Shown here one piece after another: positions 1 to 64,000 of a stretch of 64,000 nt of DNA. This DNA is from Epithemia pelagica (Eukaryota > Protista > Bacillariophyta). The notes under the pieces were generated by a model that ran no database searches, had not been told where the DNA came from, and saw only the letters and a list, made by a program, of their open reading frames with translations. How positions within the stretch are numbered: the stretch's first letter is position 1; every line of letters begins with the position of its first letter. The stretch lies in contig OX337239.1 of NCBI GenBank assembly GCA_946965045.2, positions 2,356,001 to 2,420,000 of the forward strand. The letters run 5' to 3'. The translations under genes were made by a program, and so were the position numbers.

Positions 1-2
1 CA

Positions 3-2583
3 GCTATCAAAGTCGTTCGGCACCTTGGTATTGTTGGCGAGTGTAACATTCAGTATGCACTTCACCCAGAATCGCTCGAATACGCCATTATTGAAGTCAA
101 CGCTCGTCTCTCGCGCTCGTCGGCTTTGGCATCGAAGGCAACAGGATATCCGCTTGCCTTTGTAGCTGCGAAATTGAGTCTAGGTATCCCTATGACAGAA
201 GTTATCAATTCTGTCACCAAGAAGACACAGGCTGCTTTTGAGCCGTCGCTTGACTACATTGCCACCAAAATGCCTCGCTGGGACTTGGGCAAGTTTCAGA
301 ACGTTAGCACCCAGATTGGTTCCGCCATGAAAAGTGTTGGTGAGGTCATGGGTATTGGTCGTACCGTAGAGGAATCTCTTCAGAAGGCGATACGGATGGT
401 TGACCCGGCATATCCAGGCTTCCAACCAAAGTTCATCTATGCAACCAAGGAGGAGCTGCACGAAGAGCTTGCCGTGCCCACTCACAAACGCATATTCGCC
501 ATTGCGCAAGCGCTTTTTGAGAAATCAATGACTGTTCCGGAAATATATGAATTGACAAAAATTGACCATTGGTTCCTTCGTCGTTTGGAGAATATGGTGA
601 ACACATATGATTTGATGAAGGATGTTTCGCTAGCAGAGCTGTCGGACAGCCTAATGTCAGAGGGAAAGAAGATGGGTTATTCCGACAAGCAGATTGCATC
701 TTGTGTGAAAGGAGGAGCCACAGAAGATGAGGTCCGAGCAAAGCGTGTCGACGCGGGGATTGTTCCTTTCTCGAAACAGATTGATACGCTCGCGGCCGAG
801 TATCCGGCTGCGACGAACTACTTGTATTTAACCTATCACGGCATGGAACACGACGTCGATCCGTCTCATGGAGGGGTGATTGTTCTTGGCTCTGGACCCT
901 ATCGTATTGGCTCATCGATTGAATTTGATTGGTGTGCTGTGAGTTGCATAAGGACTCTGAGGCACATGGGCTTGTCCACAACAATGATCAATTCAAACCC
1001 GGAAACTGTGTCGACTGACTACGACGAGTGCGATCGTCTCTATTTTGAGGAACTGAGCCGAGAGAGAATTCTTGATATCTACCGCGGGCATAAAATATCA
1101 CAAGGAGTTGTTGTGAGTGTTGGTGGACAGATCCCCAATGGACTTGCAATCCCGTTGCATCAAGCAGGTGTAAAGCTCTTGGGTACTTCGGCGGAAAACA
1201 TAGACCAAGCAGAGGACAGGAAAAAGTTCTCTGATACGATTGACAGCATCCAGGTTCAACAACCTGCATGGAGTGAACTCAAAAGCACAGAAAGTGCTCT
1301 TGAGTTTGCGGCAAAGGTGGGATACCCCGTTCTTGTCCGTCCATCATATGTGCTCAGTGGAGCGGCCATGAACGTTGCCTATAACGATGAACAACTCAAA
1401 GCATGCCTAGAAGAAGCTGCGACGGTATCTGACGAGCATCCCGTGGTTGTTTCGGACTTTATTCAAGGTGCTTTCGAAATCGAAATGGATGGAGTCGGTA
1501 AAAACGGAGAGCTCATCGCTGCGGCCATCCATGAGCATATCGAAAACGCTGGTGTTCACTCGGGTGATGCAACACTGGTCCTACCACCTCATTCGTTGTC
1601 CGCCTACACAAAAGAACGTGTCCGGGAGAGCGCCAGAAAAATCGTGAAGAGTCTCAATATCACTGGTCCTGTGAATATCCAGTTTATTGCCAAGGGAACG
1701 GATGTCATGTGCATTGAGACCAACGTCCGTGCTTCACGTTCATTCCCCTTTGTATCAAAGACCATGGGAGTCGATTTTATTGAAGCTGCAACAAAAGCAA
1801 TGGTGGATGTCGCAACGGATGATATGAACCTTCCCACCCTGGAAACTCGCGACCGACCGAAGGGCTACGTCGGAGTGAAAGCACCCATGTTTTCCTTCAC
1901 CCGCCTCCGGGGTTCCGACCCCGTGCTCGGTGTGGAAATGGCCTCGACCGGAGAGGTTGCTTGTTTCGGCTCGTCAAAAGAGGAAGCCTTTTTGAAATCC
2001 TTGATATCCACTGGCTTCAAGATCCCTGATAAGAACATTCTTGTATCCGTGCAAGCAGAACTTCAAGATGAGTTCACCCACCAGGCCTGGCAGTTGCACG
2101 AAATGGGTTACACTCTCTTTGCCACGCGAAAGACTGCAAAAGTTTTGGAAAAGAACCGCGTACCGTGCACCGTTGTGGCATACCCGACCGAAGAGAATCC
2201 GAGCGAGCCACGAGCAACCGATTTGATCCGAAAAGGCAGCATTAACCTCGTGATCAACGTACCGACGCACAATTCGGAAAAACTCGAGGACAACTACCAG
2301 ATGCGTCGAACCGCTGTGGACTTTGGTGTTCCGCTATTGACAAACTTGTAAGTTGAATCACGCACGCAAATCTGGGTGTTGGTCTATTTTGTATTTGCAG
2401 ACCGCGGTACTCTAACCAAATTCTCCTTTCCTCTCCACCAGAAACCTTGTCAAAGTGTTTGTCGATTCCCTGTATAAGCACAAGCAAGAAAAGTTGGTTG
2501 GACTGGAACCAAAGACACTTTTTGAACACTATGAACAGGAGGGAGACGCAGACGCCTGGAGTCATCCAACTGAATTCCACTAA
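3..2583 (+). CDS. CPS1: Carbamoyl-phosphate synthetase, large-chain ATP-grasp and MGS domains (5'-partial); probably the urea-cycle type (unCPS/CPS III); intron 2348-2441
   Basis: Open from base 3 (EVNARLSRSSALASKATG, NSNPETVSTDYD, VRPSYVLSG, GVHSGDA, ETNVRASRSFPF, MGS domain RRTAVDFGVPLLTN). GTAAGT donor at 2348, branch CTCTAAC at about 2410 and CAG acceptor at 2441 restore LNLVKVFVDSL...PTEFH* (TAA 2581-2583). The urea-cycle assignment is inferred from resemblance of the MGS domain to metazoan CPS1. Confidence 0.93.
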
Positions 2584-2807
2584 TGGACGACACAAAAAAG
2601 AGGCTTTACGAAGATTACTTTTAGTTTTAAACTGTGAAATCAGAACATGGTGTTTGGGCTCTTTTGGTAGTAGTGTTGCATGGGCGCTGTCGAGCGCAAT
2701 ATTTATTTCACGTGTCCAACCAATGATGGACACGATAGGCCTCTAGTTTTGGTGAATGTTATCGATCCAACGAATGAATGGAATGGCAGCACACTGGCGT
2801 ATTATTA

Positions 2808-3986
2808 CTAGTGCTTCTTGAACGGATTGGTCACGGAGGATTGCCAACACAGATTACCTCGAAACAAGTCGGCCGGTGGCATGGTATGTTCCTTGTCATA
2901 TTCGATACTAGGCTGATCGTTCCGTTCCAAGACACAAATGTGCAATTGACAGGAAATGGATTTGATCAAGGGCGTCAAGGTGGGAAAACAATAGTCGACT
3001 TGGTGCTTTTCCACCGTGGGGGCCGGCAAGCCACAATAGTGCAGGTCACTCACCAGTTGCGGCAAGAATAAATGGCGAAAGTCATGGGCACTTTCCATGG
3101 ATTCCAAATCTTCCACAAACAAGAGACCCCCGGGAGCGAGTCGGGGAAACCAATAGAGCACCGAAATGGCCATGTGCATACTCAAATGGGAGGCATCTTC
3201 GACGACCACCTGGAGGGGCGGTGGCGGTGGTCCAGTGGGAGAGGTGGGTTGTCGCATTTTGTGATAGACACGTTCCAAGGCTTGAAACTGACTGGCATCG
3301 GCACAATGCAATTTTTCCGTCTCAATCAATTGTTGATATTGGGGTGATTTTTTGGCCGAATTGTCCCACGGCCATTTCCCATCTTTCCGATCGCCATGAG
3401 GCAAACAGGCGACTTCCAGACTGTGATGGTCGGCATGGGGCAAAAATTGCTGATAGGCCGCAAAGCCCTTGCCTTGAAAAAAGCCAATTTCCAAAAATTG
3501 AACGGTTTGGTCTTGCCACGGTTCCAACCAGCGTTGGTACAAGTCGTTGTAAAAATGTCCCACCACACGACACTGTTCATTGCGAGCCTCGGGACGACGA
3601 CAGTGGGCCTTGTTGGTACGACAAGCCGCCATGCTGTTGGTTCCTCGAACCTTGTCCGTTCCCGTCTTGGTTGCCACCTCCAAAAAGGTTGGATACGTGG
3701 TGGTCGTCGAGGAGGATACTGCTGTTGATGAAGACGGGTCTTGTCTCGAAGTCACCACCCCGTCGCTCGAAACGGAATGGTTCTTTGACGTGTCGTCGGG
3801 CAACAGAAGCGATCCGGGTGTATCCAGAGGCATGAAGGAGAGATTGTCCTCCCCCCCAAGACGGAGGAGGCCGAGTGCCATGACAAATCCTGCGGCAAAA
3901 CTGGAAAGGACGAGGCACGGAGGCGACCACGACCCTCCTCCTTTGGTCGAACGAATGCGTCGCGACGCTTGTGTAATAATGGTCAT
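2808..3986 (-). CDS. Membrane-anchored class I SAM-dependent O-methyltransferase (MycE/ElmM-like sugar O-methyltransferase family)
   Basis: 392-aa ORF from ATG; N-terminal hydrophobic anchor; TDKV...HFY..LY, FLEIGFFQGKG (motif I), VVEDASH, LAPGGLLFVEDL. Confidence 0.75.
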   Translation of the reverse strand: MTIITQASRRIRSTKGGGSWSPPCLVLSSFAAGFVMALGLLRLGGEDNLSFMPLDTPGSLLLPDDTSKNHSVSSDGVVTSRQDPSSSTAVSSSTTTTYPTFLEVATKTGTDKVRGTNSMAACRTNKAHCRRPEARNEQCRVVGHFYNDLYQRWLEPWQDQTVQFLEIGFFQGKGFAAYQQFLPHADHHSLEVACLPHGDRKDGKWPWDNSAKKSPQYQQLIETEKLHCADASQFQALERVYHKMRQPTSPTGPPPPPLQVVVEDASHLSMHMAISVLYWFPRLAPGGLLFVEDLESMESAHDFRHLFLPQLVSDLHYCGLPAPTVEKHQVDYCFPTLTPLIKSISCQLHICVLERNDQPSIEYDKEHTMPPADLFRGNLCWQSSVTNPFKKH

Positions 3987-4576
3987 TCTATTGTTTGGGT
4001 TGTTCTTGGTTGGATTCCTCTACCTCTGAGAGCGACAAGGAAACAAACAACACGAGCTGTGGAAAACCACTCCAGACTCTTCTTCTTCTTCTTCTTCTCG
4101 GGCAATGGCAAGAATGGCACCGATCCAGAAAAAAGATCAAACACCCCAATCGTTGTTAACTTGTTTTACCTTATTGATTGTGTGACGGGAATTTTCAGCG
4201 CCCAACCGAACGTCGCCTCGGCTCGCGTTCATGAGCCGACCTGTCGGTTTCAGGGCTGTTCTATCTTGAGGAGCCGACCGATACTCTCTCTTGTTGTTTC
4301 GATGGGGCATAAGAAATTCAACACGCACGGCGAACGTTCGCGCCATCCTCCATTCCGTCACAAACAAAAGCCATCGGACGGACCATGACACATTCTCGCG
4401 GTCTCAATCTCAAATTGGGTTGCGCGTTTGCCAAAACCCAACGACAACCAAAAGAGGCATCATAACCCACACTCACTGGATTCGCTTCTTCCTACTCCTA
4501 CAAACTATCGAGACTCTATATCAAAACGTCTGTGGAGCCAAATCACAGAATTGCGGGCATCACCACCAACACCACC

Positions 4577-6613
4577 ATGACCGTCCTCCACAAACAACGA
4601 GGGCCATTCACCACCGACCGCGGCACGTGTCGTTCTCGTTCTCGTTCTCGTTCTCGTTCTCGTCGTGGTGACATTTCAGTGTATCGTGTGGTGGTGGCAT
4701 TCTTCATTCCGGGTGTGGTTTGCTGCTGGTGGCTGTGTGGATCGATTGCCATTGGTCTTCGAGAAGAAAGCCCTTCTTCCCCCCGGCTTCGGGCACCCAA
4801 CCATCGCCCCGGAAGAACGACCCACACATCAGAACCAACGGGGACATTGTCGTCGTCGTCCTTGGGTGTCATGTTTGCTGCTGCTGCTGCTGCTACACCA
4901 CCACACGATCATGACGCGAGGCATCCAACAACCACCACAACCCGTACGGTACCACGCCTCCAAGAGTCTTTGGTGGAGGGACCGGGAAACGACCAGGAGG
5001 AGGAATCCGAATCCAATGGCCAACCTCTCGGGGGAGACTCGGAGACAGTGACGGCTCGTCGTCGAACCTGTCGTTGTGGAACCAAAGTACCCACCGCAAC
5101 CAATACCACAAATACCACAACGGCTCGCATTTGTTACTTGATTGTCGTGCACAATGAATATACCATTGAACGTGCCTGGCATTTGGTACAGGCCTTGCAA
5201 CATGACAATCACATTATTTTGATTCATGTCGATTGGACGGTTCGACACTTGTTGGAGGATGACGACTCTTGGGACCCGCCGAATCCAGTGGCATGGGTGT
5301 GGGACGATATGTTGGGACCCCGCAACAATAAGCACACGAGCCACAACGCCTGTTGTCCCTACGGTCGGGGGACCATTCATGTCGATTCCGTCCACCGTGT
5401 CGAATGGGGGACGTGGAGCATGAATTTGCCCACCTTGTGGGGCTTGCAAGTCGCCGTCGAACTCTATGGCGGCGAGTGGCAGGTCTGGATGAATTTGGCT
5501 GGCGATGCCTGGCCCGTCTATACACCTACCACCATGGGGGACATGTTGCAGGCCTTGTCCCAGTACAATTTTGTCACGAGTCGATCCTGTGCCACCGGAC
5601 TCGTACCGACACCCGTGACGGCCTTTGCGTCGTGGTGGCACAAACGACAACATTATACCGACCATGAGAAACGAGTGCAGTGGGCCATTGATCATGAACC
5701 AATACTGGAAGGAGAAGGTGAGAATACGACTACTTCTACCATCACGACACCAGTGACGATTTATTTTGGCAGTCAATGGTTGATTCTCCAAGCCTCCTTT
5801 TGCCAATGGTTTGTCACACAGTATTGGCAACGTCCTCAGTCCTTTGCCCGTCAATTGGCCACAGCCTTGGAGGATTCGGGAAAACTCATGACGGACGAAA
5901 CCTATTGGGCCACGCTGCTCATGCATGTTCCCCAATGGCGCGAGACCCTGCCGCAAACCACCACCAAAGCCGTGTCGTCGTCCTCTCGTCGTACCACCAA
6001 GAGTCGTCCACCACCATCATCCAATGAAGAGGAGGAAAAAGAAGAATCCTACTTGTTGTGGAACAATGGGACCCGATCCCACGTGACGGCGGTTCGGTTT
6101 GAACGCATGGACGAACATGTCCCCGCCCTGGAAGCCTATACCGGAAAGGTGCGGTGGTGGACGCATCCACGATACAGTGTTTCCGACGAGAAACCGAACC
6201 AACCAACCGACACAACCACGCCGCAACAACCTGATGGGGCTCCCCCGACACGTCCCTGGGGACCCTATTATGTGGGAGTCTACGATTTGCACGACCTTCG
6301 TGCGTCCGGAGCCTTGATTCTTCGGAGAGTGTCACCCTGGGTCGATGACAATTTGTATCGACTCTTGCCGGTCGACCATGTCAATCAAATTCCCGACATT
6401 GCCTGGCCGGCCCACGGACATGCCCTGGACATGGTGGAACCGCATCGATGGTCGTCGTCGTCGTCGTCGACAACTACAACCACAACAACCCATTCCGAGG
6501 AATCGTTCACCGAGGAATCCATGACGGCTGATTTCGACCCGGAACCAGATGGTACGGACGACTACGAAACAGAGGAAGATGCCAGTAGCGGGGACGACGA
6601 TGAAGAATTGTAA
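4577..6613 (+). CDS. GT14 (core-2/I-branching, xylosyltransferase-like) glycosyltransferase, type II membrane
   Basis: ICYLIVVHN, IILIHVD, VEWGTWSM, WMNLAGDAWP, YFGSQWLIL, DETYWATLL motifs; TM segment near the N-terminus; first ATG at 4577. Confidence 0.8.
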   Translation: MTVLHKQRGPFTTDRGTCRSRSRSRSRSRRGDISVYRVVVAFFIPGVVCCWWLCGSIAIGLREESPSSPRLRAPNHRPGRTTHTSEPTGTLSSSSLGVMFAAAAAATPPHDHDARHPTTTTTRTVPRLQESLVEGPGNDQEEESESNGQPLGGDSETVTARRRTCRCGTKVPTATNTTNTTTARICYLIVVHNEYTIERAWHLVQALQHDNHIILIHVDWTVRHLLEDDDSWDPPNPVAWVWDDMLGPRNNKHTSHNACCPYGRGTIHVDSVHRVEWGTWSMNLPTLWGLQVAVELYGGEWQVWMNLAGDAWPVYTPTTMGDMLQALSQYNFVTSRSCATGLVPTPVTAFASWWHKRQHYTDHEKRVQWAIDHEPILEGEGENTTTSTITTPVTIYFGSQWLILQASFCQWFVTQYWQRPQSFARQLATALEDSGKLMTDETYWATLLMHVPQWRETLPQTTTKAVSSSSRRTTKSRPPPSSNEEEEKEESYLLWNNGTRSHVTAVRFERMDEHVPALEAYTGKVRWWTHPRYSVSDEKPNQPTDTTTPQQPDGAPPTRPWGPYYVGVYDLHDLRASGALILRRVSPWVDDNLYRLLPVDHVNQIPDIAWPAHGHALDMVEPHRWSSSSSSTTTTTTTHSEESFTEESMTADFDPEPDGTDDYETEEDASSGDDDEEL

Positions 6614-7296
6614 CCTTGTGAGTGTGTGTGTTCATGGATGGACTGCCTCCATCCTGGTACGAGAGGAGTGCATCAGTGTTGCCGCGACGCAAATGACACT
6701 TGCACAACAACACCCGCATACACGAGAGAGGCCTTTTGTGTGTGTCGTACCGTAGTAGTTCTCGCAGAGAGAATGAATTCACAAGCATGCAAGAGTCGAA
6801 TCGAGCAACATCAAGAAGGTGAAAATGTTGGTGTGTAAGGCGAAGAGCAGACTCCACCAATTGCCTTTGTGTATAACGTCCAATTGCAACGATTGTTGAA
6901 AGATTGCCATAGTGTTGCTTCTGGTCCTACGAAATCTACTATTCTGGAAGATTCCAATTGGGTTGCAGTGTATAGAGTGTGTGACTATTATCCTAGTGAA
7001 CCAACCCAACACACCTACGTCTTGTACGAGCAAGACCGATTCCCATGGAGATAATTTCCACAGGACGGGGCTACCGATCTGCATCTGCAAAACGGCCATT
7101 GAATGTGGTTGGTCAATCATTTTGGTCGTCTCCATCCTCGTGACGAAGAAGAGTTCCAAAAGTTGTTTGACTTTTTGGGTGTGGGTGATCTTCGTTTGTT
7201 CCTTTTGTGGGTCCGTTTTTGCTCTCTCTCCCTCCGTTTTCTCTTTTTCTACCTCGTGTATAGACTTTTTTAGTTGTACGCCACCTTTTGAATTCG

Positions 7297-7608
7297 TTAC
7301 TCGTGTATTAGTGTTTCGTGTTCCACCAGTAATGACGCGGTGGCGACCCACGTGGGAGGCCGTTGCATCAAGTCGCGACAAAACTGGTGCACATGATGCT
7401 GTTTCAAGACGGAATTGGATTCTTGCAAACAACTGGCTGTCCCACAGGCAATGCCAAACACCACACTGGTCAAGAGTGGAATCATTGTGTGAGGGTGATG
7501 ATCCGTTTCGTGGATGGACGGTTGAATGTGCCGCTCGAGTTGTTGGAGCGTGTCGTGCAACGCTGCTGGTAACACATGGACGTCGAGGGAGGGATTCTCG
7601 TCCTCCTC

Positions 7609-7643
<35 letters not shown>

Positions 7644-9038
7644 GCATACTGGACGACAAGGAGTTCCAGGCTGCCAAGGTTCCCGCCGCGACCGCATCAC
7701 CGGCTCCAATGGGATAGAGAATGGGTTGTTGGATTTGTGCCAGGGAAGGAATGCCAATTTGATACAAGTGCAGGACTCTCGCAGTGTTCTGCTGGTCGTC
7801 GTCGTCGTCCGTTCCTCGAACGGGAGGGAGGGATACAAAGTAAGCGTCCTGTGCTGTAACAAACAAAATGAAACAACGAGTTTCACGTCGTAGAGGGCGT
7901 TTGGAAGAAACTTGTGAGTATCCTTGTATACAAAGAATAAATAGGAGATCCAATTACACTTTGTGGACCAAATTTCATCCAACAAAAACCAGAACCTTGG
8001 AAACAAACAAAAAGACAAGCCCATTCATTGTTCCTTACCTCCATTGGAAATCGCAATGGCATCCAAGGCATGTTCTGTTTGTGGCCATTGTTGAATGAGA
8101 GCACGAATGGCCTGGAGAATTCGTTGGGGGAGACTTTTGGTGGAGGAATCCGTCTGGAAGCCCGAAACACGAAACAATTCCGAAGCATTGACTTTCCACA
8201 GGGCACGAATCCACCGAACATTATCACCAGCACCAGCATGATGATTGTCATGACGATGACGACGTCGTTTGGCGGCCAGGGTGTCCAACAAGGATTCCAA
8301 TCCCACTACCGAATCAATCACACACAACAGAGGAGGAGGCTGTTGGGTATTGAATGTGGAGGAGGACGACACGAATACGGTTTCCAATACTGTGGCATAG
8401 GTTGTTTCGGGACATCCCGGAGGAAGGGATCCCATGAAGCAAACGGCATCGACGGCCGTTGCCTTGGTACGAACCTTGGTCAACAATTGTTGATATTCGG
8501 CACCTGTAATAGTCCCACTGGGTTCCACCAATTCGGTGGTCGTTTCGGAATCTACCAGACTGGTGCATATCCGTAGGGGTGCCTCCGACCGGACTGTGCA
8601 GGCCAACCAATGGTCCGTGTCTTGTTGTGTTCCCGGCTTGTTGGTGTGTTGTTGTTCTTGTTCTTGTTGCAACAATTGACACAGGGCATCTCCTGCCGCA
8701 CCCTGACCCACAAATTGTGCCAATTGGACCTCATGTCCATAGTCGAGACAGGACAAGGCCAGGACAACGTCTTGACCTTTGCCACCGACACCCACTTGAA
8801 CCGTGGTTGCTCGATGCACCTCACCGGGAACCAAGGGAGACGGTAAAATCAATCGTTTTTGCAAGGCCGCATTCAACCCCACCACAAGAGTCGTCGTCGT
8901 GGGTGATGGTGATGTTGGGGTGAGGGCCGAAGCAACAACTGGATTCACTTCCATAATGGTTTGCGTCAAGACAAAAACACAAAGGATGACTACAACGGCG
9001 ACGCTAATATCCAGTTGGAAGGTCGGCCAAAGATTCAT
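7297..9038 (-). CDS. PfkB/ribokinase-family carbohydrate kinase (1-phosphofructokinase/tagatose kinase-like); intron 7854-8038
   Basis: Exon 1 has LVVGLNAALQKRL and GVGGKGQDV; exon 2 has IGAGDAVAAG (PfkB signature 2). A phase-1 GTAAGG...TTACAG intron joins the two ORFs in frame. Confidence 0.85.
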
Positions 9039-9531
9039 TGCGTCGCCGACAGGAAAAAATGAGGGGGACCGGTGTCTTTATGCGACTAAGAAGCGACCTA
9101 TATGCTTCTCAGGAATCCCGAACACAGTTTTGTTGAGAGAATGTAGTCTCTATCGTGGTATATCTTATTGTATGATTCGGTATTACAAAACAGCACACAT
9201 CGAACGGGAGTGGAAGCAACAAGAGGTATCCTCTTGTGTGTGTCGAGGACTCGAACGACAATTCCAAAAACTGGCTCATACAACGACAAACCAACAACCT
9301 TGTTCTCCTTCTCTCTATTCCTTCTCCCTCTCATAACATCTTTATATGGGTCTCCTTGACTCGGGAAGCATTCCGGCTCGGGGGCACACAATCCATGGTC
9401 TGCCAATGGACTTTTGCCGTCCTTGTCGTACTAGGTAGGTGGTACTAGAGGTAGTGGTCATCCATCATGGTTGGATGCGTCGTCGTCCGCATGTTGTTGT
9501 TGTCGTGTCGATCCGGATTCTCGTTTGAATT

Positions 9532-11640
9532 CTATTGTTCCTGTTGTGGACGTTTTAATTTTCGCCGTCGCCGTCGGTGCGTACTACTCTTGTGGTTTTT
9601 ACTCAACAACGAAGGAGCATGGTGACTGGAACGATCCATATTCGTAGTAGTAGTAGTAGGACCTTGTGCAGTATTGGTGGCAGTTGGACGATTGGGGACT
9701 GGATCTTGCTCCTTCGTGTCGTCGTCGTCGTCTTCATTGTCCACGCCCGAGGAGGAAAGTGGCGCATCACTAGACGGTAGGTGGTAATGGGACTCGTCAT
9801 TCTTGTCGTTGTGGTCGTTTTGGGTGGCGTTTTGGTCATTCTCCTCGTCCTTGTCGTCGTCCTCTTCTTCTTCTTCGTCGGTGGGAAGATAAAAATCATC
9901 CTCGTATTGGGAATAGGAAACATCGGATTCGCACAAGCTACTCTTGGCTTCCAAGGTATATCCCGAACCAAAGGTACTTTCGTCGTCAAACTCGTCGTTG
10001 TCCTCCTCATCGTCTTCTTCTTCGACAGAGTAAATTTCCACTTGGGTTTCGTCGTCCGCATGGGCCGCATCCTTGGCGTCCAGGAGGTTTGTCGTGGTGG
10101 TGGTGGTATGTTGAGTCCTTGTCTTTTCAAAGAGAGACGACATGATACTGCCTTCATCGCCAAAACAAGCTTGATCGACTTGTTCCTTTTGCTGACGCAA
10201 CCGTTCTCGTTCCGTTTCGTCCTCTTCTTCTTCGTCCACCGTCACTTCTTCTTCTTCTTCTTCCACCACGACTTCTTCTTCCGTGGTGGTTTCGGAACTG
10301 ATTTCGACAATTTCCACGTGGTCCACGGAATCCAAGGAAGCGGAAGGTGCTGCCCCCGGTTGGTTATCGGAACTACTCACGACACTTTCTTCCACATAAT
10401 AATAATAACTGTATTCATCGTCGCCGCCTTCGCCACCGCTACTGGCAATCGCCGTTGGATGGCCATTGGTGGTATTCTCGGTTGTGGTGGGTCTCGTGTG
10501 GACGGCGGCGGCAGGTTGGTGGGTAGTTGGTCTTTGTTGTTGGTGGTGATTGTCGTCGTCCTGACGACTGCTGGTCCAAGGGTCGTTCGGGGAGTCTCCA
10601 CCGCTACTGTGACTCCTGCGACGAACATGTTGTTGTGATTGTGGTGGTTGTCGTCGTCGTCTCCGTCGTCGCAATCCTCCTCCTCCTCCAGTTGGAGCAT
10701 GGGAGGAGGAGGAATGCGTCGAGTCCTGTGGCAGTGCACCTTCTTCTTCTTCTTCGGGCGATGACGAAGTTTGCGAGTGAGTTCGTCGTCCCCCTCGTCT
10801 CACCGGTTTGTGGTGAGGATGAGATCGTCGGCTTCTCGTTCGACTGTCGTGATAGGATCCTCCCAAGAGTTGTTGCGAAGGAGACGAAGATGATGGTGGC
10901 TGTGGTTGTTTGTGGTGGGAATACCGACGACTCCCATGACAACTCCGACTCAATAAGGCGTGTCGTGGTCGTACTGGTTTGGGGGCAACAACCCGTGGTG
11001 GTGGAGTGGTGGTGGTGGTGGTGGTCGGCGCTTTGAGAATTCCAGTATTGGTAATAGCATCACTACTCGTCGGAACGGGTGATGGTTGTACAGGATTCGG
11101 AGTGGCAGTGCTGGCTGCTGCTGCTGCCACAGGGGTGGATGGTTCCTTTTCTGGTTGTTGTTGTTGTTGTTGTTGTTGTGCTTGTGAATTGGAATCCAGA
11201 GGTGCCGAATCCAGTGGTACACGGTTTGGTTCCAGGACTGCCGCCAATGACAATGACGATAACATGTCGTTGTCCGAGTCTATCATTGTACCAGCATGGT
11301 CCTGGTCGGCTGGAGTTGTTGTGGGTGGATTCGGCGCTTGTAATGGTTCCATAGAGTGATTGGTTGTTGTGGTTGTGGTTGGAGGAATGGAATTCGTTGT
11401 ATCATTGTTCTGGAGCGTATCATCCTTGGTTTGGTCGTCCTTGTTCGTTTGCTTGTTATTATTGTTGTTGTTGTGATGGTTGGTCCTTGCTTCTCCTCCC
11501 AGAATCACGACCCAGTCCTCAGTGGTGGTGGTGGTGGTTGTCGGGGTGATGACCTCCTCTTGCTCCTCCTCTTTTGTTTTCTTGGTTACCTCATCTGTAT
11601 CCTCCCGTTCTATCGTCGGGGCATGATCTACTAGGGTCAT
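9532..11640 (-). CDS. Low-complexity (T/Q/E/D/R-rich) hypothetical protein
   Basis: Long ORF (about 700 aa from ATG 11640) with homopolymer runs typical of the neighbouring genes; no recognisable domain; the 3' end could be spliced. Confidence 0.5.
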   Translation of the reverse strand: MTLVDHAPTIEREDTDEVTKKTKEEEQEEVITPTTTTTTTEDWVVILGGEARTNHHNNNNNNKQTNKDDQTKDDTLQNNDTTNSIPPTTTTTTNHSMEPLQAPNPPTTTPADQDHAGTMIDSDNDMLSSLSLAAVLEPNRVPLDSAPLDSNSQAQQQQQQQQPEKEPSTPVAAAAASTATPNPVQPSPVPTSSDAITNTGILKAPTTTTTTTPPPRVVAPKPVRPRHALLSRSCHGSRRYSHHKQPQPPSSSSPSQQLLGGSYHDSRTRSRRSHPHHKPVRRGGRRTHSQTSSSPEEEEEGALPQDSTHSSSSHAPTGGGGGLRRRRRRRQPPQSQQHVRRRSHSSGGDSPNDPWTSSRQDDDNHHQQQRPTTHQPAAAVHTRPTTTENTTNGHPTAIASSGGEGGDDEYSYYYYVEESVVSSSDNQPGAAPSASLDSVDHVEIVEISSETTTEEEVVVEEEEEEVTVDEEEEDETERERLRQQKEQVDQACFGDEGSIMSSLFEKTRTQHTTTTTTNLLDAKDAAHADDETQVEIYSVEEEDDEEDNDEFDDESTFGSGYTLEAKSSLCESDVSYSQYEDDFYLPTDEEEEEDDDKDEENDQNATQNDHNDKNDESHYHLPSSDAPLSSSGVDNEDDDDDTKEQDPVPNRPTATNTAQGPTTTTTNMDRSSHHAPSLLSKNHKSSTHRRRRRKLKRPQQEQ

Positions 11641-12051
11641 GAAACAATATATGGTGGATCGTAGTGTATCTTTGAGAGAGACAAGAAGAAGAAGAACGTA
11701 TAGAGAGTAGGAACAATCGTCGAGGTGGTGGTTGTTACAACACAACCATCCTGGATCAAAAAATTCCTAAGGTATCTCTTGTTTCCTTCCGTCGTCACTC
11801 CCTCTCTCTCTCTCGGTTTGTTGTTCTGATTATTTTTCGGGCTTCGGTTGTGGGGCCGTTATCAAGCTGTTTGGGAAATGACTCGAGATGTTCGTTTGGG
11901 CGTGGCAAGGGCAGTACTCTGAAAATGTCAGTGTGACTTTGGTCTTCGTCCCTGCCGTCCCACGGGACTGATTGGTCGCGAGTGACGTCAGTTCCAGAGA
12001 AGCGTCTCATTCGAAAGATCTCGCGAGACTTTCTCGAATTTCCAATTCACC

Positions 12052-15000
12052 ATGGTGTCGACCGCCCGGCGGCTTGTCCGTCTGTTTCTGCTTGTGGTTG
12101 TGGCAGGCTTGTCGTCGTCGTTGTTGCCGCAGCATGCATGTCAAGCCTTTGTTGTGGTGACACACACCACCACCACGCCGTATTGGAAGAAGAACTCCCA
12201 ACAACGAGTCGCATCCATCATTACCACGCGACGACAACAACGACAACGACGACAACGACAAGGCAGAGCCTTGGCCGCATCGGTCGATGCAACCACCACC
12301 ACAACCACAACCTCCTCGGGTCCCACCTTGCATGTGGTGGTGTTGGGTGTGGGCGATTTGCGGCTCGACGATCATGGAGGATTGTATCAGGCCTTGCAAC
12401 AACAACAACTCAACGATAGGGACGTGGTGTTGCCGGTCTGTCTCTTGGATCACGCCAGTTTGGCCAATCTTCCCGGACTCTTGGCCCATACGCACGATAC
12501 CGCCCATTGTCTGGCCCAGGCCTTGCACGAATTGCAACACGCGTGGACCGAACAAGCCACCACCAAGAATGGCAGTACTACTCCAACTCCAGCCTTGCAC
12601 TTTTGCTGGAATTGCCCCACCATTGCCGAGGCTTTGGAACCCACGTGTCGGCACTGGATGCAACAACAACAACACCATTCCACAACAAGCAGCATTTGCA
12701 TTCATGCCTGTGATTTGGGACCCGCCGATGAAGAAATGGCCTATGGTCCTCATGCACAACTGGTCCAACAACACCAAACAAGGCCCGCAGCCGCAACCAA
12801 TGACAAAACTACGACGACTACGATTTCCATTGGAGGGACCGAGGCCACACTCCACTCGTGGACCTGTCGGTTGCGGGACGAGCCGTGGACCGTGGCCTTA
12901 CAACAGCAAAAGCAGTCGGATCCGAGTGCGTTTCCCAACCAGTATCCCACCTATGCCCAACACTATGTGACCCAGTGCGATGCTCTGCCAGCCTTGGATT
13001 CGTGCCAACTGGTAGCCCGGATGGCCACCACCAGCACTACCACTACGAAGGTGGACACGTCCGCCTTTTCGCCCGAGGCTCCCACCACGGACCAAGTGCT
13101 GCGAGACTTGCAACGCTTGGCGTCCCAACAGTCTTCGCTGATGGAGGAGGATGATACCACAACAACAACAGTGTCGTCGTCGACTGGATTATTCTTGTCG
13201 CATTGGGGTGGATTGCCCTGTACGACAGTGGGATGTCGGACGGCCCTCCAGATTGTCGAGGCCTACACCGAGGTGGGTCGTGAGGCGAGCAATGGGAGTG
13301 GCAGTGCTCAATTTGATTGGGTCGATGCGCAATGGTCGCAACATGCCTTGTATCCCGGTCGATCGGTCCAACGGAATGGCTATTCCTTGGAACATGCCGC
13401 CATGATTTGGCAATTGCAAGGAACGGGACAAGCGGCGGCGGGTACCGTGGGCAATTGGATGGCGGGGGAAGCCATGATTCGATTCCTCGCCGCACCCTTG
13501 CTCTTGGGAACCGTGTCGCCCCGACGCCTGTGGCACTTGGCCGCCGCCACGGCCTCGCCCCCCGTGTTGCTGTGGAACAAGGGATCCTCCGTCGTGTCGC
13601 CGATCCAACAACGCATGGAAGAACGAGAATGGCATCAACTCTTGGCCGCGTCCAACCTCGTCTCCAATCCCACCGCCTATCCGTCTTCGAGTACCACAAC
13701 GACCACCACCAACACCAACACGTCGTATCGGTATTGGAGGTATCAAGGATTCTTGTGTCGCTTTGCCGTGACACCCTTGTCGTCGTCGTCCTCCCCGCCA
13801 CAACAAGACGTGTCGTCGTCGTCGTCGTCCAATCCAGACAAGCAAGGGTTGCTCTTGGTGCATGGATTTGGTGCTTCCGGTGCCCAATGGAACAAACTCT
13901 TGGCGTCCATCCAGCAACAACAACAACAACAAGCCAACAAGGATGACCCAACGCAATCATTTTTGCAACAAGGGCTGGCACCCGACTTGTTGGGTTTTGG
14001 TCAATCGGAAAAACCAGCCGTTTCCTATACCGGCTATTTGTGGGATTCTCAGGTCTTGGATTTTATCCGAGAACGAGCCGCCCGAAAAAGTAGTAGTAGC
14101 AGTAACAACGACAAGCACAAGGGTGGTTATGACTGGACCAAGTTTGTCGTGGGAGGCAATAGCATTGGAGGATATACCAGCATGTGTGTGGCCGCTAGTG
14201 ATTCCTTGGATCGGCCGTCCTCCTCGTCCTTTGTTGCGCCACCGGATTCGGTGGCACATGGTACCGCCGCATCCGACCAGAACAAGAACAACGACGACAA
14301 CAAGAGGACCTCTCGACTCTTGACCTCGTCCGGTGCTCCCGGAACGGGCATGTGCAATGGATTGGTCTTGATGAATTCGGCGGGACCCATTAAAACCCAA
14401 GACGAAATGGAACAAGAATTCCAACAAGCCCAATTCACGCGGTCCAAGGATTACCAAAAGAGTCTTTTGCCCTATTATTCCATTGCCCAAGTCACGAGTG
14501 CCGATGCCTTGCCACCCTGCCAACCACCCTGGCGACCCCTCTCGCGATGGTTTGGTCAAGGTCTCTTGTGGTATTTGCGACCTCGCATTGCTCCCATTTG
14601 TGTCAATTTGTATCCCACCAATCCAGCGGCCGTCAATGATGAATTGTGTGGCAACATTGAACGGGATTCCCTCGATCCAGGAGCTGTCAATGTCATGATG
14701 GCGGGCGCCAAATTACCCATTCCCCGAACCGCCAATGAAGTGTTGAATGGCGATTTCAAAATGGGTTGGTATCCAGGCTCCAACGGTGCGGGCGGTGGTG
14801 ATGGAAGTAGTACGACAACCTTGTCGGAATCGGTATTTTCGGGACCCGTCTTGATTGCCCAGGGTGTACTAGATCCTCTCAATGATGCACAAGATCGGTT
14901 GGAACGATTTGGAGCCTTGAGACCAGGGATTACCATGGATGGCATTCAAGCGGGCCATTGTCCTCACGATGAACAACCCAACCTAGTGGCCTCGAGTATC

Positions 15001-15072
15001 TTGCAATGGTACGTCAAACAAGAACAACCAGCAGAAACGGCACGAAAAACCACCTCAGTCGCATCCTCCTAA
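12052..15072 (+). CDS. Plastid-targeted fusion of a degenerate photolyase/cryptochrome N-terminal domain and a pheophytinase-like alpha/beta hydrolase
   Basis: Signal peptide ending CQA-F (diatom ASAFAP-type); VLGVGDLRLDDHGGL..AL...VLPVCLLD photolyase N-terminus; HGFGAS, APDLLGFGQSEKP, GNSIGG (Ser), QGVLDP (Asp), AGHCPHDE (His). Confidence 0.8.
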   Translation: MVSTARRLVRLFLLVVVAGLSSSLLPQHACQAFVVVTHTTTTPYWKKNSQQRVASIITTRRQQRQRRQRQGRALAASVDATTTTTTTSSGPTLHVVVLGVGDLRLDDHGGLYQALQQQQLNDRDVVLPVCLLDHASLANLPGLLAHTHDTAHCLAQALHELQHAWTEQATTKNGSTTPTPALHFCWNCPTIAEALEPTCRHWMQQQQHHSTTSSICIHACDLGPADEEMAYGPHAQLVQQHQTRPAAATNDKTTTTTISIGGTEATLHSWTCRLRDEPWTVALQQQKQSDPSAFPNQYPTYAQHYVTQCDALPALDSCQLVARMATTSTTTTKVDTSAFSPEAPTTDQVLRDLQRLASQQSSLMEEDDTTTTTVSSSTGLFLSHWGGLPCTTVGCRTALQIVEAYTEVGREASNGSGSAQFDWVDAQWSQHALYPGRSVQRNGYSLEHAAMIWQLQGTGQAAAGTVGNWMAGEAMIRFLAAPLLLGTVSPRRLWHLAAATASPPVLLWNKGSSVVSPIQQRMEEREWHQLLAASNLVSNPTAYPSSSTTTTTTNTNTSYRYWRYQGFLCRFAVTPLSSSSSPPQQDVSSSSSSNPDKQGLLLVHGFGASGAQWNKLLASIQQQQQQQANKDDPTQSFLQQGLAPDLLGFGQSEKPAVSYTGYLWDSQVLDFIRERAARKSSSSSNNDKHKGGYDWTKFVVGGNSIGGYTSMCVAASDSLDRPSSSSFVAPPDSVAHGTAASDQNKNNDDNKRTSRLLTSSGAPGTGMCNGLVLMNSAGPIKTQDEMEQEFQQAQFTRSKDYQKSLLPYYSIAQVTSADALPPCQPPWRPLSRWFGQGLLWYLRPRIAPICVNLYPTNPAAVNDELCGNIERDSLDPGAVNVMMAGAKLPIPRTANEVLNGDFKMGWYPGSNGAGGGDGSSTTTLSESVFSGPVLIAQGVLDPLNDAQDRLERFGALRPGITMDGIQAGHCPHDEQPNLVASSILQWYVKQEQPAETARKTTSVASS

Positions 15073-15090
15073 TAGATGGAGACTTTACAC

Positions 15091-15724
15091 ACATTCACCA
15101 AAACTAGAGGCCTATCGTGTCCATCATTGGTTGGACCCGTGAAATAAATATTGCGTTCGACAGCGTCCATGCAACACTACTACCAAACGAGCCCAAACAC
15201 CATGTTCTGATTTCACCGTTTAAAACTAAACATAATCTTTGTAAAGCCTCTTTTTTGTGTCGTCCAGTAGTGGAATTCAGTTGGATGACTCCAGGCGTCT
15301 CCCTCCTGTTCAGAGTGTTCCAAAAGTGTCTTTTGGTTCCAGTCCAACCAACTTTTCTTGCTGGTGCTTCTACAGGGAATCGACCAACACTTGGACCAGA
15401 GGTTTCTGGTGGAAACAGAGAGGAGAATTTGGTTCGAATACCGCGCTCTGAAACTGCCGAATCGACCAACACCCAGATAGATTTGCGTGCGTGATGGAAC
15501 TTGCAAGTTGGTCCATCGCAAAACACCATCAACGTCCACAGCGGTTCGACGCATCGGGTAGTGGTCCTCGAGGTTTTTTCCCGAAGTGTGCGTGGATCAC
15601 AAGTTTCATGCTGCCGTTTCGGATCCAATCGGTGGCTCGTGGCTCGCTCGGATTCTCTCATGTTGGGAATGCCACAATGGTACGCGGTTCTGTTCCAGAA
15701 CGTTTGCAGTCTTTGGTGTCAAAG
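15091..15724 (-). pseudogene. Decayed inverted duplicate of the CPS 3' end (copy of 2117-2759, including intron and 3' UTR)
   Basis: The reverse complement aligns by eye with 2117-2759 with many substitutions and indels; donor GTAAG is changed to GCAAG and the frame is broken. Confidence 0.9.
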
Positions 15725-16205
15725 GATGATTTCTACTCGTAGTGTGTTGTTCCACGGATTCGACGACACTATTCGACCAACCATGTATATAGGCACGGAG
15801 ACGCACTTGCGAGACGCAGTTTCCCTGGACCAAGCCGCTGGCCCAGAAAGAAAGACGCACGGACGTTTGTGGTCCCGTGGTGTTCAGTGGCACACTGGTT
15901 CCAAACGCATTGCCGATTCTCTCTCTCTCGTCGTGTGGACACTGTTCCTGTATCGGGCGCGCACACATGGGAATCCTGTACCCATTGTCTTTTGGTTCCG
16001 TTTCATCCAAACGAGAGAGTCCAATACAACGTGTCATGTATGGATTCTCGTACTCTCCAGAACACACGCCACGGCAGAGGAATGGTACTCTCTTGGTTTT
16101 TTAAATGATTTGTGAACCAACTCCACCGTCCTTCCGTATGTGTGTGTGTACCTGTGTGTGTGTGGTGATCCATCTCTACATGGAAATGTGTCGGGTCCAT
16201 TCCAA

Positions 16206-18419
16206 TCATGTCTTTTGTCGTTTGGCACCCATTGCATTGTGGTGGTGGTTCCCACCACCCGAGGTTGTCCTGGCGTCGAGCGACATGGTCTCCTGGTGCG
16301 CATGTTTTTTGTGGGACGGGACACGGGTCGGGCATTCCGTGGTTCCGTGTTGGGTGGTGCCTCTGGCCCGTGCGGTCTCGTCCCGACTGCTACTACTAGT
16401 ACTACTACTCGTAGCACCATTGCTTGGACGCCGACCAGCGGCACACACGAGGAGGGCGGGCAGAGATCGGACCAACTGGTAGACGGTATCGAGTTGGGGC
16501 GAACACACGGCGGCCCATTGAAAATGGTACAGGCCCGTCACGGGATCGGCACATTCCAAGGCACGGGGATAGGCAGCAATCAACGGGGCAATACTGGCTT
16601 GCCAATCCAATCCCGACACCAAGGCATGGGTCAAGGGCAAGCGACCTGTTCGGGCATCGGCCATCAAGGCACTCCGAGGACTCCATTCCAACAAGAGTTG
16701 GACGACCGATTCTTGAACGCACGAATTGGTGGTGGAACTGGGCGGCGATGACTCGTCGTGGTCGTCATTGTCATGGTCAGTCTCTGGTTCTGGTGGGTGC
16801 CGCGCCGCAAACAAGCGTTCCAAAAAGGCGGCATCCCCGGACTGCAAGGCCACTTCATCTCGCTGCAATTGGGCTTCGTGTTGGTTGGGCAAGGCTCCAT
16901 CGGCCACGTGAATGGTTTCCCGAAAGCCATCTTCCAGTGGATTCCACCATGTCGGTTCGGCGTGTTCCTTTTGTTGACAGGCCAAGAGCAGGGGCGTAAA
17001 ACCCTGATCATTGCGTCGCAAGGCCATTTCCGGAAACATGCGACACAACCACCTCAGGACTTGTCGCGGACACGACGGTGTGGCTGCAGCGGCATGCACG
17101 ACCCAGTCAAATTGGTCTTTCCGAATCGGCAAGGGCATGCCTTGGTCGGTCCGAATCGTCCTCCAGTCGTAGTACCAGTCGTTGCCGCCGCCGGCTGTGG
17201 CACGATAGGAGGCTTGCAAAAAGAGGACCAGATTGTCCCAATCATCCCGATAATAATACGAATGCTCTTCGCCGCCGCCGCCGTCCTCGTCGTCCACCAA
17301 GACGTCGTCTTGCAATTCATTGGTTTCCAAAAAGGAACGAGGGAGTAACCAAAAGGGCGTGACACCCCGGTCATTGCCGTGACCCAGTACGGTCGGGGCC
17401 GCCTCCAACAAGGACCGTAACAGGTGAAAGGTGGCACCGGCCCGAGCGGCAAAATGCAAGGGTGCATCGCCATATTGATCGGCCAGGGCAGCCGCCTGCG
17501 GGACCGCCTGGACCAAATACCGTTGGACGGCTTCACTGCTGCCATAACTGGCCACATGCAAGGGCGTTTCCCCCTGAAAATTGCGTTGCACCACAATGGC
17601 CGGATTGGTCTGGACCATGGCCTGAACGACGGTCAAGGGCGGATACCGGACGCAACACGCATGCAAGGCATTCATACCGGCATTCTTGCCCTGCAGAGAG
17701 ACTTCGTCGGGATGCGAGGCAATGCGATCCAAGACGTCCTGCCATTCATCGTCCGTGGTTTGACTCGTGAGATACAAGAGCATGGAAGGCCATTTCCGAA
17801 TGAGATACGGGGGACGCGGACGACCCCAATAATCGACCGAGTCGTTGTTGTTATGAGTGGCATTGGGTGGACGATTACTGCTGCTGCTTTCCGTGAGGGG
17901 TCCCAGATGCAAGATGGAATCGGGTCCAAAATCTCCCTCTTGTCCCACGGCACAGCCAACCGGGTCCATGGATTGGACTTCCGACAAGACCAGTCCTCCC
18001 ACCAGCGGATTGTTATTGTTGTGGTTGTGATTGGCTTCAAATAGAGCGTGTGGTTTCGGTTGGTCGTCCGTGTGCTCGGGTTCCATGTCATTGTTGGAGG
18101 ATTCGGGGACGACCACAACACCCGGCGCGTCCGACACGGCCCATCTCTCGCAACAAGGGTCGGCAAATTGTTTCTCGGAGGAACACGCCAACGACGACAG
18201 TGCTATTGGTGTGGTGGTTGGTGTGGTTGGTGTGTTGTTGTTGGTGGTGGTGGCAGACATTTTGGAAGAATCGTCCAGCACCACCCTCGAATTCATGGGG
18301 ACCGACGCTCCTCCAAGAACTGGGCCTTTGGAGAATCGAACGTTGAATGACAGCAACGGAACCAGATGTTGGAGTGTGGGAGAGTGGGAAACAAAAAGAC
18401 CCAAGACGAACCATTCCAT
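16206..18419 (-). CDS. Ankyrin-repeat protein
   Basis: Ankyrin repeats (GMNALHACC, GETPLHVAS, YGDAPLHFAA, GVTPFW, GFTPLLLAC) and a diatom-type GRLPLTHAL...TGLYHFQWAA C-terminus; start at 18419 or 18296. Confidence 0.85.
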   Translation of the reverse strand: MEWFVLGLFVSHSPTLQHLVPLLSFNVRFSKGPVLGGASVPMNSRVVLDDSSKMSATTTNNNTPTTPTTTPIALSSLACSSEKQFADPCCERWAVSDAPGVVVVPESSNNDMEPEHTDDQPKPHALFEANHNHNNNNPLVGGLVLSEVQSMDPVGCAVGQEGDFGPDSILHLGPLTESSSSNRPPNATHNNNDSVDYWGRPRPPYLIRKWPSMLLYLTSQTTDDEWQDVLDRIASHPDEVSLQGKNAGMNALHACCVRYPPLTVVQAMVQTNPAIVVQRNFQGETPLHVASYGSSEAVQRYLVQAVPQAAALADQYGDAPLHFAARAGATFHLLRSLLEAAPTVLGHGNDRGVTPFWLLPRSFLETNELQDDVLVDDEDGGGGEEHSYYYRDDWDNLVLFLQASYRATAGGGNDWYYDWRTIRTDQGMPLPIRKDQFDWVVHAAAATPSCPRQVLRWLCRMFPEMALRRNDQGFTPLLLACQQKEHAEPTWWNPLEDGFRETIHVADGALPNQHEAQLQRDEVALQSGDAAFLERLFAARHPPEPETDHDNDDHDESSPPSSTTNSCVQESVVQLLLEWSPRSALMADARTGRLPLTHALVSGLDWQASIAPLIAAYPRALECADPVTGLYHFQWAAVCSPQLDTVYQLVRSLPALLVCAAGRRPSNGATSSSTSSSSRDETARARGTTQHGTTECPTRVPSHKKHAHQETMSLDARTTSGGGNHHHNAMGAKRQKT

Positions 18420-19419
18420 GTCACACCATGGTGTGAGCTTTTCGGTGCCAAGGCCGTCGCAACACTACCCAGCATCTACAAAGAAACTTTGGATCGAGTT
18501 TCTTATTCACTTTTCGCATTTGGGCCGATACGAGGAGTAAACCGAAATAGCTACCCTTGCTAGGCATAACTAAAAACTACCGAGCGTCCATGAGGTTAGT
18601 GGTAAAAAACAAAACATATAAAAGAAACACTTTGGAACGTCAGAGATTCAAAGCCGGCTCGCACGGAGGGAGTGGCGCACAAAGAGATACCATTCCCAGT
18701 GTTCATCCCCTCTGATATCTTGTTCTGGCAACAACTCCTGTTCTCTTCTCTTACGGACTGGCACATTCCTCTCTCTATCTGTGCGCAAAAGGGCCAGTGC
18801 TTGGTCTTTTTGGTGTGTGTGTGTACCGGTTTGGGACCCACAAACGCGAGATAGAAACACACACAACAAGCATGGTGGGTAAGGCGGATACCGGTGCCGC
18901 TGTAGATCGTGTCGTCGTCGTGGTCATCACAGCAGCAGCATCATCATCATCATCGACGAGTGCAAAGTGCTCCAACCGATTCACCCCGAACTAGTATCAC
19001 CACTAGCTAATAAGGAGTCTCATTGGCGACGTCCCACCATGATGGCCGAATCGCCGGTTCGGGCGGCCCACCACAACCATCCAAACGACCAACCACCTAA
19101 TACGACAACGACACTGTTTTCCAAGGCGACTCGTCATGAAAGTGAAGCCGAACAACGCATTTGACAAGCCTTGGATCGAGAACGCCAAAAACGTCAACAA
19201 CAACAACAACAGCAACAACCAGAACTGGACTTTTCCTTGGATCACGAGTTTCCTTCGAGTTTGCCCGATACCCTCGTACCAGATGGAAGCACGGTACCAA
19301 CCCCCAACCAAGCAGAGGAGGAGGAGGATGTGAATGCCGTTCCTTCCACGGCGATTCGATCCTCCTCCTCCTTGGCGACATCGACTCGCTATCTGACAGC
19401 CGTGCATGACTTGGAACAG

Positions 19420-19485
19420 GAAGAAGAAGAAGAAGAAGAAGAAGAAGAAGAAGAAGAAGAAGAAGAAGAAGAAGAAGAAGAAGAA
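19420..19485 (+). repeat. (GAA)22 microsatellite encoding poly-Glu
   Basis: Perfect trinucleotide run. Confidence 0.97.
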
Positions 19486-20190
19486 TTTAAACACGAACGA
19501 CGACGTCAAGATTTGGCAGCGGCCAGCTTGTTTCATTCCCAGCTGGCCAACGACAAAGACCACAACAACAGCAACAACAAAAACAAGGAACCCATGAGTC
19601 CCGCCTTGCAACGCATGACCCATGCCGCGGCCATTTTGTTGCACGCCAAGGGAGCCTTTGCCAAACCACTTCATTCCTCCTCCGACGACGACAACAACGA
19701 CATGGACCATTCCACTCGGATGGAAACCAACAACAACAAGAACCACCACCAACCGGACGACCCGGACAATACTCTTTCCGGGAAATCAACCACTCCCCCC
19801 GAACCAACCGAGCAACCCGTGCTGGAAGAAACCCTCCCGCACGATGAGCCGAGTAATTCTGTTCCTCACAGGAATGGGTCTGCCCAGCCCATGTCCCACC
19901 AGACTCCCACAGAGGGGCATGCTCCGCCCGGAAACGACGACGACCACTCGAACCAAGCAAAACGATTTCAGGCGCGCACGGCCATGAATGCCTTGGTACA
20001 AAAATTACATTCGGTCCACGACTTGTTGGGTCCCCAACAACCCTCCAAATTGTGGATGGATGTGCTCCAAGTCACAGTCGTGTTGCTGATTCCCTGTTTA
20101 CTTCTCGACGACTGCGACATTTTGCAGCCTACTATCTTTCCTATAGTTATTCTAGTACTCTTTTCTACAGCGCTCTACGGCCGATCCACC

Positions 20191-22953
20191 ATGGTCAACC
20201 TCCGCACTCCAAGGGCATCTCCGCGGACGTCTTCTTCGTCAACTGGTTCCCAAACCGCCCAAGCACGGGTGACTCAATTCTTTCAGCCGGCTGTGGCCGA
20301 TATGACTCCCGGTGCAATCTCTTCCACTCGCCAGAATGCAACACCCCGTGAGGCCGACTCCCTCGCGGACACGACGACGGCGGCGAGCAGTTTGGTGGCG
20401 TCGCTCACTTCCCGGTCCGCTCGGTCGTCCGGTCGAGGACGCGGCACAATGGCGACGAATCGTACCCCGGACCAAGTTCCTTTACCGGACACGTCGGATA
20501 CGGCTTCGGATTGGACCAGCGTCCAGTCGTCCTCGGGACGAGGCTCAGGTCGTAACCGAGCGCGAGGTGGCGGACGAGGTCGAGGACGAGGCCGTGAAAA
20601 CGGCCGACCTCCCTCTCATGATACTTCTGCTCGTGGCGGTCGAGCTGCCACTCCGGCGACGACGTCTCCTTCCCGTCGCCGTCGCAACCATCGACGGGCC
20701 CAGCAACGGAGGAGTGCTCGACTTTCTGCTCAAGCCGAGGCGGCGGACGACCCAGTGGAAGACGTTCCTATGGAGGATGTTTCCATCCCTCAGCCGGAGC
20801 CTACGACTGACACTGTCCCCGCTGTTGCAACTGTGCTTTCCCCGGAGGAGGCTACGGAGCCACCCTTGGCCGTGGCGGTCCCAGCGGATGTGCCTCCCGG
20901 AGCTCCTCAGCCGGCCCAGACTTCTGTTGAATCTCCACAACGGGGTTTCCAAACCACATTGAATTCTGAGCTCCAGGATTTAGCTCGTCAATCCACTGCA
21001 GTTTCGACGACCCCGACAGCGGAACCGACTCCAACAAACACTGCGACTCAACCTAGCACGGACACCACAAACTCGCGAATGTCCACGCGAGGGGGCTCTC
21101 CGATTCCCGACCAACCAACACCGGCTGCGGACGATCCTACAGTTGCGAGAGATAATGCCACTGGGCCAATGGTCCATATCTTTGTGAACCAACCGGTAGC
21201 TACTCCTTTGGCCACCTCTACTGGCAACAATGGTACCCCTACCTACGCGGCAGCCTTGCTACAACCAGCGGCCCGCTCGTCCTCCCGTCGTTCCAGGTCT
21301 TCCATGGCGAATCCCTACCTGCGCCCACTGCGCCTCAACCCTGCTCGACATGTGTCCGCTCGGTATGAAATCCGAGTCAATGTGCCCCCGTCCTCGCAGC
21401 CCGACGACGAGCTTCGCCGGTCCCTTGCATTGTACCTTACCAAGCTCCAAGAAGCGGACGCCTCGGTGGTTATTCACCCGTGGGCAGAGGTCGATAATCG
21501 TGACCGCCCTAATGGCGGTCGGCCTCTTCGAGCGATCTCGTCTCCCAATGGTATCCCGGCTGATATGGGCATATTGAAGAAATACTTCCCTCGCGCGGTG
21601 CCTAAAGCCAACGGTGGCTTCGTATACCCGTCGGTGTGGCTTGGACACACGAAACCTTTTTCGGAAATCGTATCGTCACTCTCTTGCTGGTTTCAAGCCG
21701 AACGGCATGGGTTATGGACAAGGCAGCTGCAATGCGAAACTACATCGATCGTAGGGTGGGCGCTCTATTCGACGCAGTCCATGCATGCCCCTACCTTGAG
21801 GATGCACCTTTCCGCCGAACTGGGTTTCGAAGTGGGCATACGGTGGCGAACAATCAGCACCGGTCAATCGGGCCCCATTCCCCCGAATCAAATGGCCAAG
21901 GCTCTCCACTTCGAAGTGGACCGGCAACACAAGTCGGAAGCCAAACGGCGCCTTGTGACGATTTATGACCGCAACGCCACGGACTTTCCGTTGGGGATTA
22001 AGCTCCGCTTGGTCTGGCCTCTCCACGACCTCATGAATATCAATACCCGGAACAAAGTCGCCGCGCTCCGACTTCGACAACTTCAATTTTGTCAGTCCAT
22101 GGTGAGCATGCGCACGTGGGAGCTTCATGACCTGGATGTGATCGACGATTCTTCGGGACTGTCCTTGAGAGACCGTCTGATGGAAATTAAAAGTCACGCG
22201 GGACATCGTTTGTTTCATTCTGTTGACCCAAGCCACTTGGAGGGCGCAGTTCAGTTTTGCTTCCATCCCGATCGCGAAGACGAAGCCCGCACCATGATTC
22301 TAGCGTTGGTGCCGTATCTCAGGTGGAAAGTTGCTACCGCCGAGCCCGACTTGGATGACCGCAATCGAGAAATCTTGCTTTCCCGGGTTGTTTATCGCCA
22401 TTTTAGCCAAGACGCTTTGGAACGAGCCGTGGGTGCGACGTGGAATCCCACCACTCTTACGGTGGATTCCCCAGCAGACACGTACAGCACTTGGGTCCAC
22501 GACACAGGGGATGCGGAGCTGGACTGCTCCCGGGTTGGCAACACGTCTTCCGCCACCGCCATCCAGTTAATCCCTCCACAAAGTCTTGTTCGTCCCCACG
22601 ACGCGGCTGCCGACGCAGATAGTATCTCAACACTGCCTCAAGGCACGTCCATCGCATCGACAGTAACAGGTGGCTCGGTGCTCTCACAAAACAGCTCGCG
22701 GGCCAGTGCCCCAACCCCAACTCCAGATATACAGCATCCATCGGCTACGTCGACCTCTGATGCAACTTCATCCATAGCCTCCTCGGCGTCTCCGGACCAG
22801 GTTCTTGCTCAACTCTCTCAAGTTCTTCAAAATGTCTCCCAGGTACTTCACGCCTATCCCAATCATCCTTCGACCGCTGCAGTGCGTAATCAACTCTCTT
22901 CCCTTTTGCCTTCCCCGACGGACGCGCCGACGCCGTCGGGGCCGCGCAATTAA
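20191..22953 (+). CDS. LINE ORF1 protein (920 aa)
   Basis: First ATG inside the element; R/G/S-rich disordered N-terminus followed by a globular region; precedes ORF2. Confidence 0.85.
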   Translation: MVNLRTPRASPRTSSSSTGSQTAQARVTQFFQPAVADMTPGAISSTRQNATPREADSLADTTTAASSLVASLTSRSARSSGRGRGTMATNRTPDQVPLPDTSDTASDWTSVQSSSGRGSGRNRARGGGRGRGRGRENGRPPSHDTSARGGRAATPATTSPSRRRRNHRRAQQRRSARLSAQAEAADDPVEDVPMEDVSIPQPEPTTDTVPAVATVLSPEEATEPPLAVAVPADVPPGAPQPAQTSVESPQRGFQTTLNSELQDLARQSTAVSTTPTAEPTPTNTATQPSTDTTNSRMSTRGGSPIPDQPTPAADDPTVARDNATGPMVHIFVNQPVATPLATSTGNNGTPTYAAALLQPAARSSSRRSRSSMANPYLRPLRLNPARHVSARYEIRVNVPPSSQPDDELRRSLALYLTKLQEADASVVIHPWAEVDNRDRPNGGRPLRAISSPNGIPADMGILKKYFPRAVPKANGGFVYPSVWLGHTKPFSEIVSSLSCWFQAERHGLWTRQLQCETTSIVGWALYSTQSMHAPTLRMHLSAELGFEVGIRWRTISTGQSGPIPPNQMAKALHFEVDRQHKSEAKRRLVTIYDRNATDFPLGIKLRLVWPLHDLMNINTRNKVAALRLRQLQFCQSMVSMRTWELHDLDVIDDSSGLSLRDRLMEIKSHAGHRLFHSVDPSHLEGAVQFCFHPDREDEARTMILALVPYLRWKVATAEPDLDDRNREILLSRVVYRHFSQDALERAVGATWNPTTLTVDSPADTYSTWVHDTGDAELDCSRVGNTSSATAIQLIPPQSLVRPHDAAADADSISTLPQGTSIASTVTGGSVLSQNSSRASAPTPTPDIQHPSATSTSDATSSIASSASPDQVLAQLSQVLQNVSQVLHAYPNHPSTAAVRNQLSSLLPSPTDAPTPSGPRN

Positions 22954-23059
22954 TTCGCACGCCCCGGACCGGAGTGGTCACTCGTCCCACTCTGCGTCCC
23001 CCGAGGGGCCAGCGAATTCGAGAAGGCGAACCTCTCCTCCTGGACGTGACTCTACGGGC

Positions 23060-26000
23060 ATGTTCGAACTTGACTCGAGGGAGATGCACTCCGCATGCTG
23101 GGGAGATGTGTTTCGCACCCGTGTCCCGGATGACACATTACGAATTGTGGCACTCAATACGGCCGGTTTACCAACTACGCCTAATCACCCGAAGTACCAT
23201 TCTCTTCAGGCGTTCATCTTGGCGAATGACATTGACGTTATATGCTTATCAGAAACGAACGTGGCGTGGCAACATGTTGAGGAAACGGCCCATCTGTCCC
23301 AAGTAACGCGGCCTTGGTTCCGCTCTTGTTTCTGCCGCACGTCCTGGTTTCGACGGTTTCCCAGTCCCTCCGCCCGACAACCAGGTGGTGTAGCTATATT
23401 GGTGCGCGATAGCCACAGTGGTCGAGTCATGGAAAGTGGCGACGATCCCTCCGGCCTGGGAAGATGGGTGTGGGTCCGACTCCGTGGAGTTGGGGGCCAA
23501 ACCACGGTCGTGGTTAGCGCGTATCGACCTGTGGATAACCAGCGCGATTTGTACTCGGTTTGGTCCCAACAAAGAACGCATTTCGACAATATGACTCCTA
23601 TTTGTCTGACCGATCCCAGACAGGCCTTCATGGACGACCTGGTGGCGTTTCTCACGGAACGTCAAGCATCGGATGATCACCTGGTAGTATGCCTTGACGC
23701 GAACGAAGACCTTACAGTTCCGTCCAACCCGGTCTCTAGTGGTTTTGCCGCAATTCGTCTTCGCGATGGTCTTTTTACTCGCCATGACCCGGCTTTGGCA
23801 CCTCCGACTCATCAACGAGGGTCTCGACCTATCGACGGAGTGTTTCTCTCCTCCGTCTTGCCTTCGTCACCATCGGGATATCTTCCGTTCGGGTCCGCCG
23901 TTGGGGACCACCGTCCCATCTGGCTCGACTTGGACGTCCGAACCCTGTTTCGCTCCGGAACGCCCGATTCGAGCCACCCCTTGGTCGCCAGACGGCTGCA
24001 ATGCTCGGATCCACGTGTGGTTGCTCGTTACAACCAAGTCCTCAATGATCATTATGCACAACACAATATACCGCATCGCACTTTTCGCCTTGAACAGTTG
24101 GCTTCATCCGGGCAATGGACCCCACAGTGTGCGATGGAATGGGAAGCGCTCGATCAATTGCGTGTGGAGGGTATTAAGACAGCGGATGCGCGTTGTCGTC
24201 GGCTCCGAACAGGACACATCCCGTGGTCCCCAGTCCTAAGTGTCGCGCTGTTGACGCATCGGCTCTGGGATCGCTTATGGGCACGCTCCTTGGGACACAA
24301 GGTTAGTTGGTCGTTCCTGTCGCGCCTTGCTCGGAAGATTCCGATAACACTCCCGGATGCGATGGATCCTTCCTATATTCAAGAACAACGCGATTCTGCC
24401 TGGGAGGAGTATAAACGGGTGCGGTCCGCCGCTGCAGACCACCGCCAGTCCTACCTTGCACAGCTGGCCCAGGCTCGGGCGGATGCAGGTTTGGAGGCCC
24501 AAGCCTCAGCTCTTAAAGTCATGGTGACGCGCGAAAGACAGAGAAAGGAAGCTCGGCTATTACGGTCCATCCTTCGGCCGGGCACCATGCGCAAAGGACT
24601 GGACCGGATTGAGATCCCTATTGGTGAGGGCGAGTGGATTGATGGCGAATGGAATGGCAGTTGGATGGAGGTTACCTCAAAAACGGCAATTGAAGACGGA
24701 TGTTTACGCGAGAACGACCGGCGATTTCGGCAGGCGTCTGGCACGGACTTACTCCAGACACTAGTCATACAAGCGTTGGGTCCGACCGGCTGTACGGCGG
24801 CTGCAACTGAGCTTCTGCGTACCGGTGTGGTCCCGACGGAGGTTTCTAATGTCATCTCGCAACCGGCACGCGAATATCTTCAACAACACCATATCCCTCA
24901 GGCCATTCTCGCGTTTCCCCCGGCCGTTCCGGACTTTCGGACGGTTCCTTACGCTCAGGGGTGGGCTCGGATGCGAGAACATACAGCATCCGGACGATCG
25001 GGTCTTCACTTTGGCCACTTTGTTGCTCAAGCCCGGGATCCGATCCTTGGCTCAGTGGACGCGGCCCTAGCGCGGATTCCAGTTCTCACTGGATTTGTTC
25101 CTCGCCGGTGGACCCAGGGCTTGAATGTCATGCTGGAAAAGAAACCCGGCGTCGCGAAGGTTTCCAAATTGCGAACAATTTTGCTTTATGAAGCAGATTA
25201 CAATCAAAACAACAAGGCGCTCGGTCGTACCATGATGGCTTATGCGGAGCGACAGCAGTTGTTAGCACCGGAGCAGTACGGTAGCCGCAAACATCATAGC
25301 GCCGTGTACCAGGGACTTAACAAAGTGTTGACCTTCGATCTCTTCCGGCAGCAACGACAACCAGGTGCGCTCTGCTCGAACGACGCAAAGTCGTGCTACG
25401 ACCGTATCGGTCACACGGCTGCTGGTCTGGCGATGAGACGTTGCGGCATTCCAATCTCGTTTGTGGAAGCGTCACTCCGTCCGATTCAAGAACTGCGCCA
25501 TTATATCCGTACCACTTATGGGGATTCGGCGATTTTCTTCGCCGCGGACGGCCAAGAGCTACCCATCCAAGGAATCGGACAAGGTAACGGTGGAGGTCCT
25601 GCTATTTGGGCTGTGGTCTCAACCCCGATTTTCAATGCAATGCGTCAACGGGGCTATGGTATTTTTTTACGCCTTCCGTTGACCGGGGACAAGTACCTGT
25701 TCGTGGGCTATGCGTTCGTTGACGACACGGACTTGGTCGTCAACCTTCCCTCTCTGCACCATGACGAATCCCATGCGGATCGCGTCGCCCGTGTTGCTGC
25801 TCGCATGCAAGAGAGTGTCACCTTTTGGGAGGCCGCTCTCCGGGCCTCTGGAGGCGCGTTGGTTCCGCAAAAATGCCATTGGTACCTCTTAGACTTCCGC
25901 TGGTACAATGGGCGATGGGAAATGCTTCCGGCCACCGACGTCGCTTTCCCCCTCCGTGTTCGCTCACCATCCGGCCGACAAGTTCCGATTGAACAGTTAT

Positions 26001-28807
26001 CTCCGCATGAAGCCCGCCGTACTTTGGGAATTCGCGCGGCTCCGGATGGCAACATGGAGGCTGAGATGGAATTCCTGTCTTCGCGCATTCAATCCTGGAC
26101 GGAGCTAATCCGCACGCGACGGCTTCCCCATCATCTTGTTTGGAGTGCCATGCACACAGGGATTCTCCGGACTCTTTCTTACCCTCTGCCGGCTACGACA
26201 TTCTCGGAACAGCAATGCCGTCAGTTGCTCCATCCCCTGCTCCAAGTCGGACTCAGCCGATCTCACATCGTACGCAGTATGCCGCGAGTGGTGGTACACG
26301 GACCGCCGGAACGCGGGGGTTTCGCAGTACCCAATCTGTACACCGAACAGGGCATCGAACATGTCAAAACCATCCTCCACTTTTTCCAGACACCGTCCAT
26401 TACAGGGTATTTGTTACGCGCGTCCTTCCAAGCCCTACAGATCGAACTCGGCCTTCCCGGCAATCCTTTCGATTGGTCGTTTTCCCTTTGGCATAAGTGT
26501 GCCACTCCTACTTGGTTGTCTCATACCTGGGAATTCTGTAGTCGGTATGCAGTTTCCTTTCCCGACCTCAGGTTTTCTCCTATGGCTCCACTCCGGATCG
26601 GCGACTGTTGGATCATGGAATCATTCTACGCAGCCGGCATCCGGTCTCCCACTCGTCTTGCGTCCCTTAACTGGTGTCGATTAGCCCTTCACGCAGCCTC
26701 GCTTTCGGATTTGGCCACGGCAGACAGTCACTACATTCTACCTGCTGCTTGGCAAGGTACAATGGGCCCATGTGGCAGGCGCTATCATTGGGACTGGCCC
26801 AGGTCTCCCCCCTCGCACGAACTGGATTGGGATGATTGGCGCGAAGCCCTGGTCTCCACATTTGGTGTTGAGCGTCGGTTCGGACGGATCCAACGGCCTC
26901 TCGGCTCTTGGGTTTCGTCAAGGGCCTTTGGTTGCTGTGCCTTGTTGTCGCGCCGATTTAATAGGCTCTACTGCCCGGACCTGGATCGATCTTCGGAGAC
27001 CATTCCTACCCGATGGCGAGTGTACCATGAAGTTCCGAGGGCTCATGGACAACCACAGTTCATCTTTCGTGGACACTACATCGGCTTTGCAGCCGTTGGT
27101 TTAGCTTCTCCGTTGCTTGTCGCTGATATTTCGGCGCGACTGGACCAGCCTGTTCAGCCCCAACACACTGTTCGTTTACGCACCGTCCACCCAGTGCCAC
27201 TCGACATTCCGCTTTCTCCGTCCCTGCAGCCTCCCCCGTCGGTGCTATCACAGGTAACTCAAGACCTCCCTCTTGCCTCGCAGTATTGGTTTCTGAAGCC
27301 TAACCCCGAATCGATAGACCAACTCCTCGGTGCTCTCCATCGAGGATCCCTTGAAGCTGTGTCGGACGGGTCCGCTCGTACAGGCGTGGATGGGACTTGT
27401 GCTTGGTGTCTTGCAGTGGACCAGAACCAGCTCGAGGCGGTTTCTGCAGGGGTCCGCGTCCCTGGGCCCGCTGCCAGCCAACACTCTTTCCGCAGTGAGC
27501 TTTTTGGACTCTACAATGTGGCACAATTCGTCCGCGGTCTTGTACGAGTGGGTCATGGTCAAGGAGGCTCAGTCACCTTTGCCACAGATAGCACTAGTGT
27601 CTTGGGCCGGTTACTGTCCTCGTCCCGTCCCGCGTCGGTGTCCGATCAATGTTGGGATCTGGTATCAGCTACTCAGGACATTCTTCGGTCCATGCCCCAA
27701 GTCCGTTGGCTGGGACGCCACGTTCGAGGCCACCAGGATAGTCAGCCAGGCGTCGTAGCTCTTGACCGCTGGGCTCTACGGAATGTCCTTATGGACGAAC
27801 GGGCTGCGCGTACGTATGAGCTTGTCTCTCCCGACGTGCTGCCGCCGTCTCCTGTTGGTCTGGTCCCGTCCGTTCAGCTGGGCCCTGTCACCATTGTCTC
27901 CGATCTAGCCCCGGCCCTGCGCTTACATGTGAATGGACCTCCGCTTACGGAGTACCTGCATCGGCACGACAAATTTGGCGCGGGATCCTCTGACTTAGTC
28001 CACTGGGACGCCTATCAACTCGCCCTATGCGCTCAACCCCTGAATCGCCGACATTGGATCTTGAAATCCACAATGAATCGGTCAGCCGTGGGGGTGGAGA
28101 TGTTGCGACGACGACAGTGGCGCTCGGCCTCGTGCCCCCGCTGCGACTTTCCGACCGAGACTGCCACCCATGTATTCCTGTGCCCACACCCCGAAGTCAC
28201 AGAGCTGTGGGACAACGCTCTCCACAAACTCAACATCTGGTTCGCCCGCCGTTTCACACACCCGCTGGTCTCGTCCTATATTATCGAATCTCTCCGCGCT
28301 TGGCGCCACGGCGCTCCGCCTCCGCCCCTCGCTTCCTCTGTACCACAATTGTCCGCGGCGGCCGCAGCCCAGCGGCTCCTGGGTTGGGACGCTGCGTTTG
28401 AAGGCCGGTGGTCCTTATTGTGGGCGTCGGTCCAAGATCAGTACTATCGCTACATCGGAAGGCGCAACACGGGCCGTCGCTGGCTAGCAGCATTGATTGC
28501 GTTTCTCTGGGACACTGCGTGGGATCTTTGGGAGCACCGGAACGGACACCAGGTCCGACGGGCTCAGGCTCAAGAACAAGCTACGCTCCACGCCGAACTT
28601 CGGTTGGAATATGACCGTGGCCATCTGGGCCTCCCTCGTCCCGTCTCTGCCCTTTTCCGGCGCCCCCTTGAGTTCCGCCTACGTGATGCGCCGGGCTATC
28701 AACGACTCTTTCTGGTCCGTGTTCAAGCGGCCCGACGACGGCATCCATATCGGGTCTTGGCTGAACAACGCCGTCTGTTTCGACGTTTCTTTCGACCCGC
28801 TTCGTAA
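23060..28807 (+). CDS. LINE ORF2: APE endonuclease, reverse transcriptase, RNase H, CCHC zinc finger
   Basis: LSETN, SAYRP, LDANE, GDHRP (APE); CSNDAKSCYDRI, GQGNGGGP, FVDDT (RT); SDGS, RSELFG, TDS, HVRGHQD (RNase H); CPRC..ETATHVFLC. The frame is open from 22805. Confidence 0.95.
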   Translation: MFELDSREMHSACWGDVFRTRVPDDTLRIVALNTAGLPTTPNHPKYHSLQAFILANDIDVICLSETNVAWQHVEETAHLSQVTRPWFRSCFCRTSWFRRFPSPSARQPGGVAILVRDSHSGRVMESGDDPSGLGRWVWVRLRGVGGQTTVVVSAYRPVDNQRDLYSVWSQQRTHFDNMTPICLTDPRQAFMDDLVAFLTERQASDDHLVVCLDANEDLTVPSNPVSSGFAAIRLRDGLFTRHDPALAPPTHQRGSRPIDGVFLSSVLPSSPSGYLPFGSAVGDHRPIWLDLDVRTLFRSGTPDSSHPLVARRLQCSDPRVVARYNQVLNDHYAQHNIPHRTFRLEQLASSGQWTPQCAMEWEALDQLRVEGIKTADARCRRLRTGHIPWSPVLSVALLTHRLWDRLWARSLGHKVSWSFLSRLARKIPITLPDAMDPSYIQEQRDSAWEEYKRVRSAAADHRQSYLAQLAQARADAGLEAQASALKVMVTRERQRKEARLLRSILRPGTMRKGLDRIEIPIGEGEWIDGEWNGSWMEVTSKTAIEDGCLRENDRRFRQASGTDLLQTLVIQALGPTGCTAAATELLRTGVVPTEVSNVISQPAREYLQQHHIPQAILAFPPAVPDFRTVPYAQGWARMREHTASGRSGLHFGHFVAQARDPILGSVDAALARIPVLTGFVPRRWTQGLNVMLEKKPGVAKVSKLRTILLYEADYNQNNKALGRTMMAYAERQQLLAPEQYGSRKHHSAVYQGLNKVLTFDLFRQQRQPGALCSNDAKSCYDRIGHTAAGLAMRRCGIPISFVEASLRPIQELRHYIRTTYGDSAIFFAADGQELPIQGIGQGNGGGPAIWAVVSTPIFNAMRQRGYGIFLRLPLTGDKYLFVGYAFVDDTDLVVNLPSLHHDESHADRVARVAARMQESVTFWEAALRASGGALVPQKCHWYLLDFRWYNGRWEMLPATDVAFPLRVRSPSGRQVPIEQLSPHEARRTLGIRAAPDGNMEAEMEFLSSRIQSWTELIRTRRLPHHLVWSAMHTGILRTLSYPLPATTFSEQQCRQLLHPLLQVGLSRSHIVRSMPRVVVHGPPERGGFAVPNLYTEQGIEHVKTILHFFQTPSITGYLLRASFQALQIELGLPGNPFDWSFSLWHKCATPTWLSHTWEFCSRYAVSFPDLRFSPMAPLRIGDCWIMESFYAAGIRSPTRLASLNWCRLALHAASLSDLATADSHYILPAAWQGTMGPCGRRYHWDWPRSPPSHELDWDDWREALVSTFGVERRFGRIQRPLGSWVSSRAFGCCALLSRRFNRLYCPDLDRSSETIPTRWRVYHEVPRAHGQPQFIFRGHYIGFAAVGLASPLLVADISARLDQPVQPQHTVRLRTVHPVPLDIPLSPSLQPPPSVLSQVTQDLPLASQYWFLKPNPESIDQLLGALHRGSLEAVSDGSARTGVDGTCAWCLAVDQNQLEAVSAGVRVPGPAASQHSFRSELFGLYNVAQFVRGLVRVGHGQGGSVTFATDSTSVLGRLLSSSRPASVSDQCWDLVSATQDILRSMPQVRWLGRHVRGHQDSQPGVVALDRWALRNVLMDERAARTYELVSPDVLPPSPVGLVPSVQLGPVTIVSDLAPALRLHVNGPPLTEYLHRHDKFGAGSSDLVHWDAYQLALCAQPLNRRHWILKSTMNRSAVGVEMLRRRQWRSASCPRCDFPTETATHVFLCPHPEVTELWDNALHKLNIWFARRFTHPLVSSYIIESLRAWRHGAPPPPLASSVPQLSAAAAAQRLLGWDAAFEGRWSLLWASVQDQYYRYIGRRNTGRRWLAALIAFLWDTAWDLWEHRNGHQVRRAQAQEQATLHAELRLEYDRGHLGLPRPVSALFRRPLEFRLRDAPGYQRLFLVRVQAARRRHPYRVLAEQRRLFRRFFRPAS

Positions 28808-29932
28808 TGTCTCGGTCGCCAACCCATTTCTACACACACCCATGTCTCCCGGTACCTCTCGTGTTTTATATTCCTTTCTTCCTTTCCACCCTGTTCTGCG
28901 TTTTCTCTCGTATTTATGGGTCGACTCCTGCGGCGGTATGGTTCTCCACCCGCTAGTGAGGGAGCGACGTTAAAGCCTTTTGGCAGTCTAGCTAGTAATT
29001 ACAGACTAATCTATGAGTTGCATTTGCATTTGCTGATTCCCTGTTTGACCGTGGCAATTCTCCTCTTTTATGTCTTTGACAATCCACCGGTAGGTATTGT
29101 AGGGACGGCATATAGGCACAATGGCAAGACAGAAGTGAAACGAGATGGTCGGACTTTGGTTTGCAACCGTTTCTGACACAATGTCGTTTTCTTGCCGTTT
29201 TGCCGCTGCTGCTTGTTCTTCTCTCGTTGGTTGTACTTGTTTGTTGTTTAGACGGGCCGTTGCACCGATGGTCCTTGTGGCTTTAACGAGAATGGCAATC
29301 CCATTGCATCGGCTTCCTGGTGGCTCCTGTTTGTAGGCGTCCGTCAAGTCCTGACCTGGCTTTGGGCTCGTGCCATGGATGCCTGTTTCATGGATTGGTT
29401 CTTATTGTAGCATGCGTTCCTGTGTCGTCTCTTGGGTCCCCGTTTGACCTTGATGCTCTTGCAAAGCAAGGGATGGCCCTCCGCTCTCTTTTGGTGGGCC
29501 TTGATGGATGCCTCCGTCTTGTATGGGAGTGGCTCCTTCCCGCAGCATTGGTTGTATTGGCAAGACACCTTGTTCATTTTTACCCCCGAAAATCCCAGTG
29601 GAGCCATTTTGACCAATTCCGTCTATCGCAGCTTGATCATTATTGCCGCCATTGTCCCACTGGCGGTGACTTTCAAACGCCATTATGTAGGTTTGCATCT
29701 GGGACAACGGTTATACAGTAAGTCGTCACAGTCCATGTCTTGGTCGACCAAGCTTCCATGTCTATGTGGATCCCAATCACTGCAGGTACAGTGCACACGA
29801 TTCTCTCTCATCTCTGTTACTTCTCGGTGAACACGTTATTTTCTCTTGGTTTCAGCTCGGTTCCACGAACGACTGGACGAGGCCATCCAGTCCATTGCGT
29901 TGATTAGTGAGCTTGCCCTGTGGGTTTGACGC

Positions 29933-30095
29933 TGTTGGAAAAGATGAGGTCGCCCGGCGCGGAGCAAAGACAGCAAGGACAATGACTCACGTAAAGAAAA
30001 CAGTATCGTGGGCAGATATCGTTAGAGGTTCTCGATAAACTCTTATAATTTCACCTCTACCTCTTTTTGTCTCTTGTCTGCACTAATCTTCAACA
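29933..30095 (+). repeat. Copia 5' LTR
   Basis: Identical to 36604-36766. Confidence 0.97.
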
Positions 30096-30157
30096 GGTTA
30101 TTGAGCCCAACTGCCTTTTGCTTCCGTAAGGCAGGCAACGAGCCTGGGTAGAGTACC

Positions 30158-33100
30158 ATGTCGGCCAGTACTGGTTCTACCGATCCACCTGGCCATTCCG
30201 GTTCTAATGGGGGGTTCCTCAGTCGAACACCTTTTCAACGGCTGCTACAGGGCTGGCAGTCCATTCGGCCCAACAGTATCAGCTCCTCGGACATACGTTC
30301 CTTTATTTTACAACGACATCACACTACCCTTCAGGCAGAACTGGATACTACCACGACAGTGCCTGCCGCACCTATCGTTGACGTGCCTCTCATCAGTCGG
30401 TCGACACCGACTGTGCACCAGATCCGTGTCAAACCAGATCCTGAAGCCGGTGTGCCATTTGATGGCAACTCGTTGGGAGCCTACAGTCCCTATACCCGTG
30501 CCGTCATCCTCAACGGCGGTGATCAATCCGTGTGTCGGTCGGACCCGAGTATAGTCGACACTATTGAAGCCGTGGAAGACGCTGTCTATGAAGAAAACTT
30601 GGACGATGTGGGAATTTACGATGTTGAGCCTACTCCTCCTCCCATCGTGTCCACCAAAGGTCGCCTTCCGTCTCCATCTCCGCTGACTACTTCACTTGTG
30701 TCGGATGTCAGTATTGAGTCAGTTCCCGACGTGAGTGTTATCATGTCACCCAGTCAACCACAAGTTCCTCCTGGTGTGGTGCTTGATTCCGATGATATTT
30801 TGGTCTATGCACAGGTGTCCTCGACTGCACCTAGTCACCCGGTGACTGTCAAAGAATCGTATGAGGGCATTGGTCACCCATATCTTCGTGGCTATATTGG
30901 CCCCGACCGATCCACCCAACAATCGCAGAAACGCTTTTATGTTGTCCGTACCGGGTGGAATCCAGGAATCTTTACGTCGTGGGGGGCAGCTTGGGTCCGT
31001 ACTGTCGACTACAAGTCGTTTACCGGCCATGGAGCCGAGTTTGCCAGTGCTCCAACCTACGCTGCGGCGGTTCGGTATCTCGGGTGGGATCCGGCGTTGT
31101 CTTCTAACCCCCGTGGTCCATTTCCTCCTCCGCCCAGTGTTCCCTTTGTTCGTGGTCCTACGGTTGGCGACCTGTCCTCCCCTTCCGTGGCTGCTCCGTT
31201 AGTCGATCCTGCGGTTGCCTCTCGTCTTGCCTCGACTCTCCGTGCTCAGGATGTGGCCGAGTCTACTGTGGCCGAGGTGGTCCGTCGGCTTCAACGCTCC
31301 TTTGAGTCTTCTCCAGGTGTGTCTGGATCGGGGGGGTCCGTTTTGTCGTCGCGCGTTGAAACACCCGAGGGTAAACTCCGCCGAGAGCAAAAAGGGTTTC
31401 CAGAGTACCCAGCAACGGCCTTTACCGGCGAAGATTTTGATGTCTACTACGAGACCGTCCAGAACATTCTGTACATGCCACATTGGTCCTTGGCGGACGG
31501 GAGCTGTGTGACCTCTCACGTTGACACTCCTGACAACGACCACGATCGCGAGATATCAAGACAGCTCCACTATCACTTGGTGGTGTCTATTCAAGCTCAT
31601 CGTAACCCCGTGGCTCTTAGCGTCTTGTCGGAGCTGCGATCTACCGATGACTATGGAAACGGTATCAAGTTGTTGGAGTCTCTCCGGGCCATTGCCTATC
31701 CCAACAATACGAGCTCCTTTCTCCAAGACTTCGACACGTGGAGTCGCCTAAGTCACCGAAACAAGGAAGATCTCACTACTTTTTATCGTCGTGCTAAGGA
31801 GGCCCGTCATCGTCTCTCTACTCATTCTTACGACATGACGGATTTCCAATTCAGGACTCGGTTTTACTACTTGGTGATTAAAGGGCCTTACGGCCATGCC
31901 ATGTCTACCTTGGAGGAGGAATTCAAGTGTGGTCGGCTCAACTTGGCCACTCTTAGTACACAGGAACTGTTCATCCAAATGCACCAAGAGTTCCGTTCCC
32001 AATGTTACAAGAGCTCCAGTAGTATGGAAGTGGTCGACGGAAAATCTGTTGGCGGTCCGTCTAAAGGGCGTCGAGTCCACGCTGGATCAAGTGATCAGGA
32101 TGATGGTTTCACTCCTGTCGGTGCGGCGGTGTCTTCGTCTGCTGCCAAGCAAGTGCATCGTGACCATAAGTGTATCCTTTGTAAAATCCTTCGCAAAGGG
32201 AATAAGCGTTTTGGACCGGGGATCCATTCCACCGCCAAGTGTCCCATCTTGAAGGAGTGCGGTTTCACAATCCACTATGACTACGAAAAGGATCAAGTCT
32301 TGAATCCTGAGGGTCGTCCCTCGACCTTTTCGTCCGGTGGGGGGCGTCCTAGTGCTCGTCGTGTGGATAGTGGTGGATCGGGTTCTGCTCCCACCACTGG
32401 GGGGGGATCCTCGACTCGCTCAACGACTGACACGGCTGGTTCCACACCTGTTGTCGTTGAAACCGACACCTCCTCAACAGATCCAACGAGTCCCGCTCCA
32501 TCTCCAGGCAAGTCTCCTCTACGACATGACGGCGTTGGTCGCGTTGCTAGCTTCACTAACCCTTCCCACTCCATACAGGTTCCCGAGCCCACGGATGACG
32601 ATGAGGATGCTTGGTCATGTGGGTCCTGTTTCACGGACGATGACCAACATTCTGTAACATCTTATCTTCGGATCACACGTGGGGATAAGGAAGTAGTGAA
32701 GTTAGTAACCGATATAACCACCGATGCTCATGCCTTACCTGGTGCTCCCTATGCCTGTCGTCGTAGTCATGATCCGTCGTTCACGGAGGCGCGTCCCTTC
32801 CTTTGTCCTGACTCTGGCGCTACGGCTGATATGTTTTGGGATCGCTCGTTCTTCGACGACGAGAGCTATGAAGAATTGGCGGATCAGTATGTGGAAATGG
32901 GCGACGGGAGTCGCGTGCCTATTGTCGGCCGGGGAACCGTGAGTTTCCTGATGGATGGCCACTACGTGCGTCTCTCTGATTGTCTTCACGTCCCAGATTT
33001 GGACGTGCATCTGCTTTCTATTCGGACTCATCGGCGCCGTGGCGTCGGATGCACATTCTTGGCTGACGATGAGGGCATGTTCCTTACTTTCCCTTCCTTT

Positions 33101-36100
33101 GTGATCAAGGTGGATGACCACGTGGACACCCTTGTCCCTGTTCGTCCTCTTGGTGACCGCCACCGTGGTCCTCCTGAGTTTTGTGATTCCTCTGGGAGTA
33201 TTGTATACGGTCGTGCCCAGAAGTTGGCCCGCCGCATGCGCACACGCTCTCAGACAGCGGCCGCGGACTCCTCGACATTGTCTGACCGGTCATCAAGGTC
33301 GGCCACCGCGTCGTCGTCTCCACCCTTACCGCTGTGTTATGTGGCCGATACTGGCGGCGCTGCCACCCATCGGTTTACACCGTTCTCTCTTCATCGTTTG
33401 TTTGGCAACCGAAACTTGAAGGAGTTCTCCATCCTTAGCGAAGTGGGGACTGGCATTACTGTGTGTGATGCTCAAGAGGTCAGCGCCACTGCTGGTGACT
33501 TTACCACAATTGAACAACGTCGGCGTGGTAGTAGTCGACCTCGTCGTACTCGGAAACTTGATCTGGTCGGTATGGACATTGGCTATGGAACCGGGACTTC
33601 ACCCGGGGGCTATAATTATTGCTTGACTCTTGTTGATTCGGCGACCCGCTTTGTTTTCTGTTACGGTCTGCGGAGTCTTCAAAGTGCGGACATTCAAGAT
33701 GCCCTATGGCGATTCATCGTCGATGCTGGTGGAATGCCGCGTGTTATTCAATGCGATTTTGATTCGCGTTTCCTGGGGGGTGGTGTCTCTCGTTTCTTAC
33801 AAAGTCTACGCATCAATGTTCGATCCGCCCCTCCCCATCGCCAATCTTCTAATGGCCTTGTTGAGCGGTTCTGGAGAACGGGCGTCCGTATGGCTCGCGC
33901 CTTCCTCGCTGAGAGCAAATTACCGAGTCGCTTCTGGTTCTGGGCCCTGTCCGAGTCGTTTCGCCGCATGAACATGCTTCCTGTGCGACATTCCTCTCCC
34001 GATTCCGATGCCCCGGGCACATGGACCACTCCGCTCACGTTGTTCTTTGACCAACAACCGGATTACCGAGTTCTGTTCTCGTTTGGTGCTATTGGTTATT
34101 TCAATCGACAATCAGATGGTGCACGGAGTCGACGTCCCTTTGAGGCTCACAGCTTTGTGGGGATTGCTGTCGGCCGCAGTGCCTTCTGTAATGGGTTACT
34201 TTTCTACAACCCTGATCTACGCTCCTTCTCCGTCTCCAGCGACTATCGCCTCGATACGGACCGGGGCGTAGCCGATGCCTTCCCTGCTCTCATGTACGAT
34301 GGGGGGCTCCAGCTTTCGCTTCTTGATCGCAATGAGAGTAAGGTCGTCCACCCGCCAGGCACAAGTATTTATTGGAGTGTTCCTGGATCCACCGAACGGC
34401 GGTCGGGTACGGTCATTCAGGTACCGACATCCCAAACACCCAGTTACCGCATCCAAGACGCAGACGGCACTGCCACCGAGGTCGACGCCGATCATGTATG
34501 GGGGGTGAGTCCCTTAAAGGCCGATCATGGTCCTCTTTCCAGTGATACCGAGAGTGAGCCGATCGCTGATTTCGATAACGATCACCCATTGCGTCCATCT
34601 TGGATACGGGCCGGTGAAGCCATCACACTCTTTTCCGACGTCCATGGTTTTGTCCAGGGCCAGCTTCAACTGGATAGGGATGGGGACTGGGAGTTTGTTG
34701 GTCGTAACAAACAGTCCAACAATCAACGTCTGCTGATCCCTCTACCCGACCTGGTCCAAACATATCTCGACCGACTGCGAGATGGCACCTTACTGGTTGG
34801 TTGGACGTCCAATCCGTCGCAGCCACAACGAAGAGGGCGGTTCGTGTCTGCTGCAAATCTTTTGGTGAAAGCCGCTCCCAGTTCCCTACTACAGCTACCC
34901 CATCTTAATCCTACCGATCGCATCATATGGGGGGACTCATACGGTGAGGAACATGGAAGTCTCCGCAAGATGGATGTCTTCGACGTCATTACTGCCGAGG
35001 AATATGAGAGATACAAGGCTCTGGGATATAAAGCCATCCCAACGATGAACATCTTCACCGTAAAGCCAGATGAGTTAGGCAATCCGTATCGTGCGAAGAG
35101 TCGGATTGTTGTGTTGGGAAATCAGGAAGAACGGGTTTGGTCCAATTCGGACCGGTATGCACCGGTACTGCAGGCGACAAGTTGTCGACTATTGATATCG
35201 ATGGCTATAGAACGTGGACGCGTGGCTAAACAAGGCGATTGCAAGAATGCCTTTTGTCAACCGGAGTTGCCGGAGGACGAGGTAGTGATTTGCGAGCCTC
35301 CCCGTGGGTGTCCAATCAGTGCTCCAGGAACCTATTGGAAATTAAAGAAGACCCTATACGGTCTTAGACGTAGCCCACGTCACTGGTACGATAAATTCGT
35401 GGAAGTACTCGAGAAGGACTTGGGATTTGTCAAATGCAAGAATGACCCGTGTGTATTGGTGACACGTCCGTTCCCGGATCAAGAGCCACTCTATGTGGGC
35501 GTGTACGTTGACGATTTTCTGTACTTTAGTGGGTCTCCCGAAGTCGAGAAGTGGTTTGAAGAGTCCCTTGGCAAACTCCTGACCGTCGACTTCATGGGAG
35601 CAGTCACTTACTTTTTGGGTTGCCGATACCAATGGTTTCGTACCGCGAACGAGGGAGTTGGGGTACATATTTCCCAGCCGGGTTTCATTGAGCAACTACT
35701 GGAGAAGTTCCACATGCAGGACTCGGTCCCAGTCAAGACACCGTATCGATCGGGCCTACCCATCGACCGACTGCCCAGTGGAGCCGACGTGTCGGAAGCT
35801 ACACCGGAACTCCTTAGTCGATATCGGTCACTGATCGGAGCCTTGACGTGGCTCACCATCAGCACACGGCCGGACATTGCCGTGGCCCACAAGCTACTGA
35901 GCAGTCACATGACTAAACCAACCGAGGCACACATGGAAGCGGGCAAACACGTACTACGTTACTTGCGTGGCACCAGCGACCGAGGGCTCTGCTTCGTACA
36001 GAAAGAAAGCGACAATCAACTGCACGGTTTCGTGGCATGGCCTCCTAACGTACCACGAGCCGAGCACTCATCTGCGAGCGAGTACACTGACTCCAACTGG

Positions 36101-36709
36101 GGTCCACAGGACGCGTCGCGGCCATTACCGGAAGATGAGGAGACTCGGACGGTTACCTCTAGTGAATGTAAGTCTGTCCAGGGGGCCATGCTGATACGGA
36201 CAGGAGGACCACTGTGGTGGAAAGTCGAGAGGGAGGAACGGTGTAGTAGAAGTTCCTGCGAAGCGGAAATCAAGTCGGTGGATATGGCTTGCAAGGAGGG
36301 ACAGCATATTACATATCTAATGCACGAATTGGGCTTGTCGGATACCATGGAAGCGATACCACTCTACAACGATAATAAGGGTGCAGTGGATTGGAGCCAG
36401 ACGGGAGCTATCACGAAGCGACTGCGGCATTTGAACATGCGCGAGATTGCCGTTCGGGATTCCATCGCCGCGGGCGAAGTCAGTGTGCATCACATACCGG
36501 GTAAAACCAATCCCGCCGATCTCTTGACGAAGGAACACCGTGACGACCACCATTTTCAATTGCTACGGGACTTGGTTGTGCCTACTATCCCGAATCAGGG
36601 GGGTGTTGGAAAAGATGAGGTCGCCCGGCGCGGAGCAAAGACAGCAAGGACAATGACTCACGTAAAGAAAACAGTATCGTGGGCAGATATCGTTAGAGGT
36701 TCTCGATAA
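30158..36709 (+). CDS. Copia Gag-Pol polyprotein (2183 aa), ending inside the 3' LTR
   Basis: PR DSGAT; IN MDIG/DFD/NGLVER; RT GDCKNAF/YVDDF; RH TDSNWG/EAEI/DNKGA/ADLLTK, in copia order. Confidence 0.96.
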   Translation: MSASTGSTDPPGHSGSNGGFLSRTPFQRLLQGWQSIRPNSISSSDIRSFILQRHHTTLQAELDTTTTVPAAPIVDVPLISRSTPTVHQIRVKPDPEAGVPFDGNSLGAYSPYTRAVILNGGDQSVCRSDPSIVDTIEAVEDAVYEENLDDVGIYDVEPTPPPIVSTKGRLPSPSPLTTSLVSDVSIESVPDVSVIMSPSQPQVPPGVVLDSDDILVYAQVSSTAPSHPVTVKESYEGIGHPYLRGYIGPDRSTQQSQKRFYVVRTGWNPGIFTSWGAAWVRTVDYKSFTGHGAEFASAPTYAAAVRYLGWDPALSSNPRGPFPPPPSVPFVRGPTVGDLSSPSVAAPLVDPAVASRLASTLRAQDVAESTVAEVVRRLQRSFESSPGVSGSGGSVLSSRVETPEGKLRREQKGFPEYPATAFTGEDFDVYYETVQNILYMPHWSLADGSCVTSHVDTPDNDHDREISRQLHYHLVVSIQAHRNPVALSVLSELRSTDDYGNGIKLLESLRAIAYPNNTSSFLQDFDTWSRLSHRNKEDLTTFYRRAKEARHRLSTHSYDMTDFQFRTRFYYLVIKGPYGHAMSTLEEEFKCGRLNLATLSTQELFIQMHQEFRSQCYKSSSSMEVVDGKSVGGPSKGRRVHAGSSDQDDGFTPVGAAVSSSAAKQVHRDHKCILCKILRKGNKRFGPGIHSTAKCPILKECGFTIHYDYEKDQVLNPEGRPSTFSSGGGRPSARRVDSGGSGSAPTTGGGSSTRSTTDTAGSTPVVVETDTSSTDPTSPAPSPGKSPLRHDGVGRVASFTNPSHSIQVPEPTDDDEDAWSCGSCFTDDDQHSVTSYLRITRGDKEVVKLVTDITTDAHALPGAPYACRRSHDPSFTEARPFLCPDSGATADMFWDRSFFDDESYEELADQYVEMGDGSRVPIVGRGTVSFLMDGHYVRLSDCLHVPDLDVHLLSIRTHRRRGVGCTFLADDEGMFLTFPSFVIKVDDHVDTLVPVRPLGDRHRGPPEFCDSSGSIVYGRAQKLARRMRTRSQTAAADSSTLSDRSSRSATASSSPPLPLCYVADTGGAATHRFTPFSLHRLFGNRNLKEFSILSEVGTGITVCDAQEVSATAGDFTTIEQRRRGSSRPRRTRKLDLVGMDIGYGTGTSPGGYNYCLTLVDSATRFVFCYGLRSLQSADIQDALWRFIVDAGGMPRVIQCDFDSRFLGGGVSRFLQSLRINVRSAPPHRQSSNGLVERFWRTGVRMARAFLAESKLPSRFWFWALSESFRRMNMLPVRHSSPDSDAPGTWTTPLTLFFDQQPDYRVLFSFGAIGYFNRQSDGARSRRPFEAHSFVGIAVGRSAFCNGLLFYNPDLRSFSVSSDYRLDTDRGVADAFPALMYDGGLQLSLLDRNESKVVHPPGTSIYWSVPGSTERRSGTVIQVPTSQTPSYRIQDADGTATEVDADHVWGVSPLKADHGPLSSDTESEPIADFDNDHPLRPSWIRAGEAITLFSDVHGFVQGQLQLDRDGDWEFVGRNKQSNNQRLLIPLPDLVQTYLDRLRDGTLLVGWTSNPSQPQRRGRFVSAANLLVKAAPSSLLQLPHLNPTDRIIWGDSYGEEHGSLRKMDVFDVITAEEYERYKALGYKAIPTMNIFTVKPDELGNPYRAKSRIVVLGNQEERVWSNSDRYAPVLQATSCRLLISMAIERGRVAKQGDCKNAFCQPELPEDEVVICEPPRGCPISAPGTYWKLKKTLYGLRRSPRHWYDKFVEVLEKDLGFVKCKNDPCVLVTRPFPDQEPLYVGVYVDDFLYFSGSPEVEKWFEESLGKLLTVDFMGAVTYFLGCRYQWFRTANEGVGVHISQPGFIEQLLEKFHMQDSVPVKTPYRSGLPIDRLPSGADVSEATPELLSRYRSLIGALTWLTISTRPDIAVAHKLLSSHMTKPTEAHMEAGKHVLRYLRGTSDRGLCFVQKESDNQLHGFVAWPPNVPRAEHSSASEYTDSNWGPQDASRPLPEDEETRTVTSSECKSVQGAMLIRTGGPLWWKVEREERCSRSSCEAEIKSVDMACKEGQHITYLMHELGLSDTMEAIPLYNDNKGAVDWSQTGAITKRLRHLNMREIAVRDSIAAGEVSVHHIPGKTNPADLLTKEHRDDHHFQLLRDLVVPTIPNQGGVGKDEVARRGAKTARTMTHVKKTVSWADIVRGSR

Positions 36710-36766
36710 ACTCTTATAATTTCACCTCTACCTCTTTTTGTCTCTTGTCTGCACTAATCTTCAACA
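36604..36766 (+). repeat. Copia 3' LTR
   Basis: Identical to 29933-30095. Confidence 0.97.
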
Positions 36767-37105
36767 GACGCAAGCGCGATCGAGGCCAAACCTTTGTCCA
36801 GTATCAATCCCACGCCGCCGCTGCCGCACAACAACGCAAACGAAATGACAGTCCCACCTGAACGGCCTGGGGAACAACGGTCCAGTTGAATGCCATTCAC
36901 AACAAATCAGCTCCTCCGTCCTCCAATCCCCTTCGCAAATGGTCGGCGCTTTCCAAAGGTTCGGCTAGTCAACAGCAACAACAACAAAAGCAACGACCCA
37001 CATCGGGTGGCGCAAACGGAACCACGAGCGAACATGGGGAATTTGAACCCATTGATTACGACTCGATTTTGGAGCCATGGGACGAACCAAAACGATCTGG
37101 AAAAG

Positions 37106-37162
37106 ATGGTAGCAACGTGGCCTCTCATTCAAAAATCGCATGGTAGCAACGTGGCCTCTCAT
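37106..37162 (+). repeat. 23-bp direct repeat around an 11-bp filler (34-bp frameshifting insertion)
   Basis: ATGGTAGCAACGTGGCCTCTCAT at 37106-37128 and 37140-37162. Confidence 0.92.
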
Positions 37163-39009
37163 CTCGGTGACATGCAGGAGGTATCGGGAAATCAAATTGT
37201 CGAGTTTCGACAAGCTTTTGCCGTCATGGTCAAACCCTTTTTCTTTTCGCGATCCTTTGGTCCCGTGGAGTCTCGTGTGGAATGTATCCAGTCCACCGAT
37301 CAGTTTTTTCGCAGAATTGTCAAGATTATGGGAGACGACGAAAAGGGCGCAACCTTATCGGTGGATTTGGACGACCTGGTCCTATGGATGTACGATGGAT
37401 TTCATTCCGAATTGGAGCGCGAGCGCGCGGACGAGTTGATCGAGTTGCTGAGTCCCGATAGTGATGGGAGAATTGAATCGCTTGACTTTGTCAAGGCGAT
37501 TGACGGTATCTACAAGCAAGTTCTTTTGCTGGAAAATGCCGTTCTGAATGCGTCGCATATTGACCGTGAATATGAAAAGGTTATGAATTTTTGTTTCTAC
37601 TTGATTCTGGCCATTTTGATTTATGGATTCTTGGGACAGGATCTCTCGGCCTTGACTCTGGCATTGACGACTTTTGTGTTGGGTATTGCCTTTATGGTGG
37701 GACCCGCGAGTGCGCAAGTGTTTGAAGGACTCATGTTGGTATTAGGTCGTCAGCCCTACGACATTGGCGACCGTGTCGCGCTGGTAAGTAAAGAGATTGC
37801 TGGCTGTTGTTGGTAAACTGGCGCTGCTGCTGATCTCACGGATTGATCGCATGGACCGTTTTATTGAATCAGGATGATGCAGACGCTCCGGCTAAACCAC
37901 ATGGATCTCCTCATTGGATAATTGAAAGCGTGGGACTTTTGTCTACCACAGCTCGTCTCACGGGAACAAGTGAGGTGGCGACTTTCTCGAACGGTTCCAT
38001 TGCCCGGAGCCGTATCATCAACATGAATCGATCCCCCGATCCGCTTATTTATGTCTACGTGCGGTTTGAAACCAATGTTCCGTATTCTACCATTTTGATT
38101 TTCAAGGCGGCCGTTCAAAAGTTCATTGAGGATCGTCCTCAGGAATGGGCCGACATGGTTGGATTTCGAAACTCCCGCATTGAGCCGCAAGAAAACTTTG
38201 TCGAATATGTAGTGGTGTTGCAGCACCGACTGTCGTGGCAAAATTTGGGTTCTGTTTTAGAAAGCAAGGGTGCTGCCCAGACGTTTTGTGTGGAATTGTT
38301 GAATCAAATGGGTTTACACTACACGGCTCCACCCAAACCTATCCAGATTCGCATTGGAAACGAGGGAAAAGATGAGGAGATGAATGGCAGTAGGGAGGAC
38401 GAAAAAGAAGAAGAAAAGCAAGGAGTGGAAGGCGAAGACGTTCCACGGAGCTCTCCTGTTGCACAGCTGCAAAGGATGGTGCAACAGTTGGGATCTATGG
38501 ACACCACGGAAAACACAAGTCCATAGTAGAAGGAAAGCAACATGAGTTCGTAGAAGAAGGAAAGCAAGTCAACTACAAATCACGGGCCTTCATGTCTCGT
38601 TCCATTCCAAAGGATTGCACTCATGATAATTGGTTGGCATGAAGGCCAAGGGGCTTCATAGATAGATAAACACACACAAGTCATAGAATCGTCTAACACT
38701 TCGAGGATAGCATTATACGTTTCTCTTTGGAGTGAATTCTCACTTTTGTACCGACTTGTTTCCGACTTGCTGCTTTATGGTCGAAAGGAACCAAAGGTCG
38801 CAGTGCAGGATCGAAATGGCAAACGTTGAGAATTCCACGAGACGCGTCATGGACTAGATCATATCAGGGAAACCATGACTTAGACAGCCGGGCGAACGAA
38901 GAATAGTCTCATGGAAAGCTGCAGAAACACCCGAGGCCACGACATGCGATGGACGAAGCAGTGTGGAACTGCTACCCGAACATAAACACACACACACCCA
39001 TGTATTCGG

Positions 39010-41289
39010 TTACGAGTGTCGGTGATGACCTGGATGATGAGGATGATGATACGAAGATCTCTGATGAGCGGCTTGTTCGGCCGCTTGGACCCGTTCCTTG
39101 ATTGCTGCGGGATCGTATCCTTGATCATAGAGTTTTCGTTGAAAGTCATTGCACAAGATTTCCAATCCCTCGGAAAGTTGGCAAAAGGCTTGTTGAGCCT
39201 GTTCGTGTTCCTTTGCCGACGCCTCGGGTCCCAATCGATCGGGATGCCACTCTTTGGCCACGGTCCGATACGCCTTTTTGATTTCTCGTTCCGAGGCCAG
39301 AGACGATACACCCAAAAGTTTGTAATAGTCGGGCCGTTGGGCCTTGCGGACTTGAAAGTCGGCCGTTTCGTAGGCTTGTTGAATGCGCGGTTCCTGTTGG
39401 CCCCAGGTTTGTAGCAACTCCTGACAGTCCTCCAAGACTTGTTGGTGATTGCCTTGACCCTGTAAGGCAGCAAACCGTACCATCCACGCCGCGACATGGT
39501 CTTGTCGATGGTACAAGACCAGGGCCACGTCTTGGAGGGCGGCCGGGTACTGTTTGAGACGCACGTGCACTTGGGCTCGTTCGGTATGGAGTGTACTGTA
39601 GAGTGGTGCCTTGGGGGGAAGGAGGGGAGCTCGTTGAATGCAATTGGAATAGGTCACGAGCGAAGTTTCAAAGTTGCGTTGAAACGAGGCCGTACGAGCC
39701 TCGTCAAGCAAGTGGGACATTTGGAGCCATTGTTTGGTCAAGGGTGCCACAGTGGGATTGTCTGGATCCAGTCGAAGGGCCCGTTTCAACAAGGACAGAC
39801 CCGATTCCAACAATGGATTCTTGTCCCCGTCGTGCGACAGAATGTTGCATTGACCCTGTACCAGATAGGCCATGGATTCGTCATTGTTGTCGTTGATGTC
39901 GTCGTCCAGAGTATGAACTTTGCCCACCAGGGAGCTTTGTTGTTGTTGCTGCTGCTGGTGTTGTTGCTGCCGTCGTCGAACGGCTTGCAAACACAATCGA
40001 CGGGCGGAATCGACCAATCCCATGCCCAAATCGGCCCGTGCCGCCTCGAGCAAGAGGCTGGGCGCTGTCGTGACACGAAGCAAGGGACCCAATTCGGCCT
40101 TGGCAGCGGCATAGTCGTGTTGCGCCAGGAGTTGACGACTGCGCGTATGCCGTGTCAACAAGGCTTGGACCGTTTCATATTCGGTTTGGAGAGCAGCTAC
40201 GCCGGGACGACCACGACACCTCGAGAGGCCCTGTTCCAAGATTTGATGTGCCTTGTGGAATTGTCCCAATTGGATCCAGGCCTTGGCGGTTCGAACATGT
40301 GCCTTGACATGAGTGGGGTCTAGTGTGAGAGCGGCCGTGGCATCGTACATTGCCCCCCGGTAATCCTGGAGCCCCTGACGACTGGCGGCTCGATTGCTGT
40401 ACAAGGTGACTGACAATGTGGTGACAGAAGGGTTGGTAGTCTCGTGCTGCTTGGGGGATCCAAAATATATGGGTGGATCAATGCCGCTTGCCTCCAAAAG
40501 AATCGACAATGCCTTGGTATACAAATCACGGGCTTCTCGATAGTGTTGTGTCGCAAACTTGGCATTGCCTTCTTCCTTGAGTGAGGAGGCAATGGCCAGT
40601 GCTTGGTCATGATTTCGATTTTCGTGTTGTGGCATGGGTTGCGGGTCATTATTATCATTCTTCATGGTGGTTTGCATCGCGGGTGTGTTGATGCCATTTC
40701 TTTGGAGGGGTAGTGATGATGATTCGGATGGAAGAGTTGTTGCTGTTGTGGAACTCTCATTCTCATTGGTTGGTCTTGTCATTGAAGTCGTAGTGGTGGT
40801 GGTGTTTGTCGTGTGCGCCGATGGACTGAGCAAGTGGTCTTGCAAATCACCATAATCTCCCTTCCAGGTACAGGAGGATACGGCATGGAGGGGACACGAG
40901 ACTTGAATGCGTTTCAAGACACGATGAGCCAAGGGTTGACATACTTGCAAGGGTTGAACCCACAGAGCTCGACCACCCACCATCATGGAGGCGGACCACA
41001 ACTTGTGGTTGTTATTGTTGTTTGTGGTGGAGGAGTTGTTTTGGTCGGACGAGGAAACGAGCAAGGCTTGATTGCAAGTGGGACAAGTTGGACTGTTTTC
41101 TTCCTTGTTGTTCATGTCATGGTTGGAGTCACGACGATCAATCCAGGAAAGCAAACAGACTTGACAAAAGACATGAGAACAAACGGTTGTCACAAGACAA
41201 TCCAAGTCCACGAGGGATTGGCAAATGATGCATTCGTACTGGCTATAATGATGTTGGTCGCTCACCACTCCTTTCAATTCAAAACCCAT
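39010..41289 (-). CDS. RING finger + TRAF-type zinc finger + TPR repeats + C-terminal J-domain protein (DNAJC7-like)
   Basis: CIIC...CSHVFCQVC...CPTC; CPLH..SSCTWKGDYGDLQDHL; TPRs (LKEEGNAKF, LYSNRAA); DYYKLLGV...WHPD...RKLYD. Confidence 0.9.
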   Translation of the reverse strand: MGFELKGVVSDQHHYSQYECIICQSLVDLDCLVTTVCSHVFCQVCLLSWIDRRDSNHDMNNKEENSPTCPTCNQALLVSSSDQNNSSTTNNNNNHKLWSASMMVGGRALWVQPLQVCQPLAHRVLKRIQVSCPLHAVSSCTWKGDYGDLQDHLLSPSAHTTNTTTTTTSMTRPTNENESSTTATTLPSESSSLPLQRNGINTPAMQTTMKNDNNDPQPMPQHENRNHDQALAIASSLKEEGNAKFATQHYREARDLYTKALSILLEASGIDPPIYFGSPKQHETTNPSVTTLSVTLYSNRAASRQGLQDYRGAMYDATAALTLDPTHVKAHVRTAKAWIQLGQFHKAHQILEQGLSRCRGRPGVAALQTEYETVQALLTRHTRSRQLLAQHDYAAAKAELGPLLRVTTAPSLLLEAARADLGMGLVDSARRLCLQAVRRRQQQHQQQQQQQSSLVGKVHTLDDDINDNNDESMAYLVQGQCNILSHDGDKNPLLESGLSLLKRALRLDPDNPTVAPLTKQWLQMSHLLDEARTASFQRNFETSLVTYSNCIQRAPLLPPKAPLYSTLHTERAQVHVRLKQYPAALQDVALVLYHRQDHVAAWMVRFAALQGQGNHQQVLEDCQELLQTWGQQEPRIQQAYETADFQVRKAQRPDYYKLLGVSSLASEREIKKAYRTVAKEWHPDRLGPEASAKEHEQAQQAFCQLSEGLEILCNDFQRKLYDQGYDPAAIKERVQAAEQAAHQRSSYHHPHHPGHHRHS

Positions 41290-41409
41290 TGTAGATTGTC
41301 TTGTGTTGCCGTTCAGGTCACTCTTATTCTGTGTGTATCCCTCAAAAGCAAGTGAACACTCTCATCCAAACGACAATTGTCAATTGTTCGATTTGGTTCT
41401 CGGTATAAA

Positions 41410-44400
41410 AAAAAACAATAGTCTATTTTAACGCTGCCGCACTTACCCGCGCGGAGTAAGCCGACCGACGCGCCGGGCCTAAAAGAAGGCGAGGACTAGC
41501 TACCAGTGCGCTGGGCAGCGTGTTAGAAAAACGAGAAAAGGCTTGCAGAGCGAAGGATCACTGGCCTCCAGGTGTTAATCCAGGACCGAAGTGATATGGA
41601 AGACGTGTCAATGGTAAAATGTTGATCAAGCGAAGAATAAAACAAGGTCTGGTCAGATGGGTGAACAAGGTGGCGCATGTTGTACAGCGCGGTAACCTCC
41701 CGTTGGGCTTGGGCGTAGGCAGCAATTTCTTGAGTTTCAGGATTTGTGACATGGGTATCTTCGTTTCGGCGAAGCCAAAGACGATGAGCATGATGCCAGA
41801 TAATTTTGATGGAGCCAGATACGAAGAAGTGGCCACGGAGTTTCGGTGACGTGAAGTCGTGAGATTTGAGGTGGGAATCTTGAATGGACGCCCAGTGGGT
41901 GCTCATGCGACCATAAAAGAGCTGTTTCCAGCCAATGATATTTTGAGTGGTGAGTAAAGGATAGAGGTGGGAAGCATAGGATGTGGGAAGAGGAGTATCG
42001 TCCAACCAGTGATGAAGAGCGTCGGAAAACAAAGTCTGAAGGGCAGGAGCGACAGACTGGTCGTCCCAGTGAGAACGAAGATCATCGAGCATCGGACCAA
42101 GCCAAGATCGTCGCTGTGGACATCGCAGGAAATGCTCGGCATCTTCCAAGGTAGGGGTAGAACAGGCAGGACAATGGTCGACGTAGTACTCGGCGTACTT
42201 TGATTTCAGATTTCCTAGAGGCAGCCACTCGAAGATAAATTTCGACACGAAGTGTCGCCGAGAGAAGAATGCTCTATTGGCAATCCCGTGGGAGTACCAG
42301 TCGATAGTATCGATCACCGCTGGAGACCAATCGAATTTGTTGCAGAGATATTGACGGATCACTGGGTCTTGGGCGAGTCGGCGGATGACCGCTCGGTAAT
42401 TCGAATGAATCGTACCAAGAGGACAACGCAGAGTAACTGTGGAGCCTTCAATCAAAGGAGCACAGGTCGGAGTTTCCGTTGGAGGATATTTATAGGCAGA
42501 TGCTAACTCGTCAGCCTCCACATTCAACTGAGCCGGGAGAGGTAAGGTGCTAACAGGTTGAAACCTGTCTTGATGACCCTTAACATGGGAAATCGATGGC
42601 ATCGTAGGAAACTTTCGCAGCGATGTAGAAATACACTGTTGTAGATCCCAATCCGGATGCATGGTGCTATAGGGGAACTCAATAGACCAGTCAAGGCGCT
42701 TGAAAATTGTCTTGATAAGGCTCTCAGAGTCGGTGTACAAAGCAAGTGTTGACGGCAACTCGTATGCATGATACTCGCATAACCGTAATATAATGCGCAA
42801 GATAGCTAAGAATCCATAGCTTTCTGCACGGAACGAATTGGTTCGATAGCCTGGGGCCGGACCGTTGAGACCGAATAAACGCTGACCTTCCATCGTGCTG
42901 CAAACGCACCCGAATGTGCCTGTAAATTGTGGAGCAGACCCGTCACTACAAGTCACCAGCGAGACTTGACCTGAGAAGTTGAACACTGTCAGAAGGTCAT
43001 CAAGATCGGTGAGAATCCGAAAACCTTTCAGTAGTTGATTTTCCCAAGGGGGGAGGTCGTTGATGAAAGAATCAAAAGTGCGCAACCGTGGTGTGCTTGG
43101 AACAGAAAGTTGTCCTTGGTAAGGGAGAAGTGTGTAGCCATGACTGCTTGGGGATGTTTGAACTGGAATTGCCGTGGGGGGAAGATGCTGAGTGGTAAGA
43201 GGCGTAGACACAAACCTGGGATGAGTATACATATGTAATGTATAGGAGCCTTGTTCAAAGCGATAAAGCATGGCCTCGCTCGGAACAAGATATTCTTTCC
43301 ATTGTCTGTGAGTGGAGGAGCCAGTGACTAACCATTTTCCCAGCGGATCAGTCAAGACGTATCCGTGCAAAGTAAGGGAGGCGAATTCTTCCAGGAACCG
43401 TTGCCATAGGGTCCAAGCTCGAGTGCTAGGACGATCTTGATATGGAAGGAGACCTTTGGCCGTTGATGTGGGGGTGTCTTGACCTTGAATCGCGAAGGAC
43501 TCGATCATATCGCCCTTTGGTGATGTGATATCACTCACTAGGGTAACGCCGAGAAAAAGCCGACAGGCGTTTATTAGCTGGAGTTCGAGATCAGAGAATT
43601 GCCCTGAGATAGCAGCGTCCATCAGAAACTTGTCGTGTTCTCGCTGCAAGGGGGGACGGAAATCAGTAGCTAGGTCAATACTGCAATCAATACGAGAGAG
43701 GAAGTCCCGTACTTGAGGTAGCCATGTCATCGGCTCTAGATGTGGAAGAGGTGGATTAGGGTTGGACAAAATGGGAAAGCTTGTGCCAGCTAGATACTGA
43801 CCCCACGAAATGGCAATTTGGGATAGATCTGCTGCAACGCCTGAGGATCGTAAGCATGCTAGAAAGCAGTAGATCTGGCTTACTCCTCTCTCTGTAGATA
43901 GTGCTCGAAGTCCCAGACCACCATACTCTGTCGCTCCATACACAACCGCATTCGGCATGTTCCTGTTATAGCCGTACTTTGGGAGGAAGGCGGCTTTAAA
44001 CTTGCGTTGTAGTTTGTCGCAATGATCGTCAGAAATCGTCAAAGATGGGAATGGATATGTAATACTCGGTAGATATATTGAGTGGTAGTACGACCATGCG
44101 TCTGTCTTGGTGAAGGGACTCCTCGCAATAACCTGGGCATGTGCTGTATTCTTTTTATCCAATGCAACATATAATTGTTTGTTTGTTGATGTAGGTGCCT
44201 TCTGTGCACCAAGCGTCTTGTGGCTAGCATAGGCAGATAATTGTTTGAGTGGAGTAGGTGGTTCGTCTGGCGTGAATTGGATTGTTATTGAGGGACCAAA
44301 ACTTCCGGCCGTGGGTAAGGCAAGTCCGTCCAGAGTAAATTTGTAGTGGAGGAAATGATACGAACACTTTTTGTTGTTGAGTGCACCTCCGGAGAGAGAA

Positions 44401-46794
44401 AGTAAAGAGTTCCAACGGCGTGCATCGGCGGTTGCCCGTTCGATATAATGTTCGACAGGGGCTGGTTCGGGTAGATGAAAGTCATTGACACTACCGCTAG
44501 TGTCATCGACGAAGCCAACCATGAAAACGCGTGTCGTGATCTTGCAGTCTGGAGAAGTGAAAGTTGCACCATGGGCGGATTCATCATACGTTTCAAATAA
44601 CATAGTGCTGATGACACACCACAAAGCCGGGGAGTTCCCTGCTCCTTGTCCTGAGCCATAAATTGGATACAGCAAACAATGCTTATAGTGTCTTTCTGAG
44701 ACACCAAGTTGGGTTTTAAGGTAATATTTCGCTTCTTCAAGGGTGCGTGCGTTGATGAACGCAATGGAACGGTGTTGACCAAAGGTACGAGAAACAAGAC
44801 TGCCCAAGTTCATCGTAATCCGGTCATAACAAGCGGTTGCGTCGTAGTCTAGGTGGACTAGAGGACGTTTAGTTGCTCTTGATATTTCGTATTGTAACTC
44901 TTCGATCAGAGTCGGTAGTACGGCATCTTTGCCCGGGACTCCTCCAAACTGGGTCGGATGGAGTAGTTGATTGTTGGTGCTCTGACGAATAAGATCGCGC
45001 CATTTAATTGCCAGGATCAGGTTGTAGTCCTGTTCATACAGGTGTATTACCCGCAGCCGGTTGATTTTGAAGTTGTTGGGTTCTTTCAAGATCATAACAT
45101 TTACAACATGTTGCCACCGTTCGTAGGAGTAGTTGTTTTTGATTGCGATGTTGATCAAATCAACTTGCCACTCAATTAATTTGGTTCGTATTTGCTCTAG
45201 TTCTCTTCCTTCGTCGGATTTGGGATCAAGATCGTGACCGCCAATCAAGGCCTTACTGTGGCTCAGATGAAAACCTGACGGAGATGTTGACGTAGATTCG
45301 GGCCAACTCTTTATCTTTCCGACCCAATCGTCGATACTGATTGTTGGCTTGATGCTGTCCAGAGTGGTCCGTGCCTTCATATGTTTCACTAGGCGTGTTG
45401 AGAGGTCGTCTAATTCATCGCTGTCCCAATTTCCTTCTAGTATCAACTCGGCTGTGTGAGAAGAAGAACCCCAATCTACCCATTTGGAGAAAGGCGGAAT
45501 CGTGGGGAAGGTATTGCTTGCTTGTCCAAAATGCCGTTGATTACGTTGAAGTAATCTTTCTTCAATGTCGGCAGGAGTGTCTATAGTTATCCACTCTGTA
45601 CAGTTGTCGTAGTCTGTAGTATCTGGATCTGCTGGTACGTTGAGGCGGGTGATGCCAGACTTCTCATTGCCGCGGCATTGCCGGATTTTGGCGTACATTT
45701 GCTTGGTGCGTTCGGCTGCGATTCTATGCCGTATGGCTTTGACAGTTGGTTTGTCTCCGCTTTGTTCTGCTTCTTGTAATCTTGCCTTTTGTTCGTTGAC
45801 ACGTCGAGAGATGGCCGTCTTCGTCATTTCAGTAATTTGTCTTTGAATGGAGCGAAGTTGTGTTTTGCATTCGTCCAGCGTCGATGGAATTTCAAACTCG
45901 ATACCTTTGTCGTAACAATGTTGTATCCCCGAGGCGTAGGAGCGACGTAAGCGTATTTGCGAGATCGTCTTGAGCAGAATGTTCTTTTTGACTCTGAGTT
46001 CTGCGAGCGCTTTAACATATGCTGTGTTTGTTGGCTTCTTTTTACAGCGTTTGGCTGCTACTTTGCCGCTTCGTTGAAAGTCACGATCTAGTTGCTCTGC
46101 CATTGTTGGATCGAATGATTCCTTGACTGCTTTTAAACGTGCTTCGAAGTTGTGTTGTGTTAGGTACTTGTATTTTTGTTGCATGTAGATTCGATTGGCG
46201 CTCCTATCTTTGCTCGTGAATTCTCTTGTCGCGATGGAACCCAAAGGTTGTGTGTCGTTGCCGAATAAACTGACGGTGTTGAAATCGATCATAAAGCTGC
46301 GGTGATCGCCTTTTGTACGATGACCGAAAGGTTCATAGCATCCTTGTCTCGCGGCGCTTGCAATCCAGTCTGAGCATAGAACAAAGTCAATTCGTTTTGT
46401 TCCTTTGACGTATGTGGCGAAATTTGTGCGTCCTGTAAGTTGGAGCATCAGATCACATAGGTAACAGTCGGAGCATAATTTCGAGATGTTCTCCGAATCG
46501 TCGGTGAGTGCTTCGTTGAAGTCACCGAACAAAAGAATTCCTGAGTTTTGTTCTTGGCGTTCTTGGATAAAATTCATGAGATCTGCTATAAATGCTCTTC
46601 TTGGTGTTTCATAACGATCCAGTTGGCGTAGCATACTGGTTTGTTGTGCTGTCGTAGTGAAGGATTTGCGACGATTCGTTGTTTCGTCTACAAGACTCTG
46701 GACGCACGGTTGGTATGCAGAGATAACAGTGATAGTTCGGTGGTTCCTGCAAGAAAGTATCTGATAGCTCCAACGGCCCATAGGATCGGAACCT
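41410..46794 (-). mobile_element. 5'-truncated Ambal-clade non-LTR retrotransposon (second family)
   Basis: Perfect 20-bp TSD GATTTGGTTCTCGGTATAAA at 41390-41409 and 46795-46814; starts mid-APE (DPMGRW); oligo-T 3' end. Confidence 0.92.
41523..46781 (-). CDS. Truncated LINE ORF2 (partial APE, RT, RNase H, CCHC)
   Basis: SAYQP, FGDFNE, GDHR; DYDATACYDRI, GQGAGNSP, FVDDT; SDGS, RAESYG, TDSES, HVKGHQD; CPAC...EDAEHFLRC. Confidence 0.93.
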   Translation of the reverse strand: MGRWSYQILSCRNHRTITVISAYQPCVQSLVDETTNRRKSFTTTAQQTSMLRQLDRYETPRRAFIADLMNFIQERQEQNSGILLFGDFNEALTDDSENISKLCSDCYLCDLMLQLTGRTNFATYVKGTKRIDFVLCSDWIASAARQGCYEPFGHRTKGDHRSFMIDFNTVSLFGNDTQPLGSIATREFTSKDRSANRIYMQQKYKYLTQHNFEARLKAVKESFDPTMAEQLDRDFQRSGKVAAKRCKKKPTNTAYVKALAELRVKKNILLKTISQIRLRRSYASGIQHCYDKGIEFEIPSTLDECKTQLRSIQRQITEMTKTAISRRVNEQKARLQEAEQSGDKPTVKAIRHRIAAERTKQMYAKIRQCRGNEKSGITRLNVPADPDTTDYDNCTEWITIDTPADIEERLLQRNQRHFGQASNTFPTIPPFSKWVDWGSSSHTAELILEGNWDSDELDDLSTRLVKHMKARTTLDSIKPTISIDDWVGKIKSWPESTSTSPSGFHLSHSKALIGGHDLDPKSDEGRELEQIRTKLIEWQVDLINIAIKNNYSYERWQHVVNVMILKEPNNFKINRLRVIHLYEQDYNLILAIKWRDLIRQSTNNQLLHPTQFGGVPGKDAVLPTLIEELQYEISRATKRPLVHLDYDATACYDRITMNLGSLVSRTFGQHRSIAFINARTLEEAKYYLKTQLGVSERHYKHCLLYPIYGSGQGAGNSPALWCVISTMLFETYDESAHGATFTSPDCKITTRVFMVGFVDDTSGSVNDFHLPEPAPVEHYIERATADARRWNSLLSLSGGALNNKKCSYHFLHYKFTLDGLALPTAGSFGPSITIQFTPDEPPTPLKQLSAYASHKTLGAQKAPTSTNKQLYVALDKKNTAHAQVIARSPFTKTDAWSYYHSIYLPSITYPFPSLTISDDHCDKLQRKFKAAFLPKYGYNRNMPNAVVYGATEYGGLGLRALSTERGVSQIYCFLACLRSSGVAADLSQIAISWGQYLAGTSFPILSNPNPPLPHLEPMTWLPQVRDFLSRIDCSIDLATDFRPPLQREHDKFLMDAAISGQFSDLELQLINACRLFLGVTLVSDITSPKGDMIESFAIQGQDTPTSTAKGLLPYQDRPSTRAWTLWQRFLEEFASLTLHGYVLTDPLGKWLVTGSSTHRQWKEYLVPSEAMLYRFEQGSYTLHMYTHPRFVSTPLTTQHLPPTAIPVQTSPSSHGYTLLPYQGQLSVPSTPRLRTFDSFINDLPPWENQLLKGFRILTDLDDLLTVFNFSGQVSLVTCSDGSAPQFTGTFGCVCSTMEGQRLFGLNGPAPGYRTNSFRAESYGFLAILRIILRLCEYHAYELPSTLALYTDSESLIKTIFKRLDWSIEFPYSTMHPDWDLQQCISTSLRKFPTMPSISHVKGHQDRFQPVSTLPLPAQLNVEADELASAYKYPPTETPTCAPLIEGSTVTLRCPLGTIHSNYRAVIRRLAQDPVIRQYLCNKFDWSPAVIDTIDWYSHGIANRAFFSRRHFVSKFIFEWLPLGNLKSKYAEYYVDHCPACSTPTLEDAEHFLRCPQRRSWLGPMLDDLRSHWDDQSVAPALQTLFSDALHHWLDDTPLPTSYASHLYPLLTTQNIIGWKQLFYGRMSTHWASIQDSHLKSHDFTSPKLRGHFFVSGSIKIIWHHAHRLWLRRNEDTHVTNPETQEIAAYAQAQREVTALYNMRHLVHPSDQTLFYSSLDQHFTIDTSSISLRSWINTWRPVILRSASLFSFF

Positions 46795-46973
46795 GATTTG
46801 GTTCTCGGTATAAATGATGATGTGTCGGCCGACGTGCGACCTCAATGGCCATCATGGTCGCTTACAGGGCTTTGAGTCGCAAAAAAGGACCACCGCTGCC
46901 TGGCTTGCCTTCCACGTGGAATTTGATATCGATTGGGTGTCATCCATGTCAATGTCAACTAGGTACTCCTATC

Positions 46974-48098
46974 TTATCCTGAACTATTATGGCTTACTCC
47001 GAGTTTCCACCAGAGATTCATTTGTATCGTTTTGGTCTCATCGCCTTTGAGTTGCCCCCTGCAAAAGGAATAAAGCCGTTGGGCAATGTCTTGATTGGTT
47101 CGGATCACTGTGTCCGACCCGGGCAATGGATGGCCTGCCCAGTTCCCAACAACTTCCAGAAAGAACCCTGCATTGGATAACTGATTGGCAGCGTTGCGCA
47201 TGGCCTCGTGATTATTTGTTTCACATTTGAATTCCATAAAGATATTTTTGACATTTCCGGACTGCAACAAGTCCTTGGCTCCATTCAATACGGCAGCATC
47301 ATGACCTTCAACGTCAATTTTGAGCAGTGATATTTCCGAGTTAAAAAACCCTGCTGTCTGTGCCATTTCATCGAGGGTCACCACTGGAACGTCTTCCACT
47401 GTTGTTGTCTGCCCCCCTCGTGAGTTGGCAGGGTCCACAAGCTGAGCTGACCCCAGAGCGCCGGGAGAATAGGATAAGCTGAGTGTAGTGTGTCGATCAC
47501 TCACACCATACTTGTAGAGATGAATGCGTGTTGCAGGAAATTGATTGAGCTTGACTGATTCGCAAAACCGCAACCGATTCATTGGGTTGGGCTCAAAGCT
47601 ATGCACCGTTTGGTTGTGTGCCAGAGCCCACAAACTGAACCAGCCAATGTTCATTCCGACATCCACAAGTACACCGCCGCCGTGGGGTATTTCTTCAAAG
47701 ATTGCCTTGGCATGGCGTGTCACTCCCCTCTCATAATAGTCTCCCGTCTCCAGAATACCCCAACGGACTCCGTCTGTTTTCTTGTTGTGGATGGAAATTC
47801 CAAAGGCAGGACGTGTTGTGGTACTCCTGGCGTAGAGAGGGAATGTGGGCGAGCTTCCATTGATTGCGTTTGGATCTTGGATGGTGCCGTTTTGCACTTG
47901 ATCAAAGAGCTCCACACATTCACCCGGAATGACGTTGTACTGTTCCGTTTGCAATGGCGCAATGATTGCCATATCTCTGGTCGTCCAGAACGGTAGTTCC
48001 GAAAGTGATACCCAAACAGTTGTCATGCTCCAGGCTATCATGGACACGAAAAGGAATGCAATAAGGACTTTTCTTGTCACCCACTCCATTGGAAACAT
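46974..48098 (-). CDS. FkbM-family methyltransferase with N-terminal membrane anchor
   Basis: VDVGMNIGWFSL, HSFEPNP, LLKIDVEGHD; ATG at 48098; TM helix follows. Confidence 0.85.
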   Translation of the reverse strand: MFPMEWVTRKVLIAFLFVSMIAWSMTTVWVSLSELPFWTTRDMAIIAPLQTEQYNVIPGECVELFDQVQNGTIQDPNAINGSSPTFPLYARSTTTRPAFGISIHNKKTDGVRWGILETGDYYERGVTRHAKAIFEEIPHGGGVLVDVGMNIGWFSLWALAHNQTVHSFEPNPMNRLRFCESVKLNQFPATRIHLYKYGVSDRHTTLSLSYSPGALGSAQLVDPANSRGGQTTTVEDVPVVTLDEMAQTAGFFNSEISLLKIDVEGHDAAVLNGAKDLLQSGNVKNIFMEFKCETNNHEAMRNAANQLSNAGFFLEVVGNWAGHPLPGSDTVIRTNQDIAQRLYSFCRGQLKGDETKTIQMNLWWKLGVSHNSSG

Positions 48099-48611
48099 GC
48101 CAGGTTCAGAGAAGTAGGATAGAATATCAAGCAATATCTCGTTTCGTGACAAGCAATGTCGTCTTTTGTGTTGTTGCTCGAAAAAAGTGAGACGATGCTG
48201 CCATACCCATGTAAAATAGCACGGTATAAAAATTGTGATTTAGGAATTACGAGGAACGAGCGACCAGGTGCGAGTGGAGGGAGTCTAGACTACACCAGGC
48301 CGGCGCGTTAGCGAACGGAAAGTAGAATACTTCCGGAAACCTAGGATGATAGATGAAAACTAAACTAGCCTTCACACTCTTTGCTGTTTCGGTTTTCTGA
48401 TACACACCTACTAAGCCGTGTCTTTACCATCTGGTTCCGATTCCACCAAGGTTGCATCCGGAAGCTTTTTGAAATTTCGCCGCCAAGACGACGAGAATCG
48501 AAAAGCCGAAAGATCGAAAGATCTGGTGATCCTCCTCTTCCCTTCCCCCGCGGTAGCCTACAAGTCCAAGCCCAACAGCGAGTCCTTGTCCCTATTGCCC
48601 AATAGTTGAAG

Positions 48612-51600
48612 ATGAAGCTCTCCACCTTGTCCATCGCACCTCCTGTTGAAGACGTAGCCGAAGCGGGTACGACCGGATCCGGCCAAGAGACGAATAACAA
48701 CGACCTTAATCGCAGGGAGGAAAAACTGCGATTGCTGGTACAAAGCTTGGCCGAAGAAGTCTCGGAAAGGTTCGTGCCTGCCCCAACTGCAGACAAACGC
48801 ACTGTTGATGCTATCAACGGCATCAGTGATTTCAAAACCCGTTGCCGATGGGCCGAGTTCTGGAGAAACGATCACAAGGATCGAGTGGAAACGGAGCAAG
48901 CCGTCTGGGCGAGCTACTACCACAACAATCCAACACTTCTCTCAGACGCCCAATGGGACCGCTCCCTCATGGACCCAGAGTGGCAGTGGCCCGACCCCTT
49001 CTCGAAGAAAAACTACGAAGAAGAACTTGAAGAAGAGGAAAAGAACTTATTCACGTCTGGTTTTATGAGCGGCGTGAAACCTGAACACAAAAAGAAGAGC
49101 GCCCCCATCGGCTCAAACGAACTCGAATGTTTCCTTAAGCAAGTTGAAGAGGCTATCATAGCTGAATCCTTAGCCAACAAAAAGAATCGAAACGAGAACA
49201 AACTCTCACTCGAGTTCAAGGACTTGCTAACCCAACTGAAAGAGAACGACATGGTCGTAATTCCAACGGACAAAACCAACTCCTTTACAATTATGTCTAC
49301 ACGTCAATACGCAAAAGAAATCAAGATCCACCTCTCCAAAAGCGCCGTCAAAATCCCAAAATCCAAACTCAGCGAAATCGTTGAAAACTGCTACGCATTC
49401 CTGACCGAACTCGACCCCTACCTCTCCACCAACGAACGGAACTTCCTAAAGGAGAAAATTGAGTCGAAAGCAGTTCCCAATCCGAAAATCCTCGTCAAGA
49501 ACCACAAAAAACAAAACGCCGATGGTACATTCCCAACCCGCCTAGTCGTCCCAGCAACGAATTTCACGGCCGGCTTCCCCAAGATTGGTTACCTTGGAAT
49601 CAAACACCTCCTCGACAAACACGAAGTCGAGTATGGTTCCAAAAACATAATCCAATCATCCGATCTGAAACAGAAACTGGAATATCTCTCCTTCAACATG
49701 TCCAACTCCACAATTGTGTCGGTAGACGCCGAAGCTATGTACCCGTCCATAAAATTCCAACTAATTTATGACGCGGTTCAATACTACGCTGAGGCTCTAC
49801 CACCCGAGACACACAGGACAATCAACCTTTGTTTGGATCTAATCTTCTTTGGCATGACCAACACGATTATTGCATTCAAAGATGAATACTTCCTATACGA
49901 CGGTGATCTTAAACCGGAGGAAAGGGGGCTCACGATTGGAGGGTACGAGTCAGCCTGGCTAGCCGACCTCGTTATTTCGTTCCTACTCGAAGCAACCTAC
50001 GACGCCATGTTCGACCCGATGCACTACTTTGGGATCTACCGAGATGACGGTCTAGCCGTATTCAAAGGGAAACAATCGACTGAAGGAGTTCAAAAGTGGA
50101 TCGAAGCTTTTCAACAAGACATCAACGACATCGCTGGCAATGATTTCTTGAAATTCACCGCCACCATTTGGGATCCATTGAACGAACACAACCTGGACTC
50201 CATCACCAACCAATCAGTGTCAATTGAGAAAACACCAGCCTTTCCCTTCTTGGACATGGAAATGTTTTGGCACGACAACGGAAATTTGGCCTACAAAGTC
50301 CATCTGAAACCGAACCAACAACTCAAATACCTCAACAGAGGTAGCGCTCACACCCCGGGATGCTTCAAAGCAATCCCAAACAGGGTGATGAAACGCCTGA
50401 CGAAACTAACCTCGGTGGACGAAAGCAACCACGACTCCAGACTGGACGAACTCTACCCCGTCCATTTTGCAGCTCTGGAACACTCCAAACTTGTCAAACC
50501 AAACTCAACCCCCACCCTAGGCAAACTAGCCAAGAAAATGGAATCGGAAAAACTGGACACGGCCTCACAAGCTCTCAAAAAACGACGCGAGAGAGACCGC
50601 AAACGAGCGATTTACTTTAAGATTGGGTATTCTGATTTTTGGAAGAAACCAATCCACAAGACGCTCAAGGATATTAAAAGCCGGTTCCCGTCGTTATCCT
50701 GGTTGAGGATCTCGATGTCCTATCACCGCTTCACCAACATCCGGGAGCACTTCCAGGGGGATCTCAACTCCAAGTTGAATGACGGCCTACGATCCTTGGA
50801 CTTTGAGGATCTTGACTGTAACTGTCGGAACCGTGAAGCCTGCCCCTACGGAGGCTTCTGCAGACGTTCTATCGTGGTCTATAAGGCCACCTGCCTCAAA
50901 ACCGGCAAACAATATATTGGCAACACTCAACAACACGTAAAGAAGAGAATCCAACAACATGTCCAAGATGTGAAACAGTTAGTTCTCAAAGACAAGACTT
51001 CCGACTCATTCGCGAGCCACTTCGCTTGCTTCGTTCCCAAAGATACCGAGAAGAAGGAGATCAAGAACCATGTCCGCCTCAAAGTGGACATTTTGTGGCA
51101 AGGAAAACCACTCTCCACAGTAAAAACTTTTGGGACAAAATCCTGCAAACTCTGTGCACGTGAACGCCTGGAAATTCTCAAATTCACGAGCAAACACCCC
51201 AACCTAGCAATCAACAAATGCAACGAAATCTACGGAGCATGCCGCCACAAACCGCGGTTTCACCGGTTCCCACCCAACAACAACGCCCCCAGCACTGATG
51301 AGTCGACAAACGACGAAAGAGTCCTAGTCTGCCGCCCAGTGTCTACCTCGTCGTCCCAGTCAAACACCTCGTTTTTCTCGTGGACCTCCTCCCAGTCGCC
51401 TACCACTCGACTTTCAACCTCAAATGATGATTTTGATCAAGGATTGGATGGGAGGAGCAGCAGTATCATAGATACTGTGCCCCCCATGACCTACCAAGAA
51501 CGACGGATCGAAGGACTCCGCGCTAGGTTCGGCTTTAGCACACCAAAGGACACACCTCCAGTGGTGGTCTATGGCGAAAACGACCTAGAGGAACTAACCC

Positions 51601-51665
51601 CGACCGACCCCTTGACTACTGATGAGTTTGATACGAGCGACCAGGTGCGAGTGGAGGGAGTCTAG
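48612..51665 (+). CDS. Penelope RT and GIY-YIG endonuclease
   Basis: SVDAEAMYPSI, GLTIGG, YRDDG, FLDM; CNC..C..GFC linker; VVYKATC..YIGNT..RIQQH. Confidence 0.93.
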   Translation: MKLSTLSIAPPVEDVAEAGTTGSGQETNNNDLNRREEKLRLLVQSLAEEVSERFVPAPTADKRTVDAINGISDFKTRCRWAEFWRNDHKDRVETEQAVWASYYHNNPTLLSDAQWDRSLMDPEWQWPDPFSKKNYEEELEEEEKNLFTSGFMSGVKPEHKKKSAPIGSNELECFLKQVEEAIIAESLANKKNRNENKLSLEFKDLLTQLKENDMVVIPTDKTNSFTIMSTRQYAKEIKIHLSKSAVKIPKSKLSEIVENCYAFLTELDPYLSTNERNFLKEKIESKAVPNPKILVKNHKKQNADGTFPTRLVVPATNFTAGFPKIGYLGIKHLLDKHEVEYGSKNIIQSSDLKQKLEYLSFNMSNSTIVSVDAEAMYPSIKFQLIYDAVQYYAEALPPETHRTINLCLDLIFFGMTNTIIAFKDEYFLYDGDLKPEERGLTIGGYESAWLADLVISFLLEATYDAMFDPMHYFGIYRDDGLAVFKGKQSTEGVQKWIEAFQQDINDIAGNDFLKFTATIWDPLNEHNLDSITNQSVSIEKTPAFPFLDMEMFWHDNGNLAYKVHLKPNQQLKYLNRGSAHTPGCFKAIPNRVMKRLTKLTSVDESNHDSRLDELYPVHFAALEHSKLVKPNSTPTLGKLAKKMESEKLDTASQALKKRRERDRKRAIYFKIGYSDFWKKPIHKTLKDIKSRFPSLSWLRISMSYHRFTNIREHFQGDLNSKLNDGLRSLDFEDLDCNCRNREACPYGGFCRRSIVVYKATCLKTGKQYIGNTQQHVKKRIQQHVQDVKQLVLKDKTSDSFASHFACFVPKDTEKKEIKNHVRLKVDILWQGKPLSTVKTFGTKSCKLCARERLEILKFTSKHPNLAINKCNEIYGACRHKPRFHRFPPNNNAPSTDESTNDERVLVCRPVSTSSSQSNTSFFSWTSSQSPTTRLSTSNDDFDQGLDGRSSSIIDTVPPMTYQERRIEGLRARFGFSTPKDTPPVVVYGENDLEELTPTDPLTTDEFDTSDQVRVEGV
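51291..51332 (+). ncRNA. Candidate minimal type-I hammerhead ribozyme in the PLE
   Basis: CTGATGA-GTCG-ACAAA-CGAC-GAAA-GAGTC(CTAGTC)TGC: core and stem II are perfect; stems I and III are minimal or imperfect. Confidence 0.55.
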
Positions 51666-52014
51666 ACTACACCAGGCCGGCGCGTTAGCGAACGGAAAGT
51701 AGAATACTTCCGGAAACCTAGGATGATAGATGAAAACTAAACTAGCCTTCACACTCTTTGCTGTTTCGGTTTTCTGAATTAGGGGGAAGGAGGAATCCAC
51801 AGTGCCACGTGCGACGAGAAATGACTGGAGGAGGAACAGCCAGATGGCGGAAGAGTCATGTCGCAGTGTCAAGAACGCGAACCGGGAATGGAACGTGGCG
51901 ACACGTATGGCGGGATCCATATAGGGGTACCGCACTCTACCTCTCCCTGGTCGGACCTAGGGAGTTCGAGCGGGACAAGAATGGGAAAGCTTGGAGACCA
52001 GCATTAAAACCCAT

Positions 52015-55000
52015 TTATCCACGAAATGGAACAAGGCGACGAATGTTAATTTGTTCAGTGACGTGGGGACCACGTTGGATAGTCACAGTGCCATTGGAAT
52101 GGACTTGTGTAATCCGAAAGGGATTGGGGCTTGTGCGGAGCTCAAGCTTGTCCGGATTCGTGGCGCGAAGGAGCACACGATCATTGACAGCGTAGTCATG
52201 AAAGACACGAGAACGATTTGCGAGACGAGCGCGTTCATCGACAATCTGTTGTCGTTTCAGACGGACTGTTTCCATGTCCGCAATAATAGGTATGTCGAAC
52301 AGCATGTCGCGATGGAACGCAAGGCTGCCGGGAGAATATTTCAAGGCGCCGTGAATGGCAGTGCGAGTGGAATACGCAGCGGTCTGCAGAGCAGTATCCA
52401 CGGCAAGTGCAGCATTGTGCGCATCTTGTGGTGGTTCATAGTTGGTGATCACACGAAGAGTGTTGCCAACAGTCAAATCTAATTGCTCGCAAAGAGCATT
52501 TGATTGAGGATTCTTGGCCGTCAACGGCACTGGCTTAATGCCATGGTTTCGAAGAACTTGCGTGAACGCATGTCCGATAAATTCACCGCCTTGATCAAAA
52601 AGGCAACGAACGGGACGTGGATAGCGTGAGAGCCACGCGTTTTCCAATTGAAGACCCACGTGACGTGCCGTCTTATCATGGATGCGAATGAGTTCGCAGA
52701 AGTTAGTGACATTATCGATAATAGTCAAGGCTTGAAATGTTAATTTCTGCCCATGAACGGTAATGTTCCACGGTCCAATGAGGTCGACAGAGATGTCAGC
52801 CCATGGATTGCCTCGGACCTCGCGAGGAGGGAGTTCACCGTAATGGCGATGTATGACTTTAGAGCGTTGGCATGTAGCACAACTAGCCACGGCTTGTTCA
52901 CAATACAAACCCAAATTAGGATGACTCATGTGCATAGAGATTGTCTCACGAAGACGTGTAGACCCCAAGTGATTGAGGGACAGGTGATACCAATTAACGG
53001 TATGGGCCAAGAGGCTGTCTGGGATACGAATGCGCCATGCGGCATTAGGATTCTGACGATAACAAATCAAGTTGTGTTGGGAATTTTCCGTAGGAATAGG
53101 TTGGAGATGGAATCTCTGTGGTTGTTCGGTCAACTTGGCCACAAGAGCGGCATCGTTCTGTTGGTGTTGATGGATCGTCGCGTAATTGACGGGCAATGGT
53201 TGATTTGCGTTGATGGGAGGATGATTGAGGTAGACATCGATCAAATCCTCATCCATGAAGATGGGAGATTTGAAAGCGTCGGGATCACGCGAGTGATGAG
53301 AGCGGGGGTCATCATTAGGGCCATGAGGCACTTGCAACACTGAGTGTTGTCCGCTATGATCATAGAGCGATCGTGGATGCGGCGAGGCATCCGTAGAGGA
53401 GGTCGACGACGGAGAGACACTCTTCTCCTCCTCTTCAGAGAGAGGGAGACGCGACAAGGCGTCGGCGATGACATTGTCCTGGCCAGGGACGTAGTGAAAG
53501 ATAGGGTGATACTCCTCGAGGAACAACCGCCAACGGAGGACCCGTTGCGAGTTGAGAGTAGCGTAGGTAAGATTTTTATGGTCCGTATGGACGTGCAGTT
53601 CGGCGCAGCCGAGAAGCATGGAGCGGAACTCCTTAAGGGTTTCGACAATGGAGAGTAACTCCTTTTCCATAGTAGTGTAGTTGCGTTGAGCAGGGTTTAA
53701 CTTGCGAGAGTAATAAGCGACGGGAACGTCTTGTTGCATGATTACAGCACCAAGCTGGTAATCAGAGGCGTCCACATAGACATGGAAGGGAAGGTTATGG
53801 TCGGGATACCGAAGGAAGGCATCATGTGCGAGCATGGACTTGGCTTGTTCAAAAGCACGTTGACATTGCGGGGACCAAACGAGGGTTTTGTTACCCGTAA
53901 TGGATGTGAGGGGAGCAAGAATATGAGATCGTTGTGGATACATGTGGCGATAGAAATTGATCATGCCAATGAAGGAACGAAGTTCTTTCATGGTTTTTGG
54001 CGGAGCCAATGCCAGGATGGCTGAGATCTTCTTTTTCCAGGGTTTGATCCCAGTGGGCGTAAGCCAATGGCCGAGCCATTCCGTTTCTTTTACGGCCCAT
54101 TCACATTTGGAAGGGTTGATGGAGAAGTTCTTGTCTTGAAGACGTTGGAGAACTTTGGACAGGATGCCCACATGTTCTTTCCAAGAATTGGAGAAGATGC
54201 CAATGTCGTCGATATAGACTTCGACATGGTCGCTGAAGTCCTTGAGGACTTCTTCCATGATCTCTTGACAGAAGTCAGGAGACTGTTTAACACCCATCGG
54301 CAAACGACGGTAACGAAATTTGCCAAAAGGCGTGGTAATGACGCAAAGATTGCTTGACTCTTCATCGAGCTTGAACGTATAGAAACACATAGAAATGTCA
54401 AGTTTCGTAAAATACTTGTAGCCTTTCCGTTTTCGGAGCATATCCTCGATACGAGGGAACGGATAGACCCGACGATAAAGTTGGGCGTTCAGAGAACGAA
54501 AGTCCGAAATCATTCGGATTCGACCATCCTTTTTGGGAATGGCGAAGTGAGGAGCAGCCCATTCGGTAGAACCGACACGCTCAAGGATGCCGATGTCGAC
54601 GAAGCGCCACAGCTCCTTCGTGAAGGTATCATGTATATTGCGGGGCACTGAAAAGTGACGATGATGGACAGGCTGGGCATCAGGCTTGAGATGAAGATAC
54701 AGCCTTCAGTCCGGATATGCACGGAGCTCGCCATCGAAGATTTTGCCACAGTCTTGCCAAATAGCAAGAAGATCTTGCTTTTGGGCATCGGTAAGATGAT
54801 TCTGTTTGTCAATCAACTCTTGTAGATCCGTAGGAACGTAGTTCGAATCCAAGAGGAATTGGTCACCAATAATGGGATCGTCGGCAAAGATGTCGATGAA
54901 ATGAGACATGAATGTCTGGTCTGTGGCGAATGAATCGCGGTGGCGCATAGCGACATCAACTGAGTCCCAAGTTGTGAGACCAGTGTTGAAATTGAGCACA

Positions 55001-57096
55001 ATGCCCAAGCGACGCAAGAGATCGCGGCCAATAATTATGTCATAACGACAATTGGGGGCATCAAAGATGTCGGCCCAAAGGGGGTATGAAATGTGTTTGG
55101 TCCGAGAAAACACGGGGAGAACCAAATCTTCGAGAAGAATCTCGGAGACGTGGTCGCGCGTACCCATGGTGGTATTGACAGACCGATTGGTTACACGTGG
55201 ATGCATGCCGGGCTGAAGACAGCGCGCGTGCAGGATCGTCTTGTCGGCGCCTGAATCGAGCAGGGCACGCAACGGGACGGTGTTCTCGACTCCACCAATG
55301 GACCGAGCCATCAAAATGGTAAGGGGAACAGACGGAGGCTCAGAGGGAGCGACCGAAAGGGGACTAGATAAACTAGGAGCGTCAGAGACAGAACTAGATG
55401 AGTAGACATCTTCATAGTGATCTAGGTTAGATAAAAAACCATTATTGGGATCAACGATGTCAGCGATGACAGCATCCGTAGGATTGGGACAGTTTTTAAC
55501 ACAAGGGGAAGCGACAGTATTCGTCGTTGCCTCCAGGGGAGGACAGGTCGTAGATGTGGGCGATATCCATGTTACGCCCGTAGATCTTGAACAATTGTTC
55601 ACGGACTTCGAGAATTGGGGCCTGAGGATGGCATTCTCGGCCGGCATAGCCTGTGGAGGGCCAGTCTGGATGTGACATTGCTGAGCAAAAAGAACATCAA
55701 GGTGATGAGAAATATCCGGAGAGGATGAGGTAAAAAAGGAAGAAGAGCACATACCGGGGACCGTTCGATCGGCATTGCGGAGACTCGACCAATCACGAGT
55801 ATCAGCGAGAGGACGTTGACGAGCACGATAAGCCGCGTCTTGCACAGAAGGCAACGGCTCGGCCAACGACGGATCAACCGGTGGATTGTCGCATGTGTTG
55901 GTGCCTTCAGAGGCATGCTGGTCTGAGCCAGATCCAGAACGACGGGGAACAGCGCCCCAACTGGAACCAATAGGGCGCGATCCTCCAGATGAGGGAGTTC
56001 CCTGGCTACGAGAGCCTTGGCCGTTACGGCCTTGGTTCTGAGAACCATTGTTGGGGTGAGACCCAGTAGGGGTACGAAGACCAGACCCGGTACGGGCAAG
56101 AAAGGCGTTGAAACGCTCTTGGTTAAAATTGGAGGACTGCGGGTTGTAGATGCAGTTGGCCCAAGTATGATTGGCGTGCGAAGGAATCGCGTCCTTGTAC
56201 GGACAGGCATCGCCGTCATTGACGGGACGATCACCGGACGCTTGGCGTCCACCATTAGACTGGCGATTGCCGCCGCGGAGACCGCCACGGCCACCATTAG
56301 AGGAGCGAAAACGCTTCGTAGAACCACGAGAAGTGGAATCATCGCGAGGATTGCGGGACTTGGCCTGGGACTGTGCGTTGGCAGCCATCTTCTCTTGGGA
56401 GGCCCGTTGATAGCCACGCATCGCATGAAGGAGGTCGGTGACATTGAAATGGTTCACCAAATCTGCAACCAAGGGATTGGCCGTCTTGAACTCGTTGCGC
56501 CAAGCAACAGGGGAGCCGAGATAGAAGGCTTGCTTCAACTCATCGTCAGTGAGGGTTTGGACAGCGTTGTCGTTAGACAAGTAACGGAGACCGTTGGAAA
56601 TCTTCTGGAGGGTGTGATAATGGATATCCACGGTCATATCAGGTGGCTTGCGAGGACCGCTAAGAAGGTGTGCCTGAAAGGCATTGACTTCGGAAACCGT
56701 CAACTTGGGTTCGAAGATCGTAGCAATCAACCGTTTGAAACACGCCTCATCAAGGTCGGCGCCATCAGGCAAGGCCTGGAATGCATCATGAAACTTGTCC
56801 GCTACGAGACTTGTGGTTACACGGGGAAAGTAGGTGCAACAGGCAGCAAAGGGCTCTGGATGACCGGAGATCTTGACCTTGTCAACAAAATGGAGGACCC
56901 ACAGGAAGAGATTCGAGGGCTCTTCGTCCACGCCATCGCGGAATGGCAAGAGACGGACGTAGTACTTGTCATCGTCGTCGTCTTTCATCTTGAGGGTGGA
57001 AAGAGCAGAGGAAGAATCTGACGATGAGGCTTGATCAAAGCGCTTTTGGAAGCGTTGAACATCCGCAAGGGACACGAGGGAAGATCCTGTGCTCAT
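52015..57096 (-). pseudogene. Gypsy Gag-PR-RT-RH-IN frame with one in-frame TGA (54706-54708) between PR and RT
   Basis: ALLDSGAD (PR); LDISMCFY, YIDDI (RT); VDASD, EKELLSI, TDHKNL (RH); HHCC, SVDLIGP, DQGGEF (IN). The two ORFs share one frame. Confidence 0.9.
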
Positions 57097-57224
57097 GATG
57101 AGACTGCAAAAGAAAGGAAAGGAAAGGAATCAAAGGATGATGAGATCAACGAGGATCGGCCAAAGAACGGCAGGTGGTTATGGTGAAAGAGTGTTGGGGG
57201 AAGTTTTCGAGCTTCTGATCAGAG

Positions 57225-57440
57225 TGCCTTACCCATGTAAAATAGCACGGTATAAAAATTGTGATCTTTAGGAATTACGAGGAATTAGGGGGAATGAGGA
57301 ATCCACAGTGCCACGTGCGACGAGAAATGACTGGAGGAGGAACAGCCAGATGGCGGAAGAGTCATGTCGCAGTGTCAAGAACGCGAACCGGGAATGGAAC
57401 GTGGCGACACGTATGGCGGGATCCATATAGGGGTACCGCA
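57225..57440 (-). repeat. Gypsy 5' LTR
   Basis: Matches the split copy; imperfect terminal IR TGCCTTACC/GGTACCGCA. Confidence 0.95.
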
Positions 57441-57641
57441 GATGCATGGTACACACTCAATGTGAGGCGTGGCCGGCGTTCAGATTGCATTAGCGATCGA
57501 TCGATGACACACCTGGCGCTGTGTGAAAAAAACACCAGCGTATTGTACAAAATTTTCTACAAGAGTAGAGTTGGGGGGCGCGATGGGGGTGAAAGCGCGG
57601 CGGTCTTTGGTTTTGGTTGCCTGTCACAGACAGTGTCACAA

Positions 57642-59006
57642 CCCTCGGTATCAGTGTCCACTGCTTAGCTGTTTTTTGTCTGTGCCACCTTCACAGGTTC
57701 CCAAGTGGACACAGCCAGCATTTTATGTTTTTCGTCTGTCTGTCTACCCAATAAAATTCCTCAGGGTTGGAGCAAGGCCAGCGTGCATGTGACAGTTGAC
57801 GGTTGGTGGTTGTCCTCTGGTCACCACGATTCAAATTTTTTGGGCAACCCTCCCGTCCTCGTCTGTCACAAAACACCAAAAACCGAGCCAAATGCTTGAC
57901 CATGACGTGAGGTGAGAACAATGGATGCAACATGCTGGGCTGAACCTGAACTGCTTCTCACTTCTCACTTCTCACTACTGTGGCTTATTTCTAATCTTCT
58001 TGTTTCTTTTTCTTTCTTCTCACTCATCACTGCTGCAATCTTTCCTCTTGTTCATGCATGATCCTTTGGCTTGTCTCTTGTTGAACAAGTAGACTAGGAA
58101 CAAGCCGCTTGATGTCAACTGGAGTATCTTACCCGTCTCATTTGTTGATGTAGGAGTAATTGTTTTGTTGTTTGATTGTTGGTTGGTTGCTTTCATGTCT
58201 TCTGTAGGATAGATGATTCACTATCGTCATAGGTTGTAGCATCATCTCATTTCTCAATGACCGAACACTTTGTTCTTTTTGCTTCAAATAGATGGGAAGC
58301 CCTCTTGCTCTTGCCACACCCTACTTCCCATGTCTATCAGTTCATAGAGTCATAAGTTGTAGCTGTAGCGTGTGAGAGCTGCTTGTGTTCATGGTGAAAC
58401 TGAGAGTGATTGCCATGCTCAAAACAGAAAAGAGATCTGCAACGAATTCAGAATGCACTGAACTCTACGAATGAATAGCACTTGAGTTCTATTTCTACTC
58501 CTAGTATATAAAGAAAACAATGTCTGCAGTCTGTTTATGAATCGAATGAAAGTTATCAAAAATCCGTCATTTCGACATGTAGAATGGCACGTAATGAGCT
58601 ACCCAGAGACACAACAGATGATCGCCTCTCTTCCCATGAGCAGAGCAAACAAAAGTGACAAGTGTCAGTGATCAGTGAGCATGAGCTATGTATTTGTCAT
58701 GGCAATTGGCAGCGGATCACACTCACCTGGAATGCCATTCGTACGGTGTGCTTCGGCAACAAGAGAAAAGAATTGTGTGCTTGTCATTATGAATTATGGA
58801 GCAACCAGCAGTTATCCACGCACGGCCGCTTGCTGGGCATGCGTCTGTTTCAAACTGTGAAAACTCCAGCTGGGTATGCGTGCCAATTTGCCATTTGATC
58901 ATTTCTATTTGTCTCAAAAGCAAAAAATGATGTCTGTGTCCACCTGGGAACCTAAAATGATGGCACAGACAAAAAACAGCTAAGCAGTGGACACTGATAC
59001 CGAGGG
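57642..59006. mobile_element. Non-autonomous TIR DNA element (1365 bp, about 90-bp TIRs, CpG-depleted interior)
   Basis: The first 46 bp (CCCTCGGTATCAGTGTCCACTGC...) are perfectly inverted at 59006, then imperfect to about 90 bp; no TSD seen. Confidence 0.85.
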
Positions 59007-59267
59007 ATTCTATTGTGTCAACAAAAAGTAGAAGCAACCTGACTAATTTGGCAGCCTGACTAAATTTGGTGGGCGGAATTCTGGGGTCACCGCGATGCCA
59101 CCGTAGAAAACTTTGACAATTTATAACTTAACTTCTACTTAACCAATTTTGGAATTTGAGGTGTCATTCAAAAGCCCAGAACGAGATCTGTCGATTGGGC
59201 ACTTCAAAATGTGTTTTTGGCTGAAGGAAAGTTTAAATTGGTAGTCTAACTTAGCTACCTGCCCACA

Positions 59268-59306
59268 CACAGTCTCGATCAGATTTGGTGCAGTCTAGCA
59301 AGAAAC
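59268..59306 (+). other. Candidate RSS-like left terminus of the RAG1-like transposon
   Basis: CACAGTC + 23-nt spacer + GCAAGAAAC (heptamer 6/7, nonamer 6/9 versus the RSS consensus), pointing toward the transposase ORF. The partner end lies outside the window. Confidence 0.3.
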
Positions 59307-60240
59307 GACAATGACAAAGTCAGCATCCATCAAGGTAGCATGAATGCATAGTGTGTACCCAACAACTTCATTGTTGTCAACATGCTACCTTCAGCTCCAA
59401 CAGTATCATTATCATCACACAGACCTGATGATACACGCAGGAACCACTGTTGACATTCTCGCTGTGTCTTGTCCAGAAGGACTGGCATCTCGACTCCAAG
59501 GGAACCAGCAGTATGAACAAGAAGAACTTGATCCTGTCTATTGAGAAAGCCATGAAGGACATGAAAGACAATGAATAGGGGAGAAATCCGATTAATTAGT
59601 GTTATAGTGAGAAGTTACGTGTCAATTCACGTGATAGCCCGTATAACGTAAGGAGCACTTCGTATCCCAAGTCGCACGCATGCACCACTTTCATGCCGTC
59701 GCGACCATCTAAGAATCCCAAAAACTCACTATAAGCCAAATAGTGGAAAGAGTTTTTGGTTAAATAATACGGTCGTTTGGCATCAAATTTCACTCTTGAG
59801 CATCTCTTCTCCATTGGAAGCCCAAAACGGAGTCCATATCATGTATGTAACTCTGATGTAAGTATGCAAAAACTTTCTTCTATGTATCCAAATTGGATCC
59901 CCGACCTTGCATCAGAGTTACAATATTGTCTTTCATGCCCGTAAGTCCAACTGAAAGTGCCTCCAAATTATGAGAAAAAAAACCATGTCACGCTCGGCTT
60001 CCGTCCGAGATGGCATACTCACAATAATAATAATTCTACGTCTACGAATATAGTATTACGCAGTAGTCGCATGTTAATCGACAATTCCAAACTCTCCCTT
60101 CGACTCGATGAGATTGGGCCTCTCTCATCTTTTACAAGACGTCTCTTGATTTCGTAATGACCCGATTGACACATCCATCCAATCAATCGTCTCTCTCTGT
60201 ATCATAACCGGCCTCACGGTTTGATTGCGTTGACAGAGCC

Positions 60241-63200
60241 ATGATAACTCGATCTCAAACCACGACGAAACCAGGGAAAGAAGCAGCAACCACTCCAAAA
60301 GAACCCGACACCCCTCCACCTTCTCTTCGCCGCTCCTCCCGAATTGCTAAAGACCCTCCACCTCCCAAGGAACCTCCAGTCCCTTGCAAGGAACCTCCAC
60401 CCCCTCCCGAAGATCCTCCAGCACCTCCCAAAGAGCGTCTTGTCCCTCCCAAGGAACCTCCCGCCCCTTCACACCCTCTTCGGCGATCGTCCAGAATTGC
60501 TGAAGACTTACCGCCATCTCCCAATCTTCAAACTAGAGCCACCCGTCTGAACAAAGGCACGACGATATCCAACAGTTATGTCGAAAGGGAAAGGATTGCC
60601 AAGATTCGTAAGCAATTCAAGCACCACTACAAGAAGCCGTGTTCCGTTTTCGGTCTCGAACGAGAGGCCCGATATCGTGGTGGTTTTTTCTTCTGTCTAA
60701 ATTGCGAATATGCGGATAACAAGGAACGTGCCCAACCTCAACTCAAGGTCAATAGGTTCTCTGGTCTTTTCGGATGTGTTGCCGAGCACAAGAATGGTAT
60801 TTACCCAACAGACCGAATGATTGATGAGAAAAAAAGGAGACTCAAGAAACTTGCCGAACAACAGCGACAGAAAAAAGCCAAAGCCGACAAGGACGCCCAA
60901 CAAGAGATTGGTTCTCTTACAAATCCTGATTTATTGGAAGCAGAATCAAAACAATCAACACACGATCTCTCCGCCGAACCTTCTCCAACGAATCAAGGCC
61001 CAGAATGTCACTCACTTCAAGACAACGAATATGATGAATCCAGCAAACCCCCTTCACAACAGTCCATTTCGTTGACAGTCCCCAATGAACCAAATCTCAC
61101 ATTGGCTCAACCTGAAGAGGCGAATGTCCCCCCTCCTTCCATGAAGCATCCTCCCAATCCTTATGAAGACCAAGAATTTGTCAGTAGTCAGAAGAAACCC
61201 CCTCCTACCGGAACCAGTGATGCTCCCTCCAGCCAGACACTCATTCCACCACCAGATGACGACGGGGTTGAGTCAGACCGAATACCTGAAGACGATGGCT
61301 TCGAAGACACAATAGATAAGACTGTAATTCCCCGTAGTAGAAACGACCCTCCTGTGGATATCAATCGCGGTCTAACGATTCCACAGATCCTTGATCGATC
61401 TGACGCACCCCCGGAAACAACCACACCTTCAAACGAAGAACAAGAAGAAGAGAAGAAACAGTACACTGTTTCTCTGGTTAATGGACTGTTGTTGCAAGTC
61501 GAGTCCCTTAAAAAGAAGCTATCCAAAGAAGGACAAAGAAATGCAACTCTGAAGCGGCGTCTTTCCGAACAGCGGGCGAAAAACAAGTCGAGACTTGATC
61601 GTATATACTATCTCCAGAAAAAGACAGAACAATCTGGCCCAGATGGGATGGCTTCTCTTCCCTCTACCTGTTCCAAGGAAGAAAATGCTGAAATGATTAT
61701 CCGACACATCAAGGAAGTCATTCAATCTTCCGTGAAGAACCATCAAGTTGGTAGCCAAAGGTCCGACAAGTTTTTCAGAATGCTAACCAATATGCTTATG
61801 AATGACAACTTGCATGGAACGCAAGTTCGTGACATAATGGTTAAGGCTGTTTCCAACTATCTCAGGCAAACTTGTTTCTCACCTTTCCGTATTCTTCGGG
61901 AAATGGATACGACCGGTGGTGTTTTGAGTTTGTCAGGTCTTGAGATTTTGCGGAAGTGCGAGTCCGACGGGAGGAAGGGAGCCCATACAATGATCCCGAG
62001 TTCCGCGGCCATGAAGAAAGCCCAACAAGAAATAGAACGCTTTGCTGACACAATAGTTCCCTTCCATACCATTCGCAATACGAAAGACGGTTCGGAAGGA
62101 TTCATTTTCCGGGGGGCCGACACTATGAAAGGTGTTCTGAGATCCAATAATGCGTTGGAAGGTGAGGCGAAAGAAAGGGAACATACAGTGGCCTCGTGTA
62201 TGGATGGAGCCAGTCTTACTAGATCATTGGACCATACACTGGGTGGGGTCAAGTACAATGATATCTCCAACCCACTTCAACGGTCCCAGGCAGCTTGTGT
62301 CCCAACCTGTTGTGTCATTGGTCGGGAAAAGAAAAACACTGTACGCGGATTATTCTCTAGAATGTTGAAAGAAAACAAGGAAGCAGCCGAGACTGTACTC
62401 CCGAAAGCGTTCGGAATAAAAGAAGTGTACAATCCACTCAATGCCGATATGTCCTGTGATTTCAAAGTTTCAGACAAAGGAGGAGCGGTTAAAGTTGCGA
62501 AATATCCATGTGCCAAGTGTCACATTTCAAGTGATAACTTAACAAAGGGCCTGGAATCACCCGATGACTGCAAATGGTGTGATCACATGGACTACGCATC
62601 TACAGAAGATGGATGGATGTGTCGTCACTTTCCTATTTGCACCGACGACTATGTGCAAATCCGCAAGGACGAAATGAAAAAGTTCGAGAAGGACATGCCC
62701 CAGATCAAGGACCAGATTGAAGAAATATGGGCTAAGTCGAAAATTGCAATGAACAAGACAATGGACCCTAGAATGCCGGTCGATGAGATTCAGTTGAAAA
62801 CAGTCTCTTCAATTCACTTCGATGTGGCTCAGGCGTCAAACACTTTACAGAAGAGGTACTCTTCTTGGCTGAACCAGGATCTGGGTTTACGTAATTTGTC
62901 CGTAGATGGCAATGTGTTGGAACGACAGGATCGTTTACGACGCCAACTGATTTCGGAGTGGCAATATGTTGATTGCCATGATTGCGTCCGATTGTTCGGG
63001 GAAGGTACGGTCAGCACTGCACTTGTTATGGTCATGGATTCCATTCCCTGCATTCTCCACATGGAGATGCGAATGGGGCAGAAGATTTTGACTATGTGCT
63101 TCCGGACCGGGCTTATGAATGCCAAAAACAATCTACTTCCTTGGATTCAACGATCCAACCGTTCGTCTGTCGAGAAAAAATGCAAGTCCTTCCTTCGAGG

Positions 63201-64000
63201 AATCGAGCATTGCATCAATACCGAAATACTTGGAACAGGAAATCTCGCGTTCCAGTTTCAGATTCCATTCGAGGAAACCACGAAGACTATTGGGGTGGTT
63301 CAGATGAGCAATGTACAGATCCGACGTTTGATTGTCGACATCGAGAAACTCGTGGACAAGTGCATCGTGGATGAGGATGACATCTTCTTATGGAAGAGGG
63401 CAATGGAACACTACTCTGCCTCGTTCCAACTGCTGCGAATTCGGGAACCCATGACAAACGAGCAAATATTTGACTACCAGAAGCATGCTGATCTCTTCTA
63501 TCGCGACTGGATAGAGTTGTATGGTGACGATGGGATCACAAATTATGCCCACTACATTGGTAGTGGGCATATCGGGGAATATCTCCTACACTGGCGCAAC
63601 CTCACGAACCATTCCCAGCAAGGCTGGGAAGCGTTCAACTCCGCTTTTAAGAGCTTCTATTTCAATAGAACTCAGCGCGGAGGAGCAGTGAATAGAGGAA
63701 AAGGGGCACGCTCAAGGCTACGTCCCATGGCAAGATGGATCCAACGCCGCATGGTTTTCATGCTAGGTTACGACCTGGAAACCATGCGAGCCGAAATGGA
63801 TGCGAGGACTCCGGAAGAAGAAGAGAAGTTCAAAACGTGGGTGAGAGACAATGGCGGAACAATCAAATTCGGGCAGCTTGTTCGACACAACAAAAAAGCC
63901 AATGACGAATCCAAGGATGACGAAGATGAAGATGAGGAAGGACACAACAATACAGGCAATGACGAATCCAAGGATGACGAAGATGAAGATGAGGAAGGGG
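60241..64000 (+). CDS. RAG1/Transib/Chapaev-like DDE transposase (at least 1253 aa, 3'-partial; not in the ORF track)
   Basis: Manual translation shows no stop from ATG 60241 to the window end. CMDGA (D655), NADMS (D736), CAKC (C757/C760), IPCILH (H940), GITNYAHYIGSGH (H1104/H1110), SQQGWEAFNSAFK (E1130). Confidence 0.78.
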   Translation, partial: MITRSQTTTKPGKEAATTPKEPDTPPPSLRRSSRIAKDPPPPKEPPVPCKEPPPPPEDPPAPPKERLVPPKEPPAPSHPLRRSSRIAEDLPPSPNLQTRATRLNKGTTISNSYVERERIAKIRKQFKHHYKKPCSVFGLEREARYRGGFFFCLNCEYADNKERAQPQLKVNRFSGLFGCVAEHKNGIYPTDRMIDEKKRRLKKLAEQQRQKKAKADKDAQQEIGSLTNPDLLEAESKQSTHDLSAEPSPTNQGPECHSLQDNEYDESSKPPSQQSISLTVPNEPNLTLAQPEEANVPPPSMKHPPNPYEDQEFVSSQKKPPPTGTSDAPSSQTLIPPPDDDGVESDRIPEDDGFEDTIDKTVIPRSRNDPPVDINRGLTIPQILDRSDAPPETTTPSNEEQEEEKKQYTVSLVNGLLLQVESLKKKLSKEGQRNATLKRRLSEQRAKNKSRLDRIYYLQKKTEQSGPDGMASLPSTCSKEENAEMIIRHIKEVIQSSVKNHQVGSQRSDKFFRMLTNMLMNDNLHGTQVRDIMVKAVSNYLRQTCFSPFRILREMDTTGGVLSLSGLEILRKCESDGRKGAHTMIPSSAAMKKAQQEIERFADTIVPFHTIRNTKDGSEGFIFRGADTMKGVLRSNNALEGEAKEREHTVASCMDGASLTRSLDHTLGGVKYNDISNPLQRSQAACVPTCCVIGREKKNTVRGLFSRMLKENKEAAETVLPKAFGIKEVYNPLNADMSCDFKVSDKGGAVKVAKYPCAKCHISSDNLTKGLESPDDCKWCDHMDYASTEDGWMCRHFPICTDDYVQIRKDEMKKFEKDMPQIKDQIEEIWAKSKIAMNKTMDPRMPVDEIQLKTVSSIHFDVAQASNTLQKRYSSWLNQDLGLRNLSVDGNVLERQDRLRRQLISEWQYVDCHDCVRLFGEGTVSTALVMVMDSIPCILHMEMRMGQKILTMCFRTGLMNAKNNLLPWIQRSNRSSVEKKCKSFLRGIEHCINTEILGTGNLAFQFQIPFEETTKTIGVVQMSNVQIRRLIVDIEKLVDKCIVDEDDIFLWKRAMEHYSASFQLLRIREPMTNEQIFDYQKHADLFYRDWIELYGDDGITNYAHYIGSGHIGEYLLHWRNLTNHSQQGWEAFNSAFKSFYFNRTQRGGAVNRGKGARSRLRPMARWIQRRMVFMLGYDLETMRAEMDARTPEEEEKFKTWVRDNGGTIKFGQLVRHNKKANDESKDDEDEDEEGHNNTGNDESKDDEDEDEEG
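63900..63998 (+). repeat. 57-bp-period tandem repeat encoding NDESKDDEDEDEEG
   Basis: 42-bp identical units at 63900-63941 and 63957-63998; may continue beyond the window. Confidence 0.93.

Follow-up and report, generated by a model that had tools for sequence, protein, structure and literature searches.

A two-gene diatom DNA transposon with a RAG1-fold transposase and a BAH-domain partner, likely from a previously unnamed lineage

RAG1 is the textbook example of a domesticated transposase, and its relatives Transib, TransibSU, Chapaev and ProtoRAG are known mostly from animals. An initial annotation of the window (the whole 64,000-nt stretch of Epithemia pelagica DNA analysed here) placed an intact RAG1-related transposase at its right end. 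This raises the question of whether a diatom carries a mobile enzyme with a RAG1-type core, and to which transposon lineage such an enzyme belongs.

Translation showed that frame +1 is free of stops from 60241 to the window end, as the initial annotation had proposed. The window's own locus in the source assembly (L004) is 100% identical across 9819 bp. The stop codon lies there 131 bases past the window end, and the full-length protein, ORF1, has 1296 aa. The coordinates of its features are collected in Table 1. The N-terminal Cys/His cluster keeps the pattern C..C-x2-C..C-x3-H in the full-length alignment and is presumed to be a DNA-binding zinc finger. In RAG1 and Chapaev, a Chapa zinc-finger domain and a RING finger precede the core (PMC4411706). 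The Pfam search of the N-terminal 519 aa of ORF1 gave no match, including to Chapa or RING domains.

Table 1. Coordinates of the transposase gene, its motifs and the left part of the element in the window
Feature	Position	Strand	Basis
Left TIR, CGTAAGGAGCACTTCGTATCCCA	59647..59669	+	Edge fixed by copies L007 and L001
5′ non-coding part, presumably promoter and leader	59670..60240	+	73–90% conserved among L001, L002 and L004
ORF1, transposase	60241..64000	+	In-window 1253 codons of 1296 aa
N-terminal Cys/His cluster C134, C151, C154, C179, H183	60640..60795	+	Full-length alignment
Catalytic core aa 520–1200, RAG1/Transib-type architecture	61798..63840	+	AlphaFold2, Foldseek, VIA-align
Predicted catalytic D655 (CMDG)	62203..62205	+	Invariant in 50 sequences; first strand of RNase H-like sheet
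Predicted catalytic D736 (ADM)	62446..62448	+	≥90% conserved; directly after fourth strand
Cys/His insertion C757-x2-C760, C777-x2-C780, C794, H796	62509..62628	+	Alignment, after D736
PCILH motif: P936, C937, H940, then E942, R944	63046..63060	+	P, C, H and R invariant
H1104-x5-H1110 within GITNYAHYIGSGH	63550..63570	+	Both His invariant
Predicted catalytic E1130 in QQGWEAFN	63628..63630	+	≥90% conserved; 20 residues past H1110
Acidic C-terminal tail, 57-bp tandem repeat units (NDESKDDEDEDEEG)	63884..64000	+	Self-matches at 57-bp offset

Residue conservation was determined in alignments of 50 ORF1 homologues. The motifs named in the initial annotation, CMDG at 62203, ADM at 62446, CAKC at 62509–62520, the His pair at 63550/63568 and the Glu motif at 63628, all lie at those codons. 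The position 63058 that it gave for PCILH is that of H940 within the motif. These motifs are invariant or at least 90% conserved across the homologues and are thus non-random. The W paired with E1130 is likewise at least 90% conserved. The secondary-structure placement in the AlphaFold2 model points to an RNase H-like fold that bears the DDE residues, with D655 on strand E130-139, D736 after strand E214-216 and E1130 on helix H608-624. C757-x2-C760 sits 21 residues downstream of D736. This first CxxC is the counterpart of C(2)C, a motif described for the CMCT clade (PMC12730594). The five cysteines of the insertion are invariant, and H796 is at least 90% conserved. The Cys and His of PCILH (C418/H421 in the homologue alignments) are invariant, as are the N, the Y and H1104 of the motif that ends in H1110. 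The Cys/His modules of ORF1 may bind zinc.

The core model had a pLDDT of 88.3 and a pTM of 0.78. Its top 49 PDB matches in Foldseek were exclusively RAG1, HzTransib or BbRAGL, with E-values of 1e-10, 1e-7 and 5e-6, respectively, versus 0.07 for Hermes. VIA-align gave Z scores of 20.3 for RAG1 (~460–1008), 20.1 for HzTransib (21–478) and 18.7 for BbRAGL. The top matches aligned ~420–460 residues, and the next transposase, the P element, fell far lower at 11.5. The alignments with RAG1 and HzTransib showed the same succession of a dimerisation/DNA-binding domain, RNase H, ZnC2, ZnH2 and a C-terminal domain. The structural comparison thus supports the initial annotation in that ORF1 is an intact DDE transposase whose core folds like that of RAG1 and Transib. 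This architecture is probably also common to the CMC transposases.

Sequence profiles did not link the family to a named one, and no Pfam family was matched. ORF1 matched none of the Pfam models RAG1_RNase_H, RAG1_pre-RNase_H, RAG1_ZnC2, RAG1_ZnH2 and RAG1. The Pfam RAG1 and CACTA models gave no matches in the 50 homologues (E ≤ 1) or in 10 diverse cores (E ≤ 10), and PF02992 (Transposase_21), PF18759 (Plavaka) and PF06918 matched no family member. The family profiles retrieved no RAG1 or Transib chain from the PDB sequence set. At E ≤ 1e-3 the family numbers 4927 representatives, each standing for one cluster at 50% identity (~4900 clusters). Its members occur in diatom genomes and metagenomes, and the element type is widespread in diatoms.

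Paralogous copies with ~99% identity bound an element of ~6.5 kb, from 59647 to about 66172 in window coordinates. Copy similarity starts exactly at 59647, both in L007 at another locus (99.2% identical) and in L001 (90% identical). The left TIR sequence matched once in the window against 0 expected. The right TIR lies past the window, at 9657–9679 of L004, and agrees with the left one at 21/23 positions. A 17-nt inverted repeat (59846–59862/59906–59922) is present in the 5′ non-coding part. The L002 and L008 copies have CA..TG termini, and L001, L003 and L009 begin with CA on the left. The termini of the window's copy are CG..CG, a CpG variant of CA..TG. The sister subfamilies L005 and L012 have CAC..GTG termini (5′-CACTT/CACTA...TAGTG-3′). 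CACTA-style subterminal repeat arrays were not found in the element, and the 23-bp TIR contains no CACAGTG/CACAATG heptamer or A-rich nonamer at 12/23 spacing. A 23-RSS-like signal at 59263–59306 lies 340 bp outside the element.

Judged from the flanks, the target site duplication (TSD) is apparently 1 bp, with an identical base on both sides in 8/8 independent insertions. Duplications of 2, 3 or 5 bp were not present in these eight; two can be read as 2-bp TSDs, both homodinucleotides that 1 bp explains equally well. In the metagenomic copy L012 the 1-bp duplication was not seen. Three copy pairs at unrelated loci, 99.2–99.5% identical, gave exact boundaries. The window's subfamily has seven members, three of them full length and the remainder truncated, and at least nine copies with the same TIRs lie at unrelated loci of one assembly, some truncated or interrupted. 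ORF1 and its partner ORF2 are under purifying selection: dN/dS was 0.10 for ORF1 and 0.18 for ORF2 between 90% identical copies, and 0.4–0.6 and 0–0.4 in the young pairs. The sequencing runs found behaved like DNA and gave no RNA evidence of expression. The near-identical copies, intact TIRs and purifying selection indicate that the family was recently mobile, in agreement with the initial annotation.

Extending the contig, as had been suggested, revealed the stop codon, the right TIR and a convergent gene, ORF2 (548 aa), just past the window. This partner is not Kelch/RAG2-like. All PDB and AlphaFold DB matches of the ORF2 model (pLDDT 77) were BAH domains (Z 8–9.7). A RAG2-like six-bladed Kelch propeller was not seen: Pfam gave no Kelch match, and the Atlas returned no propeller. 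A weak match to a Tudor/SH3-like barrel was also obtained. The BAH domain forms the N-terminus of the protein and is followed by a conserved middle domain with no recognised fold and a small C-terminal beta-barrel. The convergent ORF2 was found in L001, L002, L003, L004, L005, L008 and L009. It starts on the opposite strand 32–58 bp past the ORF1 stop in L001–L005, L008 and L009, 102 bp in L010 and 6 bp in L012. The ORF2 of the metagenomic L012 is homologous (hhalign 96.5%, E 8e-10), and the L012 transposase shares a 90%-identity cluster with a transposase of a Bacillariaceae genome. Seminavis robusta has the identical two-gene convergent layout, and ORF2 is conserved alongside the transposase across diatom lineages. 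ORF2 is most likely an accessory factor through which the transposase is connected with chromatin or with the element ends.

We read the reading frames, fold, conserved residues, ends, copies and selection observed in this analysis as those of a two-gene DNA transposon of ~6.5 kb that is autonomous, would move by cut-and-paste and is probably still mobile. Its transposase gene is the frame in the window, and we hold this reading to be quite probable. The two convergent genes lie between the 23-bp TIRs, and the ORF1 core has an RNase H-like catalytic domain (D655, D736, E1130) into which Cys/His modules, presumably zinc-binding, are inserted. If it works like RAG and Transib, the enzyme would nick each element end, free the element and join its 3′-OH ends to the target, the joints being staggered by apparently only 1 bp. 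The element appears to represent a deep, hitherto unnamed lineage of RAG1-fold transposons that is likely active. Compared through Pfam, predicted structures and published descriptions, the family has the look of an undescribed branch within the wider CACTA-Mirage-Chapaev-Transib group.

The claim of a divergent or undescribed family likely holds as regards an unnamed lineage; a specific kinship to RAG1 is not supported. The same motif order and spacing that had suggested a special closeness to RAG1 occur throughout the CMCT clade (PMC12730594). A place on the Transib/RAG1 branch itself, either as the sister of the animal Transib, TransibSU and RAG1L transposases or as a line that split from them early, is conceivable but rather doubtful. 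All 49 significant PDB matches belong to RAG1, Transib or BbRAGL and cover the whole core, but the PDB contains no CACTA, Mirage or Chapaev structures, so that this ranking cannot separate RAG1/Transib from CMC. Among predicted structures, RAG1 (TM 0.58) is no better than the CACTA-type Transposase_21 (0.58 and 0.54 over 444–479 residues) or DUF1280 (0.58), and unnamed rotifer and fungal clusters reach 0.59–0.63. The Glu stands 20 residues past the last His, as in RAG1. In protein-language-model features, RAG1/Transib-type clusters (similarity 0.91–0.93, 164–187 shared features) rank above CACTA clusters (0.85, 123–128) and Plavaka (0.82), a weak point in favour of this branch. The Pfam RAG1 models miss all 50 members, and the heptamer/nonamer TIR, the 5-bp TSD, the Chapa/RING N-terminus and a RAG2-like partner are lacking. 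The mismatch in TSD and termini is not fatal, since both reportedly vary within Transib, where 3-bp and TA TSDs have been reported (bioRxiv 10.64898/2026.08.26.747230); the absence of a 5-bp TSD thus supports, but does not decide, the case against Transib.

It is unlikely that the family is an ordinary member of EnSpm/CACTA, Mirage or Chapaev, CMC superfamilies that already have names and to which curated repeat libraries would assign it, with only the host being new. The termini of L005 and L012 resemble those of CACTA, the Transposase_21 clusters share the fold, the TSD is short, and two-gene CACTA elements exist. Against this stand the lack of profile matches and of 3- or 2-bp TSDs and subterminal arrays, a convergent, BAH-containing ORF2 unlike TnpA, and a language-model likeness to CACTA (~125 features) that is at the level of chance matches. 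A domesticated host locus, in which a gene derived from a transposase is joined by a chromatin partner, is a very improbable reading of the gene pair. Purifying selection on both ORFs and ORF2 domains typical of host chromatin proteins would suit such a locus, but the copies with shared TIRs at unrelated loci, the 99% pairs and the truncated or interrupted copies form the pattern of a transposing family, which largely refutes a domesticated single host gene.

The unnamed two-gene lineage preferred here would widen the host range of the RAG1-type core through a large family invisible to Pfam, and would provide an outgroup for reconstructing the evolution of that core. With its conserved BAH partner, the family gives an independent second setting in which to ask why chromatin readers are recruited by RAG-fold transposases. 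The element is intact and young and its 23-bp ends are defined, so it lends itself to direct testing and could be developed into a tool for transposition in diatoms. Should the 1-bp stagger be upheld, it would be unreported for the related transposon lineages (2–5 bp) in the literature compared. We tentatively raise, as an unlikely further step, a deep diatom sister lineage of Transib/RAG that combines a RAG1-fold enzyme, a chromatin reader with BAH and Tudor-like barrel domains, a tail-to-tail layout like that of RAG1-RAG2 and 1-bp-staggered strand transfer. This would imply an independent invention of a nuclease plus histone reader, or a relic of an older two-component ancestor. If the family did lie on the Transib/RAG1 branch, direct V(D)J recombinase ancestry would extend to stramenopiles.

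The element was compared with the known systems. It shares with Transib, RAG1 and RAG1L (HzTransib 6PQX, mouse RAG1 6DBO/4WWX, BbRAG1L 6B40) the whole core (Z 18.7–20.3), the DDE residues on equivalent secondary-structure elements, a CxxC that follows the second Asp, and paired His residues 20 positions ahead of the Glu. It differs in a sequence identity of just 12–14% with no RAG1 Pfam match, in H(5)H with an additional CxxC..CxH cluster, in termini of 5′-CG/CA TAAGGAGCAC that lack the CACAGTG heptamer and the nonamer, in an apparent 1-bp rather than 5-bp TSD, and in that no NBD, Chapa or RING region was found. Its partner is a BAH protein, whereas RAG2 has a Kelch propeller and a PHD finger.

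The CMCT clade (Kojima 2025, PMC12730594) unites EnSpm/CACTA, Mirage, Chapaev and Transib as well as Plavaka, ESTA and Lanisha by shared motifs, CA..TG termini and TSDs of 2–5 bp, and an HHpred-level likeness to RAG1 was also reported for ESTA. The diatom family agrees in its 5′-CA..TG-3′ termini (in the window's copy, the CpG variant) and short TSD. The apparent 1-bp TSD falls outside the range of the clade, the two His are spaced H(5)H versus H(3–4)H in the described lineages (PMC12730594), the sequence profiles tied the family to none of the named lineages, and no BAH-domain second gene is described for them in the literature compared. Like plant and animal CACTA/EnSpm, whose Transposase_21 predicted structures fit the model, it is a two-gene element, and CACTW termini occur in L005 and L012 only. 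Unlike CACTA/EnSpm, it has no PF02992 match, 3-bp TSD or subterminal repeat arrays, and its second gene is convergent instead of being made by alternative splicing and showed no relation to TnpA in the comparisons made. The 2-bp TSD of Mirage was not seen. Compared with ProtoRAG (amphioxus RAG1L-RAG2L), the TIR and TSD differ and ORF2 has no beta-propeller. Both elements carry a convergent gene pair with a RAG1-fold transposase inside TIRs, and the second protein has a domain of the chromatin-reader type, functionally reminiscent of the RAG2 PHD finger.

Translation showed that the frame of ORF1, the transposase gene, is open to the window end without a stop, and all motifs listed in the initial annotation were found at their codons. 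The window locus was recovered in the source assembly as L004 (ENA ERZ21939226, contig ctg1328l), which is 100% identical to window positions 54182–64000. The reading frame continues for 131 bases outside the window before ORF1 ends, giving a full length of 1296 aa. In alignments of 50 homologues, residues D655, C757, C760, C777, C780, C794, P936, C937, H940, R944, N1101, Y1102, H1104, and H1110 were invariant, and D736, H796, E942, W1129, and E1130 were kept in at least 90% of the sequences. Because of this conservation, the motifs are not due to chance. The acidic C-terminal tail of ORF1 is built of 57-bp tandem units and is the part that differs most between the 90% identical copies.

No real Pfam match was found for ORF1, for the 50 homologues, or for 10 diverse cores at E ≤ 10. 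The family bears no library name. Searching the PDB by sequence with ORF1 alone or with two family profiles (full-length and core) found no relative. The sequence matches returned from Pfam and the PDB were coiled-coil or low-complexity noise only. The core (aa 520–1200) was modelled with AlphaFold2 from the 50-sequence alignment (mean pLDDT 88.3, pTM 0.78). All 49 significant Foldseek matches of this model in the PDB were RAG1, HzTransib, or BbRAGL (best E-values 1e-10, 1e-7, and 5e-6), and the next protein was Hermes (E 0.07). VIA-align gave Z scores of 20.3 against mouse RAG1 (about 460–1008), 20.1 against HzTransib (21–478), and 18.7 against BbRAG1L, compared with 11.5 for the P element, 8.9 for ISCth4, and 7 for Hermes. 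The match spans the entire part of the RAG1 core that follows the nonamer-binding domain. The model places D655 on the first sheet strand, D736 immediately after the fourth, and E1130 on a later helix; judged by secondary-structure position, this is the canonical RNase H-like arrangement. By its open frame, its conserved residues, and the model, ORF1 is an intact transposase with a RAG1/Transib fold.

The left boundary of the element was first revealed by the start of similarity to the 90% identical copy L001. Three young pairs of copies lie at unrelated loci in the same assembly, and therefore both ends could be fixed to the base. The right terminal inverted repeat (TIR), sought beyond the window, was found there and agrees with the left TIR at 21 of 23 positions; the left TIR occurs once in the window. 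The ends of the sister subfamilies are homologous to these TIRs, which gives the consensus 5′-CA(C/T)WWCGAGCA. This consensus is CMCT-like (CACTA/EnSpm-Mirage-Chapaev-Transib), and it reads literally CACTW in some subfamilies. No heptamer/nonamer pattern was found in the TIRs, and no subterminal repeat arrays were found in the element. An upstream 23-RSS-like signal was dropped, as it lies 340 bp outside the element. For L001, a first right end (a 14-nt inverted match at 16421, with a CACATA match at 15717) was also dropped, and the true end was set by the young copy pairs. A 10-nt inverted repeat flanks the insertion, at a distance of 1 bp from the left end and 21 bp from the right. The element may have inserted into some other sequence that is palindromic or bears TIRs, or the repeat may be a chance match.

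Copies of the element and features at the window and related loci. Coordinates are window positions unless a locus (L001–L012, recovered loci carrying family members) is named.
Feature	Coordinates	Size	Identity	Ends or remarks
Window element (L004)	59647 to equivalent of about 66172	6526 bp	99.2% to L007	Left TIR CGTAAGGAGCACTTCGTATCCCA; right TIR, read inward, CGTAAGGAGCACTTTGGATCCCA
Copy L007		6529 bp	99.2% to L004	
Copy L002		11,681 bp (with nested insert)	99.2% to L008	CATAGGCAGCAC
Copy L008		6280 bp	99.2% to L002	CATAGGCAGCAC
Copies L003 and L009		6179 bp	99.5% to each other	CATTACGAGCAG
Copy L001	right end L001:15890	6482 bp	90% to L004	CATAGGCAGCAC
Copy L005 (single copy)		6317 bp	48% protein identity (transposase core) to window ORF1	CACTTCGAGCC / CACTACGAGCAC
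Metagenomic copy L012				CACTTCGAGCATC / CACAACGAGCATC
ORF1, open frame in window	60241–64000	1253 codons		Frame +1
ORF1 acidic tail	63884–64000	57-bp units		NDESKDDEDEDEEG repeated
ORF2	L004:10001–11647	548 aa		Strand opposite to ORF1
ORF2 remnants	L007:13945–15591	115, 281, and 144 aa		Three pieces
LTR insert	L002:15485–20871	5387 bp		TG..TA ends
Flanking inverted repeat	59636–59645; L004:9626–9635	10 nt		ATAGCCCGTA
RSS-like signal	59263–59306			
High-copy repeat	58782–59169			
Second repeated element	52918–57440; L002:6–4304		about 90–96%	
Distant member P0143	L011:1293–4703	1136 aa		

The two bases that border the element, one on each side, are identical in 8/8 independent insertions (a/a, c/c, a/a, a/a, c/c, c/c, t/t, and g/g), for which the chance probability is about 1.5e-5. 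The simplest reading of these flanking bases is a 1-bp target-site duplication (TSD); the metagenomic copy L012 is an exception to the rule. TSDs of 2, 3, and 5 bp were rejected, as no such direct repeat is present at the eight insertions. A palindromic CG target was rejected as well: the terminal CA..TG or CG..CG stays the same in 99% identical copies from separate loci and is therefore part of the TIR, moving with the element. No empty site was found among the recovered sequences.

A second gene, ORF2, lies 50 bp past the ORF1 stop and about 182 bases outside the window. A convergent ORF2 also follows the transposase in L001, L002, L003, L005, L008, and L009, with 43–63% identity where the transposases share 52–78%. 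The transposase of L012 groups at 90% identity with a transposase encoded in a Bacillariaceae genome, and the convergent 460-aa ORF of this locus is homologous to ORF2 (hhalign 96.5%, E 8e-10). In Seminavis robusta (L010), a convergent ORF of 562 aa has a weak profile match to ORF2, and no convergent ORF was found downstream of the transposase in L011. The L011 transposase, the distant metagenomic member P0143, has a weak N-terminal GNAT acetyltransferase match (E 0.01). The predicted structure of ORF2 (pLDDT 77) has three parts. The N-terminus is a BAH domain (top 18/18 structural matches, Z 8–9.7, including ORC1b, PBRM1, EBS, BAHCC1, DNMT1/MET1, and DIM2). The middle domain (aa 175–375) is strongly conserved, and no structural match was found for it. 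The C-terminus is a small barrel with weak Tudor/KOW/SH3-like matches (Z 4–6). The whole model reached a TM of only about 0.2 in the ESM Atlas, with no propeller. The layout like that of ProtoRAG, the amphioxus RAG1L-RAG2L transposon, is therefore real, but with no Kelch match, no propeller, and a BAH fold, the partner is not RAG2-like. The PHD finger of RAG2 reads histones, and the parallel with ORF2 would be functional at most.

The findings favour a mobile element over a domesticated gene pair. At 90% protein identity the window subfamily has 7 members, three of which have a full-length ORF1 (1282, 1296, and 1297 aa) and the rest of which are truncated. The dN/dS between 90% identical copies was 0.10 for ORF1 and 0.18 for ORF2, and within the young pairs it was 0.4–0.6 and 0–0.4, respectively. 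This pattern is typical of elements that are under selection while their lineage is active and that decay neutrally once inserted. Since both of its ORFs are intact and its TIRs nearly perfect, the window copy is a plausible autonomous element. Its sister L007 has an intact ORF1 (1297 aa) and a broken ORF2; this natural ORF2-defective copy could reveal a requirement for ORF2 in cis, or the lack of one. Public runs that contain the element sequence give DNA-like contigs only. The L002 copy is interrupted by an LTR element. Its two LTRs, each 757 bp long, are 100% identical, and its TSD is 5 bp (GTTCC). Neither the 1129-aa ORF inside it nor either of its two smaller ORFs has any Pfam match. The absence of Pfam matches is unusual in an LTR retrotransposon. 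The insert appears to have arrived very recently.

When 1.84 billion cluster representatives were searched with a profile, the number of proteins recovered was 4927 with a cutoff of E ≤ 1e-3 and 812 with a cutoff of E ≤ 1e-30. Seminavis robusta and a Bacillariaceae genome account for the named members, and the others are unannotated metagenome or assembly proteins. Just upstream of the window element is a very high-copy repeat, with a summed contig depth of 9,000–38,000 in three DNA-like public runs; in the same runs, the depth was about 200–600 for the transposon and 2,000–3,500 for the neighbouring flank. A second repeated element, unrelated to the transposon, is common to the window and L002, which lies on another contig, and is found beside an integrase (rve) gene fragment.

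Kinship was weighed between RAG1/Transib and the remaining lineages that Kojima unites in the CMCT clade, whose termini are CA..TG and whose TSDs span 2–5 bp (PMC12730594). Motif order and spacing had been read as a pointer to RAG1; they are common to the whole clade (PMC12730594) and therefore identify the clade, not RAG1. The PDB ranking cannot separate the two kinships, because the PDB holds no CACTA, Mirage, or Chapaev structures. Among ESM Atlas predicted structures, RAG1 (TM by query 0.58) fits the core model no better than plant CACTA (Transposase_21; 0.58), arthropod Transposase_21 (0.54), DUF1280-labelled fungal (0.58), unnamed fungal (0.59), and unnamed rotifer (0.63) clusters, and in the AlphaFold DB clusters uncharacterised proteins outrank RAG1. 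Protein-language-model features gave 0.91–0.93 for RAG1 and Transib-type clusters (164–187 shared features), 0.85 for Transposase_21 clusters (123–128 shared), and 0.82 for Plavaka. This ranking leans towards RAG1/Transib kinship and is a lead, not a test. The initial annotation is thus right in part: the intact, probably active transposase with a RAG1/Transib fold stands. RAG1-specific kinship, an RSS-like end, and a RAG2-like partner are unsupported.

The classification that suits the family best is that of a new deep lineage within the CMCT clade. Its distinctive traits are the conserved convergent BAH-domain gene, the His pair, the extra Cys/His cluster, and the apparent 1-bp TSD. Compared with the clade motif, the His pair is spaced H-x5-H and a CxxC..CxH cluster is added, and the apparent 1-bp TSD falls outside the range reported for the clade (PMC12730594).
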